Assembly: GCA_035906255.1 (NCBI GenBank) | Contig: JAMIFM010000011.1 | Span: 39,607-103,606 of the forward strand | Direction of reading: 5' to 3' | From: Bacteroidia bacterium | Lineage (GTDB): Bacteria; Bacteroidota; Bacteroidia; UBA8524 | Length of the DNA stretch: 64,000 bases | In this document: piece after piece, positions 1 through 64,000 of the stretch | Position numbering within the stretch: the first letter of the stretch is position 1 | Layout: every line of letters begins with the position of its first letter | Program-made: the position numbers and the translations under genes | Notes under the pieces: model-generated | Seen by the model: only the letters and a program-made list of their open reading frames with translations | Told to the model about the DNA's origin: nothing | Databases searched by the model: none

Positions 1-1338
1 ATGTTGATAGTGAAACCCAATGCTACCGAACTGGTGCGCGGGTTTATTCCCTCAATACCCAATAGCAGTGCCTTATACATTGCAATAGGTATTATAGGAG
101 CTACGGTAATGCCGCATAACCTCTATCTTCATTCGTCGTTAGTGCAAACCCGAAGGTTTAACCGTGCCGACGGCGGATTGAAAAAAGCCATACGTTTCAA
201 CTTTATCGATTCGGCCGTAGCACTTAATCTTGCCCTGTTTGTAAATGCGGCCATCCTTATTTTGGCTGCTGCCGCCTTTTACAAACGCGGTCTGCACGAT
301 GTGGCCGAAATACAAGATGCCCACCTGTTGCTAACCAACATCTTTGGTACGGCAGCCCCTGCCCTGTTTGCCATTGCACTGATCGCCGCAGGACAAAGTA
401 GTACCATTACAGGTACATTGGCCGGACAAATTGTAATGGAAGGGTATTTAAATCTTCGTATCCGTCCATGGTTGCGTCGTATTCTTACCCGTTTAATAGC
501 CATTGCACCTGCTGTTTTTACTATTACATATTTTGGTGAAGAAGAACTGGGTAAATTACTTATACTTAGCCAAGTAATACTTAGCTTACAATTGGGTTTT
601 GCCATTATTCCCCTTATACATTTTGTGAGCGATAAAGCCAAAATGGGCGAGTTTGTAATCAAGCCTTGGGTAAAAGTTTCTGCATGGATAGCTGCGGCAA
701 TAATTGTGGGACTGAACGTAAAATTGGTAATTAATGAACTTAACGGCTGGATTGATAATGCAGGAAGCAATGCTGTTTACATTTATCTGTTTGTAATTCC
801 CATTGTAGTTGCAGCGGGCATTTTACTGTTATACATCACCTTTAGTCCCTTATTTAAAACCTCAAAAACGCTTAAGGCTACCGTACCGCACGGAAAAGCC
901 CTTGAATTGGGCGAGCTGATGCTGAAACACTATAAAAACATTGCAGTTACTATTGATTTCTCTGAAATGGATAAAATTGCCATAGAAAATGCTATTTCGC
1001 AAGGGGGTAAAACAGGTTCTTATACACTGATACATATTGTTGAAAGCGCGGGTGCAAGTGTAATGGGTGAAGACATTGAAGATTTTGAAACAGCAGAGGA
1101 TATGAATAACCTTACCAGCTACCAAAACCATTTGAAAGCATTGGGATACAATACCGAAGTACAAATTGGCTACGGTAACCCTGCAAAAGCCATTTCGGAA
1201 ATTGTAAATAATTCTGCTGCTGACTTAATTGTAATGGGCGGTCACGGCCACAAAACATTTAAAGACCTTTTGTTTGGGGCTACGGTTGATACTGTAAGGC
1301 ATAACGTCAAAATCCCTGTGTTGGTGGTGAGGAAGTAA
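1..1338 (+). CDS. mntH: NRAMP-family divalent metal (Mn2+/Fe2+) transporter with a C-terminal universal stress protein (UspA) domain. 5' end truncated by the window edge.
   Basis: The ORF is open from base 1. The translation shows the typical Nramp TM segments and the consensus MPHNLYLHS motif. The last ~140 aa (KNIAVTIDFS...LIVMGGHGH...VPVLVV) match the Usp fold with a G-x2-G-x9-G(S/T)-like ATP-binding stretch. Confidence 0.85.
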   Translation: MLIVKPNATELVRGFIPSIPNSSALYIAIGIIGATVMPHNLYLHSSLVQTRRFNRADGGLKKAIRFNFIDSAVALNLALFVNAAILILAAAAFYKRGLHDVAEIQDAHLLLTNIFGTAAPALFAIALIAAGQSSTITGTLAGQIVMEGYLNLRIRPWLRRILTRLIAIAPAVFTITYFGEEELGKLLILSQVILSLQLGFAIIPLIHFVSDKAKMGEFVIKPWVKVSAWIAAAIIVGLNVKLVINELNGWIDNAGSNAVYIYLFVIPIVVAAGILLLYITFSPLFKTSKTLKATVPHGKALELGELMLKHYKNIAVTIDFSEMDKIAIENAISQGGKTGSYTLIHIVESAGASVMGEDIEDFETAEDMNNLTSYQNHLKALGYNTEVQIGYGNPAKAISEIVNNSAADLIVMGGHGHKTFKDLLFGATVDTVRHNVKIPVLVVRK

Positions 1339-1342
1339 ATAC

Positions 1343-1990
1343 TCCATCTGTCCTTCTGAGCGCAGCGAGGAATCTTTATTACAATTGTGTTAACAAAACG
1401 GGATAAGATACTTCCTTCGTCAGCATGACAATACTCCTAAATCCCCTGTGGGGACTTGCTCTTCCCCATGATTACGAGGTCTCCCGAAGCAATCCGTTGA
1501 TATAATAAATACTAAAAAACTGTTGACCATTGACGGTCGACTGTTGACCTGCAAACAGATTACCACGTCATCGTGCCTCCTCCTCGCAATGACGATAGTT
1601 AAGCGAGTGCGGTAAACAACATTTAACTCACCCCAAACAATACACCCTTGCCTGATAATCCAACACTTTCCCTCTCTTTGTAAGAGAGGGGCGAATATCA
1701 GAAAGTCGGCCAAAACAAAAATCGGGGGTGAGTCAAACAGCCCATAAATTCTATTTCGACAAGCTCTGTTCAAGTCCTAAAAGGGAACTTCACCAACGAC
1801 GGGCAAGTGCGGCTGCTATCCTGAGAATGCCGAAGGGTGTAGCTGTTTCCCTCCTTGGGTGGTTAGTGGGCTGGTAAGGAGGGACTAAGGGAGGTGTCAA
1901 ACAGATTGCTTCAAAACCCAAAAGCAGTTTTTCGCAATTACGATAGTTGAGCAAGTGCGGAGCAGTCCTGAGCTTGCCGAAGGGTGTGGC
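1343..1990 (+). repeat. Complete copy of the mosaic intergenic repeat element, modules G-A-B-C-D-E-F, about 650 bp.
   Basis: Shares long near-identical segments with 51325-51915 (same module order), and in reverse complement with 16170-16556, 30456-31290 and 43538-44200. Contains perfect hairpins, for example cccctctctttgtaagagagggg and tccctcctt(N17)aaggaggga. No long ORF. Confidence 0.8.
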
Positions 1991-2002
1991 CGGTTATCTG
2001 AA

Positions 2003-3700
2003 TTAAGATGATTGCGTTTCTTCTTTCTTAAATGCTTGTATCAATACGGCAAACGTAAATACCAGTACGCAGCCGATAAGGTTGAGCCACAAGAAAGATG
2101 TTAAGTCTGTAAGCCATGCGGCAATTACAAACACTTCGCCCAATAGGGCGGCATAAAACACCGCCGTGCCTCTTACGTTCTTAGCAAAAAAGGCAGTGAT
2201 GAAAATGCCCAGTATCACTCCATAAAACAACGAACCGAGAATGTTTACAGCTTCTATCAAATTGCCCAATTTGCCCGCGTATAAGGCCACAATCATACAA
2301 AATACACCCCATGCAACCGTTGCCCATCGCGAAGCATTTAAATAGCGGCGGTCGCTGCCGTTTTTGTGGGTAAACCGTTTGTAAAAATCTACTATATAGG
2401 TGGATGCCAAAGAGTTTAGTCCGCTTGCGGTTGAACCCATTGCAGCTAAAAAGATGATAGCTATCAACAATCCTACCATCCCTGTGGGCAAATAGCGGGT
2501 TACAAACCCTAAAAACACATAGTTACTGTCGTTTTTGTCGGCCAATGGGTTGTGAGCACTGATTATCCTTATAGCAGAATCTCGCACATCATTGGCTTTA
2601 GCATCCGATTGCTGCAAAGCCGCTCGCATTTCGCCTATTTTTACCTCGTTTTCAGTATGTATTGCCTCCACTAAACCGTCAACGTATTGGCGACGTTCGG
2701 CATAGGTATTTTGGTACTGCTGCTCTTGTTCTTTAAATTGTTGGGCATATTTGCTGCTCTCAACTGCATTTACTTCTACACTGTTAAAAAACACAGGCGG
2801 GGTATTAAACTGGTAAAAGGCAAAAACCAACACGCCAATCAGCAGAATAAAGAATTGCATGGGAATTTTCACCAACCCGTTCATTACCAACCCTAAACGA
2901 CTTTGGCTAACGGAACTCCCTGTAAGATAACGACCTACCTGCGACTGGTCGGTACCGAAATACGAAAGCTGCAAGAAAAATCCGCCAATAATACCCGACC
3001 AGATGTTGTAACGGTTGTTTAAGTCGAAAGTAGTATCAATGGCATTCATCCTACCCATTTTACCTGCAATGTGCAATGCATCAGTAAAACCTACTCCTTC
3101 AGGCAACATATAAACCACCATAAAAGCAGCCATAAACAACCCCGAAAAGATGATTATCATTTGGAACATTTGGGTGTATGAAACGGCTTTTGTGCCGCCA
3201 TAAACTGTATATAGTATCACAACACCCCCCATAATAAAGGTGGTGTAAATAATGCTAATATTTAAGATACTTGATAGAATAATGGCCGGAGCATAAATGG
3301 TAATACCTGTTGAAAGTCCGCGTTGCAGTAGAAATAAAAACGCCGTGAGGGCGCGGGTTTTAACATCAAAGCGGTTTTCGAGGTATTCGTATGCGGTATA
3401 AACGTTCAGGTTTTTAAAAATGGGAATAAATACCGCGCATATCAAAATCATGGCCAGCGGCAATCCAAAATAAAACTGCACAAAACGCAATCCATCAGCA
3501 TACCCCAAACCGGGTGCTGATAAAAAGGTAATGGCACTTGCCTGTGTAGCCATTACAGATAAACCTACGTGATACCAAGGTAATTGCTTATCGGCCAGTA
3601 AATACCCTTCAATATTGCGCATACCTCTGCTTTTCCACATTCCGTAAAGGGCTATGAAAAGCAACGTTCCGCCTAATACCGTCCAATCAATCCAGCTCAT
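2003..3700 (-). CDS. Sodium:solute symporter (SSS) family transporter with a ~90 aa hydrophilic central insertion.
   Basis: 565 aa multi-TM protein starting MSWIDWTVLGGTLLFIALYG. Has the SSS signature region and 13 or more hydrophobic segments. A charged coiled-coil-like insert (KYAQQFKEQEQQYQ...DVRDSAI) sits between TM blocks. Confidence 0.8.
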   Translation of the reverse strand: MSWIDWTVLGGTLLFIALYGMWKSRGMRNIEGYLLADKQLPWYHVGLSVMATQASAITFLSAPGLGYADGLRFVQFYFGLPLAMILICAVFIPIFKNLNVYTAYEYLENRFDVKTRALTAFLFLLQRGLSTGITIYAPAIILSSILNISIIYTTFIMGGVVILYTVYGGTKAVSYTQMFQMIIIFSGLFMAAFMVVYMLPEGVGFTDALHIAGKMGRMNAIDTTFDLNNRYNIWSGIIGGFFLQLSYFGTDQSQVGRYLTGSSVSQSRLGLVMNGLVKIPMQFFILLIGVLVFAFYQFNTPPVFFNSVEVNAVESSKYAQQFKEQEQQYQNTYAERRQYVDGLVEAIHTENEVKIGEMRAALQQSDAKANDVRDSAIRIISAHNPLADKNDSNYVFLGFVTRYLPTGMVGLLIAIIFLAAMGSTASGLNSLASTYIVDFYKRFTHKNGSDRRYLNASRWATVAWGVFCMIVALYAGKLGNLIEAVNILGSLFYGVILGIFITAFFAKNVRGTAVFYAALLGEVFVIAAWLTDLTSFLWLNLIGCVLVFTFAVLIQAFKKEETQSS

Positions 3701-3818
3701 TCAAAATACTTGGTAAGCAAATAAAACAAAACCATTAGCGCTGCCAATGTGCCTGCCACCAAAGCATACACATAACCCCATGTTTTAAAGAACGGTGGTT
3801 TTTCTTGGTTATTCTGCA

Positions 3819-6332
3819 TTATTTGTTTTGGGGAAGACTTAATAAATTCACAAATAAGCGGTAAGCACCGGGTACACCGTCGGGCAATTCTCTAAAAAAC
3901 GAAAGTCCGGTATATACAAAGTTTCCTTTGCCGTATGGAGCAATAATCAAACTGCCTGTTTGTGCTTCTTCGTTAGGGTCGGCCATTTCAAGCACGTGTA
4001 TAAAATTTTCACTCAATTCGGTAGCAAAGTAAATACCGCGTTCTTGCACCCAACCTTCAAAATCAGCATCGCCAATCTTATTAGGATAAGTTAGCGCGGG
4101 ATGTTCAGGGTTCGGAAACTTAACCGAAGCTGTTTCATCAGTAACCCTATTACGTGAAATGGTAAAATCATAAGGACCTATTTTGCCTGCAAATGGCCCT
4201 ACCCTGCTGTTGGTGTTATATTGCACAATAAAATTACCGCCGTTGTTTATATACTCATTAATACGGCTATTAAGCTGCAATAAACGAGCGTTGGTATTGT
4301 AGGCGCGTATTCCCGTTACAATTGCTCCGTATTTACTTAAATCATCGTTGGCAAGCATATCATCAGTAAGCTCAACTACTTTGTAACCTATTAAACGTAA
4401 GCTATTGGCCACCTCATCACCCGCACCGGGTATGTAACCAACAGTAATGTTTGTTCTTTGCAAAGGAATACTCACCAATTTGGCTTCGGCATCACTTAAT
4501 GTAAACTGATAAGGAATATGGTCGTACTGCACCCGTTGTATGGCTTTGTTGTAGGTTTTCCCGTCTATTTTTAATGAAGCAATAACACTACTATTCACAC
4601 TGTTGGGTGTGGCTCGCAATATAGCTTCTAATACCTGCTCCTCACCTTTATTCGCAATAGTAAACGAAGCATTTTTTAAGGTGATTTGCCATCCTGCGGG
4701 TATCTCTGCTTTTAAAGTCCCCTGTACGTTATTCTTATTGGCTTTTACAATAAACTTAACAGTTTGTGGTGTAGTATCACCAAACACATACGATTGTTCA
4801 GCAATATTTACCGTAGCAGGCGGTAACACCTCCAACGGACGGTACACCTCACCTTTTACAGGGTCGGTATATTTATAAATTACAGGTTGTTTCAAAGCCA
4901 ACTCAAGCCCTGCAACATTCACATAAAAAGTAACGAATATTGACCCGCCGTTTTCAGGTTTGCCACGTAATAATTGATTGTTAACAGCATAAAGTCCCAA
5001 TGTATGACTGTCTTTTAACCAATAAGGGGTTGAAAATGCTGTATTTGCCGATAATTTTTCGGTGTGTGAATATGAGAACAGTTTAGGAAAATACTCCCCT
5101 TTTTTATTGATTGCGGAAAGCTGGTTAATAACGGTGTCGGTTTGCCCAAAATAATTTACTTTTTTAAGCTCTACTGCAATACTACTGTTTACTACCCACT
5201 GGGCATTGACAGACAGGTTTTCCCCCGGTATAGCAACATAATCAGTTGCCCCCGCCTCAATCCATATTCCGGCGCAAACCAATATCAAGTTTTCGGTTTC
5301 CTGCAATTTTTGGGCTTTCCAATACCGTAAAGCAGCATCGGTTTCGTCTAATTGTTGCAAGGTTTTATACAGCTCTGTCAATCCGTTTACGGATAGCTCA
5401 GGTGACATGGGCTTGTAATCGGCTATTATTTTATCAATTTGTTTCTGTATTTTTTTAGTTCCTGTCAATCTTGCCCACGTTTGATCGATACCTTCAAACA
5501 AATCACGGCTTACAGAGTCTCCTTTTATTTGCTGAAAGAACTCGATTACCTCGCCCCTGCCCCTTGCTGAGCCAAATCCTTGGCTTTTATGATTAGAGCG
5601 GCTGTCGGCGGCTATTTCCCCATATCCTTTACCCAACAACGGATTATACAGCCCCACATTAATTTGCATTTGCTCGGGTGCAGTAGTATTAGTAGTACCA
5701 AAATTATATGAGTTCCAAAACACGCGCTTGGCTTGCCATATTTGCACGTATTGCAGTTGTTCAGGGAAACGGGTAGGGTCGGCGGCGGCATCAAATGCTT
5801 CTTCGGCCAATATAGCAGAGGCTGTATGATGTCCATGACCGCCTCGTCCGTCGGTGGGAAAACGGCAAATAATCACATCAGGTCTAAAATTACGTATTAC
5901 CCACACCACATCAGCCAGTATGCTGTCTTTGTTCCAAAATCCAAAGGTTTCTTGCGGGTTTTTGCTATAGCCAAAATCATTAGCACGGGTAAAAAACTGT
6001 TCCGCCCCGTCGGTGCGACGTGCTGCCAATAACTCTTGGGTACGTATTAGCCCCAATTGCTCTCCCAACTCTTTACCAATCAGGTTTTGGCCACCATCAC
6101 CCCTTGTAAGCGAAAGATAGCCTGTTCGCAATTTTCGCTCGTTGGCCAAATAGGCCAGCAAACGGGTGTTCTCATCGTCAGGGTGTGCAGCAACGTATAA
6201 AACCGAGCCAACGGTGTTTAACTTGTTTAATTTTTGTAGTATTTCTGCTGAGTTGTACTGGGGCGAGTTTTGCGCCTTTACACATACACTGATAAGCAGA
6301 GTGAAGTATATAAAAAAAGTGCTACGTTTCAT
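3819..6332 (-). CDS. PIG-L/LmbE family N-acetylglucosaminyl deacetylase. Large multidomain protein with a signal peptide.
   Basis: The N-terminal VAAHPDDEN...HGHH motifs are typical of PIG-L/LmbE zinc deacetylases. 837 aa. The C-terminal region resembles a ThuA/GATase1-like fold (inference). Signal peptide MKRSTFFIYFTLLISVCVKA. Confidence 0.75.
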   Translation of the reverse strand: MKRSTFFIYFTLLISVCVKAQNSPQYNSAEILQKLNKLNTVGSVLYVAAHPDDENTRLLAYLANERKLRTGYLSLTRGDGGQNLIGKELGEQLGLIRTQELLAARRTDGAEQFFTRANDFGYSKNPQETFGFWNKDSILADVVWVIRNFRPDVIICRFPTDGRGGHGHHTASAILAEEAFDAAADPTRFPEQLQYVQIWQAKRVFWNSYNFGTTNTTAPEQMQINVGLYNPLLGKGYGEIAADSRSNHKSQGFGSARGRGEVIEFFQQIKGDSVSRDLFEGIDQTWARLTGTKKIQKQIDKIIADYKPMSPELSVNGLTELYKTLQQLDETDAALRYWKAQKLQETENLILVCAGIWIEAGATDYVAIPGENLSVNAQWVVNSSIAVELKKVNYFGQTDTVINQLSAINKKGEYFPKLFSYSHTEKLSANTAFSTPYWLKDSHTLGLYAVNNQLLRGKPENGGSIFVTFYVNVAGLELALKQPVIYKYTDPVKGEVYRPLEVLPPATVNIAEQSYVFGDTTPQTVKFIVKANKNNVQGTLKAEIPAGWQITLKNASFTIANKGEEQVLEAILRATPNSVNSSVIASLKIDGKTYNKAIQRVQYDHIPYQFTLSDAEAKLVSIPLQRTNITVGYIPGAGDEVANSLRLIGYKVVELTDDMLANDDLSKYGAIVTGIRAYNTNARLLQLNSRINEYINNGGNFIVQYNTNSRVGPFAGKIGPYDFTISRNRVTDETASVKFPNPEHPALTYPNKIGDADFEGWVQERGIYFATELSENFIHVLEMADPNEEAQTGSLIIAPYGKGNFVYTGLSFFRELPDGVPGAYRLFVNLLSLPQNK

Positions 6333-6539
6333 TGTTGTAACAGCAAATGTATTGATTTAAGGTTCTGTTGTAAATTATTTTGATACAAAGCCAATTATTG
6401 CTCACAAATCAGGCCAAAAATCAACATTACTTTTAGTTACAAACTTGTAAGCTAACTGGATTTTTTTTTAGTAAGTAAAAAATATTGTACATTTACGAGC
6501 GATTGTTCGTTTTATAAATAGCTAATTTCTTGTTGTAAT

Positions 6540-6917
6540 ATGAGGGAACTTATTACAAGAACTGAGACCATCACTCTTGATGAGTCGGGAATTGTTAGGT
6601 GCATCGTTCACAAAGATGCTTATATGGAATTAGAGGATGCCATTGAAAATGTTAAAGCAGTTGAAACTTTAACAAACGGCAAACCCATCCCTGTGTATGT
6701 TGATATCAGGTTATCAAAAGGCTCCTCAAAAGAAGCGAGGGCATATTTGGCCGGCTTTGAGGTTGCTGATGTACAGGTGGCTTGCGGCCTTCTTGTAGAT
6801 TCAATGTTATCTCAATTAATTGGTAATTTTTTTCTGGGACTTAATAAAACAAAGTTTCCTGTTAAACTTTTTAAAGACGAAGAAAAAGCAATGGAGTGGC
6901 TTAAAACATATTTATAG
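6540..6917 (+). CDS. Small STAS/SpoIIAA-like (DUF3478-type) protein, a putative partner-switching or sensor module for the downstream kinase.
   Basis: 125 aa. The stop TAG at 6915-6917 directly abuts the ATG of the histidine kinase. The fold call rests on the alternating beta/alpha pattern and the C-terminal ...KLFKDEEKAMEWLK motif typical of that family (recollection, not a search). Confidence 0.45.
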   Translation: MRELITRTETITLDESGIVRCIVHKDAYMELEDAIENVKAVETLTNGKPIPVYVDIRLSKGSSKEARAYLAGFEVADVQVACGLLVDSMLSQLIGNFFLGLNKTKFPVKLFKDEEKAMEWLKTYL

Positions 6918-7790
6918 ATGGAAATATTAGTTGAGAGGAAAAGGATTAATGAATTAATAGAAATGATAGGGGCTATGGCAAGTCTTGATTTCTCAAAGCG
7001 GATTGCTACCGAAATTACCGACCAGCCTATTGACGTAATGGCATACGGACTAAATATGCTAAGTGAAGAATTGGAAGCCAATATGGTTAGAAAATCAATG
7101 TTGGAAGAAACCAACCGCAATTTGGAACGGTTTGGTTTTACAGTGGCACATGATATAAAATCACCGCTAAGTTCTGCATATACCTTAACCACACTTATAG
7201 AAGATGAGTTGGAGGGGATTGAAAATCAAACCTTAAAAAACTACATCCAACTGCTTAAGGGAATAAATGAACAAACCCGCGAAATGGTAAATGGTATCTT
7301 GGATTACTCAAGAACCAATTACAACAACATGAAGAAAGAAGATGTAGATTTAAAAAGCCTTCTGGGTCAAATAAAACAAGAATACAGCGTTAACGAATCT
7401 ATACATATCACGTTTTCTGATAACCTGCCGATAGTAAATTATAACGCCTTTGCATTGAAACAGATTTTGGGTAACCTTATAAACAATGCTGTGAAACATA
7501 ACGATAAACCTCAATGTAAACTTGAAATACAACATATTGATAGGGAAACTTTTTATGAAATCTCCGTTACCGATAACGGACCGGGTATTTCTATAACTGA
7601 TAAAGAAAAGGTGTTTGATTTGTTTGAAAACCTTAGGAGTGATAAAGAAAACAGTCATGGTGTAGGCCTATCAATAGTAAAAAAATTGGTTACTCAGGCC
7701 AATGGCTCAGTATGGGTGGATACCAATAATAAAAGTGGGGCAAAATTTGTATTCACCATTGATAAACCTTCTGTTGCCATTGGTGTTTAA
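6918..7790 (+). CDS. Cytoplasmic sensor histidine kinase (HisKA + HATPase_c) with no TM or obvious sensor domain.
   Basis: H-box at VAHDIKSPL. N box (NLINNAVKHN), G1 (VTDNGPGI) and G2 (GVGLSIVKKL) are present. N-terminal ~60 aa are coiled-coil. No hydrophobic segments. Confidence 0.85.
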   Translation: MEILVERKRINELIEMIGAMASLDFSKRIATEITDQPIDVMAYGLNMLSEELEANMVRKSMLEETNRNLERFGFTVAHDIKSPLSSAYTLTTLIEDELEGIENQTLKNYIQLLKGINEQTREMVNGILDYSRTNYNNMKKEDVDLKSLLGQIKQEYSVNESIHITFSDNLPIVNYNAFALKQILGNLINNAVKHNDKPQCKLEIQHIDRETFYEISVTDNGPGISITDKEKVFDLFENLRSDKENSHGVGLSIVKKLVTQANGSVWVDTNNKSGAKFVFTIDKPSVAIGV

Positions 7791-7829
7791 TCCTATTTGT
7801 TAAACACTACTTATCATTAGCCTCAAAGC

Positions 7830-7838
7830 GTATCTTTG
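7830..7838 (+). promoter_or_regulatory. Candidate Bacteroidetes sigma-A -7 element (TAnnTTTG) immediately upstream of the ddl-like gene. Implies a very short or leaderless 5' UTR.
   Basis: The sequence gcgTATCTTTGcgcc ends about 5 nt before ATG 7843. Matches the established Bacteroidetes -7 consensus TAnnTTTG. No computed scan was done. Confidence 0.3.
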
Positions 7839-7842
7839 CGCC

Positions 7843-10518
7843 GTGATAAAAGTTGGCATATTTTTCGGCGGAGCTTCTCGCGAAAGAGAAGTATCGTTTT
7901 CAGGCGGCAGAACCGTGTATGATAACCTTAATAAGTTATTGTTTGCACCTGTTCCGTTGTTTGTGGATAGCTTTAATACCATTATTCTTTTAAACAAAGA
8001 ACTGATATACAAAGGCAGTATCCGAGATTTTTACCCACCCGTACAATACCTGCCCGAAACACAGCATAATTTTCAAGTATATATCGAAAGTTTAGAAGCC
8101 GATGTTAAAAACGGTAACATAAACTACGAGGAGATGATAGGTCGTATTGGCCGCAAAGTGAATATTGACGAGTTACCACAACTGATTGATATAGCTTTTT
8201 TGGCTTTGCACGGCAGCTATGGCGAAGACGGCACTATACAGGGTTTGCTTGAATGGTTAAAAATTCCCTACACCGGTTCGGGCATTTTACCTTCGGCAAT
8301 AGGTATTAGTAAGGCAATACAAAAACAGTTTTTGCAGGCAGGTGGGTTTGATACCCCAAATTACACGCTGGTAACCCGCAACCAATGGGAAGAAAACCGT
8401 TTAGTTAATACACTTTCGCTTACCTATCCGTTGGTAGTGAAACCTGCCAACCAAGGTTCATCATTGGGAGTTAGTGTAGTAAAAACAGCAGACGAATTAG
8501 CGGCGGCTATTGATAAAGCCTTCTTTAATATTACTGTTACTGCATACGAATGGAATCAATTAAACACACTTCAAAAAATTGAATATGTGCGTTCTGTGTG
8601 CGACATACGCGAAGGATTAGGACTACCGCTATTGTTTAATAATAAGCAGATTAACCTGCCCGACGAGGTATTAAATACTTTCGAACAGGAATTGCAAAAT
8701 GCACCCCATGTTAACTTACAGGCACTGCAAAATGAAAGTGAGGTATTGATAGAGGAGTTTGTAAAAGGTCGTGAATTTTCATGTATTGTTATCAGAGGGC
8801 TGGATGGAAAACCTGTTGCCTTGCCTCCTACCGAAATTGTAAAAGGACAAGAGGTGTTTGATTACCGCTCTAAATACCTGCCCGGATTATCGCGTAAAGT
8901 AACCCCGATTGATTTGCCCGAAGCTCAAATAGAGGCTATTCGTCAAAAAGCACAGCAGCTATACAGCTATTTCAGGTTTAATACTTATGCCCGATTGGAT
9001 GGCTTTATTACTACAGAAGGTAAAATCTTCTTAAACGACCCTAATACCACCTCAGGCATGATGCCCTCGTCATTTTTCTTCCATCAGGCAGCAGAAATAG
9101 GGTTAAACCCCTCACAGTTCCTTACTTATATACTTTATACCAGCTTGAAAGAACGTATTGAAACCAGCATGGAAAACTTCCATTACAAGGCTGTTTTTAA
9201 TCGTTTAGAAACCGAGCTTTCAAATACCGCAAACCAAGCCCAAGAAAAGAAACGCATTGCTGTGGTTATGGGCGGTTATTCTACCGAGCGACATATCTCT
9301 ATGGAGAGCGGACGCAATATTTATGAAAAACTTTCATCATCGCCCAAATACACCCCCGTTCCTGTGTTTTTAACAGGCAGTGACGAATCTTACCAAATGT
9401 ATCTTGTTCCGGTAAGCATGATGCTGAAAGACAATGCCGATGATATTGCCGAGAAGGTGAAAAACTATCACCCCAACCCCTACCTGCAAAAGATTGCCGA
9501 TGAATGCCTGCCTGTTTTGCAGCGTTTCGGTAACGGACAAAAGCACGATGCAACACCTCATTTAATTGGGTTTGAACAATTGGCACAATTAGCCGACGGT
9601 GTATTTATTGCCTTGCACGGAAGACCGGGAGAAGACGGCAACTTGCAAGTACAGCTTGAAAAAGTAGGTTTGCCTTATAACGGTTCAGGGTATTACAGCT
9701 CACAAATCACCATTAATAAGTACGATACTGCTGAATTATTGGCCGCTAACGGATTTTCGGTAGCACCGCACGTATTGGCCAAAAAAGAAGACTGGGCAAC
9801 TGACAGCGCAGCGTTTTATGATAAAATACTGTCGGTTACAGGGCTGCCGATGATTGCAAAACCTGCCGACGACGGGTGTAGCAGTGCGGTGAAAAAGATA
9901 AAAACCCGCGAGGAACTGGATGCTTTTGCCCGTTTGATGTTTAGGGAAACCGAAACCCGTGAGCCTGAATTGGAACAACGATTAAAATTATTACCCAAAG
10001 AGGAGTTTCCGCGTAAAAGTTATTTCTTGGCCGAAAAGTTCATTGACAAATCGGATGCTAAAATATTTTTAGAAGTTACCGGCGGTTTGCTTACCCACCG
10101 GACAGAAAACGGTGGAATACGCTATGAAATGTTTGAACCCAGCGAAACACTGGCCGAAAAAGAAATCCTTTCGCTTGAGGAAAAGTTTTTGGCAGGACAG
10201 GGGCAAAACATTACCCCTGCGCGTTATTCAAAAGAGCCTGTTGAAGACCGCTATATTGCCGATGCGGTGAAAACCGAGTTGGAAAAGGCGGCAAAATTGT
10301 TGAATATTGAAGGCTACGCGCGGATAGATGCTTTTGTAAAAGTACACCACAACAACCAAGTGGAAGTAATATTTATAGAGGTTAATTCGTTGCCCGGTAT
10401 GACCCCCGCTACTTGCATCTTTCATCAAAGTGCATTAAACGGGTATATGCCTTATGATTTTATTGATAAAATATTACAATACGGTTTCACCAAAAACAAT
10501 GCACAGCAAGCAAACTGA
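7843..10518 (+). CDS. ddl: Tandem-duplicated D-alanine--D-alanine ligase-like protein (two complete ATP-grasp Ddl modules in one 891 aa polypeptide).
   Basis: Both halves carry Ddl hallmarks. Module 1 has GGxSxExEVS, HGxxGEDGxxQGLLE and an ATP-grasp core (LVVKPANQGSSLGVSVV, EEFVKGREFSC). Module 2 has RIAVVMGGYSTERHISMESG, LHGRPGEDGNLQ, MIAKPADDGCSSAV and the C-terminal EVNSLPGMT. Module 1 has unusually long inserts. Confidence 0.75.
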   Translation: MIKVGIFFGGASREREVSFSGGRTVYDNLNKLLFAPVPLFVDSFNTIILLNKELIYKGSIRDFYPPVQYLPETQHNFQVYIESLEADVKNGNINYEEMIGRIGRKVNIDELPQLIDIAFLALHGSYGEDGTIQGLLEWLKIPYTGSGILPSAIGISKAIQKQFLQAGGFDTPNYTLVTRNQWEENRLVNTLSLTYPLVVKPANQGSSLGVSVVKTADELAAAIDKAFFNITVTAYEWNQLNTLQKIEYVRSVCDIREGLGLPLLFNNKQINLPDEVLNTFEQELQNAPHVNLQALQNESEVLIEEFVKGREFSCIVIRGLDGKPVALPPTEIVKGQEVFDYRSKYLPGLSRKVTPIDLPEAQIEAIRQKAQQLYSYFRFNTYARLDGFITTEGKIFLNDPNTTSGMMPSSFFFHQAAEIGLNPSQFLTYILYTSLKERIETSMENFHYKAVFNRLETELSNTANQAQEKKRIAVVMGGYSTERHISMESGRNIYEKLSSSPKYTPVPVFLTGSDESYQMYLVPVSMMLKDNADDIAEKVKNYHPNPYLQKIADECLPVLQRFGNGQKHDATPHLIGFEQLAQLADGVFIALHGRPGEDGNLQVQLEKVGLPYNGSGYYSSQITINKYDTAELLAANGFSVAPHVLAKKEDWATDSAAFYDKILSVTGLPMIAKPADDGCSSAVKKIKTREELDAFARLMFRETETREPELEQRLKLLPKEEFPRKSYFLAEKFIDKSDAKIFLEVTGGLLTHRTENGGIRYEMFEPSETLAEKEILSLEEKFLAGQGQNITPARYSKEPVEDRYIADAVKTELEKAAKLLNIEGYARIDAFVKVHHNNQVEVIFIEVNSLPGMTPATCIFHQSALNGYMPYDFIDKILQYGFTKNNAQQAN

Positions 10519-11288
10519 TGGCAAATAAATTCGTTACGGGCTTTTTACATTCAAAATGGTGGGCAAAACTGCTTATAGGCATTGCATCGGTATTACTATT
10601 CTTGCTGGTAATAAATTGGTTGTTGAAATTTATCACCAATCACGGGCAAAGTTTACCCGTGCCTAAAGTAAAGGGATTGGTTTTTGACGAAGCTACCCGT
10701 TTGCTGGATGAAAAAGATTTGCGTTATGTGGTGTTTGATTCGGTGTATGTACCAAAAGCCAAACCCAACCAAGTGGTTGACCAAAACCCGGCTGAGGGTA
10801 CCAAAGTGAAGAAAAACCGCATTGTGTACCTTACCATAAATGCACGACCCGTACCTATTGTGAAGGTACCCGATATTTTGGATATTGGCCTGCGTGAAGC
10901 AGTAAGCAAACTTACTGCCGAAGGTTTGGAAGTGGGCGAAATTACCACCCGTGCCGATTTATCAGTAAACAGGGTATTGGGTATTAGCATCAATGGTAAA
11001 AAAATAAAAGCGGGTGATGCGATTGAAAAGGGAAGTAAGATTGATTTGGTGATAAGCAAAGGCGAGGACGCGAGTGACAAGAATATTGTGATGCCCGATC
11101 TTGCAGGATTAACTTTAGACGAAGCCACAATAGAATTGAGCCTTTTAGGGTTAAATATAGGTGCGGTATCGTACGATAAAAACGTTACCGATAAAATAAC
11201 GTCCAAAATATACCGCCAAACCCCCGATGCGGGTAGAGGTGCCTATATTGGGCAGGAAATTGATTTGTTTTTAAAGCAAAGCGACTAA
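10518..11288 (+). CDS. Membrane-anchored protein with three PASTA domains.
   Basis: Its ATG overlaps the ddl TGA (cTGATGg). N-terminal TM (WAKLLIGIASVLLFLLVINWLL) is followed by three ~65 aa repeats with a PASTA-like pattern (VPxLxGLxxxEAxxxLxxxGL...). 256 aa. Confidence 0.7.
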   Translation: MANKFVTGFLHSKWWAKLLIGIASVLLFLLVINWLLKFITNHGQSLPVPKVKGLVFDEATRLLDEKDLRYVVFDSVYVPKAKPNQVVDQNPAEGTKVKKNRIVYLTINARPVPIVKVPDILDIGLREAVSKLTAEGLEVGEITTRADLSVNRVLGISINGKKIKAGDAIEKGSKIDLVISKGEDASDKNIVMPDLAGLTLDEATIELSLLGLNIGAVSYDKNVTDKITSKIYRQTPDAGRGAYIGQEIDLFLKQSD

Positions 11289-11290
11289 TA

Positions 11291-13171
11291 ATGTTTAAAA
11301 AGCTATCGGGCGCAATAGCCCTTATATGTATTGGTTTTGGTGTAAATGCTCAGCTAAATGAGGAGATGTTGGTTCCCCTTACGGCAAACCCTGCACTAAA
11401 ACAGCAATTGCAACACAAAAATTCAAACTCAACCTTTATACGCAAAAGCGGTATTAAAGACACCTTGCTACTGCCTTTTTTTGAGGATTTTTCTAAAGGT
11501 GAAGTATTTCCTGATGAAAACCGCTGGACGAACCGGCTGGCCTATGTAAATACGGATTTTCCTGTAAAAGCACCCAGTATAGGTGTGGCTACTTTAGACG
11601 CACTTGACAGTACAGGTCGCCCTTATTTAAACATTCGGGCTGATTTACACGGCCCTTGTGATACCCTTACCTCACAACCTATTGATATTTCGGCCTACAG
11701 CAGTGGAAACAATATCTTCCTGAGCTTTTTTTATCAGGCACAGGGTTTAAGTTTTCAATCGTTACAAGGCAAAGACTCTTTAATCCTTCAATTTAAAAAT
11801 AACTTAGGATTTTGGTACACCGTATGGTCAACACCCGGTATAGCATTAGCTGATTTTAAACCTGTGTTGCTAAAATTAGAAGCCACTGAATATTTCCATG
11901 CAGGTTTCCAGTTCCGTTTTATTAATTATCAAAGCTATATAGGCGGTGTGGGTCAATGGCACCTTGATTATATATACATGGAACGTAATCGTACCGCAGC
12001 CGACAGTGTTTTTGCCGATGTGGCGGTTTCACAAAAACCAATGTCGTTTTTGAAAGAATACCAAGAAATGCCTTTTGACCAATTCAAAGGGTTTGAATCA
12101 TTGGAAGTTACCGATAGCACAAGAGGATATTTAAGCAATTTATTTGACCAAGGCCGTACGGTTGACGTTTTTAACCGCCAAGTATATGATGATGCAGGGA
12201 ATTTGGTAATTAACCAACCCGGTAGCGGTTTTTCTATTGACCCGTTCAGCGAAAAAGGGTTCGGGGTTGCCTCTAATTACAACGTTGTTGCCCGTACCGA
12301 AGATACTGTAACCTATACGGCTTCTGAGTTTTTAAAAATTACGGGAGCAAATTTCAGGATTGCAAACGATTCAGTTAGCCGTAAACTCACGTTTGCCAAT
12401 TATTATGCTTACGACGACGGTACTGCTGAAACAGGCTACGGACTAAAGCGCGGTTCGGGCAAAATAGCCTATCGTTTCAGACTTAACAAACCCGATAGTT
12501 TGCGCGCTATCTCGGTGTACTATTTTCAGGCTGAAGACACCGTTAAACGTGCATTTAACCTTGCTGTTTGGGAAAGTATTTCTCCTAACGGCTCTAATGA
12601 AAAACTATTATATACTAAGCTGGTAAATTACCCCAGCTATACCGACTCAATAAACGGTTACCATACCTATGTTTTAGACAGTGCTATTGCCGTGAGCGGT
12701 GAGTTTTATATCGGTTGGGTACAAACCACTACTTTCCATCTTAATGTAGGCTGGGATCGTAATTTTACCCGCGACCGTAAAGCAATAGCCAGCCCTGATT
12801 TGTATTTTAATACTACAGGTAAGTGGTATCTTTCTGAAATACCCGGCACGTTGATGATGCGTCCGCACGTAGGTAAAAACTTCATACAAGACACCACTTT
12901 GGTAAGTGTGAAGCCCTTGAGTTCTTTAAACCGCAACACCGTTAATGTGTATCCCAACCCCGCTTCAACTGAAATTTCGGTAGATATAGCCCAACAAGAT
13001 ATATACACCTACTCTATTACTGACATAGCAGGAAAAACTATTAACACAGGGGTTATAAACACTTTTGAAACAAATACACTGCCTATCAGTATATTGCCAA
13101 ACGGATTATATTTTTTAACTTTACATAATCCTAATACAGGATTTTACACGACTAAATTCATAAAACAGTAA
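11291..13171 (+). CDS. Secreted T9SS cargo protein (C-terminal Por secretion tail) of unknown function.
   Basis: Signal peptide is present. The C-terminal ~80 aa (VNVYPNPAS...LPNGLYFLTLHNPNTGFYTTKFIKQ) match the T9SS type A CTD. Starts 3 nt after the PASTA gene stop. Confidence 0.75.
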   Translation: MFKKLSGAIALICIGFGVNAQLNEEMLVPLTANPALKQQLQHKNSNSTFIRKSGIKDTLLLPFFEDFSKGEVFPDENRWTNRLAYVNTDFPVKAPSIGVATLDALDSTGRPYLNIRADLHGPCDTLTSQPIDISAYSSGNNIFLSFFYQAQGLSFQSLQGKDSLILQFKNNLGFWYTVWSTPGIALADFKPVLLKLEATEYFHAGFQFRFINYQSYIGGVGQWHLDYIYMERNRTAADSVFADVAVSQKPMSFLKEYQEMPFDQFKGFESLEVTDSTRGYLSNLFDQGRTVDVFNRQVYDDAGNLVINQPGSGFSIDPFSEKGFGVASNYNVVARTEDTVTYTASEFLKITGANFRIANDSVSRKLTFANYYAYDDGTAETGYGLKRGSGKIAYRFRLNKPDSLRAISVYYFQAEDTVKRAFNLAVWESISPNGSNEKLLYTKLVNYPSYTDSINGYHTYVLDSAIAVSGEFYIGWVQTTTFHLNVGWDRNFTRDRKAIASPDLYFNTTGKWYLSEIPGTLMMRPHVGKNFIQDTTLVSVKPLSSLNRNTVNVYPNPASTEISVDIAQQDIYTYSITDIAGKTINTGVINTFETNTLPISILPNGLYFLTLHNPNTGFYTTKFIKQ

Positions 13172-13179
13172 ACAATTAT

Positions 13180-13491
13180 ATGGACATTACCTCCGAAGAA
13201 TTAAAAACGCGCATGGATAATGGTGAAGACCTTATCGTAATTGATGTGCGTGAGCCTCACGAATACGAAGAATTTAACATTGGCGGTCGCCTTATTCCAT
13301 TGGGTACATTGCCTACAGTGGTTGATGAGTTGGAAGACCTTAAAGGCGAAGAAATAATAGTACACTGCCGCAGCGGTGCCCGCAGCGGACAAGCAAAAGC
13401 ATACCTTGGTTCGATTGGTTTTACAAACGTTCGCAATTTGCTGGGCGGTGTAATGGACTGGCAGGCCAAGTATGGCGCAACCATGAAATAA
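13180..13491 (+). CDS. Single-domain rhodanese-like sulfurtransferase.
   Basis: 103 aa. Active-site loop CRSGARS. Typical rhodanese fold length. Confidence 0.85.
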   Translation: MDITSEELKTRMDNGEDLIVIDVREPHEYEEFNIGGRLIPLGTLPTVVDELEDLKGEEIIVHCRSGARSGQAKAYLGSIGFTNVRNLLGGVMDWQAKYGATMK

Positions 13492-13511
13492 GATTAAGAT
13501 TTAAACTTTAT

Positions 13512-13548
13512 AAACTAAAAAAGCCCCAAAACGGGGCTTTTTTAGTTT
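13512..13548. terminator. Bidirectional rho-independent terminator: 15-bp perfect palindrome aaactaaaaagcccc-aaaa-ggggctttttagttt.
   Basis: GC-rich stem flanked by A-runs and T-runs on both strands. Lies between convergent rhodanese and CapA-region genes. An identical copy is at 25716-25750. Confidence 0.6.
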
Positions 13549-13555
13549 ATGTGCC

Positions 13556-13612
13556 TTTCGACTTACCATCTTGAGCCTGCCGAAAGAGCCTTGAGCTTGT
13601 CGAAAGGCTTAT
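13556..13612 (+). repeat. Two tandem degenerate copies of the F-module of the mosaic repeat (ccttgagcctgccgaaagag / ccttgagcttgtcgaaagg).
   Basis: Matches ...ccatcttgagcctgccgaagggtg at 51880-51910 and cctgagcttgccgaaggg at 1968-1986. Confidence 0.45.
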
Positions 13613-13613
13613 A

Positions 13614-14687
13614 TCATTTCTTTTTCACTACTTCTCCGTCATCACTTATTAATAGCGGTGTTTCAGGAAAATCGACTTTTGTAAGTTCTTGTATTAGCTT
13701 CAATGCCCATTGTTTTTCGATATCTACAACGGGTATGCCCTCTCCTATTTGTTTAATCGGTGTGATTTTAGCTCTTATAAAATTGCCTTTGGTATCGGTA
13801 GTTACTTTTACTATAGGAGCCACACCACTTTCGGCAGTCAGGCTAAAACGGTCATAAGTGGCAAAATTGCCCAAACTGTAGCAAATCAAGCGGTTGTTAT
13901 ACAACTCCATTGCGCGGGTCACGTGCGGCCCATGCCCAAATACAATATCAGCCCCCGCATCAATCACCGCATGGCTAAACTCGTACACATTCCCCCTGTT
14001 TTCACCAATAAACATTTCGGTATCGCGGGTTACGTGCTGTCGGTCACGGCCTTCCCCACCCCCGTGAAACGATACAATCAACACATCACACATACTATCC
14101 AAAGCGGCTACAATCACTTTAGCCCCTTCAATATCTTTAATACTTACCGTACCGCTATTGGGTGCAAATGCCGCTAACCCATACTTTATACCGTCTTTTT
14201 CTATTACTGTGGTTGGGCAGCTTAGCAAGCCTGCATATTGCAGCCCGCATTCTTCAAGAGTATTCATGGTAATTTCACGGCCTTCGGCACCAAAATCACC
14301 ACTGTGGTTGTTGGCAATGCTCAATAAATCAAAACCTGCATCTTTATAATATTTTGCATAATGCAAGGGCGAACGGAAAGCATAACACACTTTTGGGTTG
14401 CTGCATTTCTTTACTTTACCCTTATTGCCCGCTAACGTACCCTCAAGGTTACCAAAAGTAATATCAGCATCCTGCAAAATAGCCCTTACACTATCCAACA
14501 GGTTTTTACCGTCGTTCGGGGGTAAATGTTTTTCGCTGGGGTAATTTGTCCCCAACATCATATCACCCACACCAATAATCGTTAACACACGCAACGAAGT
14601 ATCATGCGATGCCGGATATGTTTCTACTTGTGCTGTGGCTTTAAATACAGATAATGCGATGTATAACGATGTTATTATGTATTTCAT
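13614..14687 (-). CDS. CapA/PGA_cap family metallophosphatase-like protein, secreted.
   Basis: Signal peptide is present. Motifs GVGDMMLG, ...NLEG..., NNHSGDFG and GHGPHV are typical of CapA (YwtB) family calcineurin-like phosphoesterases. Start overlaps the upstream MerR gene stop by 4 nt. Confidence 0.7.
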   Translation of the reverse strand: MKYIITSLYIALSVFKATAQVETYPASHDTSLRVLTIIGVGDMMLGTNYPSEKHLPPNDGKNLLDSVRAILQDADITFGNLEGTLAGNKGKVKKCSNPKVCYAFRSPLHYAKYYKDAGFDLLSIANNHSGDFGAEGREITMNTLEECGLQYAGLLSCPTTVIEKDGIKYGLAAFAPNSGTVSIKDIEGAKVIVAALDSMCDVLIVSFHGGGEGRDRQHVTRDTEMFIGENRGNVYEFSHAVIDAGADIVFGHGPHVTRAMELYNNRLICYSLGNFATYDRFSLTAESGVAPIVKVTTDTKGNFIRAKITPIKQIGEGIPVVDIEKQWALKLIQELTKVDFPETPLLISDDGEVVKKK

Positions 14688-15034
14688 TTGGCTTCTTTGT
14701 CCAGTATGTCTTTTATATCTGTTAACAGATTGCGTATTTTATACAGGCTGTCAATAATCTCCACTTTCTTTGTCCCTTGTCCCTTATCCAGTTTTAGTTT
14801 TTCATTAGCCCCTTGTAATGTATAGCCTTGTTCCTTCACCAAGTGATATATCAGGCGCAAATTAGCCACATCATCACGGGTAAACTGGCGATTTCCCTTA
14901 CTATTCTTTTTAGGCCGCAATACATCAAACTCCTTTTCCCAAAAGCGGATGAGCGAAGCATTCACATTCAGCATGGCCGAAACCTCACTGATAGAATAGT
15001 ACATTTTGTCGGGGTTTTCTTCTTCGGGCAGCAT
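14684..15034 (-). CDS. MerR-family HTH transcriptional regulator (small, 116 aa).
   Basis: N-terminal YYSISEVSAMLNVNASLIRFWEKEF is a MerR-type HTH. Coiled-coil C-terminus. Its start overlaps the M23 gene stop by 1 nt. Confidence 0.7.
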   Translation of the reverse strand: MLPEEENPDKMYYSISEVSAMLNVNASLIRFWEKEFDVLRPKKNSKGNRQFTRDDVANLRLIYHLVKEQGYTLQGANEKLKLDKGQGTKKVEIIDSLYKIRNLLTDIKDILDKEAK

Positions 15035-16002
15035 CAGTCAAATGATTGGTTATTGGCCGCAGCCAGTTCTTTAATACGTTCGTAATCTTCGGGCGACAAA
15101 TCGTTATAGTAAAAGTGTACGGGATTTACCTTATCCCCGTTTTTAATAATCTCGTAATGCAAGTGCGGGGCGGTTGACAAACCCGATGAACCAACGGTTC
15201 CGATACGTTGCCCCCTGCTGATGGTTTGGCCTTGCTTGGCTTCTACCTTCGTCATGTGGGCATATAAACTCTCATAGCCGTATCCGTGATTAATAATCAC
15301 GTGATAGCCGTACCCTTCATTATACCCTGCAAAAGTAACCGTGCCGTTTCCTGTGGCATAAATAGGAGTTCCTTTACTGGCTGTGAAATCCATGCCCGAG
15401 TGCATTTTAACTGTTTTATAAATAGGATGGATACGATAACCGAAACCCGAAGCCACACGGGTAAGTTCTTTGTTTGAAATGGGCTGTATGGCGGGTATGC
15501 TTGCCAACATATCCTGCTTGCGTTTGGCACGTTCTAAAATATCATCAAACGAGGCTGATTGAACTTTCATTTTTGAAGCAAGATTGGTTAGCTTCACTTT
15601 CATCCGCTCCATATTATCTTCTTCGTCCAATCCCACCTTATTCTTATACCGTTCAAAAATACTTCGCGGGTCTTTAGTACTGTCTTGAATCAGGGGAGCT
15701 TCAAACACTACACGGTATATTTCCTCGTCGCGTTTATTCAATTGGTCTAATGAGGCCGATAACTCATCCACCGTTTTTTCATACAACGATACCTGTAACC
15801 TGTATTCGTCAAGCCTGTCTTCAAGTATTTTTTCTTTGGGTGAACTGAAATAGGTATATGCCACAGCCATGATGATAGCTCCTAACACGGCTGATGCACT
15901 TAAAAAACCAAATACACGCAACGCCATTTTGCCCCAACTGGTATGGGCAATTTCATAAGTAAGACTGTGCGGATCGAAAAAGTACTTGGTCTTTTTTGCC
16001 AT
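15034..16002 (-). CDS. M23 family metallopeptidase (LytM-like) with an N-terminal TM anchor and coiled coil.
   Basis: HxxxD and HxH motifs (HSGMDF ... APHLHYE) of M23 peptidases. N-terminal hydrophobic segment. Confidence 0.85.
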   Translation of the reverse strand: MAKKTKYFFDPHSLTYEIAHTSWGKMALRVFGFLSASAVLGAIIMAVAYTYFSSPKEKILEDRLDEYRLQVSLYEKTVDELSASLDQLNKRDEEIYRVVFEAPLIQDSTKDPRSIFERYKNKVGLDEEDNMERMKVKLTNLASKMKVQSASFDDILERAKRKQDMLASIPAIQPISNKELTRVASGFGYRIHPIYKTVKMHSGMDFTASKGTPIYATGNGTVTFAGYNEGYGYHVIINHGYGYESLYAHMTKVEAKQGQTISRGQRIGTVGSSGLSTAPHLHYEIIKNGDKVNPVHFYYNDLSPEDYERIKELAAANNQSFD

Positions 16003-16169
16003 TGTGTGTGTATGGTTTTAGAAGGATAAAAACTGCAGCAACATTTGTGCCTGCCTTCTACATCCAAACTTCAACTTGTAGCGAAGGTAAGAATTTGCGG
16101 GGAGATATGCTTAGCTAAATCCTACGTTGCTGTCAGTCAACAATTACGAATTATTGGTAATTTGTTGCT

Positions 16170-16556
16170 TGTATGTAAGCCCCCCCTCTCCTAAGAGAAA
16201 CACAAAGGGTATATTATGCCAACCGCACCCTTCTGCAAGCTCAGGAGAACTGCCCCGCACTTGCTCAACTATCGTCATTGCGAGGAGGCCGTCTTCGGCT
16301 GACGTGGCAATCTGTTTGCAGCCCACCGTCAATGGTCAACAGTTTTTTAGTATTTAGATTTTAGTGTTTATACCAACGGATTGCTTCGGGAAGACCCTCG
16401 CAATGACGGGGAAGAGCAAGTCCCCACAGGGGATTTAGGGGTATTGTCATGCTGACGTAGGAAGCATTTTTGCGCAACGGGGTAACACAATTGTTATAAG
16501 GTTCTTCGCTGCGCTCAGAAGGACAGTATGGGTTCTTCGGCAAGTTCAGAATACAA
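16170..16556 (-). repeat. Partial mosaic repeat in reverse orientation (F', B', A', G' modules; C, D and E absent).
   Basis: Reverse complement of the segments in 1343-1990, for example caacggattgcttcgggaagaccctcgcaatgacggggaagagcaagtccccacaggggatttagg. Overlaps the spurious ORFs 16127-16357, 16144-16332 and 16361-16543. Confidence 0.75.
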
Positions 16557-16610
16557 AAAAGCCCTTACACAGAGTGCGCAAGGGCTCTTATTCTATAACA
16601 GAAAGGGATA

Positions 16611-18239
16611 TTATTCTTCCCCTAAAAAGTCGTAAGTGTAATCGGTGGGGGGCACAAAAGTTTCTTTAATACTGCGTTGGCTGGTCCAACGTAGCAAATT
16701 CACTTTAGCACCGGCCTTATCGTTAGTACCTGAAGCCCTTGCACCGCCAAACGGTTGCTGACCTACTACCGCACCCGTTGGCTTATCGTTAATGTAGAAG
16801 TTACCTGCGCTATCGCGTAATTTTTCAGTAGCTACAGTCAACGCATAACGGTCTTGACCCAAAATAGCACCAGTTAACGCATAGGGAGAGGTTTTATTTA
16901 CCAACTCAAGCGTTTCTTCGTACTTAGCTGCTTCGTAAACATATACGGTAAGCACAGGGCCAAAAATCTCTTCGCACATAGTAACATACATAGGGTCTTT
17001 AGCAAGCAAAACAGTAGGGTTGATAAAATACCCTTCGGTTTTGTCATAAGTACCGCCTGCAATCACTTCTACTGATGGGTCGTTTTTAGCAGCATCAATA
17101 TACCCTGCAATTTTATCAAACGACTTTTCATCAATCACCGCGTTTACAAAATTGCGGAAATCTTCAACAGGCCCTACCTTCAGGCTGTTTACTGTTGTCG
17201 CAAACTTATCTTTAATCTTTGCCCACAAAGTGTCAGGGATATAAGCACGCGAAGCCGCCGAGCATTTTTGCCCTTGGTATTCAAACGCACCACGCACCAA
17301 TGCAGTAATTACAACATCAGGAGTAGCACTTTCGTGCACCATCACAAAATCTTTACCGCCTGTTTCACCAACAATGCGGGGATAGGTTTTGTATTTACTG
17401 ATATTAGTACCTATGGTTTTCCAGATGTTTTGGAAAACTCCGGTTGAACCTGTAAAGTGTATGCCTGCAAAATCAGGATGGTTAAATACTACCTCACCCA
17501 TGCTTGGGCCATCCACATACACCAAGTTAATCACACCATCGGGCACACCTGCATCACGGAAAATCTCCATCAGTACATTAGCACTGTATATTTGTGTGTT
17601 GCTGGGTTTCCATACTACCACGTTACCCATCATAGCGGCACTTGTTGGCAGGTTACCCGCAATAGCAGTAAAATTAAAAGGGGTAAGAGCAAAAACAAAG
17701 CCTTCCAGCGGCCTGTACTCCAAACGGTTCCAAATACCGCGCGATGATATAGGTTGTTCAGTATATATTTCAGTCATAAACTGAACATTGAAACGCAAAA
17801 AGTCGATAATCTCACACGCAGAATCAATCTCAGCCTGATACGCATTCTTGCTTTGGCCAAGCATAGTTGCAGCATTTAATTTAGCACGGTAAGGGCCTGC
17901 AATTAAATCCGCCGCTTTTAAAAATATAGCCGCACGTTGTTCCCAAGGCATATTAGCCCAAGCAGTGCGGGCAGCCAATGCAGCATCAATAGCCTGTTGC
18001 ACGTGGGTTTTGTCCCCTTCATGAAAAACACCCAACAAATGTTTAGTGTCGTGCGGCGGACGTAATTCTTTGGTATTTCCGCTGCGTACTTCTTTACCAC
18101 CGATATACATGGGTATATCTGCTTGTGTGGCACGGGCATCGGCCAATGCTTTTTTCAATTGGGCTTTTTCCTTGCTGCCTGGAGCGTAGTTAAGTACAGG
18201 CTCATTAACGGCTACTGGAACTTTAAAAAATCCGTTCAT
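16611..18239 (-). CDS. pruA: L-glutamate gamma-semialdehyde (1-pyrroline-5-carboxylate) dehydrogenase.
   Basis: 542 aa aldehyde dehydrogenase. Catalytic Cys region EYQGQKCSAASR and Glu motif IVGETGGKDF. Length and N-terminal extension typical of the PruA/RocA type. Confidence 0.85.
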   Translation of the reverse strand: MNGFFKVPVAVNEPVLNYAPGSKEKAQLKKALADARATQADIPMYIGGKEVRSGNTKELRPPHDTKHLLGVFHEGDKTHVQQAIDAALAARTAWANMPWEQRAAIFLKAADLIAGPYRAKLNAATMLGQSKNAYQAEIDSACEIIDFLRFNVQFMTEIYTEQPISSRGIWNRLEYRPLEGFVFALTPFNFTAIAGNLPTSAAMMGNVVVWKPSNTQIYSANVLMEIFRDAGVPDGVINLVYVDGPSMGEVVFNHPDFAGIHFTGSTGVFQNIWKTIGTNISKYKTYPRIVGETGGKDFVMVHESATPDVVITALVRGAFEYQGQKCSAASRAYIPDTLWAKIKDKFATTVNSLKVGPVEDFRNFVNAVIDEKSFDKIAGYIDAAKNDPSVEVIAGGTYDKTEGYFINPTVLLAKDPMYVTMCEEIFGPVLTVYVYEAAKYEETLELVNKTSPYALTGAILGQDRYALTVATEKLRDSAGNFYINDKPTGAVVGQQPFGGARASGTNDKAGAKVNLLRWTSQRSIKETFVPPTDYTYDFLGEE

Positions 18240-18450
18240 ATAAAATTATCTGTTTATCAATTACTTATTGCTAATACCCTAAAATAAAAGTGCCGCAAAG
18301 ATAGAAATTTGGGCTTTGTAGTCGCACTTCTTTTATCAAATGATATGCCACATAGTTGTAATGTTCTTAACAAAAAAGCAACGTACTTTTGGTCTAAAAC
18401 GTCTTGTGTTTAGATGGATAAAAAACTAATCTTGTAAACAATACTCAAAC

Positions 18451-19140
18451 ATGAAAAACACTTTACTTTTTGCATTAGTACTTTCGATAGGATTGTTTTC
18501 TTGCAGCCCGATAGAAGAATCACCCGAGCCTAAAAACACCGACACAACCCAAAGCGGGGGCGGCGGTACAGGAGGAGGAGGAACCGGCGGCGGTGGTGGT
18601 GGTGGTGGCGGAGGCCCTGTGCAACCTAATTTAACAACAGGATCTACCATTCAATTCTGGGGCTTGCTTGACGGTAGCCTTGAAACCTATACAGCAGGTG
18701 GTGGTTCAACTGGGCCTGCAAGCGGAAAAGATAGTACATTGGGACCTGATAGTACTACAGCATCATACGCCGGCGGGTTATTAAACACGTTAGATATGTC
18801 GGGTATATTTGCTACAGTGGGCACTCTTAAATATCCCAACGGCAGTGTACCTTCTGAAGCCGAATTTTTGGCCATGTTTGCACCCGGTAACCGCACATTG
18901 GCTGCCAAAATAGCTGAAGTAACTTACAGAACATCAATGGGTGGTGTATGGAGTACTACGGCAGGCGACCAAACAGGCAGCACTTTCCAAATTACCGAGG
19001 CTACCTCAACGGGCACAGCGGGCGCACCTAAAGTAAAAGCAGTTATTAAATTTACTTGCAAGGTGTATAACACATCAAACACTGCACAAAGCAAAACCAT
19101 TACACAGGGTATTTTGGTTGCTGAGTTTTCAGGCAAATAA
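18451..19140 (+). CDS. Hypothetical lipoprotein with an N-terminal poly-Gly/Thr low-complexity tract.
   Basis: Lipoprotein signal MKNTLLFALVLSIGLFSCS. GGGGTGGGGTGGGGGGGGGGP tract encoded by a (GGN)n repeat at 18556-18615. Followed by a strong terminator. Confidence 0.55.
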   Translation: MKNTLLFALVLSIGLFSCSPIEESPEPKNTDTTQSGGGGTGGGGTGGGGGGGGGGPVQPNLTTGSTIQFWGLLDGSLETYTAGGGSTGPASGKDSTLGPDSTTASYAGGLLNTLDMSGIFATVGTLKYPNGSVPSEAEFLAMFAPGNRTLAAKIAEVTYRTSMGGVWSTTAGDQTGSTFQITEATSTGTAGAPKVKAVIKFTCKVYNTSNTAQSKTITQGILVAEFSGK

Positions 19141-19159
19141 TCGTTAATTGATTTATAAA

Positions 19160-19197
19160 TAAAAAAGACTGCTCTTTAAGGGCAGTCTTTTTTATTT
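19160..19197 (+). terminator. Rho-independent terminator (aaaaaagactgccc-ttaaagag-cagtctttttt).
   Basis: 11-bp stem plus T-run immediately after the 18451-19140 stop. Confidence 0.6.
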
Positions 19198-19425
19198 ATA
19201 TGCGTAGCTTCATTTAATACTCTGCAATTAAATACGACCAAGCTACTTTTATAGCAACATTGCAGGGATTAGTATATATTTTTTTGAAAGCTCTTAAACG
19301 CTGCGTAAATTAGAATATGAATCAGCTTTTACGTAAGTAAACGACGTTTCTTTTGAATTTGCAAACGTCTCCCATTCCACCTTAAGCCTAAAGCCTGCCT
19401 TTACTAAATAAGGCGGGCTTTTTTG

Positions 19426-20100
19426 TTAAAACAACTTCCAAATATCCAGCTTGGGTGCGGCGGCTGTAATTTTAACGGGCACTTTTTGCACAGGATGCAC
19501 AAAAGTTAGTTCGCGGGCGTGTAAGCAAATGCTGCCGTCTGAATTGGCCTCAGGATATCCGTATTTTAAATCGCCCACAATAGGCCCGATGGCCGTAGAA
19601 AGCTGCACCCGTATTTGGTGCGGACGGCCTGTAAGCGGGGTAACTTTTAATAAATAATACCCGGCACGTTCACCAATTAATTCAAAATCAAGTTCGGCAC
19701 GTTTGCTGCCCGGCACTTCGCGCAGGTGTGCCCTTGTGCGGTTTTGGTCGTGGTCTTTCACCAGCCAGTGTATCAACTTACCTTTCTCGTTGTGGGGTTT
19801 GTGTTTCAATATTGCCCAATAGGTTTTGTTCAAATCACGTTCCCTAAACTTCTCGTTCATACGCTCCAGCGCTTTGCTGGTACGTGCAAACAAACACACG
19901 CCCGATACAGGCCTGTCTATACGGTGTATCACACCCAAAAACACATCCCCGGGTTTGCCGTATTTATCTTTTATGTATGTCTTTATTTGGTCGGGCATGG
20001 CCTCGTCGCCGGTTTTATCGGCTTGCACCAACTGCCCTGCGGGTTTATTTACCGCTATTAAATGATTGTCTTCGAAAAGAACTGGAAATGAAAGGTTCAA
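19426..20100 (-). CDS. RluA-family pseudouridine synthase.
   Basis: Catalytic motif HRIDRPVSGV (HRLD-type) and KTYWAIL. 224 aa. Confidence 0.85.
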   Translation of the reverse strand: MNLSFPVLFEDNHLIAVNKPAGQLVQADKTGDEAMPDQIKTYIKDKYGKPGDVFLGVIHRIDRPVSGVCLFARTSKALERMNEKFRERDLNKTYWAILKHKPHNEKGKLIHWLVKDHDQNRTRAHLREVPGSKRAELDFELIGERAGYYLLKVTPLTGRPHQIRVQLSTAIGPIVGDLKYGYPEANSDGSICLHARELTFVHPVQKVPVKITAAAPKLDIWKLF

Positions 20101-20102
20101 AA

Positions 20103-21164
20103 TTATTGTTTGCTAATTTTGCAAAGGTAGGTGGTTTTGTCGGTTTCTATCCGTATTAAATAAACCCCTTGCGGTATAGCACCTGCCAAAACAATCAAAT
20201 CACCATTATCTAATACGTATTTTGCCGTAGTAGCCTGCCCCAAAATATTTTGTATTAAAACAGCCTTAATATGTTCTCTTATTCCTGAAAAAGTAATGTT
20301 TTCACCCATAGGATTAGGAAAACCCGCAATATCTTTAACGGCCATGCCACTTACCCCAACTGATATTGTTGTGGGTATAACAGCACAATCAAAAGCCTCT
20401 CCTGAAAACTCACGTCTGTAATAACCTAAATTCCCGTTTCCGCAAAAAGGGGTAATGCCATACGCTCCTGCTGCTGCAATATTTACAACGTTTGAAGTAT
20501 CAAAGTTTTTTAACCTAAAAAAGAACGACGAATTAAACCCCATGCCCTTAATAAAAAGGGTACTGTCAAAAACATCAAAAGCTAATCCCGCAGGTTCTTT
20601 CCCATAAAAAGTAAGTACCTCAAGGCTATCGTTTGAAACAGACGGTCTCAAAACCTTCATCTGATTTTTTACCACCAAAAATCTAAAGTTACCGGGTTTG
20701 TAATGCTCGCTAAAAATAGTGTCTTCTTTTTTCCAGTTATTATCAAACACCAAATATTCTTTGCCTGATTTTAAGATTGAATCTTCTATTCCAAACACAG
20801 GCCTGTAAGTTTGGTTGTTCTCAAAGCGCACAAACAGTTTTGAGCCTTCCTCCCTCAAAACACCTATTTTATTACTAAAACCATACCTGTCGTTCAAGGT
20901 ATAAGGTTGCGCCGTGTGTGTTGATGAGTGACCTTTATAGTTTTTAAGTGCTGCACGGTTTTGGTATAAGTTTTTGTACTGCTTCCCTGCTATTACAGTA
21001 TCGCCTTGCATTACATAATCACTAAATAAAATTACCCCACCGTCAACATCACCACTTGTGCTACCTTCGCGCCAATAGGCAACACTATCAGGAAAAACAC
21101 CCGATGTTTGTGAAAACCCACATACCACAATAAAAAACAAGGGAATTAAAAACAGATTTTTCAT
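20103..21164 (-). CDS. Secreted hypothetical protein with a T9SS C-terminal sorting domain.
   Basis: Signal peptide. C-terminal ...GFPNPMGENITF...GVYLIRIETDKTTYLCKISKQ is CTD-like. Ends 3 nt upstream of the rluA start (operon). Confidence 0.6.
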   Translation of the reverse strand: MKNLFLIPLFFIVVCGFSQTSGVFPDSVAYWREGSTSGDVDGGVILFSDYVMQGDTVIAGKQYKNLYQNRAALKNYKGHSSTHTAQPYTLNDRYGFSNKIGVLREEGSKLFVRFENNQTYRPVFGIEDSILKSGKEYLVFDNNWKKEDTIFSEHYKPGNFRFLVVKNQMKVLRPSVSNDSLEVLTFYGKEPAGLAFDVFDSTLFIKGMGFNSSFFFRLKNFDTSNVVNIAAAGAYGITPFCGNGNLGYYRREFSGEAFDCAVIPTTISVGVSGMAVKDIAGFPNPMGENITFSGIREHIKAVLIQNILGQATTAKYVLDNGDLIVLAGAIPQGVYLIRIETDKTTYLCKISKQ

Positions 21165-21259
21165 ACGTATTATTCAGCATAAGCAATTGCCATACTCCTG
21201 TTGTCAAGTTACAACTACTATTTCAAAAAATCCCTATTATTGAGTTACAAAACCAAACT

Positions 21260-22033
21260 ATGCAAGAATTAGAACACCGTAAACGCACCCTCCTGTTCCT
21301 TATTTTGGGCTCGTTTTTTATATGCAACGCCTTGCTGGCCGAGTTCATTGGCGTTAAAATATTTTCGCTCGAAGGTACTTTGGGCATTAAACCTTTTGGC
21401 ATTAATCTGCTGGGCTATACGTTGAATATGGATTTAACCGCAGGGGTACTGCCCTGGCCTTTTGTGTTTATTATGACGGATATTATTAATGAGTATTTTG
21501 GTAAACGCGGGGTACGTACCTTTAGCTACATTGCCGCAGCCCTTATAGGCTATGCTTTTTTGATTATTTACGGGGTGATACATCTTACACCCGCATCGTG
21601 GTGGATAGAACAAAAATTGGTTGACGGCACTGTGGTAAATATGCAAACTGCTTTTGCTCAAATATTCGGGCAGGGAATGAATATTATCATAGGTTCACTA
21701 ACTGCTTTTATGTTGGGTCAGTTGGTAGATGTTTCAGTGTTCCACTTTTTAAAGAAACGCACGGGCGAAAAGGCCTTGTGGGTGCGTAGCACTGGTTCAA
21801 CATTGGTATCGCAGCTTATTGACAGTTACGTAGTGTTGTTTATTGCTTTTTATATAGGCGGCGATTGGAGCATTGGGCAAATAGCCGCAGTGGGCACCAA
21901 CAACTATATTTATAAATTTACCGTTGCGCTATTAATCACACCGTTACTCTATGTAATTCATGCGTTGGTTGACAGGTATTTGGGTAAAGAGCTTTCAGAA
22001 AAGCTTCGCCACGATGCCCATCAGGCATATTGA
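21260..22033 (+). CDS. Queuosine-precursor transporter (YhhQ/DUF165, VUT family) membrane protein.
   Basis: 257 aa, 6-7 TM. Conserved YhhQ-like blocks (PFVFIMTDIINEYFG, SQLIDSYVVLFIAFYIG). Confidence 0.65.
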   Translation: MQELEHRKRTLLFLILGSFFICNALLAEFIGVKIFSLEGTLGIKPFGINLLGYTLNMDLTAGVLPWPFVFIMTDIINEYFGKRGVRTFSYIAAALIGYAFLIIYGVIHLTPASWWIEQKLVDGTVVNMQTAFAQIFGQGMNIIIGSLTAFMLGQLVDVSVFHFLKKRTGEKALWVRSTGSTLVSQLIDSYVVLFIAFYIGGDWSIGQIAAVGTNNYIYKFTVALLITPLLYVIHALVDRYLGKELSEKLRHDAHQAY

Positions 22034-22308
22034 TACACTGGGTACAAAACCCGACAAATATCAAAGAGTTCTATTAACAGCGACAGGTTTTATACCTGTC
22101 CTACCGACGGACATAAAGTCCGCCTCTTTTGCAGTATTTATTCAGAATGGTTTTAAACCATTCTGAATGCTACTTTTAATTGGTATGAATTTTATATTCA
22201 GCATACTCTTGCCACTTTTAGTAATACTGTGAAGATTTATTCCATACGGTGCTTATAATGTTTAAACACGCTTTTATACATTTGCGTTGCAACTTTCGTA
22301 TTATGATA

Positions 22309-22692
22309 AACCCTTTTACCATCGGCGATAAGAAATACTTTTCAAAAATTGTAGCGGCTAATGAAACTGCTACGTTTGACAGCGGACAGGTGCATCCTGT
22401 ATATGCCACTTTTGCATTGGGCAAAGATGCCGAATGGGCTTGCCGTTTGTTTGTATTGGAAATTAAAGAGGCCGATGAAGAGGGTATTGGTACGTTTTTA
22501 ACGGTTATGCACCACTCACCTGCATTGGTGGGTAGTGAGGTGGTTTTTGAAGCCGAAGTGGTAAAAATTGAGAAGAACGAAGTGGTTTGCAAATACACTG
22601 CCCGTGTAGGCGAACGTATTGTGGCAACGGGCGAAACCGGCCAAAAAATACTTAAAAAGGAAAAAGTAGAACGTTTGTTTGCTGCTTTATAA
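22309..22692 (+). CDS. Hotdog-fold thioesterase family protein.
   Basis: Listed ORF is 22249-22692. The internal Met at 22309 (MINPF) is the likely start. Hotdog central-helix region HPVYATFALGKDAEWACR. Confidence 0.55.
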   Translation, partial: NPFTIGDKKYFSKIVAANETATFDSGQVHPVYATFALGKDAEWACRLFVLEIKEADEEGIGTFLTVMHHSPALVGSEVVFEAEVVKIEKNEVVCKYTARVGERIVATGETGQKILKKEKVERLFAAL

Positions 22693-23024
22693 ACCTTTTT
22701 TGATGAGGATACCTCCATCTTTCATAAAAGAGATTACCTCAATACTCTGACTTTAGTTAAGTAACTATAAAACTGCCGCGAAGACACGAAGGCGCAAAAC
22801 ATTTGTTCTTAGAGCCTTTGTGGCAACATATATCCGTTTAAAAACACCGATTATCATTTTAACTTTTGGTAACCTTTTAATAGTGTAGGATTCAATCCGC
22901 TAACTATCCATTTCAAATATCCTATTGATAATCAGCTATTAATTGTTTTTCATATCCCTCATTTATCCACAAATCTCAAAAAAAACTTGCTTAGCATCAT
23001 TCGTTAAGTTTATATTATAAACAA

Positions 23025-24089
23025 ATGTTTGATGGAAAAATAAACAATTATCACCACGGACGTGGGGCGCAAATCAACACAGCCAATAAATACCTCGCAT
23101 CACAATTGGTGCAGGAGCATTACGAGGGGCTGGACGAAGATTTACCCACACAGCACGTAACCGAGTTTTTTCACGAGTATCCCAAAAAGATTGTGAACAG
23201 ACCCGAAAGCCCTGATATGCCTGCCATGTACTCAGTAAACCCATATCAAGGGTGCGAGCATGGCTGTATTTATTGCTATGCCCGCAATGCACATGAGTAT
23301 TGGGGATTTTCAGGCGGAATTGATTTTGAAACCAAAATAATGGTGAAACCCCACGCCCCTGCCCTGCTGCTACAAACGTTTGAAAACCCCAACTGGCGAC
23401 CTGATGTGATTATGCTAAGCGGCAATACCGATTGCTACCAACCTGCCGAACGGAAATACAGGCTAACCCGCCAAATGCTTGAAATATGCCTGAAATACAA
23501 AAACCCCGTAGGTATTATTACTAAAAACGCATTAGTACTTAGAGATACTGATATACTGGCCGAAATGGCCAAACAACGGCTGGTAAGTGTGCACGTGAGC
23601 CTTACCACCCTAAACGAGCCCTTGCGCCAAACTATGGAACCCCGAACTGTGACGGGCAAACAACGCCTGCGGGTAATTGAAAAACTTACCGAAGCAGGCG
23701 TGCCCGTGGGGGTAATGACGGCCCCGATAATACCGGGGCTTAACAGTGCCGAAATTCCCACACTTATTGAAGAGGCAGCTAATGCAGGTGCACTGGGCGC
23801 AGGCTACACCATTGTGCGCCTAAACGGGATAATTGCACCGCTGTTTACCGATTGGGTGCATAAAAATTTTCCCGACAGGGCGAATAAAGTTTTGAAGCTG
23901 ATTAAACAATGCCACGCAGGTAAACTAAACGACAGCCGTTTTGGTACCCGTATGCGCGGCGACGGGAATGTAGCCGACAGTATTGCACAAATGCACGCGG
24001 TAGCCAAGCGTAAATTTATGGCAGGCCGTACCTTCCCTGAGCTTGATGTTAGCTCCTTCCAACGTCCCGGCCAGTTAAAATTACTATAA
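23025..24089 (+). CDS. Radical SAM protein, PA0069/SplB-like (DNA-repair-photolyase-like) family.
   Basis: CxxxCxxC cluster motif CEHGCIYC. 354 aa. TIM-barrel-length body. Strong similarity of the motif context (NPYQGCxHxCxYCYAR) to the PA0069 family. Confidence 0.8.
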   Translation: MFDGKINNYHHGRGAQINTANKYLASQLVQEHYEGLDEDLPTQHVTEFFHEYPKKIVNRPESPDMPAMYSVNPYQGCEHGCIYCYARNAHEYWGFSGGIDFETKIMVKPHAPALLLQTFENPNWRPDVIMLSGNTDCYQPAERKYRLTRQMLEICLKYKNPVGIITKNALVLRDTDILAEMAKQRLVSVHVSLTTLNEPLRQTMEPRTVTGKQRLRVIEKLTEAGVPVGVMTAPIIPGLNSAEIPTLIEEAANAGALGAGYTIVRLNGIIAPLFTDWVHKNFPDRANKVLKLIKQCHAGKLNDSRFGTRMRGDGNVADSIAQMHAVAKRKFMAGRTFPELDVSSFQRPGQLKLL

Positions 24090-24111
24090 CCACCTACCCT
24101 ATCAATTGCAA

Positions 24112-24152
24112 ACACCCCGCCCCTTTGTGATACTTTGGGCGGGGTTATTTTT
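24112..24152. terminator. Bidirectional terminator (caccccgcccc...ggggcggggttatttttt) between convergent genes.
   Basis: GC-rich inverted repeat with a T-run. Sits between the radical SAM stop and the 24157-25614 stop. Confidence 0.55.
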
Positions 24153-24156
24153 TACC

Positions 24157-25614
24157 CTAAAACTGACCGAAGTTTTTAAACGTTTCTATCGTAGGGTCTT
24201 TTTTAAATTTAATGGTGTAGCACAACCCTGCATATATGGAGGGATTATACATCCTTCGGTTAAAAAAAGTAAAAATATTATCGGTGCCTGCAAAAAACGG
24301 CCCTGCCTGTATAAACCCGCCCATAGTAACTGTGCTGGTTCGGGGCACTACACGCAAAGGTATCCCGTAAGTAATGTTCTCCATTTCTTTTCTCAACAAG
24401 GCATTAATAGCCGTTGGGGCATAAAAGTTTTCGGCTCTTTTTGCACTCCGTAAATTTTGTGCATAGCTGATATTAATAAACCACTGCGTGTTTATCCTGT
24501 AATCACCCGTAAGCATTAATACAGCAGGCAGATTTAACACTGTATTTTTTTGTTCAGAAAGTACCCGCTCGTTTTTCTTCAACTCTTTTTGATATTCTTC
24601 AGGGGTTGGAATCTTTCGCAAATCAAACGACGATTGGGCTTCGAGCACCCTGTCCTTTGTATGCTTGCCCGATAACTCTACCCTTCCCCAATCCAGCAAA
24701 GCCACTCCAATACGGTAATCGTATTTTATCAAATCCCGCTGCCTGAAATTTTTATTCCTGCCCTTTGGGTTCAAAACCGTATAGCGCTTACGAAACCTAT
24801 ATGGGCGGTGCTCATACACTATTCCCGCATCAAACCCCATGCCTGTACCTGCTGATGCAGTACCCAACATAAATGAGGCAGGGTTTTGCGTTAATCCGTT
24901 TATATCGGTATTTATCATGCGGTAACGAGATAAAATATTTAACTCAGTAGCTGAAACATTTGCCTCAAATTGTGCTATATTAAATATGTATGCAAAGCGT
25001 GCAGTGATTTGCTTAGCAGTAATACCCACCTTCACCCTCGCTTCCCGTCTGTCATACACCACCATAGAAAGCCCAGCGGCAACTTCGCGATACCCCAGCA
25101 CCCGTATATCGGTTTTATAATCTGTTCCTTGCGGAACATACGGCGATTTCCTATCCATAAAAATGGGTAAAACATTATCCGCTACTTCAACCACATTGCC
25201 TGTTACCCGTTCGCGGGCATATATAAATGCGGCTATTTTAGGTGTAATATTAAATTTAACCGACGGTAATAATACCTGTGTATTCAAATAAAAAGAAGGG
25301 TTTGTACGCTTTTTGGGTGCCACCTCAAAATATGGCGGTGAGTGATGGGGCTGTCCGTCGCGTTTGGATTGCAGGGTTGCAATTTGATACAGCGAGTATT
25401 TTAATTTTGAATGAACTAAATTATTTTCAAGCGTAAGCCCTGCCCCTGCAAGGTTTATACTTAAATAATCGGTACTACCCGCAGCCAATGCCGGATTACT
25501 TAGTGTGCCATAAATACCTGCCGTATTTGTTTGGCCATAGTTTGTAAGATTTTGAGAAAATAATAATCGTGACAGGAGCATAGTTCCTATAAACAGTAGT
25601 GCCTTCATAATCAA
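24157..25614 (-). CDS. Hypothetical outer-membrane beta-barrel-like protein.
   Basis: Signal peptide. Alternating amphipathic strands. Terminal aromatic residue (…FKNFGQF). No recognisable catalytic motifs. Confidence 0.45.
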   Translation of the reverse strand: MIMKALLFIGTMLLSRLLFSQNLTNYGQTNTAGIYGTLSNPALAAGSTDYLSINLAGAGLTLENNLVHSKLKYSLYQIATLQSKRDGQPHHSPPYFEVAPKKRTNPSFYLNTQVLLPSVKFNITPKIAAFIYARERVTGNVVEVADNVLPIFMDRKSPYVPQGTDYKTDIRVLGYREVAAGLSMVVYDRREARVKVGITAKQITARFAYIFNIAQFEANVSATELNILSRYRMINTDINGLTQNPASFMLGTASAGTGMGFDAGIVYEHRPYRFRKRYTVLNPKGRNKNFRQRDLIKYDYRIGVALLDWGRVELSGKHTKDRVLEAQSSFDLRKIPTPEEYQKELKKNERVLSEQKNTVLNLPAVLMLTGDYRINTQWFINISYAQNLRSAKRAENFYAPTAINALLRKEMENITYGIPLRVVPRTSTVTMGGFIQAGPFFAGTDNIFTFFNRRMYNPSIYAGLCYTIKFKKDPTIETFKNFGQF

Positions 25615-25715
25615 TCCCCCCTTTAATATAGAGATGAAAGAAGCGGCATAAACGCTGCACTGCCTTATAATTTTATAGAAAACGGAAAAAATAGTTTTTT
25701 CTGTAGAGTTATTAA

Positions 25716-25750
25716 ACTAAAAAGCCCCAAAACGGGGCTTTTTAGTTTAA
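25716..25750. terminator. Second identical copy of the palindromic terminator aaactaaaaagcccc-aaaa-ggggctttttagttt.
   Basis: Identical over about 35 nt to 13512-13548. Directly downstream of the panB stop. Confidence 0.6.
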
Positions 25751-26631
25751 TAACTTTCTTTATCATTGGGAAAATCTCCCAGCTTAATATCTTCGATATA
25801 TCGCTCAGTGGCTACCTTAATATCGTCGTACAAATTCATGTAACGGCGCAAAAAACGTGGGCTAAACTCGCGGGTTATGCCCAGCATATCATGGCTCACC
25901 AGCACTTGCCCGTCAACATGGGGGCCTGCACCTATGCCAATAACAGGTATTTTTACATTTTGTGCTACCGTCTGTGCAAGTTTTGCAGGTATTTTCTCAA
26001 GCACAATAGCAAAGCATCCTGCTTCTGCCAGTAAATTGGCATCTTGAACCAATTTAGCGGCCTCAGCTTCTTCTTTGGCACGTACTTCAAATGTTCCGAA
26101 TTTATAAATAGACTGGGGTGTTAAGCCCAAGTGTCCCATTACGGGCACACCTGCTGAAAGAATACGCCTTACCGATTCTAAAATCTCTTCACCACCTTCT
26201 AATTTAATAGCGTGCGCTCCCGCTTCTTTCATAATACGGATGGCACTGTTTAATGCCTCTTTGCTATTACCCTGATAAGAACCGAAAGGCAAATCAACTA
26301 CTACCAACGCACGGAAAACAGCTCTAACAACCGATGCCGCATGGTATATCATTTGGTCGAGAGTAATAGGCAAGGTGGTCATGTGTCCTGCCATTACATT
26401 TGATGCTGAATCACCTACCAACAACACATCAATTTTTGCTTCATCAAAAATTTTTGCCATGCTGTAATCGTAAGCGGTGAGCATACTTATCTTCTCACCC
26501 CGCTCCTTCATCTCCTGCAACACGTGGGTGGTTACCCTTGTTATTTCTTTGTATTTGTTGGTAGTCATAAAGAGTACAAATATACGGCTATCCCATTCAG
26601 TAATATCAGCTAAGATTTTTGCTATTAGCAA
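25747..26631 (-). CDS. panB: 3-methyl-2-oxobutanoate hydroxymethyltransferase.
   Basis: [15 protein letters not shown] and the [10 protein letters not shown]-equivalent region ([13 protein letters not shown]) are PanB signatures. The true start is probably the internal Met at about 26566 (MTTNKYKEI). Confidence 0.9.
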
Positions 26632-26672
26632 AGCAACACTTCACTAATAACAAATAACCCATAACTAATTGC

Positions 26673-27641
26673 TTAGGCTTCCATCATTTCCAATGCCTTC
26701 TTAGCACCCAAGTAGCGCTCGGCATCAAGGGCAGCCATACAGCCAGTTCCCGCAGCGGTAATCGCTTGACGGTACACTTTATCTTGGGCATCACCACAGG
26801 CAAATACACCTTCAATGTTGGTGCGGGTGCTGCCGGGCACAGTTTTAATATACCCTTGTTCGTCTAAATCAATAAAGTCTTTAAATATGTCGGTGTTAGG
26901 TGTATGCCCTATCGCCACAAAGAAACCGTCAATTTTCAGTTCGCGTTTTTCACCGGTAACATTGTTTACCACAATGGCCGATTCAACCACTTGTTGCCCC
27001 ACAATCTCTTCGGTTTCGGTATTAAATAACACTTCAATATTAGGGGTATTCATCACACGGTGTTGCATGGCCTTGCTGGCACGGAAATGGTCTTTACGCA
27101 CCAACATATACACTTTGTTACATATTTTGGCAAGGTAGCTGGCCTCTTCGCAAGCAGTATCACCTGCCCCTACTATTACCACATCTTTTCCGCGATAGAA
27201 AAATCCGTCGCACACGGCGCAGGCACTCACCCCGCCACCCATGTTTTTAAGGTGTTCTTCGCTGGGCAATCCTAACCACTTGGCCGATGCTCCTGTGGCA
27301 ATAATCACGCTTTCGGCCAAAATGGTTTTGTTATTATCTACCACTACTTTGCGGGGATATACTGAAAAATCAACCGAGGTAGCCATACCAAAACGTATAT
27401 CAGCACCCAAACGTGTTGCTTGTTGCTTAAACAACTCCATCATGTGCGGGCCTTCAACACCTGTTGGAAAACCGGGGTAATTTTCAACCTCGGTAGTGAT
27501 GGTAAGCTGACCACCGGGCTGCATCCCTTCATACATTACGGGTTTCATATCAGCGCGGGCAGCATATATGGCCGCAGTATAACCGGCGGGGCCTGAACCT
27601 ATGATAAGGCATTCTACGTGTTCTATATTTTCAGTACTCAT
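26673..27641 (-). CDS. trxB: Thioredoxin-disulfide reductase.
   Basis: FAD site GSGPAG. Redox-active CAVCD. NADPH site GAGDTACEEA. 322 aa. Confidence 0.9.
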   Translation of the reverse strand: MSTENIEHVECLIIGSGPAGYTAAIYAARADMKPVMYEGMQPGGQLTITTEVENYPGFPTGVEGPHMMELFKQQATRLGADIRFGMATSVDFSVYPRKVVVDNNKTILAESVIIATGASAKWLGLPSEEHLKNMGGGVSACAVCDGFFYRGKDVVIVGAGDTACEEASYLAKICNKVYMLVRKDHFRASKAMQHRVMNTPNIEVLFNTETEEIVGQQVVESAIVVNNVTGEKRELKIDGFFVAIGHTPNTDIFKDFIDLDEQGYIKTVPGSTRTNIEGVFACGDAQDKVYRQAITAAGTGCMAALDAERYLGAKKALEMMEA

Positions 27642-27765
27642 ATCCTAAACTACTACAATATTATTTTGGCAAAGATGGGCAAATTTCTTACCAAGCGGTT
27701 AATATTCCAACTTTGTGAAGCAAAAATCCCTTTTTGTGCCATTCGGGTAAACTAATAATGCCTTT

Positions 27766-28332
27766 TTGACGCTTATATTTGTTTTCTTATTTAACTTATG
27801 TATGACAACTACCACTACTGAAACTAAAAAACCCAATATATTCTTGCAGTTTTTGAAAAAAAATTTCCTGACGGTTTTTCTTGTGTTGGCTTTGTTAGGG
27901 GTGTATTTATGGGGAAGTTTTAAGACTAAACGTATTGCCCGTGAACACGAAACCGAAACGGTGAGGTTAATTGAGATGTATAATCATAAGATTGACAGTG
28001 TTACCCTTTCAAATACAATGCTTTCGGTAAAAGCTTTCGGGTGGGCAGTGCGTGGTGAGCTGATGCGGGGAAATATGGAAAATATAGACCTGTTGTTTAG
28101 CAATTTTGTGAAAGAGGCCAACATTGAGCAAATTGACCTTGTGAGCCCCGCAACGATTAATGTTGTTAAATCAACCAATAAAAAAGATGAAGGAATGGCT
28201 ATAACCAATCCCGCTATATTGGGTACTGACAAACAAATTACCCAACCGGCCGATAAAGGTTATAAAATTATCAACCCGATAATGGGGCTTGATACTAAAA
28301 TAGGAATACTGGTGATTACAGTTAGTAAATAA
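27766..28332 (+). CDS. Hypothetical membrane-anchored protein.
   Basis: Single N-terminal TM (FLTVFLVLALLGVYLW). No motifs. The start may be the internal Met at about 27805. Confidence 0.4.
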   Translation: MTLIFVFLFNLCMTTTTTETKKPNIFLQFLKKNFLTVFLVLALLGVYLWGSFKTKRIAREHETETVRLIEMYNHKIDSVTLSNTMLSVKAFGWAVRGELMRGNMENIDLLFSNFVKEANIEQIDLVSPATINVVKSTNKKDEGMAITNPAILGTDKQITQPADKGYKIINPIMGLDTKIGILVITVSK

Positions 28333-28336
28333 CCGT

Positions 28337-30352
28337 TTATTCTTTTATAAACTTTTGGGTGTAACTACCCTTGTTATCTACTGCTTGAATAATGTATAGC
28401 CCTGCGGGCAACGCCTGCAAAACCAACTCATTTGTATTTTGGGTAGATAATACTTTACGGCCTTCGGCATTAAAAACAATAATCCTGTTATATACTTCTC
28501 CGGTTCCGATAGTTATTGCTTCTTTTGCAGGATTAGGATATACAGCCAATGTGTTTGTTTTATTTGCTTGAATGCCCGTTACCACACTTTCAATAGGCAA
28601 ACGCCATACGCCTGCCCCTGAGCCTGCAAACAAAAACGAATCGCTTTGGTGAAATACATTTACCACCAAACCCTCGATGTTTTTGATATAGTTCCATTGC
28701 ATTGATGCGGTATCCCTGAACATAAACCCTGATGTAGTTGAAGCATACATACGGTTTTGTGTGAGCGACAACGAGTTGGCAAACGTAACTCCACCCAAAT
28801 AATAATGGCGAGGCCATACTAATCCATCTTCAGAAATATGGGTATCAATTCCAATTTTCAGCCAAAGTGTACCGTTTACCCTGCGGATAAAGAACACCTC
28901 ACGCCGCGGAATATTGGCAGGATTAACAATCGTAAACGAAAACCCATCGTTATCCGATGAGTAAATACCGCCCGTAGTACCTGCATACACAATTCCGTTA
29001 TCAAAATACAAATCGGTATAATCATAAGGGATAATATTATCGGCATATTTCACCCACACTTGCCCTCGGTTTGGGCTGCGGTATATACCGCCTTTGGTAA
29101 GTGCAAACAGTTGATTACCGATTTTTAACAACCGTAAAATGTTTTTATTACCCAGTCCGTTATTTGACGGTTCCCATAAAAGGTTATTACCTGCCACATA
29201 CACCCCACCTGTATCAGTACCCACAATCAACTTATCGGGATAGGTAGTAAACGAATTAATAACAGGCCACCCAACGTTGCCCACCTCTGTCCAATTATCA
29301 GCCGTCTTTTCAGTACGAAACAGCTTACCAAATGCCGTTGTATATACATACCCGTTTTGCTCCTCAAGATTAGTGATAGTGCCTGTAAGCAATTCATTGT
29401 TCATCGGTTTCCAAGTAATAGCAGCAATGCTACCCCTCAGCAACCCGTGTTTTTGAGTACCCGCAAACTTAATGGCCGCAGGTGTACTAAGAGCTGCATT
29501 CACAGTCATAGCCGAGTCCGTATTAAACTCCCAATCCAGCATCCAAGTTCGCCCTGTATCAAAGCTCTCATACAATCTATACGTATTATATGCAATCAAC
29601 ATCCCATTATGGGCGGTGATGCCTGTAATGTTTTTCACCGTAGTATCAACCGTCCAGTTGTTACCGTTATTTCTCGACACCCAAATACTGCCCCCTGCTA
29701 AAAACAAAGTACTATCAATAATCTCCAACTGAGCGCACTGACTGCAACTGCCTGCAACGCTCACATTTTGCCAGCTTTGCCCCCCATCGTCCGATTTAAA
29801 CAACCCTGCATTATAAGTCAATGCCCAAAACCTTGTGCCGTCGGTTTCCAAGTCCAACACATTGTTATCCAACATTCCGTTGTTGGCTTTCCCCCAACTT
29901 TGACCGTTATCGGTTGAGCGAAATACGCCGTAACTGGAAGTAGCAGCCATTAATACCCCATTGGCCGAAGCAAAAGAGGTGATGGGTTTTTCAATAGGCA
30001 GTCCGCTGTTTATAGCCGTCCAACTGTTGCCCTTATCGGTTGATTTATATACGCCCCGTAATGTAGTAGCCACCAATAACCCGTTGTGATAGCTGAGCGA
30101 ATAAATGGTAAAGGTATTCACTCCGTTGTTAGTGGCTTCCCACGGTGAAAAAGGCTGGTTTGATGCCCTGAAAATCCCGCTGTTTGCCGTACCAATCCAC
30201 ACAACGGTATCGTTGGTGGCAATGCAGGTAACTGTGCCCGCCGGACCATAAAAATCAGGTACAGGGCCTTTCATTCGTTGCCACTGCGCATTTGCAAAAG
30301 TGCTTACCAAACAAAACAGCAGCAAAGCATATAAACGGTATAGGTGTTGCAT
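28337..30352 (-). CDS. BNR/Asp-box repeat beta-propeller protein (sortilin/Ycf48-like) with a T9SS C-terminal domain.
   Basis: Six or more S-x-D-x-G-x-(T/S)-W repeats (STDKGNSWT, STDNGQSWG, SDDGGQSWQ, SRNNGNNWT, SFDTGRTWM, SPNRGQVWV). Signal peptide. C-terminal VYPNPA...GLYIIQAVDNKGSYTQKFIKE. Confidence 0.75.
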   Translation of the reverse strand: MQHLYRLYALLLFCLVSTFANAQWQRMKGPVPDFYGPAGTVTCIATNDTVVWIGTANSGIFRASNQPFSPWEATNNGVNTFTIYSLSYHNGLLVATTLRGVYKSTDKGNSWTAINSGLPIEKPITSFASANGVLMAATSSYGVFRSTDNGQSWGKANNGMLDNNVLDLETDGTRFWALTYNAGLFKSDDGGQSWQNVSVAGSCSQCAQLEIIDSTLFLAGGSIWVSRNNGNNWTVDTTVKNITGITAHNGMLIAYNTYRLYESFDTGRTWMLDWEFNTDSAMTVNAALSTPAAIKFAGTQKHGLLRGSIAAITWKPMNNELLTGTITNLEEQNGYVYTTAFGKLFRTEKTADNWTEVGNVGWPVINSFTTYPDKLIVGTDTGGVYVAGNNLLWEPSNNGLGNKNILRLLKIGNQLFALTKGGIYRSPNRGQVWVKYADNIIPYDYTDLYFDNGIVYAGTTGGIYSSDNDGFSFTIVNPANIPRREVFFIRRVNGTLWLKIGIDTHISEDGLVWPRHYYLGGVTFANSLSLTQNRMYASTTSGFMFRDTASMQWNYIKNIEGLVVNVFHQSDSFLFAGSGAGVWRLPIESVVTGIQANKTNTLAVYPNPAKEAITIGTGEVYNRIIVFNAEGRKVLSTQNTNELVLQALPAGLYIIQAVDNKGSYTQKFIKE

Positions 30353-30455
30353 GGGTCAGTAAAAATAAGGCTTTTACCTATAAGACAGTTAATACGCTCA
30401 AAAAGCTGTACCCGTTTTATTTTTTTACAATCGATTACCAAACCGCCCTTCTTAT

Positions 30456-31290
30456 CGCACCCTTCGACAAACTCTATCCTTAAACAGGCTCAGGATGGCA
30501 GCCGCACTGCTACGTTGTTGGTGGAGTTCCCTTTAGGGATTGAACAGAGCTTGTTGAAATAGAATTTAGGGGCTGTTTGACTCACCCCTGATTTTTGTTT
30601 TGGTCGATTTTCTGATATTCGCCCCTCTCTTACAAAGAGAGGGGAAGTGTTGGGTTATCAGACAAGGTTGATATGTTTTGGGTGAGTTAAATGTTTGTCT
30701 GCCGCACTCGCACAACTATCGTAATTGCGAAAAACCGCTTTTGGGTTTTGAAGCAATCCGTTTGACACCTCCCTTAGTCCCTCCTTACCAGCCCACTAAC
30801 CATCCAAGGAGGGAAACAGCCGCACCCTTCGGCATTCTAAGGATGGCAGCCGCACTGGTACGTTGTTGGTGAAGTTCCCTTTAGGGCTTGAACAGAGCTT
30901 GTCGAAGTATAATTTAGGGACTGTTTGACTCACCCCTGATTTTTGTTTTGGTCGACTTTCTAATATTCGCCCCTCTCGTACAAAGAGAGGGGCGAATATC
31001 AGGCAAGGTTGAGCTGTTTTGGGTGAGTTAAATGTTTGTCTGCCATACTTGCTTCACTATCGTCATTGCGAGGAAGCCTTCTTCGGCTGACGTGGTAATC
31101 TGTTTGCAGGTCAACAGTCCACCGTCAATGGTCAACAGTTTTTTAGTATTTAGATTTTAGTGTTTATACCAACGGATTGCTTCGGAAGACCTCGCAATGA
31201 CGGGGAAGAGCAAGTCCCCACAGGGGGATTTAGGAGTATTGTCATGCTGACGTAGGAAGCAGCTTATCCCGTTTTGATAACACAATTTAA
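30456..31290 (-). repeat. Extended mosaic-repeat array (about 835 bp) in reverse orientation, with a local tandem duplication of the D'-C' modules.
   Basis: 30480-30660 and 30830-31010 are near-identical (caggatggcagccgcactg...ttccctttaggg...tgactcacccctgatttttgttttggtcga...cccctctc(g/t)tacaaagagagggg). They are followed by B', A' and G' fragments. Overlaps the spurious ORFs 30678-30872 and 30344-30562. Confidence 0.8.
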
Positions 31291-31396
31291 CCGCTCTTAA
31301 TCATTACTTTCCAACCGAAGGGTTGAGCCTGTTTGGTATAAAATACGGCACCACTACCCCAAAAAACCGATAATTTAGCGAAAAAAATTTACCACG

Positions 31397-31915
31397 TTGA
31401 AACCCCTGCTTGCTATTATAACTGCTGTTTTTGTAGTTTACGGCTGTACCGATAAGCTTCCGTTGCTCGAAATTAACGCTACGGCAAAGGTTACTGACGG
31501 TAATGCTATCCACAACCTTATACAAACAGGAACATACACCCCGCTTACGGATAGTGCTCAACTGGCTAAGTATCTTAGTGAGGTTGAAACTGCCGATGCC
31601 TTGCAAAACAGTCTTACCAAAACATACAGTTTGTATAAAGATGTGGGCACGATGGACGGCTTTTTGGTAAGGGTATTATTGCTTACTCAAAACAAAAACG
31701 GTAAGGAGTGCTATACCTACGAATTGCGCAGTTATGATAAAGCAGGTAAACTGATTGATGTATTTGAGTTTGCGGTGTGGGACGGTAACGCCAAGCGTTA
31801 TTGCTCATCAACGCTTAGCAAGCAATGGATTATTAACCGTACTTGTGATACTACAAAAGATGTGTGGCAATTAATAAACAACGGGCATTTTGTGGCTTCG
31901 TCCTATAACAAATAA
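31397..31915 (+). CDS. Hypothetical lipoprotein (TTG start as called in the ORF track).
   Basis: Lipobox AVFVVYGC. 172 aa. No motifs. Confidence 0.45.
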   Translation: MKPLLAIITAVFVVYGCTDKLPLLEINATAKVTDGNAIHNLIQTGTYTPLTDSAQLAKYLSEVETADALQNSLTKTYSLYKDVGTMDGFLVRVLLLTQNKNGKECYTYELRSYDKAGKLIDVFEFAVWDGNAKRYCSSTLSKQWIINRTCDTTKDVWQLINNGHFVASSYNK

Positions 31916-32005
31916 TCTTTTATCGAAGGTTTGAGGGCATATACAGATAATTTTTTCGCTCCTCGAGGTTAATTTTTCACTTTTGAAAGTGTAATTAGTT
32001 ACCCA

Positions 32006-33244
32006 TTGAACTTTAAAGATACTTTAAATCTCTCGCTTGACTCGATAAAGATAAACAAGCTGCGCACCGTAATTACCGCACTTATTATTGCTATCGGTAT
32101 TATGGCCTTAGTGGGTATTTTATCTTCTATTGATGCCATGAAGGTGTACTTAACCAAAAGTTTCTCAGAAATGGGGGCTAATACCTTTAGCATCAAAAAC
32201 AGGGGCGGTAACTTTAAAATGGGTGGCCCCGGCAAGCGTATCAATTACCGCAAAATATCGTATGAAGAAGCCGTTGATTTCAGGCAGGCTTATAACTTCC
32301 CTTCGGCCATCGTTTCAGCATCTGTAAACGTATCGTTTGCCAGCACGGCCAAATACCAATCACGTAAAACCAATCCAAACACATTGGTTTTGGGGGTTGA
32401 TGAAAACTACTTAACTGTATCAGGCTACAAAATTTCAAAAGGCCGTAATATTACTATCGGCGATATGGAAGCCATGACCCCTGTGGCTATTATAGGCACT
32501 GATATTGTGAGCAAACTGTTTCCCAACAAAGAAAACCCTATTGATAAAGAAATATCAGTGGGCGGGGTGAAAATGCGGGTAATTGGGGTGCTTGAATCAA
32601 AAGGAAACTCAGTAGGATTTGGCGGTGGAGATAAGCTTATTTATGTGCCGCTTACATTTGCCAAATTTAGGCTGATGAATATGCCTCCCTCTTATGCCCT
32701 TTCGGTAATGGTGAACGACCCTACTATGATTGACCCTGCTATGTCTGAAGCCGAAGGTGTTTTTCGTAAAGTGCGGAAGGTAAATGCCTTTGATGATAAT
32801 AATTTCCAGTTGACGAAAAGCGACGGCTTGGCACAAGAGTTTATTCAAAACCTTAGTATGCTCACCTTTGCAGCTACTATTATTGGGGCAATTACCATTT
32901 TTGGAGCGGCCATCGGTTTAATGAATATTATGCTGGTTACAGTTACCGAGCGTACCCGCGAAATTGGCATCCGCAAATCATTAGGAGCTACCCCTGCTAT
33001 CATCCGCAAGCAATTCTTATACGAAGCCGTAACCATTTGTCAATTGGGCGGTGCAGGCGGTATTGTTTTGGGTATTTTAATAGGCAATATTATTTCGGGA
33101 GCACTGGGCGTAGGGTTTATTATGCCTTGGGCACCCATTGTGATTGCTTTAATACTTTGCACATTGGTTGGACTGGCTGCGGGCTACTACCCTGCCCAAA
33201 AAGCTGCTAAACTCGACCCTATTGAAGCTCTTAGGTTTGAATAA
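32006..33244 (+). CDS. ABC transporter permease, FtsX/MacB-like family (permease only, no adjacent ATPase).
   Basis: N-terminal TM, large periplasmic domain, then the C-terminal 3-TM FtsX bundle (RTREIGIRKSLGA motif). 412 aa. Confidence 0.8.
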   Translation: MNFKDTLNLSLDSIKINKLRTVITALIIAIGIMALVGILSSIDAMKVYLTKSFSEMGANTFSIKNRGGNFKMGGPGKRINYRKISYEEAVDFRQAYNFPSAIVSASVNVSFASTAKYQSRKTNPNTLVLGVDENYLTVSGYKISKGRNITIGDMEAMTPVAIIGTDIVSKLFPNKENPIDKEISVGGVKMRVIGVLESKGNSVGFGGGDKLIYVPLTFAKFRLMNMPPSYALSVMVNDPTMIDPAMSEAEGVFRKVRKVNAFDDNNFQLTKSDGLAQEFIQNLSMLTFAATIIGAITIFGAAIGLMNIMLVTVTERTREIGIRKSLGATPAIIRKQFLYEAVTICQLGGAGGIVLGILIGNIISGALGVGFIMPWAPIVIALILCTLVGLAAGYYPAQKAAKLDPIEALRFE

Positions 33245-33298
33245 CCGCTCAGCTACGCCACCTCTTTACTTTTTGATTTTTAATCACTTATTAGTTAA

Positions 33299-33460
33299 CA
33301 TCAGCATGACAATACCCCTAAATCCCCTGTGGGGACTTTACCAACGACGGGCAAGTGCGGCTGTTTCCCTCCTTGGGTGGTTAGTGGGCTGGTAAGGAGG
33401 GACTAAGGGAGGTGTCAAACGGATTGCTTCAAAACCCAAAAGCGGTTTTTCGCAATGACG
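33299..33460 (+). repeat. Short mosaic repeat copy (A fragment plus E module).
   Basis: tcagcatgacaatacccctaaatcccctgtgggg followed by ...ggctgtttccctccttgggtggttagtgggctggtaaggagggactaagggaggtgtcaaacggattgcttcaaaacccaaaagcggtttttcgcaatgacg. Overlaps the spurious ORF 33168-33395. Confidence 0.75.
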
Positions 33461-33618
33461 AAAATCGAAACACAAGCTCAAATCGAACATCGTTAAATCC
33501 TGAGATTATTTTATTTCCAAAGAAAATTGGCCTTCGAAGTACCGGCTAACTAAAACTAATCCCACTTCTTCAATAAGGAAAATCAAAATAACTTTTAAGT
33601 GTTTCAAATAATTTATAA

Positions 33619-34551
33619 TTGCAACCCAGGAGTTGCACTATGACACCAATATTTGAAGAATTTACCAAAAGTTATTTAATAGCGAAAAAAGAATCGTTTG
33701 CAAACAATGAAACTGCTAATTTATTTAGACACAAATTACCTCAACAAGTAAATCAATTAATCAATAGCAACAGTAGATACAAAATTGCTGGTTCAGTCGG
33801 AAAAGGTAATTGGGCAGACTGCCCTTGGATTGCAATTCTAGATTTGCTAATAACTGATAGCCCACAGTCAGGATATTATCCAGTATTCCTATTTCAGGCA
33901 GACATGAAGGGATTTTATTTATCTTTAAATCAAGGCGTCACTGAAATTAGAAATTACTACAAACACAACACAAAAGAGGTTTTATCTGTAAGAGCTACGG
34001 ATTTTAGGGCTAAAGTTAGTACTGATAATTCTCTTTTGAAGAAAATTGAACTTAACTCTAAAACTGAAAATGCAAAACTATATGAAGCAGGGAATATTTT
34101 TGCCAAATATTATAGCTCAAGTGAGCTCCCTGACAATAAAACCCTTTCCAATGACATACTTTATTTCTTAAACCTATACGATGAACTAATCAATAATGAT
34201 CAAAATATAAATGAAAACGACGAATTAACGGCTTATGAAAGTAAGAAACGTAAATTGCACTATCGGGTTGAAAGAAATAGATATATTTCTTTAAAAGTAA
34301 AAAAGAGAAAGGGATATACCTGTGAAGTTTGTGATTTCAACTTTACAACTAAATATGGTGCTTTAGGTAAAGACTTTATTGAAACTCATCATCTAATACC
34401 TATTTCAACACTAGAACTAGGGAAGTTCAAAGTTAATTTAGCTGATGATTTTGCTGTTTTATGTAGCAACTGTCATCGCATGATTCATAGACTACAAGAT
34501 ACAAGTAATATTAAAGCATTAAGGGCCATAGTTAAAAACAATAGAAAATAA
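33619..34551 (+). CDS. MrcB-N (DUF3578)-HNH nuclease, a type IV (modification-dependent) restriction-like protein.
   Basis: The N-terminal region has the DUF3578/MrcB_N hallmark KIAGSVGKGNWADCPWIAILD. The C-terminus is HNH (CEVCDF...ETHHLIPIS...CSNCHRMIH). The gene is visibly AT-richer than its neighbours. The true start is probably the Met at 33640. Confidence 0.65.
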   Translation: MQPRSCTMTPIFEEFTKSYLIAKKESFANNETANLFRHKLPQQVNQLINSNSRYKIAGSVGKGNWADCPWIAILDLLITDSPQSGYYPVFLFQADMKGFYLSLNQGVTEIRNYYKHNTKEVLSVRATDFRAKVSTDNSLLKKIELNSKTENAKLYEAGNIFAKYYSSSELPDNKTLSNDILYFLNLYDELINNDQNINENDELTAYESKKRKLHYRVERNRYISLKVKKRKGYTCEVCDFNFTTKYGALGKDFIETHHLIPISTLELGKFKVNLADDFAVLCSNCHRMIHRLQDTSNIKALRAIVKNNRK

Positions 34552-34935
34552 CTACCCCGCCAACTCCTCAAACAATTGATTAAGTTTCTTTTCAGGGTTG
34601 GTGCAAAGGCCGGGGTGCACTTTTGAAGTTTGCAATACCGTGCTGCGGTTGGCTGTGAGCCAACGGAACCGTGAGGGTAAATCCAGCTGGGCAATGGGGC
34701 CGCCATCTGCATCGCCGCGACAAACCTTCTCAAATCCTTGTAAATAATTTTCTACTTCCGTAGGTTCAATAACAGGGCAAAAAGCCTTTAAACGGTCGGC
34801 ATCCAGTACATAACGCATTTGTAAAAACTTATGCTTTTTGCAAAACAATATTACCCCCACATTAATAAACTCTTCGCGCTCCACACGGGGCACAATGCGT
34901 ATCACCGCATACTCAAACAAGTGGTTATCTTGCAT
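34552..34935 (-). CDS. DUF3037 domain protein.
   Basis: 127 aa. Conserved N-terminal block FEYAVIRIVPRVEREEFINVGVILF is typical of DUF3037 (recollection). Overlaps the upstream kinase gene by 11 nt. Confidence 0.55.
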   Translation of the reverse strand: MQDNHLFEYAVIRIVPRVEREEFINVGVILFCKKHKFLQMRYVLDADRLKAFCPVIEPTEVENYLQGFEKVCRGDADGGPIAQLDLPSRFRWLTANRSTVLQTSKVHPGLCTNPEKKLNQLFEELAG

Positions 34936-35755
34936 TTTCTGCCTCCTTCACAAAAATATCCGATGCCTGCAAACGTGCGGTTAAAAAACCGTTATATACC
35001 TCACGGCGGCTTTCGGCCGTTTCGTCAATAGTGTTTTCAAGCAACCACTCATCGGGTACTTGTGCCACAATTCCCCTGATGATTTCAGGGGTAAGTATCC
35101 GCCTAAACTCATCATTCACACTTTCAAGTTCAGTCGCTCGGCGCAACAACACATGGTCTTTCACTTGCACAAACGGTTTTTTAGCTTGCTCCTCCCAATT
35201 GTCCCACGAGTGGTGAAAATACAGCGATGCACCGTGGTCTATCAACCACAACTCTTTATGCCACCATAGCATATTGGTATTGCGAGCCGTGCGGTCAACA
35301 TTCGTAAGCAAACTATCCAACCACACAATTTTAGAAGACAATAACGGGTCTATCAGCGTTACCGCAGGGTCGTAGGTCATACTTCCTTGCAGGTAATGTA
35401 CGCCCAAATTCAACCCCTCACTTTTGCGCAGCAATTCTTGTATTTCCTCATCGCCTTCGGTGCGACCAAAATCCGCATCCAAATGGGCAAATACCATTTC
35501 GGGTACTTTAAAACCTAACACTCGGGCAATTTCTCCGCCTATAAAATCAGCAATCAACGATTTCACCCCCTGCCCTGCCCCTCTAAACTTAAGCACATAC
35601 AAAAAATCATCATCAGCCTCGGCAATGGCAGGCAAAGAACCGCCTTCGCGAAGCGGGGTAACGTACCGCACAACATTTACATGGCGGGGAGATGTAAGCA
35701 CTTTTGTCATCACAATAAATTTTTCATCTACAGCGTACTGTGTATGATAAGGCAA
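34925..35755 (-). CDS. HipA-like / PI3-4-kinase-superfamily atypical kinase.
   Basis: Catalytic-loop-like TNVDRTARNTN and IDHG (DFG-like) motifs spaced as in HipA/PI3K-fold kinases. 276 aa. Glycine-rich loop LKFRGAGQG. Confidence 0.5.
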   Translation of the reverse strand: MPYHTQYAVDEKFIVMTKVLTSPRHVNVVRYVTPLREGGSLPAIAEADDDFLYVLKFRGAGQGVKSLIADFIGGEIARVLGFKVPEMVFAHLDADFGRTEGDEEIQELLRKSEGLNLGVHYLQGSMTYDPAVTLIDPLLSSKIVWLDSLLTNVDRTARNTNMLWWHKELWLIDHGASLYFHHSWDNWEEQAKKPFVQVKDHVLLRRATELESVNDEFRRILTPEIIRGIVAQVPDEWLLENTIDETAESRREVYNGFLTARLQASDIFVKEAENAR

Positions 35756-35784
35756 TTTTACTATATTTTGCCCAAGTAAAAGCT

Positions 35785-36888
35785 ATGAAAACTACCCCTT
35801 TTGTTTATTTACTGCTCTTTTGCGCAACTGTAATCTTATTACCATCGTGCAAAGTAGGTCGTTTTGTGTTTTATAATTTTGCCGATTTAAACGACCATAA
35901 AAAGTTTCCGGCCCGAACCGTGGCAAACGATAGCGTGCGGTTTAAATTTCATCAGCCGCAAGTACCCAAATTTCCTAAGACGATTACTGTTAATAAGCGT
36001 GAAACGAGCTTTGATAAATTCTTAAAAGACAATAAAACGGTGGCTTTTTTGATAATTAAAGATGATTCTATCCATTATGAAAATTATTTTAGGGATTACG
36101 ATTCATCTTCTATTATCCCCTCTTTTTCGGTGGGAAAATCTATTCTTTCAGTCTTAATAGGATGTGCTGTTGATGATGGGTTGTTGAATGTTAATGACTC
36201 TGTTTTGAAATACTTACCCCAATTGCACAAAAGTTTTGAAAAGGTAACGGTGCGTGATTTGCTGCAAATGACTTCGGGGGTTGAGTTTAACGAAAGTTAC
36301 TGGAACCCGTTTGGCCATGCTGCTTCGTTTTATTATGGCAGGAATTTGTATAAGGAGTGTAAGAAGTTAAAGGTAAAAACCGCTCCTGCACAAGAATTTG
36401 AATACATAAGCGGAAATACCCAGTTATTGGGTTTGGTGCTTGAAAAGGCATTAAAGGGAAAGACCATTTCGCAATACATGGTGGAGAAGTTGTGGAAACC
36501 CTTGCAAATGGAATATAGTGGAAGCTGGAGCATTGACCGCAAAAAGGGCGGCGTGGAGAAAACATTTTGCTGTGTGAATGCCCGCGCCCGCGATTTTGCA
36601 AAAATAGGCCGTTTGTATCTTAACAAAGGAAATTGGAACGGTAAGCAAATACTTAGCCGCCAATGGGTTGAAACTTCAACAACCATTGATACTGCCAACG
36701 GCAGTGCTTGGTTTTATCAATACGGTTGGTGGCTGCCTACCAAAAACGGCGATTTTATGGCCATTGGTATTTTGGGGCAATACATTTATGTGAACCCTGC
36801 CAAAAACATGGTTATTGTGCGTATGGGCAAACAGGTGGGTAATGTGGATTGGCGTTATATTCTACCGTCGTTGGCTGAGGGGTATTAA
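35785..36888 (+). CDS. Serine hydrolase, beta-lactamase/transpeptidase-like family.
   Basis: S-x-x-K motif SVGKS, plus YxN-like and KTG-equivalent regions. Signal peptide beginning MKTTPFVYLLLF. The ORF track starts at 35740. Confidence 0.75.
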   Translation: MKTTPFVYLLLFCATVILLPSCKVGRFVFYNFADLNDHKKFPARTVANDSVRFKFHQPQVPKFPKTITVNKRETSFDKFLKDNKTVAFLIIKDDSIHYENYFRDYDSSSIIPSFSVGKSILSVLIGCAVDDGLLNVNDSVLKYLPQLHKSFEKVTVRDLLQMTSGVEFNESYWNPFGHAASFYYGRNLYKECKKLKVKTAPAQEFEYISGNTQLLGLVLEKALKGKTISQYMVEKLWKPLQMEYSGSWSIDRKKGGVEKTFCCVNARARDFAKIGRLYLNKGNWNGKQILSRQWVETSTTIDTANGSAWFYQYGWWLPTKNGDFMAIGILGQYIYVNPAKNMVIVRMGKQVGNVDWRYILPSLAEGY

Positions 36889-36947
36889 TTGGTGATTTAG
36901 TAGTTGTAATTAGGACTTGAACGGGGCGTTTAAATAGTCCTTTTTTC

Positions 36948-37100
36948 GTCAGTATGTTCAACCTTTTGTTCCCCTGTCATTCCGAGACGCAGCGAGGAAA
37001 CTTATTGCACGCGTGTTAACAAAACGCGATAAGTTGCTTCCTACGTCAGCATGACACGGCTATACGTCATTCCGAGGGTCTCTCCGAAGCAATCACACAT
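36948..37100 (+). repeat. Short mosaic repeat (G module plus degenerate A fragments).
   Basis: cctgtcattccgagacgcagcgaggaaacttattgcacgcgtgttaacaaaacgcgataagttgcttcctacgtcagcatgaca...cgtcattccgagggtctctccgaagcaatc matches the G/A modules of 1343-1440. Confidence 0.6.
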
Positions 37101-37223
37101 AAACAAAAAGAGGCTATCTTTTGAGACAGTCCCATACACTAAATGAAAACATCCCGAAAGGTTTAAATCTTTCGGGATGTTTTGCTTATAACGACAGGTT
37201 TTATTCCCGTCGTCTTAACTTTA

Positions 37224-38858
37224 TTACAAACTAAAAGTAATACCACCCATACCGTTCAGGCTATAAGTGGGATAGTTATACCAGCGTTGGTAACGTACTG
37301 ATGATATATTATTAAGCCTGATAAACAATGAAAGTGTTTTGCGGTAGCGATATTCCATACCAAAATTAAAATCGGCAAACGCTTTCAGGTTGGTAGCAGG
37401 CAAAGTAGTGTACTCACTGGTAGCAGGGCGTTGGTTCATCACAAACACATCGGCGCTAAACAATAGTTTATTACCAATATTGTAGGTGGTGTTCAGTTTC
37501 ACCTCAGCGGTGGGTAATTGCCAAGCCTTTTGCTTTGAGTCTTGCACTTTATAGTTGTAAACGTTTGCTGTAAGGTTCAAACGGATTTTTTCGCTGTATT
37601 GGTAAGCCAATTCAGCATTAAAACGGATTACGTGCGCATCAATATACAACGGCTTAAATCTGCGCAATACAGTACTATCGGCAATAAACACTGCCATATC
37701 ATTAAACTGGTTGTAAAACACGCGACCAATAAACCCAAAGTTGGCGTTAGCCTTTCCTTTTATACCCAAGTAGCCTTCAAAGCGGTTTACGGTATTGCCC
37801 ATTGCTATGCGGTTAGATAAAAACGGGTTTTCAGTGATAAAACTGCGCAGGGTGTTTTTTTGTAGTCCACCGTTAACTCCTGCGATGGCTGAGAAATATC
37901 CTTTCTCAATCTCATATTCGGCATCCACTACAGGGAATAAGTAAAACTTGGGTTTGGCAGTATCTTTATACACCGACGAGTTAACTCCTAACGTTAATTT
38001 CAGTTTATCGCCATTGGGTGTATAGCGGGGATTAAGGTGAACAAAATTACGGTTAAGACTGCCTAAACTGTCAGTATATGAACTATAGCTGTAGGCAAGA
38101 TTCACCTTTAGCAAGTCGTCCTTAATATTTGTTTTAAAAGAGGTAGTTACTGTGGCATCGTTCTCTTGAGCACCCCATTTATCAGTCAGGTTATGAAAAG
38201 CAACCGCGCCTTTAAACTGCATTTTGCTTTTGCCCCACTCTTTGCTTTCCCATCCTGTGTTCACGGCAAAGGTGTTGTACACCTGTTTCAAGCTATCATC
38301 GCTTGGCGTATAAGGAAAAGTTCTGTCGAAACCGTAAAAACGAAGTCCGTTACGCACATAATCAAAATCACCGAAAAGGGTACCTGTTTTAAAGAAACGC
38401 TTACCAAATAACGACACATTGTTATCAGAAAAGATGGCTTTATCAGGGCCGTTGGCCGAAAGATGCTTAATTGTTAGCCCGTATGCACTGTATTCGCTGC
38501 GTTTGTTGTGCAGGTATATCTCGGCCAAAGGAGAGGCATAGTTGCCAAACCCAAGCCTTATATGGTTGTTGCGTAGATTAGACGGAGTGTTTTTTCCCAT
38601 TTCCAACGCTTTGGGTATATCCAAACGCGATACTGTGCGGAATTGTATGGGGATAATTGAGTACGAAAGTTTGGGCAATGGCGCATCAGGAGCCTCGGCC
38701 ACCGGAGCGGTTTTTTCTTTTACTGCATCGGCCAAATAGGGCACGTAATCAGAAATCACTGTCACATCGCGGATAGACAGGGTTGTATCCTGTGCTTTAA
38801 CAGCCACACCCAACAAAACCAGCCCAAAAGTTGCTATATATCTGCCTGTTACTCTCAT
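37224..38858 (-). CDS. Outer-membrane beta-barrel protein (putative porin family).
   Basis: Signal peptide. Amphipathic beta strands throughout. C-terminal ...GITFSL. Confidence 0.55.
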   Translation of the reverse strand: MRVTGRYIATFGLVLLGVAVKAQDTTLSIRDVTVISDYVPYLADAVKEKTAPVAEAPDAPLPKLSYSIIPIQFRTVSRLDIPKALEMGKNTPSNLRNNHIRLGFGNYASPLAEIYLHNKRSEYSAYGLTIKHLSANGPDKAIFSDNNVSLFGKRFFKTGTLFGDFDYVRNGLRFYGFDRTFPYTPSDDSLKQVYNTFAVNTGWESKEWGKSKMQFKGAVAFHNLTDKWGAQENDATVTTSFKTNIKDDLLKVNLAYSYSSYTDSLGSLNRNFVHLNPRYTPNGDKLKLTLGVNSSVYKDTAKPKFYLFPVVDAEYEIEKGYFSAIAGVNGGLQKNTLRSFITENPFLSNRIAMGNTVNRFEGYLGIKGKANANFGFIGRVFYNQFNDMAVFIADSTVLRRFKPLYIDAHVIRFNAELAYQYSEKIRLNLTANVYNYKVQDSKQKAWQLPTAEVKLNTTYNIGNKLLFSADVFVMNQRPATSEYTTLPATNLKAFADFNFGMEYRYRKTLSLFIRLNNISSVRYQRWYNYPTYSLNGMGGITFSL

Positions 38859-38891
38859 TATAAAAACAATAACGGCAAAAATATAGCTTAA

Positions 38892-40805
38892 TTATAAGGC
38901 TCCTGCCTTAATACTATCCACCACAGAGGGGTCTAACAGGGTTGAAGTGTCTCCAAGATTAGACGTATTGCCCTCGGCCACTTTCCGCAAAATGCGGCGC
39001 ATAATTTTACCGCTACGTGTTTTAGGCAGCCCTGTAACCACTTGTATTTTATCGGGTTTGGCAAATGCACCTATAATGCGCGACACTATTTCTTTAATTT
39101 CAGTCCTTAGTTTATCCACGTCTTGCGGAGCATGGTGGCATATTACATACGCGTAAATACCCTGCCCTTTAATATCGTGAGGATAGGCCACCACTGCACT
39201 TTCTACCACCAACTCATGTTCATTAATGGCACTTTCCACCTCTCCCGTTCCTATACGGTGTCCTGAAACATTTATTACATCGTCAACACGGCCTGTAATT
39301 CGGTAATAACCGTCATCATCACGTTTACAACCGTCGCCTGTAAAGTAGTATCCCTTATATGCCGAAAAATAGGTTTGTGCATAGCGGTCGTCGTCTCCAT
39401 ATATCGTACGTGCCATGCCCGGCCAAGGAAATTTAACGCACAACACCCCCTCAACTCCGTTTCCGGTAATCTCATGCCCCTTTTCATCCAATAGCACAGG
39501 CTGTATGCCCGGCATGGGCAGTGTGGCAAATGCAGGTTTTAACGGGGTAATACCCGCCAGCGGGCTAATCATTACACCCCCTGTTTCGGTTTGCCACCAT
39601 GTATCAACAATTGGGCAACGGTTTTTACCCACGTTTTCGTTATACCAGTGCCACGCTTCCTCGTTAATAGGCTCGCCTACCGAACCCAGTACGCGTAAAC
39701 TATCCAGTTTAGTTCCATCAAACTGGCTCAATCCTGCGGTTTCTAAGGAACGTATTGCGGTTGGTGCAGTATAAAATATGGTTACTTGGTGTTTATCCAC
39801 TACTTGCCAAAACCTTGAAGGCGAAGGCCAAGTAGGTACTCCCTCAAAAAATACGGTGGTAGCTCCATTTAGTAACGGACCATATACAAGGTAGCTATGC
39901 CCCGTAATCCAACCCACGTCGGCTGTACACCAGTATATATCGCCTTCTTTGTACTGAAATACGTTTTTAAACGTGTAGGCCACGTATATCATATACCCTG
40001 CTGTGGTATGCAAAATACCTTTGGGTTTTCCTGTTGAACCTGATGTGTAAAGGATAAACAAAGGGTCTTCGGCATCCATTTCGGCAGGGGTATTTTGTGT
40101 AGATGCTTTTGCCATTTCATCGTGCCACCACAAATCGCGTCCCGCCGTCCAGTCAATGGCATCTCCGCTACGTTTAAATACTATGCAGGTGGTAACTGTG
40201 GGCGACGTTTTTAAAGCCTCGTCAACAATCGTTTTCAAGGCCACCGTTTTATCTCCGCGTTTAAAAGTGTCGGCTGTTATTACTGCCTTTGCACTACTGT
40301 CGTTCATCCTGTCGGCCAATGATTGTGCTGAGAAGCCCGCAAACACAATAGAATGCACAATACCAATTCGAGTGCAGGCCAGCATGGCTATACCTGCCTC
40401 GGGCACCATCGGCATATATAAAATAACACAATCCCCTTTTTTCAGTCCTTGTGCCAGTAGCACGTTGGCAAACCTGCATACTTCTGCATGCAGTTCACTA
40501 TAGGTGAGTGTTCGGGTAGCTTCGTCAGGGTTGTTTGGCTCCCAAATAATTGCCGTTTGATTGCTTCGGGTCTCAAGGTGACGGTCAAGAGCATTGTAAC
40601 ACAAATTGGTGCTACCCTCTTTAAACCACTCAACTTTTGGCGGGTTAAAATTCCATTCGAGAGTAGTTTCCCATGGTTTATACCAATGGAAGCTTTTTGC
40701 TATATCTGCCCAAAAACTTTCGGGATTTTCTACACTTTGTTTATAAACGGATGAGTATTCATCAAACGATTGTATCTGTGAAAGGGTATGCGAAGCATTG
40801 TTCAT
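38892..40805 (-). CDS. acs: Acetyl-coenzyme A synthetase (AMP-forming).
   Basis: 637 aa. AMP-binding motif YTSGSTGKPKG. Acs-specific N-terminal region and C-terminal lysine region (PKTRSGKIMRR). Confidence 0.9.
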   Translation of the reverse strand: MNNASHTLSQIQSFDEYSSVYKQSVENPESFWADIAKSFHWYKPWETTLEWNFNPPKVEWFKEGSTNLCYNALDRHLETRSNQTAIIWEPNNPDEATRTLTYSELHAEVCRFANVLLAQGLKKGDCVILYMPMVPEAGIAMLACTRIGIVHSIVFAGFSAQSLADRMNDSSAKAVITADTFKRGDKTVALKTIVDEALKTSPTVTTCIVFKRSGDAIDWTAGRDLWWHDEMAKASTQNTPAEMDAEDPLFILYTSGSTGKPKGILHTTAGYMIYVAYTFKNVFQYKEGDIYWCTADVGWITGHSYLVYGPLLNGATTVFFEGVPTWPSPSRFWQVVDKHQVTIFYTAPTAIRSLETAGLSQFDGTKLDSLRVLGSVGEPINEEAWHWYNENVGKNRCPIVDTWWQTETGGVMISPLAGITPLKPAFATLPMPGIQPVLLDEKGHEITGNGVEGVLCVKFPWPGMARTIYGDDDRYAQTYFSAYKGYYFTGDGCKRDDDGYYRITGRVDDVINVSGHRIGTGEVESAINEHELVVESAVVAYPHDIKGQGIYAYVICHHAPQDVDKLRTEIKEIVSRIIGAFAKPDKIQVVTGLPKTRSGKIMRRILRKVAEGNTSNLGDTSTLLDPSVVDSIKAGAL

Positions 40806-41008
40806 GTGCCCAATTTATAAAATTATTAATAAAGCCGCACCACTCTTTTAGTGGCTTTTGCAAAACTTTTATTACCTAAGACGGTGTATTGATGTTTAAA
40901 CGTTGACTTTGGAGCTTGTTTGATTTTTTGTAAGAAATTGCAGAAAGGAAAATTCTGTACAATTTTTAGAAATGGTTAAAAGGGATTTTTGCAGAAACAT
41001 TTAAAACT

Positions 41009-41536
41009 ATGAGAAAAGTGAAACTTTACATTGCCGCAAGTTTTGACGGCAAAATTGCCCGCCCCGACGGGGGTATTGACTGGCTGCCCAGCCCAACTGC
41101 CGAAGACTATGGCTACGAACCTTTTTACAACAGTATTGACGCTATTGTGATGGGATTTGCAACGTATGAAGTTTGCCTGAGTTTTGACGGCAAATGGCCG
41201 TATAACGGGAAAAAATCGTATGTGTTTACCCACAGTGCAACCAAACCGATATTAGACGTTGCCGAACGGGTGACTGAAAACCCTGCCGATTTTGTACGGA
41301 AACTTAAAGAACAGGATGGCGGTGATATTTGGCTGCTGGGCGGCGGGCAAATAAATACGTTGCTGCACGATGCCGGATTGATTGATGAATATATTATTGC
41401 TTATATTCCTGTTTTGCTGGGTGAAGGGATTGAGCTTTTTCCCGACATTAAAAAGCAAGTTAACCTAAGCATCACCCAACATAAGATATACGATAGCGGG
41501 ATAGCCATGTTTTATTTCAGCCCGAAAAAAGAATAA
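41009..41536 (+). CDS. Dihydrofolate reductase-like (RibD C-terminal domain) family protein.
   Basis: 175 aa. LYIAASFDGKIARPDG...GGGQ pattern typical of the RibD_C/YwjB family. Confidence 0.7.
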   Translation: MRKVKLYIAASFDGKIARPDGGIDWLPSPTAEDYGYEPFYNSIDAIVMGFATYEVCLSFDGKWPYNGKKSYVFTHSATKPILDVAERVTENPADFVRKLKEQDGGDIWLLGGGQINTLLHDAGLIDEYIIAYIPVLLGEGIELFPDIKKQVNLSITQHKIYDSGIAMFYFSPKKE

Positions 41537-41606
41537 AATATACAAGGGCTACAACCCCTTGAAACGGTTTTCGTTATATGTGTGTCTTATAACAAAACAG
41601 TACACT

Positions 41607-42674
41607 ATGAAACTAAGAATTACTGCAATAATTTTTTTCACCTTTTTTATCAGTGCCCTTAGGGCGCAAACCATAGTAGGGGGTATTCCAAGCCAAATAA
41701 ATGAGTTCCCTTGGATGGTGCAACTGGTAACCAACAACGGACAACATATTTGCGGTGGTTCGCTGATACGACCAAACTGGGTGCTTACCGCAGGCCATTG
41801 CGGTTTGGGCTATCAAAACATAGTACCCAAACCCACAAGGGCTATTATCAATGGTTTAAGCAGTGTATCACCCCAAGTAGGTTCGCAAACCATTAATATT
41901 GACACTATTATTATTTATCCGGGATACAGCATAACGGGGGATATTAATTCAGGGATAGATATTTCATTAATACGTTTAAAAAGCTACTCAACATACACCC
42001 CTTGTATTATAGCTACCGCAAATGATGCCGGCCTGATTGATGAAGGGCAACCTGTAACTGCAATGGGCTGGGGTTTGTTAAACGACGTTACCCACGACAC
42101 CCCCGACACTTTACAAAAGGCATCGATAAAAATGATAAGCCACACCACTTGCAAAAACTTATATTCTTTTAGCCATCAAGGGTATATCTGCGCAGGCTAT
42201 AAAAACCCTGATAAGCAAGCAGGCGCAGCATCAGGAGACAGTGGTGGTCCTTTGGTGGCTAAACGCAACGGCGAATGGGTACAAGTGGGTATTGTGAGCG
42301 GTGGAGCAGGACTTGTGACAACGGAAGAAGGTCCCGGTAGGTATGTAAATGTGGTAACCCTTAGCAAATGGATTGACTCAACAATTAGTGCCCAATCGGC
42401 TGCAAATTCTGTTCAAAGCATTTTTAACCCCTCGCCTATTAAGGTAATTGTTTCAGAAGGTAAACTGGCTTTTGAAACTCCTGCTGCCTACGAAAAACTT
42501 ACTGTGCAATTGCACGATATATCAGGCAGGCTATTGGTAGAAAAACAACTTACCAATGTTGACGAAGGCCGTTATGAAGTTGAAACAGGGACATTAACAC
42601 AAGGGATAAAAATTGTAACGTTTATAAACCCCACAGGCAACTACATATTGCAGCACAACAAGGTGGTGTTTTAA
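41607..42674 (+). CDS. Trypsin-like (S1) serine protease with a T9SS C-terminal domain.
   Basis: Catalytic triad contexts LTAGHC, D...SLIRL and GDSGGPL. CTD-like C-terminus. Signal peptide from the Met at 41607 (the ORF track starts at 41559). Confidence 0.8.
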   Translation: MKLRITAIIFFTFFISALRAQTIVGGIPSQINEFPWMVQLVTNNGQHICGGSLIRPNWVLTAGHCGLGYQNIVPKPTRAIINGLSSVSPQVGSQTINIDTIIIYPGYSITGDINSGIDISLIRLKSYSTYTPCIIATANDAGLIDEGQPVTAMGWGLLNDVTHDTPDTLQKASIKMISHTTCKNLYSFSHQGYICAGYKNPDKQAGAASGDSGGPLVAKRNGEWVQVGIVSGGAGLVTTEEGPGRYVNVVTLSKWIDSTISAQSAANSVQSIFNPSPIKVIVSEGKLAFETPAAYEKLTVQLHDISGRLLVEKQLTNVDEGRYEVETGTLTQGIKIVTFINPTGNYILQHNKVVF

Positions 42675-42801
42675 TAGCGATTTATTTACACAAAAAAAGG
42701 CGTAATGGGCAGTTGTGCCCATTACGCCTTTTATATTTTTACCATGCTGCAACGTTTGGCAAATAACTTTACCCATTAGTACCAACAAACCTATATCGTT
42801 T

Positions 42802-43521
42802 ATGAAAATACTACACAGGGTAATTATTTGTTTTGCCTTTGCTGCATTTTTATCAAGCTGCACAGTTAGCAAGCATAATGCTGCAAATTACGGAGGCTTT
42901 GCACGCCAACAAGGAGACATGGCGGGAATTGAAATAAAGCAAGACCAATATGCTGACGGCCGTCTTTTTGAAAATGAAGTCCCTACAGCGGCTATTGACA
43001 CACAAAAAATTGTGTACACTGCCCAAATGGATCTGACGGTTAAAAACCCCGATTCAGTTTCAAAACGCATTGTGCAATTGGTAAAAAACAATAACGGCTA
43101 TGTACAAACTGCCAACAACAGTTATCTGATAGTGAAGACTCCCAACAAAGGCATGGCGGATATTGTTGCAGGGATTGAAACGATGGGTAAAGTAACCTAT
43201 AAAAACATTGGTGCTGATGACATTTCTGATACTTATTACGATGCTGCCACACGGTTAGACAACCTGAATAAAACCCGCTTGCGTTACCTTGATTTATTAA
43301 ACAAAGTTCAAACCGTTGAAGAAATGCTGAAAGTAGAAAAAGAACTGGAACGTATAAACGGGGAAATTGAGTTATTGAAAGCCCGCCTTGCCCGAATGGA
43401 CAATAGCGTGCAGTATAGCACAATAACAATTTCACTTAACGAGAAAATAAAACCCGGTATTTTAAGTTACCCCTTTATTTGGCTATACAAAGGCGTTAGC
43501 TGGTTGTTTGTGAGGAATTAA
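42802..43521 (+). CDS. DUF4349-like lipoprotein.
   Basis: Lipobox LSSCT. Coiled-coil segment ELERINGEIELLKARLARMDN. C-terminal TM. Confidence 0.5.
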   Translation: MKILHRVIICFAFAAFLSSCTVSKHNAANYGGFARQQGDMAGIEIKQDQYADGRLFENEVPTAAIDTQKIVYTAQMDLTVKNPDSVSKRIVQLVKNNNGYVQTANNSYLIVKTPNKGMADIVAGIETMGKVTYKNIGADDISDTYYDAATRLDNLNKTRLRYLDLLNKVQTVEEMLKVEKELERINGEIELLKARLARMDNSVQYSTITISLNEKIKPGILSYPFIWLYKGVSWLFVRN

Positions 43522-43537
43522 TACTTCCTAAGCCTAC

Positions 43538-44200
43538 TAAAGGGTGCGGCGGTGGTTGGTAAGGAGTGATTAAATTATATTAACAAACGGGATAAGATGC
43601 TTCCTACGTCAGCATGACAATACTCCTAAATCCCCTGTGGGGACTTTACCAACGACGGGCAAGCGCGGCTGCCCTCCTGAGAATGCCGAAGGGTGCGGCT
43701 GTTTCCCTCCTTGGGTGGTTAGTGGGCTGGTAAGGAGGGACTAAGGGAGGTGTCAAACGGATTGCTTCAAAACCCGAAGATGGTTTTTCGCAATGACGAT
43801 AGTTGAGCGAGTGCGGCAGACAACATTTAACTCACCCAAAACAGCTTAACCTTGTCTGATAACCCAACACTTCCCCTCTCTTTGTAAGAGAGGGGCGAAT
43901 ATCAGAAAGTCGGCCAAAACAAAAATCAAGGGTGAGTCAAACAGCCCCTAAATTCTACTTCAACAAGCTCTGTTCAAACCCTAAAGGGAACTTTACCAAC
44001 GACGTACCATGCGGCAGATTTCCTGAGCTTGCCGAAGGATAGTGCCTGCTAAAGGGTGCGGCGGTGGTTGGTAAGGAGTGATTAAATTATATTAACAAAC
44101 GGGATAAGATGCTTCCTACGTCAGCATGACAATACACCTAAATCCCCTGTGGGGACTTGCTCTTCCCCGTTATTGCGAGGCCTATCCGAAGCAATCAGCT
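43538..44200 (+). repeat. Mosaic repeat array (G, A, E, B-end, C, D modules plus a second G-A copy), about 660 bp.
   Basis: The 60-nt block cctactaaagggtgcggcggtggttggtaaggagtgattaaattatattaacaaacgggataagatgcttcctacgtcagcatgacaata occurs twice (43538 and 44052). Internal modules are near-identical to 1343-1990 and 51325-51915. Overlaps the spurious ORF 44126-44365. Confidence 0.8.
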
Positions 44201-44252
44201 TGTGGACTGTTAACTACCTATCGGATTGTTCAAAATCAAAAGATGGTTTTAA

Positions 44253-45449
44253 CTACTCTACCCAACTTTTCCAGTAACCGGGGTCTTCAAGAGCAAGAGC
44301 CTGCTCAGTTATTTGCAGCGGGTAAAAAGGGTCTATCATCACCGCCAATTCTCTGGTTTCTTTAGCCCCTATCGATTTTTCAACCGTACCGGGGTGTGGC
44401 CCATGCGGGATGCCTTTAGGGTGCAGGGTAATCATACCGCGCTCAACGTGTTTGCGGCTCATAAAATCACCATCTACATAATACAAAATCTCATCACTAT
44501 CCACGTTGCTGTGGTTATACGGTGCAGGAACGGCTTGGGGATGGTAATCGAACAAGCGGGGGCAAAATGAACAAATAACAAAGTTGTGCCCCTCAAAAGT
44601 TTGGTGTACCGGAGGCGGTTGGTGCACACGACCGGTTATCGGCTCAAAATTATGGATTGAAAATCCGTAAGGATATACATACCCGTCCCAGCCAATAGCA
44701 TCAAACGGGTGGGTGGCATACGTATATGGCCACATCATGCCCTGCTTTTTAATCATCACCTTATAATCACCCTTCTCATCGTGGGTTTTAAGGTTCTCGG
44801 GCAGTTTAATATCGCGCTCGCAATACGGGCTGTGCTCAAGCAACTGGCCAAAATTATTGCGGTAGCGTTTTGGAGGAACTATGGGGCTAAACGATTCGGT
44901 AATAAACAAACGGTTATTCTCACCGTCAAACTCAAACTGGTAAATAGTACCGCGAGGTATCACCAAATAATCGCCGTATTCAAACGGTATTTCGCCGTAC
45001 AAGGTTTTTAATCTGCCCGTCCCCTCGTGTATAAAAATCACCTCATCCGCATCGGTATTCTTAAAAAAGTAATCGGTAGTTGATTTTTTAGGAGCCGCAC
45101 TGCTAATGTGCAAATCATTATTTACCAGCAAAGGCACACGGCTTTCAAGATAATCATCAACAGCAGGCACATTATAGGTTAAAAAACTGCGGTGCTGCAT
45201 ATTTTTAGCAACGGCCACCTTTGGCTCAACACTGTAGGGAGTGCCTATATCTTTTACCAGCGTGGGCGGATGGCAATGATATACCAATGAATATATGTTT
45301 GAGAAACCTTCGGTTGATACAAGTTCTTCTGCATACAAATTACCATCGGGTTTGCGGTACACAGTGTGACGCTTTTGGGGTATTGCACCCATTTTATAAT
45401 AAAACGGCATACCGCAAAGATATGGCATTTCGCAGTTATCATCCATCAT
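44253..45449 (-). CDS. hmgA: Homogentisate 1,2-dioxygenase.
   Basis: Cupin HmgA signature regions (HxxxE...H metal ligands, for example ...FEGHNFVICSF...). About 390 aa. The real start is probably an internal Met (MPFYYKMG). Confidence 0.8.
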   Translation of the reverse strand: MMDDNCEMPYLCGMPFYYKMGAIPQKRHTVYRKPDGNLYAEELVSTEGFSNIYSLVYHCHPPTLVKDIGTPYSVEPKVAVAKNMQHRSFLTYNVPAVDDYLESRVPLLVNNDLHISSAAPKKSTTDYFFKNTDADEVIFIHEGTGRLKTLYGEIPFEYGDYLVIPRGTIYQFEFDGENNRLFITESFSPIVPPKRYRNNFGQLLEHSPYCERDIKLPENLKTHDEKGDYKVMIKKQGMMWPYTYATHPFDAIGWDGYVYPYGFSIHNFEPITGRVHQPPPVHQTFEGHNFVICSFCPRLFDYHPQAVPAPYNHSNVDSDEILYYVDGDFMSRKHVERGMITLHPKGIPHGPHPGTVEKSIGAKETRELAVMIDPFYPLQITEQALALEDPGYWKSWVE

Positions 45450-45548
45450 TTAGCATACAACAACCAAGCGTTATTACTATTTACTGATAAATAGTTTGCA
45501 CCTGTTGGCACAATATGCAGCCCAACCAATTACCCTTATAAAAATCAA

Positions 45549-45881
45549 TTGCACATGAACCCATACCCAAGCCCGCAGGCTGCCCTTGATGATTTTAGCA
45601 GGGTGATTGACCAACTTGCTGCCGATTTACAATTGTATGCCGCCCGACAGCAGCCCAACTACACCTACATGGATAAGCAAAATATGCTGATACGCCACCT
45701 TACCGAGATATACAATGGCATTACTACCCTGCAACACTATGATGCTTGGACGGCTGTTGAAACCCGAATGCTAAGCTTTGTGCGGCAAGACGCTAACCTT
45801 TGCGGACACATGATACGCTTGCGCACAAAACCCGAAGGGAATAATTTTTCGCTGATTGGATATGACCCGTTTAACCCCTAA
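45549..45881 (+). CDS. Hypothetical small protein.
   Basis: 110 aa ORF with reasonable codon usage. No motifs. Confidence 0.35.
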   Translation: MHMNPYPSPQAALDDFSRVIDQLAADLQLYAARQQPNYTYMDKQNMLIRHLTEIYNGITTLQHYDAWTAVETRMLSFVRQDANLCGHMIRLRTKPEGNNFSLIGYDPFNP

Positions 45882-45882
45882 C

Positions 45883-45990
45883 TTATACTTCGACAAGTTC
45901 TGTACAAGTCTTAAAGGGAACTTTACGCACTACGAACGAGTGTGGTAGTTTCCTGAGCTTGCCGAAGGGTGCGGAGGAAGGCTTCGGAAA
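45883..45990 (+). repeat. Isolated D-module copy of the mosaic repeat.
   Basis: cttatacttcgacaagttctgtacaagtcttaaagggaactttacgcactacgaacgagtgtggtagtttcctgagcttgccgaagggtgcgg matches the D module (1749-1850, 51668-51760). Confidence 0.7.
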
Positions 45991-46066
45991 ATCTTAGGCT
46001 GGTTCAAGAGGAAAATTGTCCCTTTTTTACACCAAAAATACCCTGTACAGTTGCCAATTTGCAGGT

Positions 46067-47353
46067 ATGAAAAAGATACGGATTGATAACAGCCTTTTTA
46101 AACAAAACCGTGAACGGCTTTTGAATAAGATGGAAGCAAACAGCGTGGCGGTGATAAATGCCAATCTAACCTTTCCTACTAATGCCGACGGGACTTATCC
46201 TTACAAACCTAATAACGATTTGTTTTACCTGACGGGTATTGAGCAGGAAGAAACCACCCTTTTGTTGGTAAAAGAAAGTGAAACGGCTTCAAAAACCATT
46301 TTGTTTATCAAGCCTTTTGACCCGCTGTATGAAAAATGGATGGGCAAACTGCTTACCGTTGATGATGCTCAACAAATTGCCGGCATTGATGCGGTGTTGA
46401 TGAATACGGCATTTGAAAGCACTTTTAATACCCATGCCTTGCAACAGCAAACTATTTATCTGAATGCCAACGAGCATTTGCGTGCTGTGCTTGAGGTACA
46501 AGACAAGGATGCGCAATTTGGGCAATGGTGCCGTCAAAAATATCCCTCGCACACTTATAAACGCCTTGCACCCATTATCAGCAGTTTGCGAATAATAAAA
46601 AGTCCGATTGAGGCTGATTTGATGCAACAAGCTGCCGATGTTACCACACAAGGTTTTTTACGCCTGCTGCAAATGGTGAAACCCGGTGTTTGGGAATATG
46701 AAATTGAGGCTGAACTATTACACCAATACTACAAGCATGGTACTGCAACGGCCGATTATCATCCCATTATTGCCAGTGGTGCCGATAGCTGCATATTGCA
46801 CTACACCGCAAACAGCAAGCAATGCCAAGCGGGCGATGTGCTATTGGTGGATGCCGCCGCAAGATGGGCGAATTACAATGCCGACCTTACCCGAGTTATT
46901 CCCGTGAGCGGGCAGTTTACCCAACGGCAAAGGCAAGTGTACAATGCTGTACTAAGGGTTAACAAGGCTATGCAAACCCTTATGGTGACAGGGGCTTTAC
47001 TGGCCGATTTACAACAGCATTGTTTTGATTTATTACTGAAAGAATTGGTTGATTTGGGATTAGTTGCTAAAGAAGCTATACACAACCCGTCGTTGCGCAA
47101 AGAAGCCCTGCAAACCTATTGCTATCACAACTTTTCGCACCTGTTGGGATTAAGCGTACACGATGTGGGCGATATGAAACAACCTTTGCAAGCTGGCGTG
47201 GTACTTACCAACGAACCGGGTATTTATATAGCTGCCGAAAATATAGGCGTGAGGATTGAAAACAACATCTTAATTACTGAAAGCGGTAATAAAGACCTGA
47301 TGGAGAACACCCCCATTGAGGCCGAACATATAGAAGAACTGATGAACTCGTAA
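46067..47353 (+). CDS. pepP: Xaa-Pro aminopeptidase (M24B family).
   Basis: N-terminal creatinase/prolidase domain plus C-terminal pita-bread domain with metal ligands (D...D...H...E...E contexts HLLGLSVHD, TNEPGIY). The ORF track starts at 46016. Confidence 0.8.
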   Translation: MKKIRIDNSLFKQNRERLLNKMEANSVAVINANLTFPTNADGTYPYKPNNDLFYLTGIEQEETTLLLVKESETASKTILFIKPFDPLYEKWMGKLLTVDDAQQIAGIDAVLMNTAFESTFNTHALQQQTIYLNANEHLRAVLEVQDKDAQFGQWCRQKYPSHTYKRLAPIISSLRIIKSPIEADLMQQAADVTTQGFLRLLQMVKPGVWEYEIEAELLHQYYKHGTATADYHPIIASGADSCILHYTANSKQCQAGDVLLVDAAARWANYNADLTRVIPVSGQFTQRQRQVYNAVLRVNKAMQTLMVTGALLADLQQHCFDLLLKELVDLGLVAKEAIHNPSLRKEALQTYCYHNFSHLLGLSVHDVGDMKQPLQAGVVLTNEPGIYIAAENIGVRIENNILITESGNKDLMENTPIEAEHIEELMNS

Positions 47354-47360
47354 TTATCTG

Positions 47361-47783
47361 CTAAAACACCCTTTTTTCAAGCTCCTCAATCCGTTGTTTA
47401 ATAAACGGCGGAAAGGGGCTTTTCTCGTGTGTATTAAAATCAAACATCACAATCACATCCTCAGCTTCGGCAGCAATATTTCCCTCGCCGTCAAACAACC
47501 GGTGCACAATCCCGAAACTTGTGTTCTTAATAAACTCTACTCTCGATTCTATCCGCACCGTACCCGGATAAAACAACGGACGTTTAAACGCACATTTACT
47601 CTCAGCCAGCATAGGCCCTATGTTGGTTTCCGCATGATAATCCGTTATCCCCACCTGCTCCCAATAATTTACCCTTGCAGCCTGCACATACTTAAAGTAC
47701 GATACATTATTCACGTGCCCGTACACATCCATTTCGCTCCAATCAATCCGTAAATTAAGCACCACAGAAAAAACATCGTTCAT
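47361..47783 (-). CDS. Acyl-CoA thioesterase, 4HBT/YbgC-like hotdog fold.
   Basis: 140 aa. The conserved DxxGHVNN motif (DVYGHVNNVSY) of the YbgC/FadM family. Confidence 0.8.
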   Translation of the reverse strand: MNDVFSVVLNLRIDWSEMDVYGHVNNVSYFKYVQAARVNYWEQVGITDYHAETNIGPMLAESKCAFKRPLFYPGTVRIESRVEFIKNTSFGIVHRLFDGEGNIAAEAEDVIVMFDFNTHEKSPFPPFIKQRIEELEKRVF

Positions 47784-47821
47784 GCAGGCAATTTACAAAT
47801 TGTTATTTTTGATACGTTAAA

Positions 47822-48811
47822 ATGCTTCGCCAAAACCCCAATTTACGTTTACAGGTAAACACCCTTGCCATTGGTGCCCTTATTATGGTGGGTAAATTTG
47901 TGGCCTACTTTCTCACCCACTCAAACACAATACTTACCGATGCCCTCGAGAGTATTGTAAATATTGCAGCAGGTATAATGGGGGTATATAGCTTGTATTT
48001 AGCCGCCAAACCCAAAGATGCCGACCATCCGTATGGGCACGGAAAAATCGAGTTTATTTCAGCTTCGGTTGAGGGGACTTTAATTGCCGCAACAGGATTG
48101 ATGATGATAGTAAAATCAACCATCAACTTTTTTCAACCCAGCCAATTAACCAACCTCGATATTGGATTATATATCACCTCGGCAGCAGGATTACTAAACT
48201 ACTTATTGGGATGGCGTTTAGTATCACAAGGAGAAAAAACAAACTCGTTAACTCTTGTTGCCAGCGGAAAGCACCTAAAATCTGATGCCTACACTACCAT
48301 TGGCGTACTGGCAGGCTTAGCAATACTGTATTTTACAGGATTTAACTGGTTGGATAACGCCATTGCAATGGCAATGGGCGGGCTAATTGTTTATACAGGG
48401 ATTGGGATTTTGCGCCGCTCAGTAGCGGGTATTATGGACGAGGCCGATACAGGGCTGCTGGTAGATGTGATTAAAATTGTGAATGATAACCGCAGACCCG
48501 CTTGGGTAGATATACATAATATGCGGATTATTAAATACGGCAGCAGCCTGCACGTTGATTGCCACATTACCCTGCCTTGGTATTTTACCATAAAAGAAGC
48601 CCATGCAGAGGTAGAGGCCGTTGATAATTTAATAAGCAAGCACTACCCGCAAGGGGTTGAGTTTTTTATTCATACCGACGGTTGTATTGAAACGTCGTGC
48701 AAAATATGCGCGGTAGCCGACTGCAAGGTGAGGCAACACCCGTTTGAAAGCAAGATAGAATGGAGCCTTGATAATGTAATGCAAAACAAAAAGCATGGGT
48801 TAACCCCATGA
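47822..48811 (+). CDS. Cation diffusion facilitator (CDF) family metal efflux transporter.
   Basis: 6 TM followed by a cytoplasmic domain. Metal-binding motifs HSNTILTDALESIVN and HLKSDAYTT (HxxxD pairs in TM2 and TM5). Confidence 0.85.
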   Translation: MLRQNPNLRLQVNTLAIGALIMVGKFVAYFLTHSNTILTDALESIVNIAAGIMGVYSLYLAAKPKDADHPYGHGKIEFISASVEGTLIAATGLMMIVKSTINFFQPSQLTNLDIGLYITSAAGLLNYLLGWRLVSQGEKTNSLTLVASGKHLKSDAYTTIGVLAGLAILYFTGFNWLDNAIAMAMGGLIVYTGIGILRRSVAGIMDEADTGLLVDVIKIVNDNRRPAWVDIHNMRIIKYGSSLHVDCHITLPWYFTIKEAHAEVEAVDNLISKHYPQGVEFFIHTDGCIETSCKICAVADCKVRQHPFESKIEWSLDNVMQNKKHGLTP

Positions 48812-48835
48812 GCTTATACCTCCCTGTTCTTCTTA

Positions 48836-49030
48836 CCGCACCCTTTAGCAGGCACTATCCTTCGGCATTCTCAGGATGGCAGCCGCGCTTGCCCGTCGTT
48901 GGTAAAGTCCCCACAGGGGATTTAGGGGTATTGTCATGCTGAGCGATAGCGAAGCACCTTATCCCGCTTTGTGAACACAGTTGTTATAAGGTTCTTCGCT
49001 GCGCTTAGAAGGACAGAGAGGGGCGAAGTT
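48836..49030 (-). repeat. Mosaic repeat in reverse orientation (D'-end, A', G').
   Basis: cagcaggcactatccttcggcattctcaggatggcagccgcgcttgcccgtcgttggtaaagtccccacaggggatttaggggtattgtcatgctga...gttcttcgctgcgcttagaaggacag. Confidence 0.75.
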
Positions 49031-49186
49031 TCTTTTAGTGGAATTAAGAATATGTTTGCAGATGATTACAAGAGTTTATGGATAAAAAATCGTAACTTTA
49101 TATAGTTAATCGCATGGATATAAATAAAATATCTTGCATACAATAACAAGGGACGGTAATTACGTTATACCATAAAAGAACTCCTT

Positions 49187-50014
49187 TTGATAATCCGTGT
49201 ATTACTTGCTGTTTTTATACTAACACCACAACTAATTGGGGCGCAGGTAAATTTAGTGCCTAACGGTGATTTTGAAACCAATACTACAAAGAGCTTTCCG
49301 TGCAGTTGGTTGGTTGATGACGGTAATATTAACGATTATTTGTACGATTGGTTTACACCCATTGCTACTACTACAGATGTGATGAGCAACTATGCCGATA
49401 GTGATTGCTGGGCACGCACTCCTAATACGGGTGAAGGTTTTATGTTGCCGCATTCGGGCAGTGTGATGGTTGGTTTTATTAATTACTCGCCTGATGGCGG
49501 CTGCCAGCCCAATGAGTGGCATGAATACTTGAGTGTGGAACTGACACAGGCACTAACCCCGGGTAATATGTATTGCTTGGAGTTTTATGTGGCCTTGGGG
49601 GCAAACAGCCTGTATGCCACCAATAATATTGGGGCATTATTTACCGTAAACAGCCCTGAAAATAACAGTTGTACGCCCATTTTTAAGAAACCACAGGTAA
49701 ATGTATCACAAGTGGTTAAAAATACAAACCAATGGTTGCGTATAGAGTTGGGCTTTTTGGCCGATTCGGCATACAGGTATTTAACACTCGGTAATTTTTA
49801 CAGTCATGCTGAAACAATTATTGAGGAAATGAAAGAGAAACCTGCATTAACACCCGAAGGGACTCCTGTGATAACGGATGAGGATGTTGTTGTTGAATAT
49901 GAAGAAGAGGAAAGCACAGGAGTTAGTCACCTTGCATACTATTTTATTGACGATGTGAGATTATACCTATGCCCATCGGCAAAAATTACTCCTGCAAAAT
50001 CATTAGGAAACTAA
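49187..50014 (+). CDS. Hypothetical secreted protein with an N-terminal VPNGDFE-type (carbohydrate-binding-like) region and an acidic C-terminus.
   Basis: Signal peptide. The NLVPNGDFE motif is common to Bacteroidetes surface-protein N-domains. No catalytic motifs. Confidence 0.45.
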   Translation: MIIRVLLAVFILTPQLIGAQVNLVPNGDFETNTTKSFPCSWLVDDGNINDYLYDWFTPIATTTDVMSNYADSDCWARTPNTGEGFMLPHSGSVMVGFINYSPDGGCQPNEWHEYLSVELTQALTPGNMYCLEFYVALGANSLYATNNIGALFTVNSPENNSCTPIFKKPQVNVSQVVKNTNQWLRIELGFLADSAYRYLTLGNFYSHAETIIEEMKEKPALTPEGTPVITDEDVVVEYEEEESTGVSHLAYYFIDDVRLYLCPSAKITPAKSLGN

Positions 50015-50021
50015 CTACGGG

Positions 50022-50771
50022 TTAATCACCCCCTCCGCATCCTGAGCATCCGCTACAACCCGAATCGCCGTCTCCCGAACTGCCTGATGAGCCTGAATCG
50101 CTGCCAAAAGCGGCATCAAACCCACCTGTTGACCCACTGTCAAAATACCCGAAGTCCGTTCCGTAATAGGCTCCGCCGCCCGTTATTACCCCTGCGGCTT
50201 CGTTGCGTTTCAATTCATCATCAAATACCGTTAAATACTCACTGCTAAAATTAGGCAACAGTATAATGTTATTACCTAATAGTGCTCTAATTTCACCATC
50301 CTGCTTGTTTAGTTTATACTTTTCGTCTGCGTTTTTAATAACTGTATTAAGTTCAGTTGCAACATCAACTCCGGCAGGGGTATATGTATAGCCGCCTATT
50401 AAGACACGTTGCAACCAAGTGCGGTAAAAAAGACCACCTATATGAGGGGTTTGGGCTATTTGTCGCTTAAACCGTTTGGTGAGGGGCCTTATTATGGTAA
50501 TGTAATTTTTTAGTGAGGCTTGCAATCCCTCATTAAATCTAAAAGAGTTTAAAAAACTTTCTTCGTATGCAGATGCTTTGTAGTTATTGTAATTAGGCCC
50601 TGAGCTTACATACGGGTATTTTGCATTGTTTTTCTCAACCTCCACAATAGTAAGCACGCCTTTAAGCAGTAAATCCATAAAGGTGTACCGTATAAATAAT
50701 TTATGGGTGGTATTGCCTTTACTTATAATAAAACTGGTTTCAGCCGGTGTAAGTGATTTTAATAACTCCAT
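50022..50771 (-). CDS. Hypothetical protein with a C-terminal Gly/Ser/Cys-rich tail.
   Basis: 249 aa. C-terminus is ...GGGAYYGTDFGYFDSGSTGGFDAAFGSDSGSSGSSGDGDSGCSGCSGCGGGD. Separated by 4 nt from the upstream DUF1399-like gene. Confidence 0.4.
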   Translation of the reverse strand: MELLKSLTPAETSFIISKGNTTHKLFIRYTFMDLLLKGVLTIVEVEKNNAKYPYVSSGPNYNNYKASAYEESFLNSFRFNEGLQASLKNYITIIRPLTKRFKRQIAQTPHIGGLFYRTWLQRVLIGGYTYTPAGVDVATELNTVIKNADEKYKLNKQDGEIRALLGNNIILLPNFSSEYLTVFDDELKRNEAAGVITGGGAYYGTDFGYFDSGSTGGFDAAFGSDSGSSGSSGDGDSGCSGCSGCGGGD

Positions 50772-50775
50772 ACAT

Positions 50776-51279
50776 TTAGTTAGGTTTTCGTATCAGCCAA
50801 AACCTGTGCCTGTTTACACGGGTAAAATTAGTTTCTTTAAATCGGATTTTTGCAGCAGGCCAAAGGTGTGTAGGCGGTGTTTTTCCAAAATGTTTTTCAT
50901 ACTCAGCAAACGTTAGGGCATACCAATCAGTAAACTTTTCGCCTTCCGCTATTCCGCCCTCGGTAGGAGTATGGTGTATAATTTGCTGCAATATTTTAGG
51001 GCAAAATACATCCCAATACTCACGGGTATATAATAAGTGTAAATGCCATACTTGGTCTATCTCGTCGCTTGGTGTGAGTGGTTTATTACTTACACACAGC
51101 AAAAACATAAACTTTTTATATTCGTGTATAGCTTCGAGGGCAAAAGCCAAATCCCAATTGTTTTCTCTTGCCAGCCTTGCACTAAACGGAAACGCAGCAG
51201 CAGGGTTATCAGGGTCATAATCCAGCAAGCGTTGCCACAAAGGGTTCTCTGTTATCATTTTATTGAGATTATAATACAA
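50776..51279 (-). CDS. DUF1399 / GRDP (glycine-rich domain protein)-like domain protein.
   Basis: The motif DEIDQVWHLHLLYTREYWDVFC matches the DxDLIWHxHxLxPxxY...C signature I recall for DUF1399. 167 aa. Confidence 0.5.
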   Translation of the reverse strand: MYYNLNKMITENPLWQRLLDYDPDNPAAAFPFSARLARENNWDLAFALEAIHEYKKFMFLLCVSNKPLTPSDEIDQVWHLHLLYTREYWDVFCPKILQQIIHHTPTEGGIAEGEKFTDWYALTFAEYEKHFGKTPPTHLWPAAKIRFKETNFTRVNRHRFWLIRKPN

Positions 51280-51324
51280 TTTTAGAGTTTATTATTTAGA
51301 GTTTAGTTACCTGTACCGCTCCTC

Positions 51325-51915
51325 TGTCAGCATGACAATACCTCTAAATCCCCTGTGGGGACTTGCTCTTCCTCGTCATTGCGAGGTCTTCCGAAGCAAT
51401 CCGTTGGCATAAACACTAAAATCTAAATACTAAAAAACTGTTGACCATTGACGGTCGACTGCTGACCTGCGAGCAGATTGCCACGTCAGCCGAAGACGGC
51501 CTCCTCGCAATGACGATAGTTGAGCGAGTGCGGCAGACAACATTTAACTCACCCAAAACATCCCAACCTTGCTTGATAACCCAACACTTCCCCTCTCTTT
51601 GTAAGAGAGGGGCGAATGTCAGAAAGTCGACCAAAACAAAAATCAGGGGTGAGTCAAACAGCCTCCCTAAATTCTACTTCGACAAGCTCTGTTCAAGCCC
51701 TAAAGGGAACTTCAACAACGACGTACCAGTACGGCTGCCATCCTGAGAATGCCGAAGGGTGCGGCTGTTTCCCTCCTTGGGTGGTTAGTGGGCTGGTAAG
51801 GAGGGACTAAGGGAGGTGCCAAACGGATTGCTTCAAAACCCAAAAGCGGTTTTTCGCAATGACGATAGTTGAGCAAGTGCAACAGCCATCTTGAGCCTGC
51901 CGAAGGGTGCGGTTG
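51325..51915 (+). repeat. Second complete mosaic repeat copy (A-B-C-D-E-F), about 590 bp.
   Basis: Collinear and highly similar to 1400-1990. Overlaps the spurious ORFs 51416-51634, 51441-51746 and 51616-51810. Confidence 0.85.
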
Positions 51916-51926
51916 CCCTAAAAAAC

Positions 51927-51962
51927 AAAACCCGCCTTTACGGGGCGGGTTTTGCGGGTAGT
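51927..51962 (-). terminator. Rho-independent terminator for the heme-oxygenase gene (caaaacccgccccgtaaaggcgggttttg plus T-run on the minus strand).
   Basis: 12-bp GC-rich inverted repeat immediately 3' of the 52000 stop. Confidence 0.55.
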
Positions 51963-51999
51963 TTAAAAATTACACACAGCCTGTGTGCAAGGTTTTATA

Positions 52000-52596
52000 T
52001 TAGTTTGCCAATCCGCGAGATTGGATAAACATTTGTGTCATAGCATCAAAAGTAGCAGCGGCACCGGCTACCATTTTATCTTCGGCAGCGGCATCAGTAG
52101 CTACGTTTAGCAATACTTGCTGAAATGACTTCCAACGTGGGCCTACCATATCGCCGTAGCAACCGTAAAAATTAAACTCGTTTCCGGTAGCTGCCGCAAT
52201 AGTTTCGTTTTTGGCAAGCTGGCGGGCAATTACGCTACCGCCAAGTGTGCTGCCCTCAAGCACATAATAAGTACCCATAGCCGCATGAAAATCAGCTAAA
52301 TCAAGGCTAATATCATTGGTTGGATAATCAGCAGGGTTTAAACCCAATACCTCAAGGTCTTTTGCAAGAGCAGCCGTTTTTTTGCGACTGTCAAACTCAA
52401 GCCCGTCAAGGTTTTTCACTTGTGGATTTTGCTCCAAAGTTTCCTCAACCAACTTGTGGATGCGGTAGTTGTTAATTACCAATAATTTGTATTCATCAAG
52501 GGTAAGCTGACCGCTCATTATTTTGTTAGAGAAGCCCACTTCTTCAATCCTGTCGTGGTGCGGACGTGTTTCTGTTTTTAGCCTTTCGAGTATCAT
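52000..52596 (-). CDS. Heme oxygenase-like (biliverdin-producing, HemO/HugZ-unrelated canonical HO fold) protein.
   Basis: 198 aa. N-terminal LKTETRPHHDRIE and helical pattern typical of bacterial heme oxygenases. Confidence 0.65.
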   Translation of the reverse strand: MILERLKTETRPHHDRIEEVGFSNKIMSGQLTLDEYKLLVINNYRIHKLVEETLEQNPQVKNLDGLEFDSRKKTAALAKDLEVLGLNPADYPTNDISLDLADFHAAMGTYYVLEGSTLGGSVIARQLAKNETIAAATGNEFNFYGCYGDMVGPRWKSFQQVLLNVATDAAAEDKMVAGAAATFDAMTQMFIQSRGLAN

Positions 52597-52639
52597 TATT
52601 TATTTAGAATGATTTTAAACAATGCAAGTATACATACTT

Positions 52640-52772
52640 TATGACAAAAAACTGACAATATCTTAAAAAATGACATTTTTCTTTATCGAATATGACACTT
52701 CAAGAGCTTTGCAGTTTCTTTGTTGCGCTGTTTTTTGGTTGCAAACGGGCTAATTGACATTTTTATGACAAA
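52640..52772. promoter_or_regulatory. Array of six TGACA motifs, including two TGACA-N6-TGACA direct-repeat pairs, in a divergent promoter region.
   Basis: aTGACAaaaaacTGACAat (about 52642-52657), TGACAttttt (52671), TGACActtc (52693), tTGACAtttttaTGACAaag (52756-52770). Confidence 0.35.
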
Positions 52773-52838
52773 GTGGATTTTCTGCTTGTTTACCTATCCC
52801 CTGCTTTCTTGAATTAAGTTTTGTGCTACTTTTACATT

Positions 52839-53492
52839 ATGGAAACCAGTAAGCCTGCATTTAAAATTCAAAAAACACTTGCCGACCCTGTGTTTACCTC
52901 GCTGCTATTATCAAATGTGTTGCTGCTTGCCTTGTATTATACGGATAACACAAAGGCGTCAACCATTATCATCACTTATTATTTGCAAAGTGTGCTGATT
53001 GGCTTTTTTCATGTGATACGGATGGCTTCGCTAAAGAGTTTCGACCCTTCGAACTTTAGGGTAAACGGCAGGCCATTGCAAAACACCCGAAAGGCTAAGT
53101 GGGGCAGTGTTGCGTTTTTTACCCTTCATTTCGGGTTGTTTCACTTTGTGTATTTTATTTTTTTGGTTACGATGATGGATGAAATACCCGGACGGGTTGA
53201 TTTTTTGTTGTTGCTGGGCACGCTGGTGGCTATTGTTATCGGCTTGATTGTGGAAACAAGGGACGCTATTGTGTACGACCGTGCTAAGCCGCCGTTAATG
53301 GCCAATTTATTTTTTTATCCCTATTTGCGGGTAGTACCCATGCACATTTTTATTGTGCTGGGGTTTACCAATTTTAAGATTGAGACGTTTTTTTATTTTT
53401 TGCTTCTAAAAACTGCTACGGATATTGCGGGCTATTTTATCTTTTCACGAAAACTGAAACAAGCACAAAGCCCTTTAGGGCAGGGTTTCTGA
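52839..53492 (+). CDS. Hypothetical integral membrane protein (6 or more TM).
   Basis: Hydrophobic throughout. Likely start METSKPAF. No motifs. Confidence 0.45.
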   Translation: METSKPAFKIQKTLADPVFTSLLLSNVLLLALYYTDNTKASTIIITYYLQSVLIGFFHVIRMASLKSFDPSNFRVNGRPLQNTRKAKWGSVAFFTLHFGLFHFVYFIFLVTMMDEIPGRVDFLLLLGTLVAIVIGLIVETRDAIVYDRAKPPLMANLFFYPYLRVVPMHIFIVLGFTNFKIETFFYFLLLKTATDIAGYFIFSRKLKQAQSPLGQGF

Positions 53493-53497
53493 TTATT

Positions 53498-54064
53498 TTA
53501 GTCACGGTTGGGGGCTTGTGTTTCCAACTCGGCATACCACTCTTGCCCAAATTTGCGTATCAGCGCATCTTTCACAAAACGGTACACAGGCATTTTAAGT
53601 TCTTCTCCCAATGAGCATGCCGCATGGCAAATATCCCACTGGCTATAATTAACGGCTTTGTAGTGCTTGTATTTTTGCACCCTAACGGGGTATAAATGGC
53701 ACGATACGGGTTTTTTATATTCAATATCACCCGCTTTATGTGCCAGTTCAATAGCACATTGCGTTGTGCCTGTATGGTCATACACTACAAAATTACATTC
53801 GCCTGTTGGTTGGCAGGTAGTAACCGCCTCACCGTCCTCATCAATCTCATAAAAACCGTTTTCATCCAGTGCTTTTATGTATTCAGGAGTCATGTATGGT
53901 TTCACCGCTTCCAAGTTCTTTTCAATCTGCTCAATATCGTCTGCATCCAGCGGTGCGCCTCTGTCTCCCTCAACACAGCAAGCCCCTTTACACTTTTCGA
54001 GGTGGCAGGTAAAATTAGTGTCAAAAAGTTGTTCAGAAATTATAGTGTCTTGTATAATAATCAT
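53498..54064 (-). CDS. DUF3109-like Cys-rich protein.
   Basis: 188 aa. Cys clusters (CHLEKCKGACC ... CQPTGECNF ... CHAAC) as in DUF3109 family proteins. Confidence 0.5.
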   Translation of the reverse strand: MIIIQDTIISEQLFDTNFTCHLEKCKGACCVEGDRGAPLDADDIEQIEKNLEAVKPYMTPEYIKALDENGFYEIDEDGEAVTTCQPTGECNFVVYDHTGTTQCAIELAHKAGDIEYKKPVSCHLYPVRVQKYKHYKAVNYSQWDICHAACSLGEELKMPVYRFVKDALIRKFGQEWYAELETQAPNRD

Positions 54065-54138
54065 TTAAGTGGGTGATTGAACTTTTGCATAACGAATTCT
54101 TAACATATAATTTTGACCTTTGAACCAAATTTAAAGTT

Positions 54139-56847
54139 ATGAAGAGAATTTTAACGCTATTATGCCTCTTTGTGTTTGCAAAGGTAGGCTTTTCGCAAAT
54201 TGTTATCTCAGGAGTTATGGGTAACCCTGCGGGAACAGACTCTATGTACGAGTATGTTCAGCTTGTTGCAACACAAAACATCAATTTTTCTACAGACCCC
54301 CACACGGTTGTTTTTCTTAACAACGGAACAGCCACTAAAAAAGGATGGGTAAACGGTTTAACCATTTCATACGGCTTTCACCTGAATAGTGGTACTGTTA
54401 ACAAAGGTGATGTTTTTTACGTGGGCGGTTCGGGTAAAAAAATAAACGGAGGCAGTAGCTTGGATATTAGCGGCCAAACTTGGATAAAAACCCTTACACC
54501 ACATACTACTGCTGGTGATGGTTTTGGTAGTGCTAATACCAACGGCTCAGGTATTTTTGGTAACGGTGGCGCAAATGCCGACGGTGTGGGTGTGTTTGTG
54601 GGTGCATTGACTGCAAACGATTCTACTGCTGTACCTATTGATGCGATATTTATGGGTTCGGGTATAGGTACTGCTAAACCTGCAACAGCAGGTGCGGGCT
54701 ACACTGTTCCTACCAATGATAAGTACAGCAATTCACAAGGTTTGTTTGGTGAAGGTACTAATACTTTTATAGCTTCTGATATTAACTTGGCCGGTACTTA
54801 TGTGCGTTTGTCAGGAACTTTTGATGCTACAAATGATATATGGACGACCAGCCGTACTGCAACCAACTACGTTTATACTTCAGGTATTACATTAGATAGT
54901 ATTGCATCACAAATTACAGTAACTTCAACAGACCCTACAATTGTTGTAAATACCGCAGGTTTTACTAACGATTTTGGTTTAACATATCCTAACAACCCTT
55001 CATCGGCCTCTAACTTTGTGTTTGAAGGCAGCAACCTTACCGATTCATTGGAGATTATTATTAACCCTCCTTTCGAAATCCGTGTTGGTAGCAATGCGTT
55101 TGCAAGCGGTAGCATTAAAGTAGGTCATTCATCAGGTACTATTGTTACTACTGTGTTGGATGTTCGTTTCAATCCTACCTCAACAGGTGTGTTCGAAGAT
55201 TCAATCGTGTTTAGCAGCCCCGGTGCTACTGATAAAAAGGTATATGTAAAAGGTACTTCTTCAAACAACCCTGAGCTTAGCTTCAAAGTAACTTCATTTA
55301 ACGTTGATGAAGCGGTAGGTAGCATCAATCTTCAAATTAATATTGCCAATGCTAACAGTACCGCTACTACTTGCAGCCTTTCAGTTGTAGGTGGTTCGGC
55401 CACTTCCGGTTCTGATTTCACTTTCACATCACCACAGGTGATTAACTTTCCTGCTAATTCATCGGATAGCATTGTTGTAAACATTCCTATTTTTGATGAT
55501 AATATCTCTGAGGGTACTGAAACTATTTGGTTTGCGCTAAGCAATGCTACAAACGGTGCTGTGTTTGGTGCTAATGATAGTGCTTTGGTTACTATTACTG
55601 ATAATGATTACCGCAAGGTGAACATTGCTGATATAAGGGGAGTGAATGCTAACGGTGTTTCTGATTCTTTGAATAAGTTGTACGAAATCACAGGTGTTGT
55701 TTACGGACACAACCTAAGGACTGCGGGTTTCCAATTTACTTTGCGCGACCAAACTGCGGGCATCGGTATTTTTAGCCCTGCGGATGCGTTTAGTTATACT
55801 GTGGCTCAAGGAGACAGTTTAACAATACGCGGAAGGTTGTCTCAATTTAACGGTTTGGCTCAGCTTGATTTCTTGGATACCATCATTTTCCACCAATCAA
55901 ACCAACCATTAAGAACTCCTTTCTTGATTACTTCATTGAATGAAAACGGTGAATCAGAGCTTGTTCGCATGAACAACGTTACTGCTAAAACAGGTAACTG
56001 GATTTCGGGCAACCAATATGTTTATTATAACGGCGGTGCCGATTCTATTATGGTTCGTTTGGTGCCAAACACACATAAACTTATCGGTAAGCCAAAACCA
56101 ACAAAAACATTCAGTATTATTGGTATCGGCGGTCAATTTGATGCTTCATCACCTTATACCACAGGTTACCAATTGTTCCCTCGCGACAGTAACGATATTA
56201 TCATTCCTGCTGATTCACTATCAGGCTTTAACTTGCTTACTCCTGCAAACAACAGTACAGTAACAATACAAGGAGCATCAACCCAAACGTTGGATGCAAC
56301 TTGGGAGCCTCCTGTGCCTGCACAAGGTTTAAACCCTGCTACTTATACTTTTATGTTGGATGTTCCTACAGGCGACTTTACTGCTCCTTTGGCCAGCTTC
56401 CCATCAAACGTAGGCGGTAGTGCCCCTGCCCTATCACTTCCTTACTTCCAAGTTGTAGCCCTTATGAACGCGCAAGGCCTGCAAGTGGGTCAGTCTATTT
56501 CACTAAAATGGACTGTAAAAGCAACTACAGGTGGTTACAGCAAGTTTGCCAACCAACCTTTTAACATTACTTTGGTAAGGGAGCGTATGAACAGCGTTGG
56601 CAATACTGCTGCCAATCCATTGGCTGTGTATCCAAACCCTGCTAATACTGATGTTTTGGTTGAAATGCCGGAAACCATCAACACGGTGTATGTAAGCACT
56701 ATTGAAGGTAAACAAGTAATTGCGCTTAACAACGTTAATACTTTCTCAACAGGTGTTGATGTGAGCATGCTTGAAACAGGTATTTATATGTTGACTGTTG
56801 AAACTGCCTCAGGTATTTATACCCAACGTTTGGCTATACAACGCTAA
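54139..56847 (+). CDS. Large secreted T9SS cargo protein with a Calx-beta-like domain.
   Basis: Signal peptide. Calx-beta-like DDNISEGTETIWFALSNATNGA...ITDND. C-terminal CTD (AVYPNPA...GIYMLTVETASGIYTQRLAIQR). 902 aa. Confidence 0.75.
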   Translation: MKRILTLLCLFVFAKVGFSQIVISGVMGNPAGTDSMYEYVQLVATQNINFSTDPHTVVFLNNGTATKKGWVNGLTISYGFHLNSGTVNKGDVFYVGGSGKKINGGSSLDISGQTWIKTLTPHTTAGDGFGSANTNGSGIFGNGGANADGVGVFVGALTANDSTAVPIDAIFMGSGIGTAKPATAGAGYTVPTNDKYSNSQGLFGEGTNTFIASDINLAGTYVRLSGTFDATNDIWTTSRTATNYVYTSGITLDSIASQITVTSTDPTIVVNTAGFTNDFGLTYPNNPSSASNFVFEGSNLTDSLEIIINPPFEIRVGSNAFASGSIKVGHSSGTIVTTVLDVRFNPTSTGVFEDSIVFSSPGATDKKVYVKGTSSNNPELSFKVTSFNVDEAVGSINLQINIANANSTATTCSLSVVGGSATSGSDFTFTSPQVINFPANSSDSIVVNIPIFDDNISEGTETIWFALSNATNGAVFGANDSALVTITDNDYRKVNIADIRGVNANGVSDSLNKLYEITGVVYGHNLRTAGFQFTLRDQTAGIGIFSPADAFSYTVAQGDSLTIRGRLSQFNGLAQLDFLDTIIFHQSNQPLRTPFLITSLNENGESELVRMNNVTAKTGNWISGNQYVYYNGGADSIMVRLVPNTHKLIGKPKPTKTFSIIGIGGQFDASSPYTTGYQLFPRDSNDIIIPADSLSGFNLLTPANNSTVTIQGASTQTLDATWEPPVPAQGLNPATYTFMLDVPTGDFTAPLASFPSNVGGSAPALSLPYFQVVALMNAQGLQVGQSISLKWTVKATTGGYSKFANQPFNITLVRERMNSVGNTAANPLAVYPNPANTDVLVEMPETINTVYVSTIEGKQVIALNNVNTFSTGVDVSMLETGIYMLTVETASGIYTQRLAIQR

Positions 56848-56886
56848 AAGTCAATCATAACAATCTTTTTAGCACATTATTTTAAG

Positions 56887-56916
56887 AAGCCCCGCACCCT
56901 GCGGGGCTTTTTTTAT
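56887..56916 (+). terminator. Rho-independent terminator (gccccgcaccctgcggggc plus T7).
   Basis: Perfect 7-bp GC stem and T-run 40 nt after the stop. Confidence 0.65.
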
Positions 56917-57152
56917 TGTATCAACACATATTTTTATTGCATACGAAACTTTTTATTGTGAACTTTGTATTAACAATTAAGCAGATAATTAATTGTTTTC
57001 ATAGTTTGGCCCTGGGGTGTCGGGAGACACAACGGGGTTTTTTTATGCCTTTTGAAAAAAAATTTCACCAACTGTTTCATCAATCAAAAATTCCCCTATA
57101 TTTGCAGTCCTTTTTCGGAACGGCAGCAATGCCTGAAACACTGAAAAACAAT

Positions 57153-57226
57153 GGACCCGTAGCTTAATTGGATAGAGCATCTGACTACGGATCAGAAGGT
57201 TAGGGGTTCGAATCCCTTCGGGTCCA
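57153..57226 (+). tRNA. tRNA-Arg (anticodon ACG).
   Basis: Acceptor stem GGACCCG/CGGGTCC. D-arm TAGCTTAATTGGATAGAGCA. Anticodon stem-loop TCTGA-CTACGGA-TCAGA. TΨC arm GGGGTTCGAATCCCC. 74 nt. Followed by a terminator. Confidence 0.9.
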
Positions 57227-57242
57227 CAAAACAAACAACAAT

Positions 57243-57270
57243 TAAAAGCCGCAGTACGCGGCTTTTTTGT
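57243..57270 (+). terminator. Terminator after the tRNA (aaaagccgcagtacgcggctttttt).
   Basis: Inverted repeat gccgc...gcggc plus T-run. Confidence 0.6.
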
Positions 57271-57414
57271 TTTTAAGGCTTTTCTGCATCTGCTTTCCCA
57301 TCATTGCAGTTACTCATCCATACGCCGCGTTTAATCATTTGTGGTTGCTTCTATAAGTGTTGATTGCTTACTTGGGACTCTCCTATCATAAACCAATCTT
57401 TAATTCTATCATTT

Positions 57415-60400
57415 ATGAAAAAATCCTTTTTACTTTTTTTATTGACGGTTGTTTTGCAATGGACTGTGGTGTGGGCACAGCCTGAACAGCAACCCGTAAC
57501 CCTATCACCGGGAAAAACCTTTGAGAAGGTTTTTGACCGATTTGGCAACAGCTATGAGCTAAACGATATCCGTATCAGAACTCAGGTTGTGGCACCGCAT
57601 GGCAATGGCAACACAGGCAGAATTGAAAGCACAATTACCCCCGCAACATTATTATGTACCGCAGGTTATTTTGATTTGTATTTTGAGTTGGGCAGCGGTT
57701 TTGAACAAAGCACTCCTACCGAAATTGCCCGCCGCAATGTGTTGTGCCAGTTGTTTACTGACCTGTCTAATTTTATTACCCCTGTAAACCCAAGTACCAA
57801 GGTAAATATTTGGGTGAGGGACATTAACAACATTATCCCCGGCGCGTACTACACGGGTGTGCTGGGAGTTGCCAGTTCGTTTTATGTACCGCCCTCAATC
57901 AGCCCTTCATCGGCAGGGATTATTGACGGTGAAATATGGAAAACCATTAACACCGGATACGATAGTTATACTAACGTAACCTCTCCTCTTATTTCACAAA
58001 GCTCACAACCTACCTCCACAGGTTCGGGTGTGTTTTATCATGGTTTGCTGGGTTTTAACTTCAACAACTGGTCTATCAATTGGCATACCGACTTAACCAC
58101 TCCTACCTCATCAGGTTTATACGACCTTTATACAGTGGCTTTGCACGAGGCTACCCACGCCTTAGGTTTTGCGTCGCTGATTGATTACAACGGCGATTCT
58201 AAATTTGGTACTGCGTTTAATTACTACTCGCGCTATGATTTGTATTTGCAAGACCAAGCAGGTCAACCTCTTGTTACCACAGCTTCAAGTTGCAGTTTGT
58301 ACGATTATGGTTTCAACCCGCTGCTAACAGCCTCTACTTTATTATCGCCCAACCCTGCCACTTGCGGCAGCACTATACCTTATAGCGGCAGTTTAGATAA
58401 CACTACTTGCAGCACAGGGGTAGTTTTTGCAGGGGCTGTGAACCAAACTGTTTATACCCCCGATTGTTTTGAACCACCATCAAGTTTAAGTCACTTAGAA
58501 GACCAATGCTGTTCGCCATCGCCTCACCCCAACAACGAATATTATTGTATGTCAAACGCAACAGGTTCAGGGATTACGTTTATGAAACGCTACCTGAAAC
58601 CCGAAGAAAGGGGTGTTTTGTGCGATATAGGCTACAAAGTGGGCACCTACTACGGTAATACCATGTACACAGCCAATAACTACAGTTATGGCGGTAGTGC
58701 CTGCGCCGGATTGGATGTTGCGGGTGTAAATGACGGGATTTCAACAAGTGGTACATTTACTTTTTTTGTTGCAACAAGTAGTACAGTAAACATAAACGGT
58801 ATTGACTTATTGGGTAACGATTACAATGCCGATGAGTTTGAATGCCTTGAGGTAATGAACGGCTTGGGTACTGTAAGCCTTACCAACGGTAACAGTTCGG
58901 CTACGGTAACGTTTACCGCAGGCGGTTCAACAGGGATTGCGTTGTTGCGCTATATCCCCGTAAATACCACTACCGGTAACAGGGGTAACATTACATACTC
59001 GTACGTGTATGTGTATAACGGCAGTTGCATACCTACTGCTTGTAATATGGTAATGAACGGCGGCTTTGAAAGCGGTTCTAATTGCGGACAACAAAACTAT
59101 TGTTGCCCTGCTGACAACCCAGTAATTGATTGTTGGGACATCATAGATTGGTCGGCAGATTATTTTGTGCGTGGTTGTACTCCTCCTTCAAACACTGATC
59201 TTACGGTTCCCACTGGGAGTATGTACGGACCAGTTCCAACTGACAGTTGGGACAATGGTGCAGGCGGAAATGACAAATTTATTGGAATGTGGGCAGGTGC
59301 AGGATTTTCAGGCTTTGGCTTAGAATCTGAACAAACCATGCTTTCTACCCCTATCCTGCCAAACACAACATATACATTAAGTTTTTGGGCTAAAGCAGTG
59401 TCAAACAGCATAATATGGGACGGAAATGCTACAGTTATGTTTAGAGGTGATGTAGGCCCTGTAGCCGGAGTTGGTTTCTTACCATCGTTTAACTACGGCG
59501 ACTACCTTACCGAAGCAGTTGTAATTGATGACGATCAATGGCACTTTTATTCTATACAATTCACTCATACAGGTACACAACCGCTTAACAATCTTTTAGT
59601 GGCTAACGCTACACTGCACCCAACTATTAATACATATTTATTTTTAGACGACGTTGTTCTTACACCAACAACTACGGCAGCGGTATTCCAACCACCATCG
59701 GGAGATTTGTGTCGCAAAATATCTAAAATTGATAACCTTGCTGATTATGTATTCCCCACCCCTCCTCCGGGAGCTTCATTCTCAGGCCCCGGTGTAAGTT
59801 TCAGCGGCGGTATCTATTCATTCACTGCCCCAAGTGACGGGTTGTTTACCATTCTTTACACTTACACCAATAACTTAGGCTGCGTAATTACCATCCCCGC
59901 ACAGATTAATGCCTCTATTAATCCTCCTCCGGTAATTTCAATGTACTCTACCATTGCCTTGGGCGAATTATTTACCTACGATTCTCGCATTGGCAACGGT
60001 ATTGAGGGGTATTATACCGGTTCCGGCCACATTATGGCGGGTGTAAAATACAACACCCCTTCCAGCGGTATTACTGTACCATCGCCTTTGGTTATCAAAG
60101 AACATTATAATGGAATTGGCGGCGGCCCTACGGCATTTAACAGGGCGTATCAATACATCGACCCTATAAGCGGTAACCCATTAGAAGTAAACGACAGCAG
60201 GATTGTAGAGATAAAAGACGGTTCGGGCTATATATGTGTCTCATCGTTTAAAGTAAGGCGCACTACTGTACCTTGGCTAAACAGTTATGTATGTGGTGTT
60301 TTGTATATGGAACTTGATAAGAACGGTAACGTAATGTTTACCCAAAAATACACCATTGCCCCTATGGTGGGCGGTGTACCGTTGGGTGTTACTGATTTAA

Positions 60401-61692
60401 CAGTTACAGCAGTAAAACAATTAACAGCTACAAGCCCTGCGGTAGATGAGTTTGTAATAACAGGACAAGTGAAAGAGGGTGAAGAAACCCAAATATTTGT
60501 ATTGCCTGTTGACCGCATGGGTAACATGAAGTGGGGCGGTGGTATGCTATACGATATGCCCGGCACCCCCCCAAGCACACAAGAAATGCCTACCGATATT
60601 ATTGAAAATCCGTTTGGTATGGTAGGCCCGTTCACAAGGTTGCACATAGTGGGCCATGTAGAAATTTTGGGTAGCGGAAGCAGCCGTGATGCTTTTGTAC
60701 TAACGGTTGATGAAACTGCGGGTGGAACAATGAACTTTCAAGTGTATGATTTTAGCGGAAAATTTGATGCATTTACCAACATTATACCGCTTGATTACCG
60801 TAACAAACCCGGATTTGCCGTTAGCGGATACTCACACAGCAACGCATTTAACATTGGTGAAATGCTGGCCATGAAGTTTGACGTGAACATGGTACCTGAG
60901 TGGAGCTATACCTACGACGATGCTGATATGCCCGGTAATGTGCAAGAAGCGTATGGTATTACTGATATTATGGATTGCAAAACAGGTGATTATAAACTGG
61001 CTATAGCCGGAAGCCGTAACGGTTTTGGTGTAAGAGATGCTGTTCAGATATACCTTGATAATGACGGTACACCTATAAATGGCATGAATATTTCTGACTT
61101 GGGCGGCGATGAATATGCTGTAAGCGTAGATAACATACCTACCGGACGCGTTACTTTATTTAACCACTACGCCGATGTTTTCCCTGTCGAAAATCATTAC
61201 CTTCTATTCGGTTGCTTCTCAGCACACCACGAAGTGGTTCAAAACCCTGCTCCCTACACAGTATCTTATCCTGCTATAAACTTTACACCTCCGTTTGTGC
61301 AAGAAACTTCTTGGTTAACAAGTGTTAAAGACTTTACCAAAACCTTGCTTTGCTTGGCGCAACCATCTATTGGCCAAAACAACAAAGGAAACGAAGTTGA
61401 AACCTTTAATTATCCTGCGTATAAAGCCATGCCTGATATTGGCGGCAGCACTGCAAACACAGGCATTAGCGTATCACCCAACCCCGTTAGCAAAACACTA
61501 ACCATACAGGTGGATAATATTGCCAATGCCACGGTATTGATTAAAAGCGTACAAGGCGTTTTGGTAGGCCGTGCCCAACCTATGGGCAACAACCAATACA
61601 CCTTTGATACTACCCCGCTTGCATCAGGAATGTATTTTGTAGAGGTGGTGAATGAAAACACCCGCAAAACTGTGAAGTTTATCAAACAGTAA
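57415..61692 (+). CDS. Giant secreted zincin-like metalloprotease-domain protein with a T9SS C-terminal domain.
   Basis: Signal peptide from the Met at 57415 (the ORF track starts at 57364). HExxH motif VALHEATHALGF. C-terminal CTD (...GMYFVEVVNENTRKTVKFIKQ). About 1425 aa. Confidence 0.7.
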   Translation: MKKSFLLFLLTVVLQWTVVWAQPEQQPVTLSPGKTFEKVFDRFGNSYELNDIRIRTQVVAPHGNGNTGRIESTITPATLLCTAGYFDLYFELGSGFEQSTPTEIARRNVLCQLFTDLSNFITPVNPSTKVNIWVRDINNIIPGAYYTGVLGVASSFYVPPSISPSSAGIIDGEIWKTINTGYDSYTNVTSPLISQSSQPTSTGSGVFYHGLLGFNFNNWSINWHTDLTTPTSSGLYDLYTVALHEATHALGFASLIDYNGDSKFGTAFNYYSRYDLYLQDQAGQPLVTTASSCSLYDYGFNPLLTASTLLSPNPATCGSTIPYSGSLDNTTCSTGVVFAGAVNQTVYTPDCFEPPSSLSHLEDQCCSPSPHPNNEYYCMSNATGSGITFMKRYLKPEERGVLCDIGYKVGTYYGNTMYTANNYSYGGSACAGLDVAGVNDGISTSGTFTFFVATSSTVNINGIDLLGNDYNADEFECLEVMNGLGTVSLTNGNSSATVTFTAGGSTGIALLRYIPVNTTTGNRGNITYSYVYVYNGSCIPTACNMVMNGGFESGSNCGQQNYCCPADNPVIDCWDIIDWSADYFVRGCTPPSNTDLTVPTGSMYGPVPTDSWDNGAGGNDKFIGMWAGAGFSGFGLESEQTMLSTPILPNTTYTLSFWAKAVSNSIIWDGNATVMFRGDVGPVAGVGFLPSFNYGDYLTEAVVIDDDQWHFYSIQFTHTGTQPLNNLLVANATLHPTINTYLFLDDVVLTPTTTAAVFQPPSGDLCRKISKIDNLADYVFPTPPPGASFSGPGVSFSGGIYSFTAPSDGLFTILYTYTNNLGCVITIPAQINASINPPPVISMYSTIALGELFTYDSRIGNGIEGYYTGSGHIMAGVKYNTPSSGITVPSPLVIKEHYNGIGGGPTAFNRAYQYIDPISGNPLEVNDSRIVEIKDGSGYICVSSFKVRRTTVPWLNSYVCGVLYMELDKNGNVMFTQKYTIAPMVGGVPLGVTDLTVTAVKQLTATSPAVDEFVITGQVKEGEETQIFVLPVDRMGNMKWGGGMLYDMPGTPPSTQEMPTDIIENPFGMVGPFTRLHIVGHVEILGSGSSRDAFVLTVDETAGGTMNFQVYDFSGKFDAFTNIIPLDYRNKPGFAVSGYSHSNAFNIGEMLAMKFDVNMVPEWSYTYDDADMPGNVQEAYGITDIMDCKTGDYKLAIAGSRNGFGVRDAVQIYLDNDGTPINGMNISDLGGDEYAVSVDNIPTGRVTLFNHYADVFPVENHYLLFGCFSAHHEVVQNPAPYTVSYPAINFTPPFVQETSWLTSVKDFTKTLLCLAQPSIGQNNKGNEVETFNYPAYKAMPDIGGSTANTGISVSPNPVSKTLTIQVDNIANATVLIKSVQGVLVGRAQPMGNNQYTFDTTPLASGMYFVEVVNENTRKTVKFIKQ

Positions 61693-61711
61693 TAGTTGAA
61701 GTACCCCTATA

Positions 61712-61748
61712 AAAAAGCCCGCTGAGAGTTCTCAGCGGGCTTTTTTAT
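61712..61748. terminator. Bidirectional terminator (aaaaaagcccgctgagagttctcagcgggctttttt) between convergent giant genes.
   Basis: 12-bp perfect inverted repeat with A-runs and T-runs on both sides. Confidence 0.65.
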
Positions 61749-61763
61749 TAGTTTCCGTATGTT

Positions 61764-64000
61764 TTAATTTACGGCAAAGCGCAACAATTTTTCATCTTTG
61801 CCTGCCTTTACTTTTAACAAATACATCCCTTTTGACAGTTGTGATACATCCACAGGTAAAGCATAGTTATTACCTGCCATTACAGGGTTTAATTGCATAA
61901 ATTCTCTGCCTGCAATATCCATTATTGTTACACTGATTTCAGCAACTTGTAAAAGCTCTAAATCAATAGTTAACAACCCGTTTGTTGGGTTAGGATAAAC
62001 AGAAACCTTACCCCCGTTGGCAAACTCTTCAACACCTACAAAAATAGTAAGTGGTGCTGCTAACGATATTGTGCTGCAACCATTCAGTTGAACCAAGCAA
62101 CGGTATTGGAAACCCGTAAGTGCTGCGGTAGTATTGGTAATGGTTAACGTATTGGTTTGTACGCCTGAATAAGGTGCCGCGTTACTAAGAGCCGCAAAAG
62201 TGCTTGTACCTGCATCACCTTCCCATTGGTAACTTGCACCCGCATTGGGAGAAACAACGCTGAATACGGCATCTTTACCGCTATGAACGCCCACCGCCAC
62301 AGGCTGTGTGGTAACAGATGGCAACGGCTTCATCAAAATGCTTACAGGTGTCGATATTTCTTTGCAGTTATCGGTATTGGTTACCAGCACATAATAACTA
62401 CCTGTGTTTTTAACCACCAGTTCAGTAGCTTGTGCTGTATTAATAGCCACACTGTCTTTATACCACAAATAGGTTAGTCCAGTGCCAGTATTAGCGGTAA
62501 GAGTGGCACTGTCGCCGTCGCAAAAATCAGTTTTATTGGCAATGGCAGTGGCCGCAGGCTTAGTATTTATTGCTATTGAAACCGAATCGTCAGTAGAAGT
62601 ACAACTGCCTATAATTACATAGGCTTTGTAAACGCCTGCTTTTGCAGTGGTAACATTGGTAAGCAACGGGTTGGTAGCCGATGAGGTAAACCCGTCAGGC
62701 CCTTGCCAAGCAAACACAGCCCCTGCAACTGAATTTCCTATTAAATGTAACGAGTCTCCCTCGCAAAGCACATTACCTGCTGCCGAACTAACCACTGGCG
62801 GTATTGGCGGCGGGTAGATGTATAAATGCGCGGTATCATACCCCGATTTACAAAAGGCATCTTCTACATACACTGTATAATTGCCCCTGAACGTGGTATC
62901 AAGATTGGTGAACCTGAACGATTGTGAACTGCTGCTAAATCCGTTAGCACCCGTCCACACATAAGAAACACCGGGTGAAGATGAAGCGGCATTAAAATCA
63001 ACACTATCGCCCACACATTTTGAGCTGATAGCATCGGCCACAGGCGTTTCAGGTGTTTTATATACTTTTACAATCGTATTTGATGCTGATGAAACACACC
63101 CGCCTATACCCGCACTCACCATATACATACCGTTTATGGTAGTATCGGCATTGGTAAAAACAGTATCGGGTTTGTTATCCAAATAGCCGTTCGGCCCCGC
63201 CCAAAAGTAACTTTGCCCCGGCACGGTATCTACCCACATCCGCAGTGGGTTTCCACTGCAAACAGGCCCGTCGTTATATACTTTTGGCACATCAGGTACT
63301 GCATTCAGTTTCTTAGTAGTACTGTGCGAACACCCTTTAGTCCAGCCGTAAATAGTGTCTTTCAAAGTTACATCATACGCCATACGGTTATTATAAGTAT
63401 GGTTACCGTTTATGCTGTAATACATACCTGTTGTGTCGCCGTATTCCCACATATAGCAAAACTGCGGAATGTTAAAGTATGCGTAGCGGTTGTAAAAAGG
63501 GCTTGCTACCACCCCTGATGAGGTATTAATAAAATCAATCGCATTCCCCCCCCTGTTACACTCAGAAATGGTAAAATCAGCTTTTAGGTTATAACTCACA
63601 TGGGGTTGTAAAATAAAATCGGCATCAAAAGCAATACCTCCCACATTTATGTTGTATGCCCGTAGGTAATTAGCTCCAATCCTCACTGAACTAAGCCATT
63701 CTTTACGCCCGTTGGGTGTAGTGGCAGCATAGTCATTTGCTAACACAGACACATTGGTAGAGCTTGTGTTCTCAACCGTTAGCACATAAGGTACAGTAAT
63801 AGTAATGGGCGAAGCAAACGTAACGGTTTTTTTAAGCGCAGTTAACTGACCGTTGCCAAATGTTGAATCTACATTAATGGTAATTGAACGCAAGGGTGCA
63901 CCGGTTGGCAATGAATCGGATGCTGATGCCCTGTAAATATTACAAGTAAGCGTAACTACCGCATTGGTACCCGTACTTTGCCACGCATAAAAATCAAACC
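61764..64000 (-). CDS. Giant T9SS cargo protein with repeated Ig-like/PKD-like domains. 5' end lies beyond the window.
   Basis: The minus-strand frame stays open from 63911 to the window edge, so the TTG at 63911 is internal. C-terminal CTD (...GMYLLKVKAGKDEKLLRFAVN). Repeated ~90 aa Cys-containing beta-rich modules. Confidence 0.7.
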   Translation of the reverse strand, partial: FDFYAWQSTGTNAVVTLTCNIYRASASDSLPTGAPLRSITINVDSTFGNGQLTALKKTVTFASPITITVPYVLTVENTSSTNVSVLANDYAATTPNGRKEWLSSVRIGANYLRAYNINVGGIAFDADFILQPHVSYNLKADFTISECNRGGNAIDFINTSSGVVASPFYNRYAYFNIPQFCYMWEYGDTTGMYYSINGNHTYNNRMAYDVTLKDTIYGWTKGCSHSTTKKLNAVPDVPKVYNDGPVCSGNPLRMWVDTVPGQSYFWAGPNGYLDNKPDTVFTNADTTINGMYMVSAGIGGCVSSASNTIVKVYKTPETPVADAISSKCVGDSVDFNAASSSPGVSYVWTGANGFSSSSQSFRFTNLDTTFRGNYTVYVEDAFCKSGYDTAHLYIYPPPIPPVVSSAAGNVLCEGDSLHLIGNSVAGAVFAWQGPDGFTSSATNPLLTNVTTAKAGVYKAYVIIGSCTSTDDSVSIAINTKPAATAIANKTDFCDGDSATLTANTGTGLTYLWYKDSVAINTAQATELVVKNTGSYYVLVTNTDNCKEISTPVSILMKPLPSVTTQPVAVGVHSGKDAVFSVVSPNAGASYQWEGDAGTSTFAALSNAAPYSGVQTNTLTITNTTAALTGFQYRCLVQLNGCSTISLAAPLTIFVGVEEFANGGKVSVYPNPTNGLLTIDLELLQVAEISVTIMDIAGREFMQLNPVMAGNNYALPVDVSQLSKGMYLLKVKAGKDEKLLRFAVN

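Follow-up and report, generated by a model that had tools for sequence, protein, structure and literature searches.

Between a BNR-type gene and a lipoprotein gene, which are transcribed divergently, a non-coding gap holds a pair of D'-C' modules in tandem, set within a larger cluster of repeated modules. The question that this locus raises is whether the pair was amplified in place, as the preliminary description held, or is older or inherited. From an analysis of the whole 64-kb stretch of DNA around the locus (the window, to which all coordinates refer), we believe that the D'C' duplication is probably an old or inherited product of unequal exchange between two copies of a short motif, Y, of a modular dispersed element.

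The array and its tandem units

The array and its flanks have the following features.

28337-30352, minus strand: BNR/Sortilin-type secreted protein with a T9SS C-terminal sorting domain (Pfam: Por_Secre_tail 6e-11, Sortilin-Vps10 4e-9)
30353-30442, no strand: unique region upstream of the BNR-type gene, outside the repeat; synteny with all relatives ends at 30442
30443-30477, plus strand: 5' terminus ('leader'), a degenerate CCGCCCTTCTTA followed by an X-like motif
30478-30730, plus strand: tandem unit 1, made of the end of X, D', C' (hairpin ~30611-30662) and Y
30701-30730, plus strand: junction Y motif, with the C' end on its left and E' on its right (recombinant L2R1)
30720-30819, plus strand: E' module, made of REP-like hairpin alpha (30720-30760, CGTC/CGTA tag) and a hairpin with a 9-bp stem (30778-30814)
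30820-30856, plus strand: X linker motif CCGCACCCTTCGGCAttCTaAGGATGGCAGCCGCACT, which recurs at module boundaries in all copies
30826-31071, plus strand: tandem unit 2, made of the end of X, D', C' and Y, 88.2% identical to unit 1
30960-31002, plus strand: C' hairpin of unit 2, a near-perfect 18-bp palindrome (94% complementary inverted repeat)
31042-31071, plus strand: second Y, in the parental context C' end to B' (L2R2)
31061-31202, plus strand: B'-A', with hairpins beta (31061-31102, plus) and gamma (31173-31202, minus)
31203-31306, plus strand: G' module and variant 3' tail, matching 44196-44076, 43646-43564, 48905-48982, 37056-37013 and 1383 onwards
31397-31915, plus strand: putative lipoprotein gene of 172 aa, starting MKPLLAIITAVFVVYGC, with a lipoprotein-like signal
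32006-33244: MacB/FtsX permease gene, next after the lipoprotein gene

Both flanking genes are what they had been said to be, as judged by the domain matches and the lipoprotein-like signal, and the BNR-type gene has an orthologue in the relative L002 that is 91% identical. About 90 bp beside the BNR-type gene lie outside the array, are conserved in relatives with quite different arrays and probably hold the core promoter of that gene. Within the array, no sigma-70-like promoter or terminator signal rose above shuffled sequences in a scan that does not cover Bacteroidota promoters. The cluster had been placed at 30456-31290; its location was right and its true extent is slightly larger, from 30443 to about 31306. 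The leader aligns with CTGTCCTTCTTAC.. in the relative L007 and with CTGTTCTTCTTACC.. at 48826-48840, and it looks like an inverted form of ..TCAGAAGGACAG, in which three other copies in the window (A, B and H, below) end on their 3' side. E' is the most conserved module, at 93-99% between copies and free of indels. The hairpins fold significantly better than shuffled sequences, with -11.8 kcal/mol (z -4.6) for C' of unit 1, -17 kcal/mol (z -7.1) for C' of unit 2, which has CGAA where the other four copies have AAGTGTTGGGT, and -23.6 kcal/mol (z -3.6) for the long-range stem CGTCATTGCGAGG/CCTCGCAATGACG of B'-A'.

A direct tandem repeat is indeed present at this place, window 30478-30730 against 30826-31071. 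A repeat search recovered it as 30478-30644 against 30826-30992 (167 nt, 90%, spacing 348), continuing as 30656-30745 against 30997-31086 (90 nt, 81%, spacing 341), and blastn aligned 30489-30730 with 30837-31071 at 87.2% over 242 nt with an E value of 6.5e-83, which excludes chance by far. The strings quoted in the preliminary description, including the cgtacaaag/cttacaaag difference, were all found, as were E' between the units and B'-A'-G' after them. The units, however, measure about 250 bp rather than about 180 bp, and together with E' they give a period of 348 bp, present in 1.7 copies at 30443-31306. The array was missed by Tandem Repeats Finder, since the period is long and the units are too diverged.

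It is in the age of the duplication that our reading departs most from the earlier one. The units had been called near-identical, with a few substitutions between them, whereas over 246 aligned positions they differ by 29 mismatches and a 7-nt indel (88.2% identity), just as any dispersed pair does: all dispersed D'C' copies in the window are 87.3-92.4% identical to one another, and the unit 1/unit 2 pair falls within that range. The other copies compared with the units lie 13-30 kb away and match them at 87-92%; the copy at 51.5 kb (copy I) is closer to each unit (91.7-91.8%) than the units are to one another. Informative sites are star-like, with three uniting unit 1 and copy F and two uniting units 1 and 2, in a phylogeny that is weak because it contains five D'C' units only. 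Unit 2 carries 18 private differences. Two derived characters are common to both units, a C>T change at 'ACGTTGTTGG' and one extra T, and these could reflect a common origin or later gene conversion. Given that the identity of the two units is no higher than that of pairs across the window, we take the event to be old. The units are neither nearly identical nor mutual closest relatives, and on these grounds a recent local amplification is not supported.

A mosaic element with its probable exchange products in one window

The array is one of nine clusters, A-I, which together occupy 3,616 bp, or 5.6% of the 64-kb window, and all of which are intergenic, non-coding and modular.

1344-1989, minus strand: copy A, single-period canonical element, both Y in parental contexts
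16214-16531, plus strand: copy B, zero-period reciprocal deletion product X-Y-B'-A'-G', Y context L1R2
30443-31306, plus strand: copy C, the array with the duplication, 1.7 periods
33298-33461, minus strand: copy D, E' and short form, which has lost 30 nt between two GCCGCAC heptamers and has a 258 to 584 junction
36974-37056, minus strand: copy E, G'/tail fragment
43532-44196, minus strand: copy F, composite, with a C' to E' junction at 43788-43816 and a 512-bp periodicity of its own (115 nt, 98%)
45875-45974, minus strand: copy G, fragment of X and partial D'
48829-49017, plus strand: copy H, complete 189-bp short form of leader, partial D' and G' tail
51320-51921, minus strand: copy I, single-period canonical element, Y in parental contexts

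The element is a modular, mosaic, hairpin-rich dispersed repeat in which short linker motifs join the modules, three of which are REP-like palindromes with a CGTC tag. We rejected a coding role, since the open reading frames within copies are short, lie on a strand that varies by copy and are broken by 1-, 2- and 7-nt indels; the indels that set copies apart do not have lengths divisible by three. Among the window copies no orientation consistent with that of the neighbouring genes was seen.

The motif Y, GCCGCACTyGCTCAACTATCGTCATTGCGA (31 nt), is composed of a lead sequence, a CGTC tag and the left stem of a REP-like hairpin. Each of the single-copy elements (1344-1989 and 51320-51921) contains two Y in the same orientation, 348 bp apart. 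When the array is mapped to a single-copy reference, it reads as segment 216-457 joined to segment 81-658, and the 29 nt at 30702-30730 match both 429-457 and 81-109; the offset between these positions, 429 - 81 = 348, is the repeat period. Copy I matches 30696-31257 at 91% over 571 nt. The parental Y contexts, X|Y|E' and C'|Y|B', are those of copies A and I; the duplication-type context C'|Y|E' occurs in C (30715) and F (43788), and the reciprocal deletion-type context X|Y|B' in B (16268), which maps to reference 52-109 and 429-697 with a 29-nt overlap in Y. The number of periods runs accordingly from 0 in B through 1 in A and I to 1.7 in C. As the array period equals the spacing of the two Y and the junction lies inside Y, we read the array as a product of unequal exchange between Y copies. 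Within 64 kb the window holds a natural record of a single exchange that is unusual in its completeness, with both parental contexts, the duplication and the reciprocal deletion.

Whether other loci show the same duplication can be answered with a partial yes. The locus at 43.6-44.06 kb (copy F) has the order leader-D'C'-E'-D' and the C' to E' junction, and matches the array over 424 nt at 89.6%. Since F has the same junction and the units of the array are not mutual closest relatives, the exchange need not have occurred at the array locus. Further deletions end in short direct repeats, namely the 30-nt deletion between GCCGCAC heptamers in D and the 258 to 584 deletion in D, F and H, whose junction in copy H, GTTGGTAAAGTCCCCACAGGGG, is common to D and F. 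We considered GCCGCAC as a specific boundary signal and rejected it, as its excess (19 observed, 6.5 expected) comes merely from its presence inside repeated modules.

Routes to the duplication and variation among relatives

We propose that two same-orientation Y copies, 348 bp apart, mispaired and so gave rise to the 1.7-copy tandem array. This could have come about by replication slippage, by misaligned pairing of sister strands or by homologous recombination of one element copy with another. At about 31 nt, Y is a short stretch of homology for RecA-dependent recombination, a point against this reading. On this view the event is old, or else the array was inherited from an element variant that was already rearranged; the units have diverged by 12% since then, and a template switch has reshaped one hairpin, C' of unit 2. 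For the exchange at Y, the enzymology is something that we infer. Exchange of this sort is commonplace in the dynamics of bacterial repeats. In place of a fresh local amplification, we see the product of an old exchange across a motif-bounded period, and the array as one structural variant, among several, of a mosaic repeat.

The arrays of relatives at the orthologous site differ from this one. In L006 (SRR21773987, 94% related) D' adjoins the same BNR flank, and in L007 (SRR17786457, 93% related) X-Y-B' adjoins it. In the sister species the orthologous site holds a 315-bp unit at 2.2, 1.2, ~0.5 and 0.16 copies in strains that are 96-97% identical, and in one of these strains (L009) an IS110 element is inserted in Y; this strain-level variation in copy number and the insertion extend the record of exchange found in the window. 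Copy number and composition thus differ at one and the same site. The earlier proposal that modules can be re-assorted or duplicated in situ stands as far as exchange between short internal repeats is concerned, given the junction in the 31-nt motif, the reciprocal deletion within the window and the differences at the orthologous site in relatives; a local amplification in the sense of a recent event confined to this locus is not supported.

Gene order departs from that of the sister species exactly at the array, with synteny blocks ending at window 30442 and 31362, and in the sister species the BNR-type and lipoprotein genes lie ~27 kb apart on one contig. This would be expected if the array were a hybrid, formed either by two elements that landed side by side or by ectopic out-of-register recombination at Y. 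By the ectopic route, a BNR-locus element (leader-D'-C'-Y) recombining with a lipoprotein-locus element (Y-E'-X-D'-C'-B'-A'-G') would bring about the duplication and the novel adjacency of the two genes in a single event. In favour of a hybrid, the units have diverged as far as unrelated copies, unit 1 is slightly more often united with F than with unit 2 (3 versus 2 sites), the order leader-D'C'-E' is also found at F, leader-D' lies beside the BNR flank independently in L006, and L024 shows a REP end beside the lipoprotein flank. However, the lipoprotein gene of the sister species has an element-free upstream gap of 185 bp, and the element at its BNR site is in the opposite orientation, so that no ancestral state with two suitably oriented partners is documented. 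We regard a hybrid origin as unlikely, though worth keeping in view; since the crossover would still lie at Y, it is a variant of unequal exchange between Y copies and not a separate mechanism.

The tagged hairpin itself could be the site at which an enzyme acts, with a RAYT-like Y1 transposase or an IS110-type RNA-guided recombinase cutting and rejoining the CGTC-tagged hairpin, and REP-bounded cassettes being excised, duplicated and moved without general recombination. All resolved module-exchange junctions lie in or beside the tagged hairpin, and copy D begins exactly at the tag. The IS110-family element of L009 sits in Y as ..CTATCGTCATC|IS|..TTCATTGCGAAAAACC, and for the IS110 element in WBUH01000012.1 the target would be ..ATCGTCAT|TGCGA... 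IS110/IS1111 elements target REPs, with the choice of site made by a bridge or seek RNA (PMC1525189, PMC11208160, PMC11187229), and REP arrays have been suggested to arise through processing by RAYTs (PMC3733652). However, no transposase, recombinase or IS110 homologue was found among the ~49 open reading frames of the window, CGTC REPs are reported without a dedicated transposase (PMC3733652), and bridge recombination needs a donor site instead of a pair of targets. The position of the crossover is resolved only to within ~20 nt, and homology-driven exchange fits it equally well. We therefore consider site-specific exchange at the tag rather improbable, and the broader notion that Y is a recombination site, at which cassettes of 300-500 bp bounded by REPs are cut, duplicated and shuffled, is similarly improbable. 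If Y were such a site, the enzyme could be an undiscovered partner of CGTC REPs or an IS110-type recombinase that targets Y in the sister strain, and Y sites might be the starting points of the rearrangements that the genome shows at clusters C, D and F. We know of no enzyme that mobilises CGTC-tagged REPs. A family whose hairpins of this kind bound exchangeable cassettes and fall at synteny breakpoints could be well suited to the study of how repeats spread and reshape genomes.

It is very improbable that the array is an artefact of assembly, in which a contig joined or expanded through repeats would make the two-unit structure or the gene adjacency unreal. Short-read assemblies of the same strain do break at both edges of the array: among Logan contigs from the same or close strains none spans it, those of the same strain end at 30448 and 31242 of the window, and an identical lipoprotein is encoded on contigs breaking at 31242. 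Read sets SRR18360465 and SRR18360466 come from this strain. Exact stretches of up to 79 nt are common to the array and other copies, and the gene order at the array is unlike that of relatives. However, an expanded or collapsed repeat predicts identical units, whereas here there are 29 differences and an indel, with private changes in each unit. Within the window the junction segment occurs once (the sequence around 30703-30724, 'CGCACAAC', has no exact match in other window copies), F repeats this type of junction and B has its reciprocal, and the source contig passes through eight other clusters without anomaly. In practice, the clusters break short-read assemblies of this lineage and flag sites at which the gene order of relatives cannot be presumed.

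Comparison with known repeat systems

The element family seems to be undescribed, while its general kind, a BIME- or BOX-like mosaic repeat, is known. An exact-pattern scan for the D'C' core (GACTCACCCNNGATTTTTGTTTTGG) gave 0 matches in the genome-contig and metagenome-contig collections, and the D'C' module is either confined to the clade or absent from the collections scanned. A scan for the alpha hairpin gave 0 matches in viral contigs and, in metagenomes, one distant contig (L005) with that hairpin only and a TGTC tag. The whole array had no BLAST match among plasmids and phages. The element is lineage-specific. In Rfam, nothing relevant reached the gathering threshold in the window and nothing relevant came up in the array at E <= 5, the window giving only a tRNA elsewhere and a chance snoR9 hit (E = 3), and a known structured RNA was set aside on this account; sequence strings looked up in the literature matched unrelated primers and nothing else. 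A CRISPR array was rejected because the 'spacers' are themselves repeated, and integron attC and group II intron readings because the defining feature of each is missing.

CGTC REPs are short extragenic palindromes with a terminal CGTC (or TGTC/CCTC) tag, an A-T start to the stem, a 3-nt unpaired tail with the consensus CCA, and a single stem of 8-9 bp with a 4-5-nt loop; head-head dimers with 20-100-bp spacers predominate, clusters and head-tail pairs are rare or negligible, and they are found in Bacteroidetes with no linked transposase (PMC3733652). We searched the window for the pattern tag-ATTGC-N10-32-GCAAT-tail, and all 12 matches, of three types, fell inside clusters. The tag is CGTC in 10 of the 12 and CGTA in the other two, and all units read tag-ATTGC...GCAAT-CCG/CTG, with the same A-T stem start and 3-nt tail. 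The plus-strand beta and minus-strand gamma hairpins form a head-head dimer in C, B and I, with their CGTC tags outward and a 70-nt spacer. In contrast to the single stem of CGTC REPs, alpha and beta are 41-42 nt long and have an outer stem of 5 bp and a second stem inside it, as well as internal loops (5 + 6 bp and a 7-nt loop in alpha, similarly in beta); the nearest to the published form is gamma, whose loop has 4 nt and whose stem has 5 + 2 bp. Moreover, the units of the element always lie within a collinear mosaic of 0.2-0.85 kb, and alpha and beta stand head-to-tail, 341-348 bp apart.

Like the BIMEs of enterobacteria, the element is an extragenic mosaic of REP hairpins and other motifs, which varies in composition by locus and strain and often lies just 3' of genes. 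BIMEs have regularly spaced REPs in alternating orientation (PMC2817692), whereas the modules of the element keep one order and one orientation and consist mostly of non-REP sequence. The BOX element of Streptococcus pneumoniae is modular, with fixed ends, hairpins and an internal module present in 0 to several tandem copies that vary by strain (PMC3049150). The forms with 0, 1 and about 2 periods and the strain-variable copy number show a similar organisation here, by analogy only, as phylum and sequence are unrelated. The scale differs, with ~45 bp for boxB against a period of 348 bp (315 bp in the sister species), and BOX has terminal inverted repeats and target-site duplications, neither of which is clear in the element. 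By the same analogy, the element may be near-neutral or selfish DNA, and its hairpins may influence the transcripts next to them, as those of REP, BIME and BOX do.

Unlike MITEs and REPINs, the element shows no target-site duplication, in that no flanking direct repeat was found at the nine loci, and no partner insertion sequence was found in the window. It resembles them in being non-coding, dispersed and intergenic, and in having a deletion-derivative short form at D, F and H. A further likeness may lie in a candidate terminal inverted repeat of 11-12 nt, in which CTGT(C/T)CTTCTTA, the 5' end of H and of the copies in L006 and L007, is the counterpart of TCAGAAGGACAG, the 3' end of A, B and H. 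This repeat is degenerate in C, and A, B, G and I lack it at their 5' ends.

A diverged tandem repeat within a dispersed element

The intergenic gap between the BNR-type gene and the lipoprotein-like gene is 1,044 bp long and contains a direct repeat in which 30478-30644 matches 30826-30992 (167 nt, 90%, spacing 348), continued by 30656-30745 against 30997-31086 (90 nt, 81%, spacing 341). With blastn, 30489-30730 aligned to 30837-31071 at 87.2% over 242 nt (E 6.5e-83), and MAFFT alignment of the full units gave 88.2% identity (217 matches, 29 mismatches and a 7-nt indel). The features are as follows.

28337-30352, minus strand: BNR-type gene, with Sortilin/BNR-type matches and a T9SS Por_Secre_tail domain
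30478-30730: unit 1
30826-31071: unit 2
31397-31915, plus strand: lipoprotein-like gene, N-terminus MKPLLAIITAVFVVYGC, followed by a MacB/FtsX permease gene

The preliminary description was right about the repeat and its position, the E' module between the units, B'-A'-G' after them, and a BNR T9SS gene and a lipoprotein gene on either side. However, its wording that the units are near-identical and differ by a few substitutions is inaccurate.

Self-comparison of the window placed the array (C) among nine clusters of one repeat family, which sum to 3,616 bp or 5.6% of the window.

Clusters of the repeat family in the window
A: 1344-1989
B: 16214-16531
C: 30448-31296
D: 33298-33461
E: 36974-37056
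F: 43532-44196
G: 45875-45974
H: 48829-49017
I: 51320-51921

All nine are intergenic and the majority begin 6-54 bp from a stop codon; C alone lies between divergent gene starts, and no consistent orientation relative to neighbouring genes was found across the nine. Copies A and I represent the single-copy ('canonical') form of about 600-650 bp, which the right-hand 570-596 nt of C match at 87-91%. The copies differ by 1-, 2- and 7-nt indels and share no conserved ORF, an Rfam search gave no match for the family, and none of the roughly 49 window ORFs is a transposase or recombinase. The window genes are ordinary housekeeping genes together with several T9SS cargo proteins, which place the organism in Bacteroidota. 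Beyond its own clade the family had no match in any collection searched, except for one isolated hairpin in a distant metagenomic contig (MDTD01118556.1, L005:3925-4117). There a TGTC-tagged alpha hairpin stands by itself beside a 23-bp perfect inverted repeat, GTCATCCTGAGCGAAGTCGAAGG, around 91 nt, similar in sequence to the X linker.

Module order is fixed: X linker (CCGCACCCTTCGGCAnnCTCAGGAnnGCAGCCGCAC), Y with E', X, D'-C', Y with B'-A'-G', and tail. Three modules carry REP-like palindromes built as CGTC-ATTGC-(inner stem-loop)-GCAAT-CCG/CTG, namely alpha (41 nt, in E'), beta (42 nt, in B') and gamma (30 nt, inverted, in A'). A scan of the 64 kb for this pattern gave 12 matches, every one of them within a cluster. 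Against shuffled sequences, z-scores were -4.6 and -7.1 for the C' hairpins of units 1 and 2, -3.0 for the 9-bp-stem hairpin of E' and -3.6 for the long beta...gamma stem; by the same comparison D' is not structured. E' is much better conserved between copies (93-99% identity, indel-free) than its neighbour D'C' (87-92%, indels present). This conservation (30720-30819 and its equivalents in A, D, F and I) is module-specific, and the sister species also retains part of E'. Some copies have candidate termini, 5' CTGT(C/T)CTTCTTA and 3' TCAGAAGGACAG; no target-site duplication is visible at the element ends.

The C' hairpin of unit 2 (30960-31002) is a near-perfect 18-bp palindrome, whereas in the remaining four copies it is a quasi-palindrome; CGAA, which complements the 5' arm, stands in place of 11 nt (AAGTGTTGGGT). 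The replacement bears the signature of a template-switch (quasipalindrome) mutation and implies that the C' hairpin forms in vivo.

Junctions in Y and the age of the duplication

With the single-copy element as reference (window 1300-2040, reverse-complemented), C aligns first to 216-457 and then to 81-658. The 29 nt at 30702-30730 fit reference 429-457 and also 81-109, and 429 - 81 gives 348, the observed repeat period. Common to both mapping blocks is Y, GCCGCACTyGCTCAACTATCGTCATTGCGA, composed of lead sequence, tag and left stem of the REP-like hairpin, which occurs in the element once ahead of E' and once ahead of B'.

Contexts of Y
A and I: X-Y-E' and C'-Y-B', parental
C (30715): C'-Y-E', duplication
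F (43788): C'-Y-E', duplication
B (16268): X-Y-B', reciprocal deletion

Together these contexts make up the full set expected from unequal exchange. Diagnostic bases (ACTCGC towards C', ACTTGC towards X) locate each crossover to within about 20 nt inside Y. In D, a 30-nt deletion is bounded by two GCCGCAC heptamers, and D, F and H have in common a junction between the similar small hairpins GTTCCCTTTAGGG and GTCCCCACAGGGG; these variants too end in short direct repeats. Given the set of Y contexts and these repeats, misaligned pairing of the two Y copies is the best-supported mechanism. Slippage, exchange between sister strands, or recombination of one element copy with another could each have paired them out of register and produced the duplication.

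That the CGTC-tagged hairpin is instead a site-specific recombination point shuffling REP-bounded cassettes seems to us very improbable, though this reading gains slightly because an IS110-family insertion in a sister-species contig, L009, sits in Y (PMC1525189, PMC11208160). The insertion (L009:5757-7042; GCA_008933805.1, WBUH01000012.1) lies in the array upstream of the BNR-type gene, and its ORF (6061-7017) has Pfam DEDD_Tnp_IS110 and Transposase_20 domains. Its insertion point, ..CTATCGTCATC/IS/..CACAGTTCATTGCGAAAAACC, is inside the Y/CGTC-REP motif, the same motif that holds the duplication and deletion junctions of the window; no homologue of this element was found in the window.

A reading as recent local amplification is unsupported: at 88.2% the units are no closer than other pairs among the five D'C' units of the window (87.3-92.4%), and each is 91.7-91.8% identical to copy I. 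Parsimony-informative sites are sparse and in conflict (three join unit 1 with F, two join units 1 and 2), and most differences are private. Nor is the arrangement wholly peculiar to this site, since locus F has the leader-D'C'-E'-D' order of C over 424 nt at 89.6%, with the identical C'-to-E' junction type; the preliminary description had named such a second occurrence as evidence against local amplification, and F supplies it in part. Since the units are no closer than other pairs and F shares order and junction, the duplication either took place in situ long ago or was already present in a variant that later reached this locus. Locus F also has a 512-bp periodicity of its own, in which a 115-nt G'-tail-plus-leader segment (43532-43646 against 44044-44158) is 98% identical; this repeat is much more recent than the duplication in C.

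Three findings make an assembly artefact unlikely: the units differ at 29 sites, each with private changes; the sequence at the junction has no second copy in the window; and both recombinant types are found elsewhere in it. However, the array is not crossed by any independent assembly, same-strain contigs ending at 30448 and 31242. The duplication is real but ordinary.

Variation at the same site in related genomes

Related genomes, reached via a thioredoxin-reductase search, fall into three groups by identity in the BNR-gene region: the window's own clade (L001 100%, L006 93.9%, L007 92.8%); a sister species, S1 (L008 = L002, L009, L011-13, L017/18 and L020), 96-97% among members and 83.5% to the window; and L010 with L021. 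In every genome an element lies at the identical point, ...ATTAyCAAAA/CTGTC..., about 90 bp upstream of the BNR-type gene. D' adjoins the BNR flank in L006, as in the window; in L007, X-Y-B' is found there without D'C'. In S1 the element is inverted relative to the window and its content varies among strains. The S1 315-bp unit is a different module set with only the E' hairpin in common, and the two L008 units are 92.6% identical.

Copies of the 315-bp unit in S1
L008:6316-6994: 2.2 copies
L009:5276-5639: 1.2 copies
L020:6901-7071: about 0.5 copies
L017:7023-7070 (L017/18): 0.16 copies

The S1 strains are direct evidence that the number of units in arrays of this family rises and falls at one fixed position, which supports the more general proposal that modules are re-assorted or duplicated in situ.

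The gene between dnaE and the array also varies within one species, being an SduA_C (Shedu-type) protein (L017/L018:5479-6930), a 500-aa ORF (L008:4742-6244) or a 280-aa ORF (L009:4205-5047), so the array borders a small variable island. Two of these assemblies, GCA_943370295.1 (L002/L008, 'Agrobacterium sp. 719_389') and GCA_030285445.1 (L017, 'Oscillatoria amoena NRMC-F 0135'), carry T9SS cargo genes and have best hits named Bacteroidetes or Bacteroidia, and their contigs are thus clearly Bacteroidota; the discrepancy suggests a wrongly labelled MAG and a contaminant from co-culture.

In S1 the lipoprotein-MacB pair lies about 27 kb from the BNR-type gene, with an element-free upstream gap of 185 bp. 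When the window was compared with L008/L022 (CALRQL020000013.1), all synteny blocks ended at repeat-cluster edges: 30442 and 31362 (C), 33246 (D) and 44252 (F). Such shifts of gene order at clusters are compatible with a hybrid array made by ectopic exchange between two loci, an origin that we nevertheless consider unlikely. The 33.3-44.2 kb segment has another place and orientation in the sister species, where MacB precedes a 149-aa ORF, Pro_CA and HgmA_N. Between D and E, 33619-35755 encodes an MrcB_N-domain protein and a DUF3037 and HipA-like kinase pair, which looks defence- or toxin-related.

Likeness to known repeats and possible function

CGTC-tagged REPs have been reported in Bacteroidetes without a dedicated transposase (Di Nocera et al., PMC3733652). 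The units here similarly have the CGTC tag, a stem opening with A-T pairs and a 3-nt tail, and beta and gamma, 70 nt apart, form a head-head dimer within the described spacer range of 20-100 bp (PMC3733652). However, the stems here are bipartite and longer, outside the published stem and loop dimensions, and the units are always set in a long collinear mosaic. In its workings the element resembles BOX elements: end modules enclose an internal period that occurs 0, 1 or about 2 times, the number differing among strains (PMC3049150). Like BIMEs, the element is a mosaic of REPs and other motifs, but it does not have the alternating REP orientation that is the BIME hallmark. Clear MITE-like termini and target duplications were not seen.

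The array is upstream of both genes, with about 90-100 bp of unique flank left beside each start. The BNR-side flank is kept in relatives with wholly different arrays; on the lipoprotein side a short conserved motif, GTATAAAATAcGG, precedes the gene and lies outside the array. A scan, not modelled on Bacteroidota promoters, found no sigma-70-type promoter or terminator above chance in the array. Most likely the element is selfish or near-neutral DNA whose hairpins may act on transcripts, in the way suggested for REP, BIME and BOX elements (PMC3733652, PMC3049150). Elsewhere in the window, a terminator-like hairpin, AAAAAGCCCCAAAACGGGGCTTTTT, occurs downstream of unrelated genes at 13508-13542 and 25709-25743 and, in weaker form, at 57233-57267.

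What the first reader, a model, noticed from the sequence alone, without database searches (positions are those of the whole stretch)
33619..34551. Low-GC MrcB-N(DUF3578)-HNH nuclease gene preceded by a repeat element: probable horizontally acquired type IV restriction-like defense gene
The protein combines the MrcB N-terminal DNA-recognition domain, with its hallmark KIAGSVGKGNWADCPWIAILD, and a C-terminal HNH nuclease (CxxC...HH...CxxCH). This architecture is associated with modification-dependent restriction. The gene is visibly AT-richer than the flanking ABC-permease and kinase genes. It sits right after mosaic repeat copy 33299-33460. A 6-bp inverted repeat TTGCAAC-ccagga-GTTGCAC overlaps the first annotated Met; the likely true start is 33640.
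Basis: partly seen in the sequence, partly recalled or inferred. Interest (0 to 1): 0.6.

Follow-up and report, generated by a model that had tools for sequence, protein, structure and literature searches.

The report
Solitary methyl-DNA-sensing HNH restriction gene
This is an intact, foreign-looking gene for a one-protein restriction enzyme, joining a modified-cytosine reader of the McrB type to an HNH DNA cutter; it sits in a genome slot where related bacteria carry other anti-phage genes, and it is an ordinary member of a large, already annotated but biochemically untested family.

Summary
The ORF 33640-34551 (+) encodes 303 aa with a MrcB_N/DUF3578 domain (Pfam E 4.9e-53) and a C-terminal HNH domain (E 3.4e-5, above the Pfam cut-off). 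The AlphaFold model of the N-domain matches EcoKMcrB-N structures. The McrB residues that clamp the phosphates and contact the 5-methyl group (S38, W49, Y64, L68) are invariant or conservatively kept. The Cys4-zinc and His/Asn/His nuclease residues are invariant.

The gene is the strongest compositional outlier in the window (GC 0.31, GC3 0.23, against 0.42 and 0.41). Homology to relatives stops at 33250 and at 34551, and none of the eight related contigs examined carries the gene. The position next to DUF3037 instead holds a SIR2 gene, an NB-ARC/TPR gene, small unknown ORFs or a repeat, all but the repeat AT-richer than their flanks.

The family is large: at least 558 loci in species-representative genomes, across many phyla. 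It has no conserved partner gene and is AT-richer than its host in 55 of 61 loci.

Best reading: a horizontally acquired, NTP-independent, probably dimeric Type IV (modification-dependent) endonuclease. It is a new member of a known kind. No biochemical study of this architecture was found in the searched library.

The parts
33640..34551 (+). Coding sequence of the 303-aa MrcB_N-HNH protein, stop codon included. The alternative TTG at 33619 is unlikely to be the start.
   Evidence: ORF list. Homologues align from M1 and the database call is 303 aa. Pfam hits.
33664..34191 (+). MrcB_N / DUF3578 ('ADAM') domain, aa 9-184: the predicted base-flipping sensor of modified cytosine.
   Evidence: PF12102 E 4.9e-53. 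Foldseek to 6gce/3ssc, E 2e-5, TM 0.64-0.65 on the target. hhalign probability 92.5%. S52, W63 and Y80 are invariant and L84 is L or I; they correspond to McrB S38, W49, Y64 and L68.
34207..34236 (+). Flexible linker between the two domains (aa 190-199).
   Evidence: pLDDT below 50 in the AlphaFold model.
34321..34491 (+). HNH (beta-beta-alpha-metal) nuclease core with a Cys4 zinc site, aa 228-284.
   Evidence: PF01844, 24.4 bits against a cut-off of 21.4. The only solved relative by sequence is the EcoKMcrA HNH domain, E 1e-4. C228, C231, H250, H251, D270, C275, C278, H279 and H283 are invariant; N277 is kept in 62 of 64.
33586..33677 (+). Predicted mRNA hairpin enclosing an SD-like AGGAG (33628-33632) and the ATG.
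   Evidence: dG -21.2 kcal/mol, z -3.25, 0 of 200 shuffles as stable. Not conserved in 35 homologous loci, mean z +0.19.
33251..34550 (.). Segment with no counterpart in relatives: repeat copy, AT-rich leader and the gene.
   Evidence: Homology of L002-L005 ends at 33246-33250. Homology of L090-L093 ends at 34551-34553. tblastn of the protein against all eight contigs gives no hit.
33298..33476 (.). Copy of the genome's mosaic intergenic repeat, upstream of the gene.
   Evidence: the repeat finder families D1, I9 and I20. No Rfam family. No significant overall fold.
34552..35755 (-). Native flank: DUF3037 (34552-34935) and a HipA_2 kinase (34925-35755). This conserved pair borders the variable slot.
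   Evidence: Pfam E 1.5e-48 and 1.6e-17. PADLOC candidates PDC-M66B and PDC-M66A. The pair is conserved in L090-L095.
32006..33244 (+). Native flank: MacB/FtsX-type ABC permease.
   Evidence: PF12704 and PF02687 on homologue P0123. 83% nucleotide identity to L002-L005.

Best explanation
The gene encodes a self-contained, NTP-independent Type IV (modification-dependent) restriction endonuclease.

Proposed mechanism. The N-terminal McrB-N-type domain approaches DNA and flips a cytosine into a pocket. Conserved Tyr and Leu residues in that pocket favour a 5-substituted (or N4-methylated) cytosine. A flexible linker tethers an McrA-type zinc-stabilised HNH domain. By analogy with EcoKMcrA and TagI, this domain probably dimerises to form one cleavage channel and cuts both strands near the modified site.

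Biological role. The host, which presumably lacks the targeted methylation, is spared. Phage or plasmid DNA carrying that modification is cut.

Origin. The gene arrived by horizontal transfer into a variable slot beside the conserved HipA_2-DUF3037 pair. That slot holds different defence-type genes in related bacteria.

What is shown and what is inferred. Shown: the domain identities, the conserved functional residues, the foreign composition, the absence from relatives, and the lack of a conserved partner gene. Inferred: base flipping, the nature of the modification, dimerisation, cleavage and phage defence.
For: Domains: PF12102 E 4.9e-53 and PF01844 above its cut-off.

Structure: the AlphaFold model has pLDDT 85.5. 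Its N-domain matches 20 EcoKMcrB-N chains (11 PDB entries) at probability 1.00 and TM 0.55-0.65 on the target. hhalign against EcoKMcrB residues 1-161 gives probability 92.5% and E 5e-7.

Sensor residues: the residues that PMC3424535 identifies as the phosphate clamp and the methyl contacts (S38, W49, Y64, L68) correspond to S52, W63, Y80 and L84. These are invariant, or L/I, in 64 homologues.

Nuclease residues: the HNH catalytic and zinc ligands are invariant. The closest solved relative is the EcoKMcrA HNH domain, which dimerises through that domain (PMC6182155).

No partner gene: 150 neighbouring ORFs from 38 homologous loci hit 142 different Pfam families, none more than 3 times. There is no conserved methyltransferase, GTPase or McrC.

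Foreign origin: GC3 is 0.234 against 0.408. Homology to relatives breaks at both borders and the gene is absent from eight related contigs. The same slot holds SIR2 (PADLOC E 1.5e-54), NB-ARC/TPR, a weakly PDC-S54-like ORF or small AT-rich ORFs in relatives. The family is AT-richer than its flanks in 55 of 61 loci.
Against: No experiment on any DUF3578-HNH protein was found in the searched library.

The correspondence of the base-stacking residue (McrB Y117 to Y158) rests only on an insignificant alignment stretch. The residue equivalent to the intercalating Y41 is Lys, so the sequence context, and possibly the substrate, may differ from EcoKMcrB.

PADLOC's Type IV model matches only the HNH part, at 24 bits.

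No promoter was identified: there are no sigma-70-like sites on the + strand and no Bacteroidetes-type TAnnTTTG in the leader. Expression is therefore not shown.

The closest relative contig (L090) ends 159 bp beyond the junction. Absence of the gene further along that genome cannot be excluded.

Both flanks are never seen together on one relative contig, so a clean empty site is not available.
Confidence: 0.75

Rival explanations
1. The protein is an HNH nuclease whose N-domain binds something other than methylated cytosine, such as unmodified DNA, a damaged base or a hypermodified phage base. It would then act as a toxin, an abortive-infection effector or a repair enzyme rather than a classical 5mC-dependent restriction enzyme.
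For: EcoKMcrB-N also flips unmethylated cytosine (PMC3424535). The hydrogen-bonding residues of the pocket are not conserved among McrB-N homologues. The finger-loop residue is Lys, Gln or Gly instead of Tyr. No biochemistry exists for this architecture in the searched library.
Against: [quoted passage not shown] An orphan nuclease acting on unmodified DNA without an antidote gene would be lethal, and no conserved neighbour exists.
Confidence: 0.12
2. The gene is native, not acquired. Its AT-richness reflects its Lys-, Asn- and Ile-rich protein or selection on the gene, and relatives have lost it.
For: The family is AT-richer than its flanks in almost all hosts, which could reflect a family-intrinsic bias. 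Synteny around the locus is rearranged in relatives anyway.
Against: GC3, which is least tied to amino-acid composition, is 3.5 sd below the window mean. The nearest homologue is only 61% identical and homologues are scattered over many phyla. Different AT-rich cargo genes occupy the same slot in five relative lineages. The homology break falls exactly at the stop codon.
Confidence: 0.06
3. The gene is an inactive or decaying remnant with no present function.
For: No promoter was recognised. A stable hairpin covers the ribosome-binding region.
Against: The full-length ORF is intact, with every invariant catalytic, zinc and pocket residue of the family in place. An identical copy occurs in an independent metagenome (L001).
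Confidence: 0.05

Closest known systems
EcoKMcrB N-terminal domain (McrB-N, DUF3578/ADAM; PDB 3SSC) of the McrBC Type IV system
   Same: Same Pfam family, same fold, and the same phosphate-clamp and methyl-contact residues (S38, W49, Y64, L68). The expected mode of action, flipping the modified cytosine out through the minor groove, is also the same.
   Different: There is no AAA+ GTPase domain and no McrC partner. The nuclease is fused directly and belongs to a different superfamily (HNH, not PD-(D/E)xK). The intercalating Y41 is replaced by Lys. Sequence identity is only about 16-23%.
EcoKMcrA (PDB 6GHC)
   Same: Same overall logic: an N-terminal modification reader plus a C-terminal Cys4-zinc HNH domain in one polypeptide of about 280-300 aa. 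Its HNH domain is the closest solved relative by sequence.
   Different: The reader domain is unrelated. McrA uses its own NEco domain, which, according to the literature read here, does not flip the base.
SRA-HNH (TagI, ScoA3IV) and EVE-HNH (VcaM4I) modification-dependent endonucleases
   Same: A two-domain base-flipping sensor plus HNH, NTP-independent, and standalone genes.
   Different: Their sensors belong to the PUA/SRA superfamily, a different fold from McrB-N. Those enzymes have been characterised biochemically; this architecture has not, in the library searched.

Membership tests
MrcB_N / DUF3578 / ADAM domain family (PF12102) | Profile match above the curated threshold | tested here: met
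   179.9 bits against a cut-off of 25, covering 180 of 183 profile positions.
MrcB_N / DUF3578 / ADAM domain family (PF12102) | McrB-N fold | tested here: met
   The AlphaFold model against 6gce/3ssc: probability 1.00, E 2e-5, TM 0.64-0.65 normalised to the target.
MrcB_N / DUF3578 / ADAM domain family (PF12102) | Conserved pocket and clamp residues (S38, W49, Y64, L68 of EcoKMcrB) | tested here: met
   S52, W63 and Y80 are invariant and L84 is L or I in 64 homologues. The correspondence comes from phmmer and hhalign, and the residue roles from PMC3424535.
MrcB_N / DUF3578 / ADAM domain family (PF12102) | Base-stacking Tyr (Y117) | tested here: inconclusive
   Y158 is kept in 62 of 64 homologues. 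It aligns to Y117 only in an insignificant phmmer stretch, and hhalign stops at McrB residue 115.
MrcB_N / DUF3578 / ADAM domain family (PF12102) | Preferential binding of 5mC/5hmC/4mC DNA by base flipping | not testable with these tools
   Needs binding assays (EMSA) or a co-crystal structure.
HNH (beta-beta-alpha-metal) nucleases (PF01844) | Profile match above threshold, with the catalytic His, the Asn, the metal-binding His and the Cys4 zinc site | tested here: met
   24.4 bits against a cut-off of 21.4. H250 and H251 align to the HH of EcoKMcrA; counting from the 10-residue tag of the crystallised construct (my count, not a tool result), the first corresponds to H228, the residue mutated to Ala in that study. 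C228, C231, C275, C278, H279 and H283 are invariant, and N277 is kept in 62 of 64.
HNH (beta-beta-alpha-metal) nucleases (PF01844) | Metal-dependent DNA cleavage | not testable with these tools
   Needs an enzyme assay.
Type IV (modification-dependent) restriction enzymes | A modification-sensing domain coupled to a nuclease, with no cognate protective methyltransferase | tested here: met
   Both domains lie in one ORF. No conserved neighbour is found in 38 homologous loci, and only 2-3 of 150 neighbouring ORFs are methyltransferases. None flanks the gene in the window.
Type IV (modification-dependent) restriction enzymes | Cleavage only of modified DNA, and restriction of modified phage or plasmid | not testable with these tools
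   Needs the experiments listed under next steps.
McrBC system | McrB AAA+ GTPase domain and a McrC (DUF2357 plus PD-(D/E)xK) partner | tested here: not met
   The 303-aa protein has no AAA+ hit. Its neighbours are an ABC permease and DUF3037. It is not a McrBC system; it only shares the reader domain.
EcoKMcrA family | NEco N-terminal reader domain plus HNH | tested here: not met
   Only the HNH part aligns to 6ghc, residues 221-290. The N-domain is MrcB_N. The PADLOC mREase_IV model matches the HNH part only.

The most novel reading that the evidence does not exclude
Two readings go beyond routine annotation and are not excluded by the evidence.

First, the McrB-N-HNH family may be an unstudied class of compact, NTP-independent enzymes that depend on modified cytosine. 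The variable finger-loop residue (Lys here; Gln or Gly elsewhere) would set sequence contexts different from the R-mC of EcoKMcrBC, which could make family members useful epigenetic tool enzymes.

Second, the gene may be the cargo of a lineage-specific defence hotspot. The hotspot would be anchored by the HipA_2-DUF3037 pair, itself a PADLOC defence candidate (PDC-M66). Single-gene systems such as SIR2, an NLR-like gene and this nuclease would be exchanged there, possibly with the help of the mosaic intergenic repeats that mark rearrangement breakpoints in this lineage.
Probability: 0.4. Interest if true: 0.45.

Novelty: new member of a known kind. Interest (0 to 1): 0.3.

Why it matters
On its own the gene is a routine addition to the catalogue of Type IV restriction genes. 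Databases already name it 'DUF3578/MrcB family domain-containing protein' or '5-methylcytosine-specific restriction protein A'.

It has modest value in three respects:
- It is a clean, well-bounded example of a single-gene defence cargo in a variable slot of an uncultured Bacteroidota lineage.
- It points to a large family that was never assayed in the literature I could search, and that could yield small methylation-dependent nucleases with new context specificities. The family has at least 558 loci in species-representative genomes and 290 clusters at E 1e-30 or better.
- It adds circumstantial 'guilt by location' support to the PADLOC candidate PDC-M66 (HipA_2 plus DUF3037) next door.

Tried and rejected
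- **Synteny through the permease.** A genome-contig scan with the permease alone found no relative. Exact look-up of the window's permease found no encoding contig, and its HipA_2 ORF (taken from the TTG start) is not in the protein collection. Contigs of cluster mates had to be used instead.
- **Insertion signatures.** No credible target-site duplication or terminal inverted repeat flanks 33251-34550. The sequence that follows the DUF3037 stop in L090 and L091 (CTTGATTACAGAGTGAGATTCCCG) is absent from the window.
- **The repeat as a structured RNA.** Rfam finds nothing at gathering thresholds. The only sub-threshold hit, IS605-orfB-I at 33461-33636 (-), scores 18.8 bits against a gathering score of 94.2 (E 0.51) and is taken as chance. 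The folding z-scores are +0.41 and -1.46.
- **Promoter.** There are no sigma-70-like sites on the + strand. There is no Bacteroidetes -7 motif TAnnTTTG on the + strand in the leader, and the motif is not enriched in the window.
- **The start-codon hairpin as a family trait.** Rejected: 35 homologous loci have a mean z of +0.19.
- **Conserved partner gene or defence-island association of the family.** Rejected as a rule.
- **Plasmid or phage carriage.** One full-length plasmid hit was found, at 28% identity. No full-length phage hit was found.
- **Link to the neighbouring HipA_2-DUF3037 pair as one system.** Rejected, because the pair is conserved without the gene in L090-L095.
- **Literature on a characterised DUF3578-HNH enzyme.** None was found. 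One preprint (10.1101/2025.04.06.647449) lists 'ADAM/DUF3578' among the sensors of HNH modification-dependent enzymes, but its reference list is not held, so the source could not be traced.

Full report
**What is there**

The + strand carries an ORF from 33619 (TTG) or 33640 (ATG) to 34551. The ATG is the real start. The public gene call for the identical protein is 303 aa. Sixty-four homologues align from residue 1, with Met nearly invariant.

Pfam places a MrcB_N/DUF3578 domain on aa 9-184 (E 4.9e-53). It places an HNH domain on aa 228-284 (E 3.4e-5, 24.4 bits against a cut-off of 21.4). NCBIfam has no model for the protein. PADLOC recognises only the HNH part, through one Type IV model and the ZorE HNH models.

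**Structure and functional residues**

An AlphaFold2 model built on the 64-sequence alignment has mean pLDDT 85.5. The only disordered stretch is aa 190-199, between the two domains.

Foldseek against the PDB returns EcoKMcrB-N in complex with 5mC, 5hmC, 5fC and 4mC DNA as the top 20 chains (11 entries). Probability is 1.00, the best E is 2e-5, and TM is 0.55-0.65 on the target. EcoKMcrA follows weakly.

A profile-to-sequence comparison with E. coli K-12 McrB residues 1-161 gives 92.5% probability and E 5e-7.

According to the crystal-structure paper (PMC3424535):
- S38 and W49 clamp the phosphates of the flipped nucleotide.
- W49, L68 and Y117 form one wall of the pocket, and Y64 forms part of the other.
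- Y64 and L68 contact the 5-methyl group and so discriminate 5mC from C.
- The intercalating Y41 is variable and may tune sequence context.

In this protein the aligned residues are S52, W63, Y80, L84 and K55. In the family S52, W63 and Y80 are invariant and L84 is Leu or Ile. Position 55 varies (Lys 46, Gln 9, Gly 3 and others). Y158 is kept in 62 of 64 homologues and may equal Y117, but that alignment is not significant.

In the nuclease half, C228, C231, C275 and C278 (the zinc site) and H250, H251, D270, H279 and H283 are invariant. N277 is kept in 62 of 64. The only solved relative by sequence is the HNH domain of EcoKMcrA (E 1e-4). EcoKMcrA, like TagI and other two-domain modification-dependent enzymes, dimerises through its nuclease domain. 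The two HNH domains form one DNA channel, with separate reader sites (PMC6182155).

**Composition and origin**

The gene has GC 0.309 and GC3 0.234. The 42 long ORFs of the window average 0.425 (sd 0.032) and 0.408 (sd 0.050), and this gene is the extreme value on both measures.

Contigs from related organisms were found through proteins of the two flanks.

On the left, four contigs keep the 172-aa ORF and the permease at 83-84% nucleotide identity, up to window position 33246-33250. These are one MAG, GCA_008933805.1, and three metagenome contigs. They then continue with other genes. L002 and L003 continue with a 161-aa ORF, a carbonic anhydrase and the window's 44249 region. L004 and L005 continue with the inverted 48807-46012 region.

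On the right, L090 keeps the beta-lactamase-like gene, HipA_2 and DUF3037 at 92% identity, down to position 34551. That is one base past the DUF3037 stop codon. It then continues with mosaic-repeat sequence. L091-L093 (78-79% identity) break at 34551-34553.

A tblastn of the protein against all eight contigs finds nothing. The segment unique to this genome is therefore 33251-34550: the repeat copy, an AT-rich leader and the gene. An identical copy of 33433-34839 occurs in one metagenome (L001).

No target-site duplication or terminal inverted repeats were found.

**The slot is variable**

Immediately beyond the DUF3037 stop, relatives carry:
- a SIR2 gene in L091 (PADLOC E 1.5e-54; GC 0.32 against 0.49 for the flank);
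- a 172-aa ORF with a weak PDC-S54 match in L092 and L093 (GC 0.31 against 0.42-0.43);
- a 701-aa NB-ARC/TPR gene in L094 (GC 0.35 against 0.395);
- three small ORFs in L095, two of them at GC 0.27-0.31;
- a repeat in L090.

In L092 and L095 the far side of the slot is SpoU-MutS.

The conserved HipA_2-DUF3037 pair itself matches the PADLOC candidate system PDC-M66A/B (E 1e-20 and 1e-13). This is the pattern of a defence-gene hotspot, and it supports a defence role for the cargo found here.

**The family**

The first protein search gave 569 relatives. The nearest non-identical one is 61% identical. They are mostly about 300 aa and come from Bacteroidota. Sources name them 'DUF3578/MrcB family domain-containing protein', '5-methylcytosine-specific restriction protein A' or 'putative restriction endonuclease'.

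A scan of species-representative genomes found at least 558 loci. They occur in Bacteroidota, Alpha-, Beta- and Gammaproteobacteria, Cyanobacteria, Planctomycetota, Acidobacteriota, Chloroflexota, spirochaetes and Pelagibacterales.

The exhaustive representative search counts 14,469 hits at E 1e-3 or better and 290 at E 1e-30 or better. The best 150 listed are mostly full-length at 300-330 aa. A few have N-terminal extensions, and some are long McrB-like proteins that share only the reader domain.

The gene is AT-richer than its flanks in 55 of 61 loci, with a median difference of -0.077.

Two ORFs on each side of 38 loci (150 ORFs) hit 142 different Pfam families, none more than three times. 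Only 2-3 are DNA methyltransferases. In Flavobacterium columnare and Taibaiella the gene sits between housekeeping genes. The family is therefore a solitary, single-gene module with no obligatory partner. That is what a modification-dependent enzyme allows and what a Type II-like nuclease would not.

Full-length copies are nearly absent from the plasmid collection and absent from the phage collection.

**Upstream features**

The repeat at 33298-33476 is one member of an abundant mosaic intergenic repeat family. Other clusters lie at 1340-1990, 16250-16530, 30450-31290, 36988-37056, 43530-44210, 45876-45975, 48829-49016 and 51320-51915. It has no Rfam match and no significant fold. The repeats are shared with the relative MAG, and they coincide with the synteny breakpoints. 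They are a property of the genome rather than of the gene.

The hairpin buries an AGGAG (33628-33632) and the ATG. It could limit translation of a potentially toxic nuclease. It is not conserved in 35 homologous loci, so this stays a local curiosity.

No promoter was recognised. Read-through from the permease is possible.

**Literature**

DUF3578 is the EcoKMcrB reader domain (PMC3874153). It was renamed ADAM in a census of McrBC systems (PMC11090510). [quoted passage not shown] The architecture-guided screen of such enzymes covered PUA-type and DUF3427 sensors, not DUF3578 (PMC6765204). I found no biochemical study of a DUF3578-HNH enzyme in the library. This is an absence in that library, not proof of absence.

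**Verdict**

The gene is most likely a horizontally acquired, solitary, NTP-independent Type IV restriction endonuclease. It works like McrB-N for sensing and like McrA or TagI for cutting.

It is not a McrBC system, because it has no GTPase and no McrC. It is not a McrA-family member, because its reader domain is different. It belongs to a large, already annotated family, so it is a new member of a known kind.

The main open points are experimental: which modification it senses, in which sequence context, and where it cuts. Interest is modest.

Noticed in passing
window 1340-1990, 16250-16530, 30450-31290, 33298-33476, 36988-37056, 43530-44210, 45876-45975, 48829-49016, 51320-51915: An abundant family of mosaic, modular intergenic repeats occurs in both orientations and is shared with a relative MAG (L002 855-1080). 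Synteny breakpoints between the window and its relatives (33250, 44249, 48807, about 1970) fall beside these clusters. There is no Rfam family and no significant overall fold.
   Followed up: partly
window 34552-35755 (-): The native DUF3037 and HipA_2 kinase pair matches the PADLOC phage-defence candidate PDC-M66B/A (E 1e-13 and 1e-20). It is conserved with a beta-lactamase-like neighbour in most of the relative contigs that reach that side (L090, L092, L093 by DNA homology, L095; not L094). It borders the variable slot.
   Followed up: partly
L091 936-1574; L092 7988-8506; L094 6426-8531; L095 6390-8007: In relatives, the position directly after the DUF3037 stop holds different cargo that is mostly AT-richer than its flanks: a SIR2 defence-type gene, a weakly PDC-S54-like 172-aa ORF, an NB-ARC/TPR (NLR-like) gene, or small unknown ORFs. 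This suggests a lineage-specific defence hotspot.
   Followed up: partly
window 33586-33677 (+): A predicted mRNA hairpin (dG -21.2 kcal/mol, z -3.25) encloses an SD-like AGGAG and the start codon of the nuclease gene. It is not found around the starts of 35 homologues. A canonical SD is itself unusual for Bacteroidota (from my own knowledge, not tested here).
   Followed up: partly
window 34549-34554: The stop codons of the convergent nuclease gene (TAA, 34549-34551) and DUF3037 (CTA on the + strand, 34552-34554) abut with no spacer and no terminator. The homology break with relatives lies exactly here.
   Followed up: yes
window 6918-7790 (+): A 290-aa histidine kinase (HisKA plus HATPase_c) is the second most AT-rich gene of the window (GC 0.354, GC3 0.333).
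   Followed up: no
L009-L088 (homologous loci): Across phyla, family members are AT-richer than their flanks in 55 of 61 loci (median -0.077), by up to -0.22 in high-GC Pseudomonas and Aeromonadaceae hosts. The exceptions are Pelagibacterales and two Methylobacterium loci.
   Followed up: partly
representative proteins P0253, P0261, P0264, P0281, P0285, P0288, P0298, P0317: Some family members carry an extra 100-190 aa N-terminal extension in front of the MrcB_N-HNH unit (lengths 400-500 aa). The nature of the extension was not examined.
   Followed up: no
window 33461-33636 (-): A sub-threshold Rfam hit to IS605-orfB-I RNA (18.8 bits against a gathering score of 94.2, E 0.51) lies in the AT-rich leader. 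It is taken as chance.
   Followed up: no

Follow-up and report, generated by a model that had tools for sequence, protein, structure and literature searches.

Proteins with a DUF3037 domain are strongly associated with HipA-like kinases, and the pair carries the name PDC-M66 in PADLOC (PMC12548924). In the Retron-Sda1 operon of Sphingobacterium daejeonense, such a kinase and DUF3037 pair defends against phage Bas51 on its own; deletion of the kinase leads to loss of defence, and deletion of DUF3037 is toxic (PMC12548924). A further system, DS-6, has been validated as anti-phage in E. coli and was renamed HipAD, with credit to Brenes and Laub (2025). It is made up of a HipA-related kinase (DS-6A) and a 275-aa protein with DUF3037 and DUF1829 domains (DS-6B), which are predicted by AlphaFold3 to form a complex (ipTM 0.76–0.79). 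A catalytic mutant of DS-6A, named D139A in the strain table, does not provide defence (PMC13092281).

Here we analyze a pair of this kind in a 64,000-nt stretch of DNA from a Bacteroidia bacterium, referred to as the window. The sequence-only reading of this DNA had mentioned that DUF3037 is paired with HipA-family kinases elsewhere. That pairing is real, published and already in PADLOC as PDC-M66, and the novelty of the locus is therefore lower than that reading implied. Its suggestion of a candidate toxin-antitoxin pair has gained experimental backing in homologues (PMC12548924; PMC13092281). In NCBI-derived records the names “HipA family kinase” and “DUF3037 domain-containing protein” are already in use for relatives of the two products.

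The window pair resembles DS-6/HipAD in that a HipA_2-family kinase of ~250 aa is followed by an overlapping DUF3037 gene on the same strand, with K41, D139, N144 and D158 of the kinase kept. The partners differ: DS-6B has 275 aa and a DUF1829-like C-terminal half predicted to contact DNA, whereas the window partner has 127 aa, consists of DUF3037 only and is without the ~150-aa C-terminal domain of the long-type partners. Identity between the window pair and the validated long type is only 26–27%. DS-6-like pairs are found in prophage, beside a repressor (Kp4864-1), while the window pair lies among housekeeping genes and has native GC content. We distinguish the two types as follows.

Long type (Kp4864-1/DS-6, Shinella): kinase ~245–250 aa; partner ~275–281 aa; HipA_2 match 1e-77 to 1e-92; DUF3037 match 1e-26
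Short type (window, other Bacteroidota, Streptomyces, Leptolyngbya): kinase ~249–265 aa; partner ~127–142 aa, DUF3037 only; HipA_2 match 1e-15 to 1e-17; DUF3037 match 1e-42 to 1e-48

Compared with the long type, the short-type kinase has an insertion, SLYFHHSWDNW, after DHG and is without the TDKGG insertion in the catalytic loop. In Klebsiella phage Kp4864-1 a 250-aa kinase is followed by an ORF whose product is identical to DS-6B (sequence from the supplement of PMC13092281) at 229 of 275 positions. The Asp of NAD139RT in this DS-6A-like kinase corresponds to D139 of DS-6A, and its aligned counterpart in the window kinase is D139 of NVDRT. In the phage record (OK490416.1, 3417–5810), which is unannotated, the DS-6/HipAD-like pair lies directly downstream of a cI/S24-type repressor gene.

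Retron-Sda1 is similar to the window pair in having a Bacteroidota host and the order kinase, then DUF3037. However, its operon also has an upstream HTH gene and a retron RT/ncRNA (PMC12548924), neither of which is present in the window pair. The C-terminal region of its DUF3037 protein is similar to retron type III-A1 DNA-binding proteins (PMC12548924), a region that the window partner does not have, and its kinase is divergent from the window kinase in the N-terminus, the part that was compared.

The short Hip kinases HipJ, HipI, HipM and HipG (Gerdes et al., 2021) are like the window kinase in being without N-subdomain 1 and in having a putative antitoxin downstream; in hipJS, hipIN and hipMP the kinase likewise precedes the small partner (PMC8262856). 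Canonical HipBA, in contrast, has the HipA N-terminal subdomains, HipA_C and an upstream HTH protein, HipB. The window pair has none of these and its kinase gene comes first. The closest solved structure by Foldseek is that of CtkA (JHP940), which is also a small bacterial kinase. CtkA has been described as proinflammatory in H. pylori and is not known to have a DUF3037 partner.

The overlapping genes and their products

The pair appears as two ORFs on the minus strand, one from 35755 to 34925 (276 aa, TTG start) and one from 34935 to 34552 (127 aa, ATG start). They share positions 34925–34935, which bears out the overlapping two-gene unit described earlier. The features of the locus are:

34925–35710, minus strand: HipA_2-family Ser/Thr kinase gene, 261 aa from the ATG at 35710, stop codon TAA at 34925–34927 (Pfam, PADLOC, AF2/Foldseek)
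35711–35755, minus strand: 5′ extension of the maximal kinase ORF to the TTG, 15 extra codons, probably untranslated (homologue N-termini)
34552–34935, minus strand: DUF3037 gene, 127 aa, single domain (Pfam, PADLOC, alignments, AF2)
34925–34935, minus strand: dual-coding overlap of 11 nt, the kinase C-terminus (ENAR, then stop) over the DUF3037 start (MQD)
35711–35784, no strand assigned: divergent intergenic region of 74 bp between the kinase gene and a beta-lactamase-family gene (35785–36888, plus strand)

The 276-aa kinase first reported exists as the maximal ORF from the TTG, but the likely protein has 261 aa. The N-termini of homologues align at M16 of the long ORF, NCBI-derived records carry the 261-aa form, and a Bacteroidota -7-like box, TAAAATTG, is found at 35753–35760 (minus strand), overlapping the TTG. 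Thus, the ATG at 35710 is most likely the kinase start, and the 276-aa form is probably over-extended. By its match to the motif, TAAAATTG is a candidate promoter box. Boxes resembling TAnnTTTG are seen 25–50 nt upstream of the kinase start in many relatives, and we presume that the 74-bp intergenic region is the bicistronic operon's own promoter. No conserved operator or palindrome was detected upstream of the kinase in the relatives inspected; the -7-like boxes were the only element in common.

The sequence AAGGAGG is present 7 nt upstream of the DUF3037 ATG. In the best 80 of 327 relatives the overlap of the two genes is mostly 23 nt (71/80), with the 11-nt form of the window seen in 6/80. 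An exact-sequence contig look-up with the window DUF3037 protein yielded no record.

The kinase matches the Pfam family HipA_2 (PF20613; 1.6e-17, 64.1 bits vs. a cutoff of 27) and the PADLOC model PDC-M66A (1.1e-20, model positions 13–244 of 270). The Pfam match to PI3_PI4_kinase is below threshold (E 0.009, 16.4 bits vs. a cutoff of 27.1). Pfam showed no HipA_N, Couple_hipA, HipA_C or HTH match in either protein, and no NCBIfam model matches either the kinase or the DUF3037 protein. A profile search of PDB sequences with the kinase gave nothing meaningful, and no solved HipA, HipB or other Hip protein was matched at the sequence level. The AF2 model of the kinase (pLDDT 76, pTM 0.81) is predicted to have a protein-kinase-like fold. 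Its top Foldseek match is H. pylori CtkA (3akk; E 3.9e-5, TM 0.52) at 11–13% identity, followed by Fam20C, Rio1, PI4KIIalpha (E 0.01) and Shewanella HipA (4pu4, E 0.018). The proposal of a HipA-like kinase without the HipA N-terminal domain is in good agreement with these matches, which are to protein-kinase-like folds.

The two motifs on which that proposal was based, TNVDRTARNTN (residues 136–146 in the 261-aa numbering) and IDHG (residues 157–160), are present and are invariant or nearly so in the 36 homologues. The proposed active site, in the same numbering, consists of a Gly-rich loop (R21-E-G-G-S25), K41 (in VLKF), E60, the catalytic loop (N137-V-D139-R-T-x-R-N144) and the Mg-binding D158-H-G. 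As these residues are invariant in the 36 homologues, the kinase looks catalytically competent. Four of them, K41, D139, N144 and D158, do not vary in either the short or the long type.

The partner is a DUF3037 protein, as had been stated, with a Pfam match (PF11236; 1.5e-48, 164.3 bits vs. a cutoff of 22.6) over positions 1–117 of 118. The PADLOC model PDC-M66B matches (1.1e-13) over only positions 3–127 of its 281. In the AF2 model (pLDDT 90.6, pTM 0.83) the predicted order of elements is beta-beta-beta, four helices, beta-beta, helix. Foldseek of this model against the PDB, a set that should include the deposited HipA and HipBST structures, gave a best E of 0.59 and no match to HipS or the HipA N-subdomain, and a profile search of PDB sequences gave nothing. 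In BFVD, a DUF3037-like fold was seen only in a small number of phage proteins, all uncharacterised.

Two motifs stand out in the window DUF3037 protein. The N-terminal FEYAxxRxxPxVEREEFxNxGV is shared with the long type, and YAxxRxxPxxExEEFxNxGV is its form in both types. The second, RFRWLTAxRSTxxQxSKVHPG, is seen in the short type only; a polar motif, WLTAxRSxxxQxxxVHxGL, is common to short-type partners across three phyla and is not conserved in the long type.

Proposed mode of action

We consider it fairly probable that the pair is a minimal, short-partner module of the HipAD-like/PDC-M66 kind, in which DUF3037 would hold a harmful kinase inactive and release of the kinase would lead to growth arrest. 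The argument starts from the identity of the two genes, the kinase fold, the intact active site, the conserved overlapping pairing and the homology to validated systems. By analogy with those homologues, we expect the kinase to be toxic and DUF3037 to be its binding partner and neutraliser, and the trigger and the target proposed below are likewise projected from them. The overlap of the genes points to coupled translation, so that kinase and DUF3037 would be made together. DUF3037 would then bind the kinase and keep it inactive until the complex is disturbed, which in the validated relatives is brought about by phage infection. The freed kinase would phosphorylate one or more essential host proteins, and growth would stop.

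As the short form is without the C-terminal domain predicted to contact DNA, DNA binding or sensing via that domain can have no part in the mechanism. Classical type II autoregulation is likewise not evident, since neither a DNA-binding domain nor a conserved operator was found.

Genomic surroundings

The pair had been placed in a defence island. Pfam annotation of 20 neighbouring genes instead showed housekeeping functions, among them PanB, a thioredoxin-reductase-like protein, a MacB/FtsX permease, acetyl-CoA synthetase, RibD_C, an M24 peptidase and a CDF transporter. The GC content of the pair is native (44–47%, with 42–47% in the surrounding genes). Judged from representative sequences, with no Pfam scan, the neighbours of relatives are also ordinary (SDR, LytTR regulator, cysteine synthase, aminopeptidase N).

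The sole defence-like neighbour is an MrcB_N+HNH gene (33619/33640–34551, plus strand), which is type IV restriction-like and is located in an islet of 29–33% GC (33400–34551). It abuts the pair convergently, as had been noted, with 0 nt between its stop and that of the DUF3037 gene, so that no terminator would fit between the two. MrcB-HNH was absent from all 80 related loci (best 80 of 327). Because of this absence and its low GC content, it looks like a recent single-gene insertion, and the supposed island comes down to this one gene. The defence-island reading was rejected on these grounds.

No tRNA was found in 28–40 kb of the window and no Rfam family in 30–38 kb. Intergenic repeats with a ~345-nt unit are also dispersed over the window. 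The family forms a tandem duplication at 30478–31260; the other copies, 80–98% identical, are located at 1411–1960, 16259–16465, 33298–33461, 43599–44196, 45875–45974, 48859–48942 and 51320–51888. Just upstream of the MrcB-HNH islet there is one inverted fragment of the repeat (107 nt, 98% identical). The family has no Rfam or tRNA match and may be a MITE- or REP-like element.

Distribution of the pair and alternative readings

To follow the pair across species, we scanned for relatives of the kinase in one genome per species. Of these genomes 327 were positive, and the best 80 loci were analyzed. All 80 are from Bacteroidota (Dyadobacter, Emticicia, Pedobacter, Mucilaginibacter, Arcticibacter, Chitinophagaceae), at 66–92% identity. 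In every one of them the DUF3037 gene is directly downstream of the kinase and overlaps it, and the conserved pairing that had been suggested is thereby confirmed for this set. Clustering of the flanking ORFs showed that only the kinase (~265 aa) and DUF3037 (~127 aa) are common to all 80 loci; the flanks are syntenic only inside genus-level groups. As only these two genes are shared and no operator-like element is seen, the pair is a self-contained bicistronic module.

Some records call for comment. At two Dyadobacter loci, L030 and L070, ATG-based ORF calling gave kinase ORFs of only 162 and 158 aa, respectively, while tblastn at the same loci gave a full-length match for L030 and a match to residues 9–261 for L070. 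These may be frameshifts, alternative starts or pseudogenes. The window's closest genomic relative (92% kinase identity; best 80 of 327) is a MAG labelled “Agrobacterium sp.,” and another match is labelled “Janthinobacterium lividum.” As their genes and context are clearly Bacteroidota, the MAGs were probably binned or labelled wrongly.

Among 1.84 billion representative proteins, a profile search yielded 2353 DUF3037 clusters. The best 150 of these 2353 are almost all of ~125–135 aa, which makes the short DUF3037 form a large subfamily. The short-type kinase was found in none of 2.9 million IMG/VR viral contigs, even when searched for by its invariant motifs LWLIDHG and TNVDRT[APV]R, and the same search method detected the long-type kinase in 45 viral contigs.

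These data bear on a different reading of the short-type pair, namely that the kinase is regulatory and inherited vertically, has DUF3037 as its regulatory subunit or substrate, and serves, e.g., growth or stress control in Bacteroidota. The pair would have an ancestry in common with the mobile HipAD modules and would itself be neither toxin-antitoxin nor anti-phage. We regard this as possible, though on balance doubtful. Identity is ~70% for the kinase and ~58% for DUF3037 across Chitinophagales, Sphingobacteriales and Cytophagales (327 species genomes). In 51 syntenic locus pairs the pair has diverged in step with its flanks, with kinase identity above the flank median in 38/51, and a neighbour-joining tree groups the sequences largely by genus or order. 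Together with the housekeeping context, the native GC content and the absence from viral contigs, this co-divergence and genus-like tree are unusual for a mobile defence system. The conservation of WLTAxRSxxxQxxxVHxGL over three phyla also suggests a specific site and not a simple plug. However, stability and vertical inheritance are also possible for chromosomal toxin-antitoxin modules, and the distribution of the pair within genera may be patchy. Moreover, the only functional data for the gene-pair family, obtained on long-type relatives, point to toxicity, neutralisation and defence, whereas the distribution data favour the regulatory kinase.

A related and equally tentative proposal is that the short pair represents a distinct, ancient, vertically inherited chromosomal lineage of Bacteroidota, Actinomycetota and Cyanobacteriota. 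It would act as an endogenous kinase switch and not as mobile anti-phage defence, with DUF3037 as regulator or substrate via the WLTAxRSxxxQxxxVHxGL site. Such a lineage could be either the cellular ancestor of the prophage HipAD modules, to which the C-terminal domain was added, or a domesticated descendant.

Outside Bacteroidota, short-type pairs were seen on plasmids. In Leptolyngbya boryana IU 594 (plasmid p1, 1770–4411) only the C-terminal third of the kinase is left (tblastn, residues 168–261), beside an IS110 transposase, and DUF3037 is intact. This asymmetry fits what is expected if the kinase is harmful, as a single, anecdotal case.

On a plasmid of Streptomyces sp. 2P-4 (NZ_CP095012.1, 92222–93363) the two genes overlap by 4 nt and lie between a phosphopantetheinyl transferase gene and ccrA. 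They adjoin a polyketide synthase gene and the elfamycin efflux gene facT and thus lie within a gene cluster for antibiotic biosynthesis. The arrangement is implied to be the same in S. globosus (NZ_CP030864.1).

The location inside a polyketide (elfamycin-type) cluster on two Streptomyces plasmids, the weak PI3_PI4_kinase match in Pfam and the Foldseek match to PI4KIIalpha could be explained if the kinase phosphorylates a small molecule or lipid, as a PI3/4-kinase-like or antibiotic/metabolite kinase, with DUF3037 as an accessory subunit. We find this improbable, as the PI3/4-kinase match is sub-threshold, the kinase model is structurally closest to protein kinases (CtkA, Fam20C, Rio1, HipA), the relatives are toxins whose activity depends on the catalytic Asp, and no metabolic neighbour is conserved across the best 80 loci. 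Finally, the lack of a HipA N-terminal domain in the kinase, the ~120-aa partner encoded beside it and the hipJS-like gene order might suggest that DUF3037 is a HipS-like piece, i.e., a split-off HipA N-subdomain 1 as in hipBST and hipJS that inhibits the kinase by completing or occluding it, but this is very unlikely given that the confident DUF3037 model found nothing in the PDB better than E 0.59, the PDB-sequence profile search was empty and there is no Couple_hipA or HipA_N signal in Pfam.

Taken together, we favour the minimal HipAD-like module, in which DUF3037 would restrain a harmful kinase. The kinase and DUF3037 combination itself is already known, as a PADLOC candidate and from validation in papers of 2025–2026. 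The short-partner subfamily has, as far as the literature we searched shows, not been described as a lineage of its own that is non-mobile and evolves slowly. In practice the gain is modest: “HipAD-like kinase-DUF3037 module, short type” can take the place of “hypothetical/DUF” in the annotation, and the pair is not to be taken as a sign of a defence island. Control of the kinase by DUF3037 can be studied in the short form as the minimal system, since this form keeps only the kinase and the bare DUF3037 domain. As its distribution is stable, chromosomal and not linked to phages, one may ask whether all members of the family act in defence or some act in the cell's own regulation.

Follow-up and report, generated by a model that had tools for sequence, protein, structure and literature searches.

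A putative split glycine-rich domain protein module encoded by two adjoining genes in a Bacteroidia genome

Plant glycine-rich domain proteins (GRDPs), which carry the DUF1399 domain, affect stress tolerance and development. In GRDP2 the DUF1399 domain is combined with a C-terminal Gly-rich domain containing interspersed Cys residues, with the consensus [CG]GGGCGG[GC] (PMC4299439). The literature found on DUF1399 was limited to plant physiology and phenotypes, with no biochemistry for DUF1399 or UCP032817 proteins, and no publications were found on UCP032817, PIRSF032817 or PF27765. A comparable arrangement is found in the TIGR04222 proteins, which have unstructured Ser/Gly and Cys-containing C-terminal regions; these Cys-rich tails were recently proposed as substrates of protein-level RiPP chemistry, in which their Cys residues would be modified by MNIO enzymes (PMC12452194). 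MNIO is absent from one third of the genomes with TIGR04222 genes, and periplasmic tails were predicted for two modelled TIGR04222 proteins, one of which is a 516-aa protein from Pirellula staleyi (PMC12452194).

The locus investigated here lies within a 64,000 nucleotide stretch of Bacteroidia DNA (the window) and encodes a DUF1399-related domain (gene A) and a Gly/Cys tail (the end of gene B) on two ORFs; the single polypeptide of the plant GRDPs is interrupted here by a stop codon and 4 nt, which separate gene A from the ATG of gene B. Gene A and the tail of gene B are very probably coupled in function as a split GRDP-type module. The best explanation for the whole, to which a probability of roughly 0.45 is given, is a co-translated module in which A, a putative metalloenzyme, acts on the tail of B.

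The gene pair and its surroundings

Both minus-strand ORFs were found where the initial annotation had placed them, and the motif DEIDQVWHLHLLYTREYW...C in gene A and the tail ...SGSSGSSGDGDSGCSGCSGCGGGD in gene B are both present. The ORF of gene A (50776–51279) encodes 167 aa when counted from the TTG at 51279 given in the ORF list. The true start is almost certainly the ATG at 51258, as P0001, an identical protein in the database, comprises 160 aa and homologues align from this position. The corrected gene A (50776–51258, minus strand) encodes a 160-aa, predicted soluble, all-alpha protein assigned to PF27765. Gene B (50022–50771, minus strand) starts with ATG, encodes 249 aa and ends with the stop codon at 50022–50024.

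Gene A had been annotated as a DUF1399 protein. A profile search with PF07173 gave E=0.013 and 16.6 bits, which is under the gathering threshold of 22.7 bits, and aligned residues 25–82 with model positions 79–141 of 143, the C-terminal half of the model only. Matches to PF07173 were obtained for 37 of 59 family members (E<=0.1), the best with E=1.5e-5, and relatives of gene A carry the NCBI name 'glycine-rich domain-containing protein'. The Pfam family of gene A is PF27765 (UCP032817-like), for which precomputed matches (PF27765.1) exist on P0001 and on all of the homologues listed, at least 120 in number. The kinship with DUF1399 therefore stands but the membership does not; as judged by these profiles, gene A is a remote relative of the GRDP/DUF1399 proteins and is not a member of PF07173.

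Across phyla, residues E46, D68, W71, H72, H74, C86, H95, H96 and G101–G102 of gene A are invariant or near-invariant, and ∼20 residues, including D68, H72, H74, C86 and H96, are invariant in 79/79 sequences. Identity of the A domain between phyla is 47–57%. This degree of conservation is very strong and, from the alignments, enzyme-like. A tail-less paralogue of A (L048:1341-2018) has lost both D68 and H72. The AF2 model of gene A (pLDDT 87.7) comprises seven helices; no relative was detected in a PDB fold search with this model (best E=1.2), nor was there a match in a PDB sequence-profile search with the gene A profile. The assignment of A as a putative enzyme is therefore drawn entirely from the conservation pattern.

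The product of gene B is predicted to consist of three parts: a folded carrier domain (residues 1–196; 50184–50771, minus strand), a disordered linker rich in Gly, Ser, Asp and aromatic residues (residues 197–235, ...YFDSGSTGGFDAAFGSDSGSSGSSGDG; 50067–50183, minus strand), and a C-terminal CxxC-repeat tail, DSGCSGCSGCGGGD, which is conserved in the family alignment (residues 236–249; 50025–50066, minus strand). In the AF2 model, pLDDT exceeds 90 for residues 1–190 and is below 50 for residues 197–238. The domain opens with a winged-helix-like unit bearing a conserved L(T/S)PAE motif, and its sequence shows neither a TM helix nor a signal peptide. A profile of the body retrieved 691 representatives, all of 240–300 aa; the body diverges rapidly (25–35% identity), whereas the tail motif is kept, and the linker of the relatives has a conserved FDS motif.

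No Pfam family was found for the gene B body. The best PDB folds for residues 1–196 were GOLPH3/Vps74 (9qpq_B, 3kn1 and 2zih), with E=0.012–0.06 (others to 2) and a probability of 0.98–1.0; this is a weak match, with a TM score of ∼0.43 and 9–12% identity. The N-terminal L-x-x-x-E-x-x-x-L helix of gene B resembles the start of GPP34. GOLPH3/GPP34 Pfam models did not match any of 53 gene B family members, and a PDB sequence-profile search with the gene B profile gave no match. Gene B and the 53 family members were also without a match to TIGR04222 (NCBIfam, cut-off 43 bits) at E<=0.1. Homology of the B body to the TIGR04222 region of fused proteins was rejected, as hhalign with the tail-trimmed B family aligned 17 columns at a probability of <1%. 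The start of DUF2207_C (Pfam) gave sub-threshold matches from both gene B and the TIGR04222 region, a weak transitive link only.

The tail had been described as a Gly/Ser/Asp/Cys low-complexity sequence. The tail is real, but it is a conserved motif and not a product of chance: the pattern ...DSGCSGC(S/G)GCGG(G)D is family-wide, and the tail was found in 76/76 word-index homologues of gene B and in 109/118 full-length representatives (50% clustering). Columns S232, G233, G238, C239, S240, G241, C242, G244 and G246 of the gene B alignment are conserved at >=90%. The last 30 residues contain 4–7 Cys, and a Cys–Cys spacing of 3 is dominant (247/445 spacings). Zinc-finger profiles did not match the tail of gene B or of its family members. 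A C-terminal sorting signal of the MYXO-CTERM/GlyGly-CTERM kind was rejected from the sequence, in which the tail lacks both a hydrophobic helix and a basic end. Metal-binding and RiPP-like roles, both hypothetical, had been suggested for the tail; no gene for a known RiPP enzyme adjoins the pair. A CxxC-rich tail could bind metal unmodified, a counterpoint to the modification considered below.

Gene C (49187–50014, plus strand), which encodes a secreted protein, had been placed in the same unit as a divergent gene. Genes B and C are in fact convergent, with 7 nt between their stops, and gene C, which encodes a signal-peptide protein, was rejected as a unit member: it neighbours A-B only in close relatives, and homologues at 60–63% identity have other neighbours. 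More distant relatives of gene C carry OmpA or T9SS sorting domains. Among close relatives, in which identity is 79–86% for A, 63–64% for B and 91–95% for gene C, the A-B-C trio occurs in differing genomic contexts. The dN/dS ratio is <=0.12 for all three, which marks them as ordinary chromosomal genes under purifying selection.

Repeat copies flank the unit at 48829–49016 and 51320–51915, from which an accessory islet had been suggested. The same mosaic repeats occur at at least nine sites in the 64 kb window as dispersed intergenic elements, GC content over the unit (0.37–0.46) is close to the local background (∼0.42) and no mobility genes were seen at the unit. The islet was rejected because the repeats are dispersed and the composition is normal. 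The neighbours of the pair in the window encode heme oxygenase, DUF6498, DUF3109, a CDF transporter and a thioesterase. A riboswitch or leader upstream of A was discarded, as the only Rfam match was sub-threshold and coincided with the terminator of the upstream gene.

Split and fused forms of the domain and tail

The A domain was compared across 79 loci from at least seven phyla: Bacteroidota, Cyanobacteria, Planctomycetota, Verrucomicrobiota, Gammaproteobacteria, Armatimonadota and Gemmatimonadota. A tail-bearing gene adjoins the A domain in 31 of the 79 loci (29 directly downstream and two directly upstream), the tail is fused in cis in 42, and only three loci are clearly tail-less. Coupling of the A domain with a CxxC Gly-rich tail is thus shown, at the level of sequence, in nearly every locus examined, with fusion in many phyla and the split form in Bacteroidota. 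The stop of A and the start of B overlap or abut in 28 of the 29 split loci with a downstream tail gene, by a 4-nt overlap in 16. Co-occurrence of the two genes in other genomes was thereby confirmed, together with translational coupling. All-against-all clustering of the ORFs from 80 loci gave no third conserved gene, the conserved neighbours being A and B only.

Fused proteins were of several kinds. Short forms (240–390 aa) consist of the A domain, two TM helices and a Gly/Cys tail, with K/R flanking the helices on both the A side and the tail side, which suggests that A and the tail share one compartment. Long forms (460–560 aa) consist of the A domain, a TIGR04222 membrane domain (E 1e-24 to 1e-44, 87–151 bits) and a Gly/Cys tail. 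A weak fifth hydrophobic segment renders the topology of the long forms ambiguous; a periplasmic tail in these proteins would be parted from the N-terminal cytoplasmic A domain. In one natural protein (L069), A is joined straight to the tail with no membrane element.

Because other bacteria and plants carry these two parts in one polypeptide, the domain and the tail probably work together. The 'split GRDP' reading of the initial annotation was supported and extended by the side-by-side or fused pattern at the 79 loci, by the coupling and by the Gly/Cys tail in which plant GRDPs also end. The A-B pair is, as far as can be judged from its sequence, a self-contained cytoplasmic two-protein module. 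It represents, in split form, a widespread unit in which a UCP032817/GRDP-like domain is coupled to a C-terminal Gly/Ser tail bearing Cys at each third position.

Possible functions of the pair

In the favoured explanation, gene A would be a metal-dependent enzyme with a putative active site formed by the D68/H72/H74/H95-H96/E46/C86 cluster, and would act on Cys residues in the flexible B tail. Docking or scaffolding would be the task of the GOLPH3-like body, comparable to a leader the size of a protein, and the product may be a modified or metal-loaded thiol-rich element. That the coupling takes the form of covalent enzymatic modification of the tail is a tentative proposal, held at somewhat less than even odds; it would run parallel to the proposed MNIO modification of TIGR04222 Cys-rich tails.

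Metal could also be handled without covalent modification. The tail would then provide flexible thiolate ligands for Zn(II), Cu(I) or an Fe-S cluster, the His-rich A would be a metal-binding partner, and the pair, or the membrane-fused protein, would buffer, sense or hand over metal. The number and dominant spacing of the Cys residues near the C-terminus agree with such a role, CSGCGGCG is a formal fit to the CxxCxGxG zinc motif of the DnaJ type, and the invariant His, Asp, Glu and Cys of A might serve either as metal ligands or in catalysis; copper is chelated by bufferins, a related Cys-derived system (PMC12452194). A and B are without export signals, and the thiols would therefore stay reduced. 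A CDF zinc-transporter gene is located ∼1.2 kb from gene B, a neighbour that is not conserved elsewhere among the 80 loci. However, in simple metal-binding domains it is rare to find ∼50% identity between phyla together with ∼20 aromatic and polar residues that never vary, and no metal regulator, metal transporter or riboswitch was conserved nearby, and metal handling of this kind is considered rather unlikely. It is improbable that the tail has a physical, non-catalytic role, tethering the protein to a membrane or a partner (e.g. through S-acylated Cys), acting as a disordered spacer or promoting self-association, with A accompanying it as a regulatory or binding domain. Membrane binding would then fall to the GOLPH3-like body of B, where the fused forms have TM helices. 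Such a role would suit the fused forms, which are membrane proteins, and the exchange in the split form of the TM/TIGR04222 part for a domain best matching GOLPH3/Vps74, which are lipid-binding peripheral membrane proteins; membrane proteins of the DUF2207 type commonly end in Gly-rich tails, and the DUF2207_C model gives weak matches to B and to the TIGR04222 region. Against this, the CxxC periodicity is strict and the terminal motif near-invariant, beyond the needs of a spacer, L069 has A and the tail without any membrane element, the GOLPH3 match is weak (TM 0.43, E=0.012) and S-acylation of proteins in this manner is not known to be established in bacteria.

A classical exported RiPP or bacteriocin, in which B would be a long precursor with a heterocyclised Cys/Gly/Ser core (TOMM/heterocycloanthracin) that is released, encoded on a repeat-bounded islet, is highly improbable and was largely refuted by the context analysis. 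The composition of the tail is like that of heterocycloanthracin cores, repeats flank the unit and the trio changes context among close relatives. However, the precursor assignment was rejected, as it came down to one weak compositional match (TIGR03601, E=0.0031) in 53 gene B family members with no maturase: no gene for YcaO, a dehydrogenase, MNIO, a radical-SAM maturase, a protease or an exporter was conserved beside the pair in the 80 loci or adjoined it in the window. Nor did a gene for a recognised lanthipeptide maturase adjoin the pair. The precursor would moreover include a well-folded 196-aa domain, and integral membrane proteins terminate in this tail in many phyla. The dispersal of the repeats, the normal GC content and the purifying selection on A, B and C also stand against it.

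A broader form of the metalloenzyme reading, that the UCP032817/DUF1399 domain constitutes an unrecognised metalloenzyme class with a fold absent from the PDB, modifying CxxC-repeat Gly/Ser tails in cis or in trans, is speculative and given low odds. If the metalloenzyme reading is true, the domain and tail would represent an MNIO-independent, protein-scale RiPP-like system conserved among Bacteroidota, Cyanobacteria and, at the far end, land plants, and a biochemical function would be assigned to plant GRDPs for the first time. The split form offers a clean soluble two-protein system, with a 160-aa candidate enzyme, a 249-aa carrier and no membrane part, and the action of the domain on or with the tail is therefore directly testable.

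Comparison with known systems

The pair resembles the MNIO (DUF692)-associated TIGR04222 proteins and bufferins in combining a protein-sized putative substrate with a conserved enzyme, here a candidate, and a Cys-rich tail. Unlike the MNIO systems, no MNIO gene is found beside the pair here or in 80 related loci; B has no TIGR04222 match, and the domain put forward as the enzyme is another one, with no structural match. The tail was placed in the periplasm in the MNIO study (PMC12452194), whereas the split and short fused forms described here point to the cytoplasm. Among PDB folds, GOLPH3/Vps74 (GPP34) matches residues 1–196 of B best and is alone in doing so consistently, but the likeness is one of predicted fold only, with a TM score of ∼0.43, 9–12% identity and no Pfam match in the B family. 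The dense thiols in a Gly-rich context are reminiscent of DnaJ-type CxxCxGxG zinc fingers, which CSGCGGCG fits, and of metallothionein-like Cys clusters; unlike the DnaJ-type fingers, the gene B tail is predicted to be disordered, is terminal, has only 3–7 Cys and matches no zinc-finger profile.

With plant GRDP1 and GRDP2 (PF07173), gene A shares the core motif P-x-D...W-H-x-H-x-L...Y and the pairing of the domain with a Cys-containing, C-terminal Gly-rich region. The plant proteins are single polypeptides of ∼790 aa with an additional putative RNP-1 motif, whereas gene A is a stand-alone protein of 160 aa in a separate family, PF27765, and the tail is carried by another protein with its own folded domain. 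The fused UCP032817 proteins of Cyanobacteria, Planctomycetota and Verrucomicrobiota have an A domain that is 47–57% identical, with the same invariant residues, and the same CxxC/CxxxxC Gly tail; unlike these membrane proteins, the window encodes two soluble proteins, in which a GOLPH3-like domain, unrelated to their middle region, carries the tail.

Organization of the gene pair and its surroundings

Gene A, which encodes a 160-aa UCP032817/GRDP-like protein, is located on the minus strand at 50776..51258. The open reading frame covers 50776..51279 if the first possible start (TTG) is counted; the ATG at 51258 was assigned as the start, as an identical database protein (P0001) is 160 aa in length and all homologues align from this point. 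Gene B (50022..50771, minus strand, 249 aa) follows directly, its ATG lying 4 nt past the gene A stop codon. Neither sequence shows a signal peptide or TM helix, therefore A and B are presumably both cytoplasmic. The product of gene C (49187..50014, plus strand, 275 aa) begins with a segment resembling a signal peptide. The initial annotation described gene C as divergent from the pair; it is in fact convergent with gene B, with 7 nt between the stop codons. The closest named relatives of all three proteins are Bacteroidota MAG proteins.

A strong intrinsic-terminator-like hairpin (51925-51955, minus strand; 12-bp stem, 7 GC pairs, T-run) closes the heme-oxygenase gene (52000-52596, minus strand) upstream of the pair. 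A-B is therefore a separate transcription unit, with a start somewhere within 51280-51920. Rfam yielded no significant riboswitch or leader for A-B, and a sub-threshold 'rnk leader' match at 51919-51988 is explained by the hairpin.

Among 50 homologues of gene C, those that are distant bear OmpA, type-B T9SS or Por_Secre_tail domains, from which gene C is predicted to be a secreted or outer-membrane protein; the window copy is without the OmpA and T9SS C-terminal sorting domains of these homologues. It was rejected as part of the A-B unit because it adjoins the pair only in close relatives (loci L082-L086), and homologues at 60-63% identity have other neighbours. The initial annotation also regarded the unit, bracketed by repeats, as compatible with an accessory islet. 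Mosaic repeats do flank it (48829-49016 and 51320-51915), but further copies of the same families were located at 1343-1990, 16255-16526, 30448-31287, 33298-33476, 36988-37056, 43532-44206 and 45876-45974, and many intergenic regions of the window are occupied by them. Modules of about 40-225 nt recur among the repeats in either orientation at 80-98% identity, and small hairpins such as TCCCCTGTGGGGA are present in some of them. These are dispersed intergenic elements, so bracketing by two copies is expected, and as the GC content is also unremarkable the islet was not upheld.

Families of the A and B proteins

Gene A matched PF07173 (GRDP-like/DUF1399) below threshold (E=0.013, 16.6 bits, cut-off 22.7), residues 32-89 of a 167-aa ORF aligning with model positions 79-141 of 143. 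The same model was matched at E<=0.1 by 37 of 59 aligned homologues (best E = 1.5e-5), and at family level the relationship is real. The predicted DUF1399 match thus holds for the family and not for the window protein on its own. All A homologues are assigned in the protein database to the newer PF27765 ("UCP032817-like"), and several are named "glycine-rich domain-containing protein" by NCBI; gene A belongs to PF27765 and is only remotely related to PF07173, of which it is not a member. The window copy is an unremarkable representative of a large family, for which a word search gave >887 clusters at 90% identity. At least 584 stretches were confirmed among GTDB species representatives, the hosts being Bacteroidota, Cyanobacteria, Planctomycetota, Verrucomicrobiota, Gammaproteobacteria, Armatimonadota and Gemmatimonadota. 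Identity of the A domain between phyla is 47-57%. Approximately 20 positions are identical in 79/79 domains, including D68, W71, H72, H74, C86, H96 and G101-G102 (numbered as in the 160-aa protein), and E46, H95 and E105 are kept in 77-78 of 79. The AlphaFold2 model of gene A is confident and all-alpha, with seven helices (pLDDT 87.7, pTM 0.83); no structural relative was found in the PDB with Foldseek (best E=1.2), nor any PDB sequence relative.

A word search identified 76 homologues of gene B, and a tail-trimmed profile searched against 1.84 billion representatives gave 691 matches (535 at E<=1e-10), nearly all of 240-300 aa and a few shorter. There is no Pfam or NCBIfam model for these proteins, which constitute an unnamed family of about 700 representatives. 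Membership of TIGR04222 was ruled out by NCBIfam search and profile-profile comparison. AlphaFold2 predicts three parts: a well-folded domain (residues 1-196, pLDDT above 90), which opens with a helix-helix-hairpin unit bearing a near-invariant L(T/S)PAE...DL motif; a disordered linker, acidic and aromatic with Gly/Ser; and the C-terminal tail. The sole consistent PDB fold matches were GOLPH3 and Vps74. Two GOLPH3 structures were matched with a probability of 0.98-1.0 but a TM of about 0.43 and E of 0.012-0.06, and the Vps74 matches were weaker; the predicted likeness to GOLPH3 is tentatively taken as a lead, not a classification.

The B homologues all end in ...DSGCSGC(S/G)GCGG(G)D or a near variant, and nine tail columns are >=90% conserved in the alignment. 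With a tail defined as >=3 Cys and >=60% G/S/C/D in the last 30 residues, it was present in 109 of 118 full-length representatives at 50% clustering; 247 of 445 Cys-Cys spacings equal 3. The tail is more than ordinary low complexity.

Genes A, B and C are all under purifying selection (dN/dS 0.12 or less), with amino acid identities to two close relatives of 79-86%, 63-64% and 91-95% respectively. Gene B (50022-50771) compared with L082:7001-7747 and L085:7001-7750 gave a saturated NG86 dS of 3.4-5.2, against 0.8-1.1 for the flanking A and C in the same genomes, its dN/dS still being below 0.1. The high dS may reflect allelic replacement or a local increase in rate.

A conserved two-part module of A domain and CxxC tail

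ORFs were called in 80 loci encoding A-domain relatives and searched with the A and B profiles; the A domain was present in 79. In 29 loci, all Bacteroidota-type, an A protein of 160-190 aa is followed directly by a B-family protein, and in two (L021 and L047) A is itself immediately preceded by the tail-bearing gene. A short fused form was found in 20 loci (238-395 aa: A, usually two TM helices, Gly/Cys tail), for example in Polaribacter, Flavobacterium bernardetii, Mucilaginibacter, Oceaniferula and Fimbriimonadaceae. A long form, in which a membrane domain matching NCBIfam TIGR04222 (87-151 bits, E 1e-24 to 1e-44) lies between A and the Gly/Cys tail, was found in 22, from Cyanobacteria, Planctomycetota, Verrucomicrobiota, Methylococcaceae, Abditibacterium and some Hymenobacter. 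Three loci were truncated or otherwise undecidable and three (L003, L034 and L056) had no nearby tail gene. The co-occurrence of A and the tail gene in other genomes, as anticipated, was clearly borne out by these 79 loci.

Where A precedes the tail gene, its stop codon overlaps or adjoins the B start in 28 of 29 loci; the overlap is 4 nt in 16 of them, and distances in the others are -13 to 0 nt. Such an arrangement is a hallmark of translational coupling. When the neighbouring ORFs of the 80 loci were clustered all against all, no third conserved gene was detected near A, and none of the wider window neighbours (4HBT thioesterase, CDF zinc transporter, heme oxygenase, DUF6498, DUF3109) was conserved with the pair. 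The A domain and the CxxC tail form a conserved two-part module with tight gene coupling, and the A-B pair very probably works like a split GRDP/UCP032817 protein.

Several fused loci had additional features. L048 has tandem A-domain paralogues: 527-1291 (+) encodes a canonical Cys-tailed fusion, and 1341-2018 (+) a protein with TM segments but without a tail, in which D68 and H72, invariant elsewhere, are no longer present (VWQLHL replaces VWHLHL). In a Methylococcaceae MAG, L077:149-871 (+) encodes a 240-aa protein directly upstream of a long fused A protein, with a very weak A-like match (E=3e-5, ...LWDEFTLFTEEYQVFC...LHHEP) and a C-terminal run of ~30 Gly with one Cys; it is possibly a second, degenerate module copy. 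In fused A-domain proteins, the TM helix that first follows the A domain very often has a lipobox-like L-(A/T/S)-(G/S/A)-C at its end (for example LLTSC, LAGC, ITGC), ~180 residues inside the protein (about residues 180-200), as in L018, L020, L024, L025, L035, L037, L038, L045, L055, L058, L061 and L080.

An even number of hydrophobic segments was counted in 17 of 21 short fused proteins, which carry 2-4 Lys/Arg immediately ahead of TM1 and further Lys/Arg beyond TM2, with hardly any in the loop between the two helices. The positive-inside rule reads Lys/Arg-flanked sides as cytoplasmic, so that the short forms are predicted to have both A and the tail on the cytoplasmic side, in line with the TM-free split pair and the L069 protein, in which A is followed by ~45 residues ending in CGCGGCGGGCGGCGG. 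The long forms have four clear TM segments and a weak fifth hydrophobic stretch, which leaves their topology ambiguous. A survey of MNIO enzymes predicts periplasmic tails for both TIGR04222 proteins modelled, one being a 516-aa Planctomycete protein (PMC12452194). A shared compartment for A and the tail would be the more parsimonious reading.

Possible function and known systems

The combination of a small, very conserved domain, a carrier body that evolves fast and a short terminal motif that is retained would resemble an enzyme with a leader (or docking) domain and a core substrate. In the preferred model, to which we assign a probability of about 0.4, A would be a metal-dependent enzyme modifying a Cys-rich tail that is its own in the fused forms (in cis) and that of B in the window pair (in trans), with the invariant or nearly invariant D68, H72, H74, H95/H96, E46 and C86 as candidate ligands or catalytic residues. 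The main rival, which we consider rather unlikely, is non-covalent metal handling, in which A would be a His-rich partner and the tail would supply a Zn, Cu or Fe-S thiolate ligand set, since CSGCGGCG formally fits the DnaJ-type CxxCxGxG motif. A CDF-family cation-efflux (zinc transporter) gene at 47822-48811 (+) lies ~1.2 kb from gene B, with a repeat cluster and gene C between them. Its proximity is suggestive of a metal link, but in other loci the gene is not conserved beside A-B. A purely physical tail, acting as a tether or anchor, seems improbable. A classical exported RiPP or bacteriocin is highly improbable, as genes for a maturase, protease or exporter are not conserved in the vicinity.

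The A and B families themselves are already catalogued. A literature search found no paper mentioning UCP032817 or PF27765, and the MNIO survey (PMC12452194) names neither GRDP nor a glycine-rich domain; in the literature searched, neither the linkage of A domain and Cys/Gly tail across bacteria nor the split form of Bacteroidota appears to have been described. The TIGR04222 proteins of that survey have a tail of the same type as here. Their genes often neighbour those of MNIO enzymes, the modifiers of Cys in bufferins, and the proteins have been proposed as protein-sized MNIO substrates; MNIO is absent from a third of genomes with TIGR04222 genes (PMC12452194). The A-B pair offers a simple soluble system in which to study the function of these proteins, from bacteria to plants. 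Plant AtGRDP2 has a Gly/Cys C-terminal domain, its glycine-rich region containing interspersed cysteine residues with the consensus [CG]GGGCGG[GC] (PMC4299439), and the coupling of the domain to a Gly/Cys tail therefore extends to plants.
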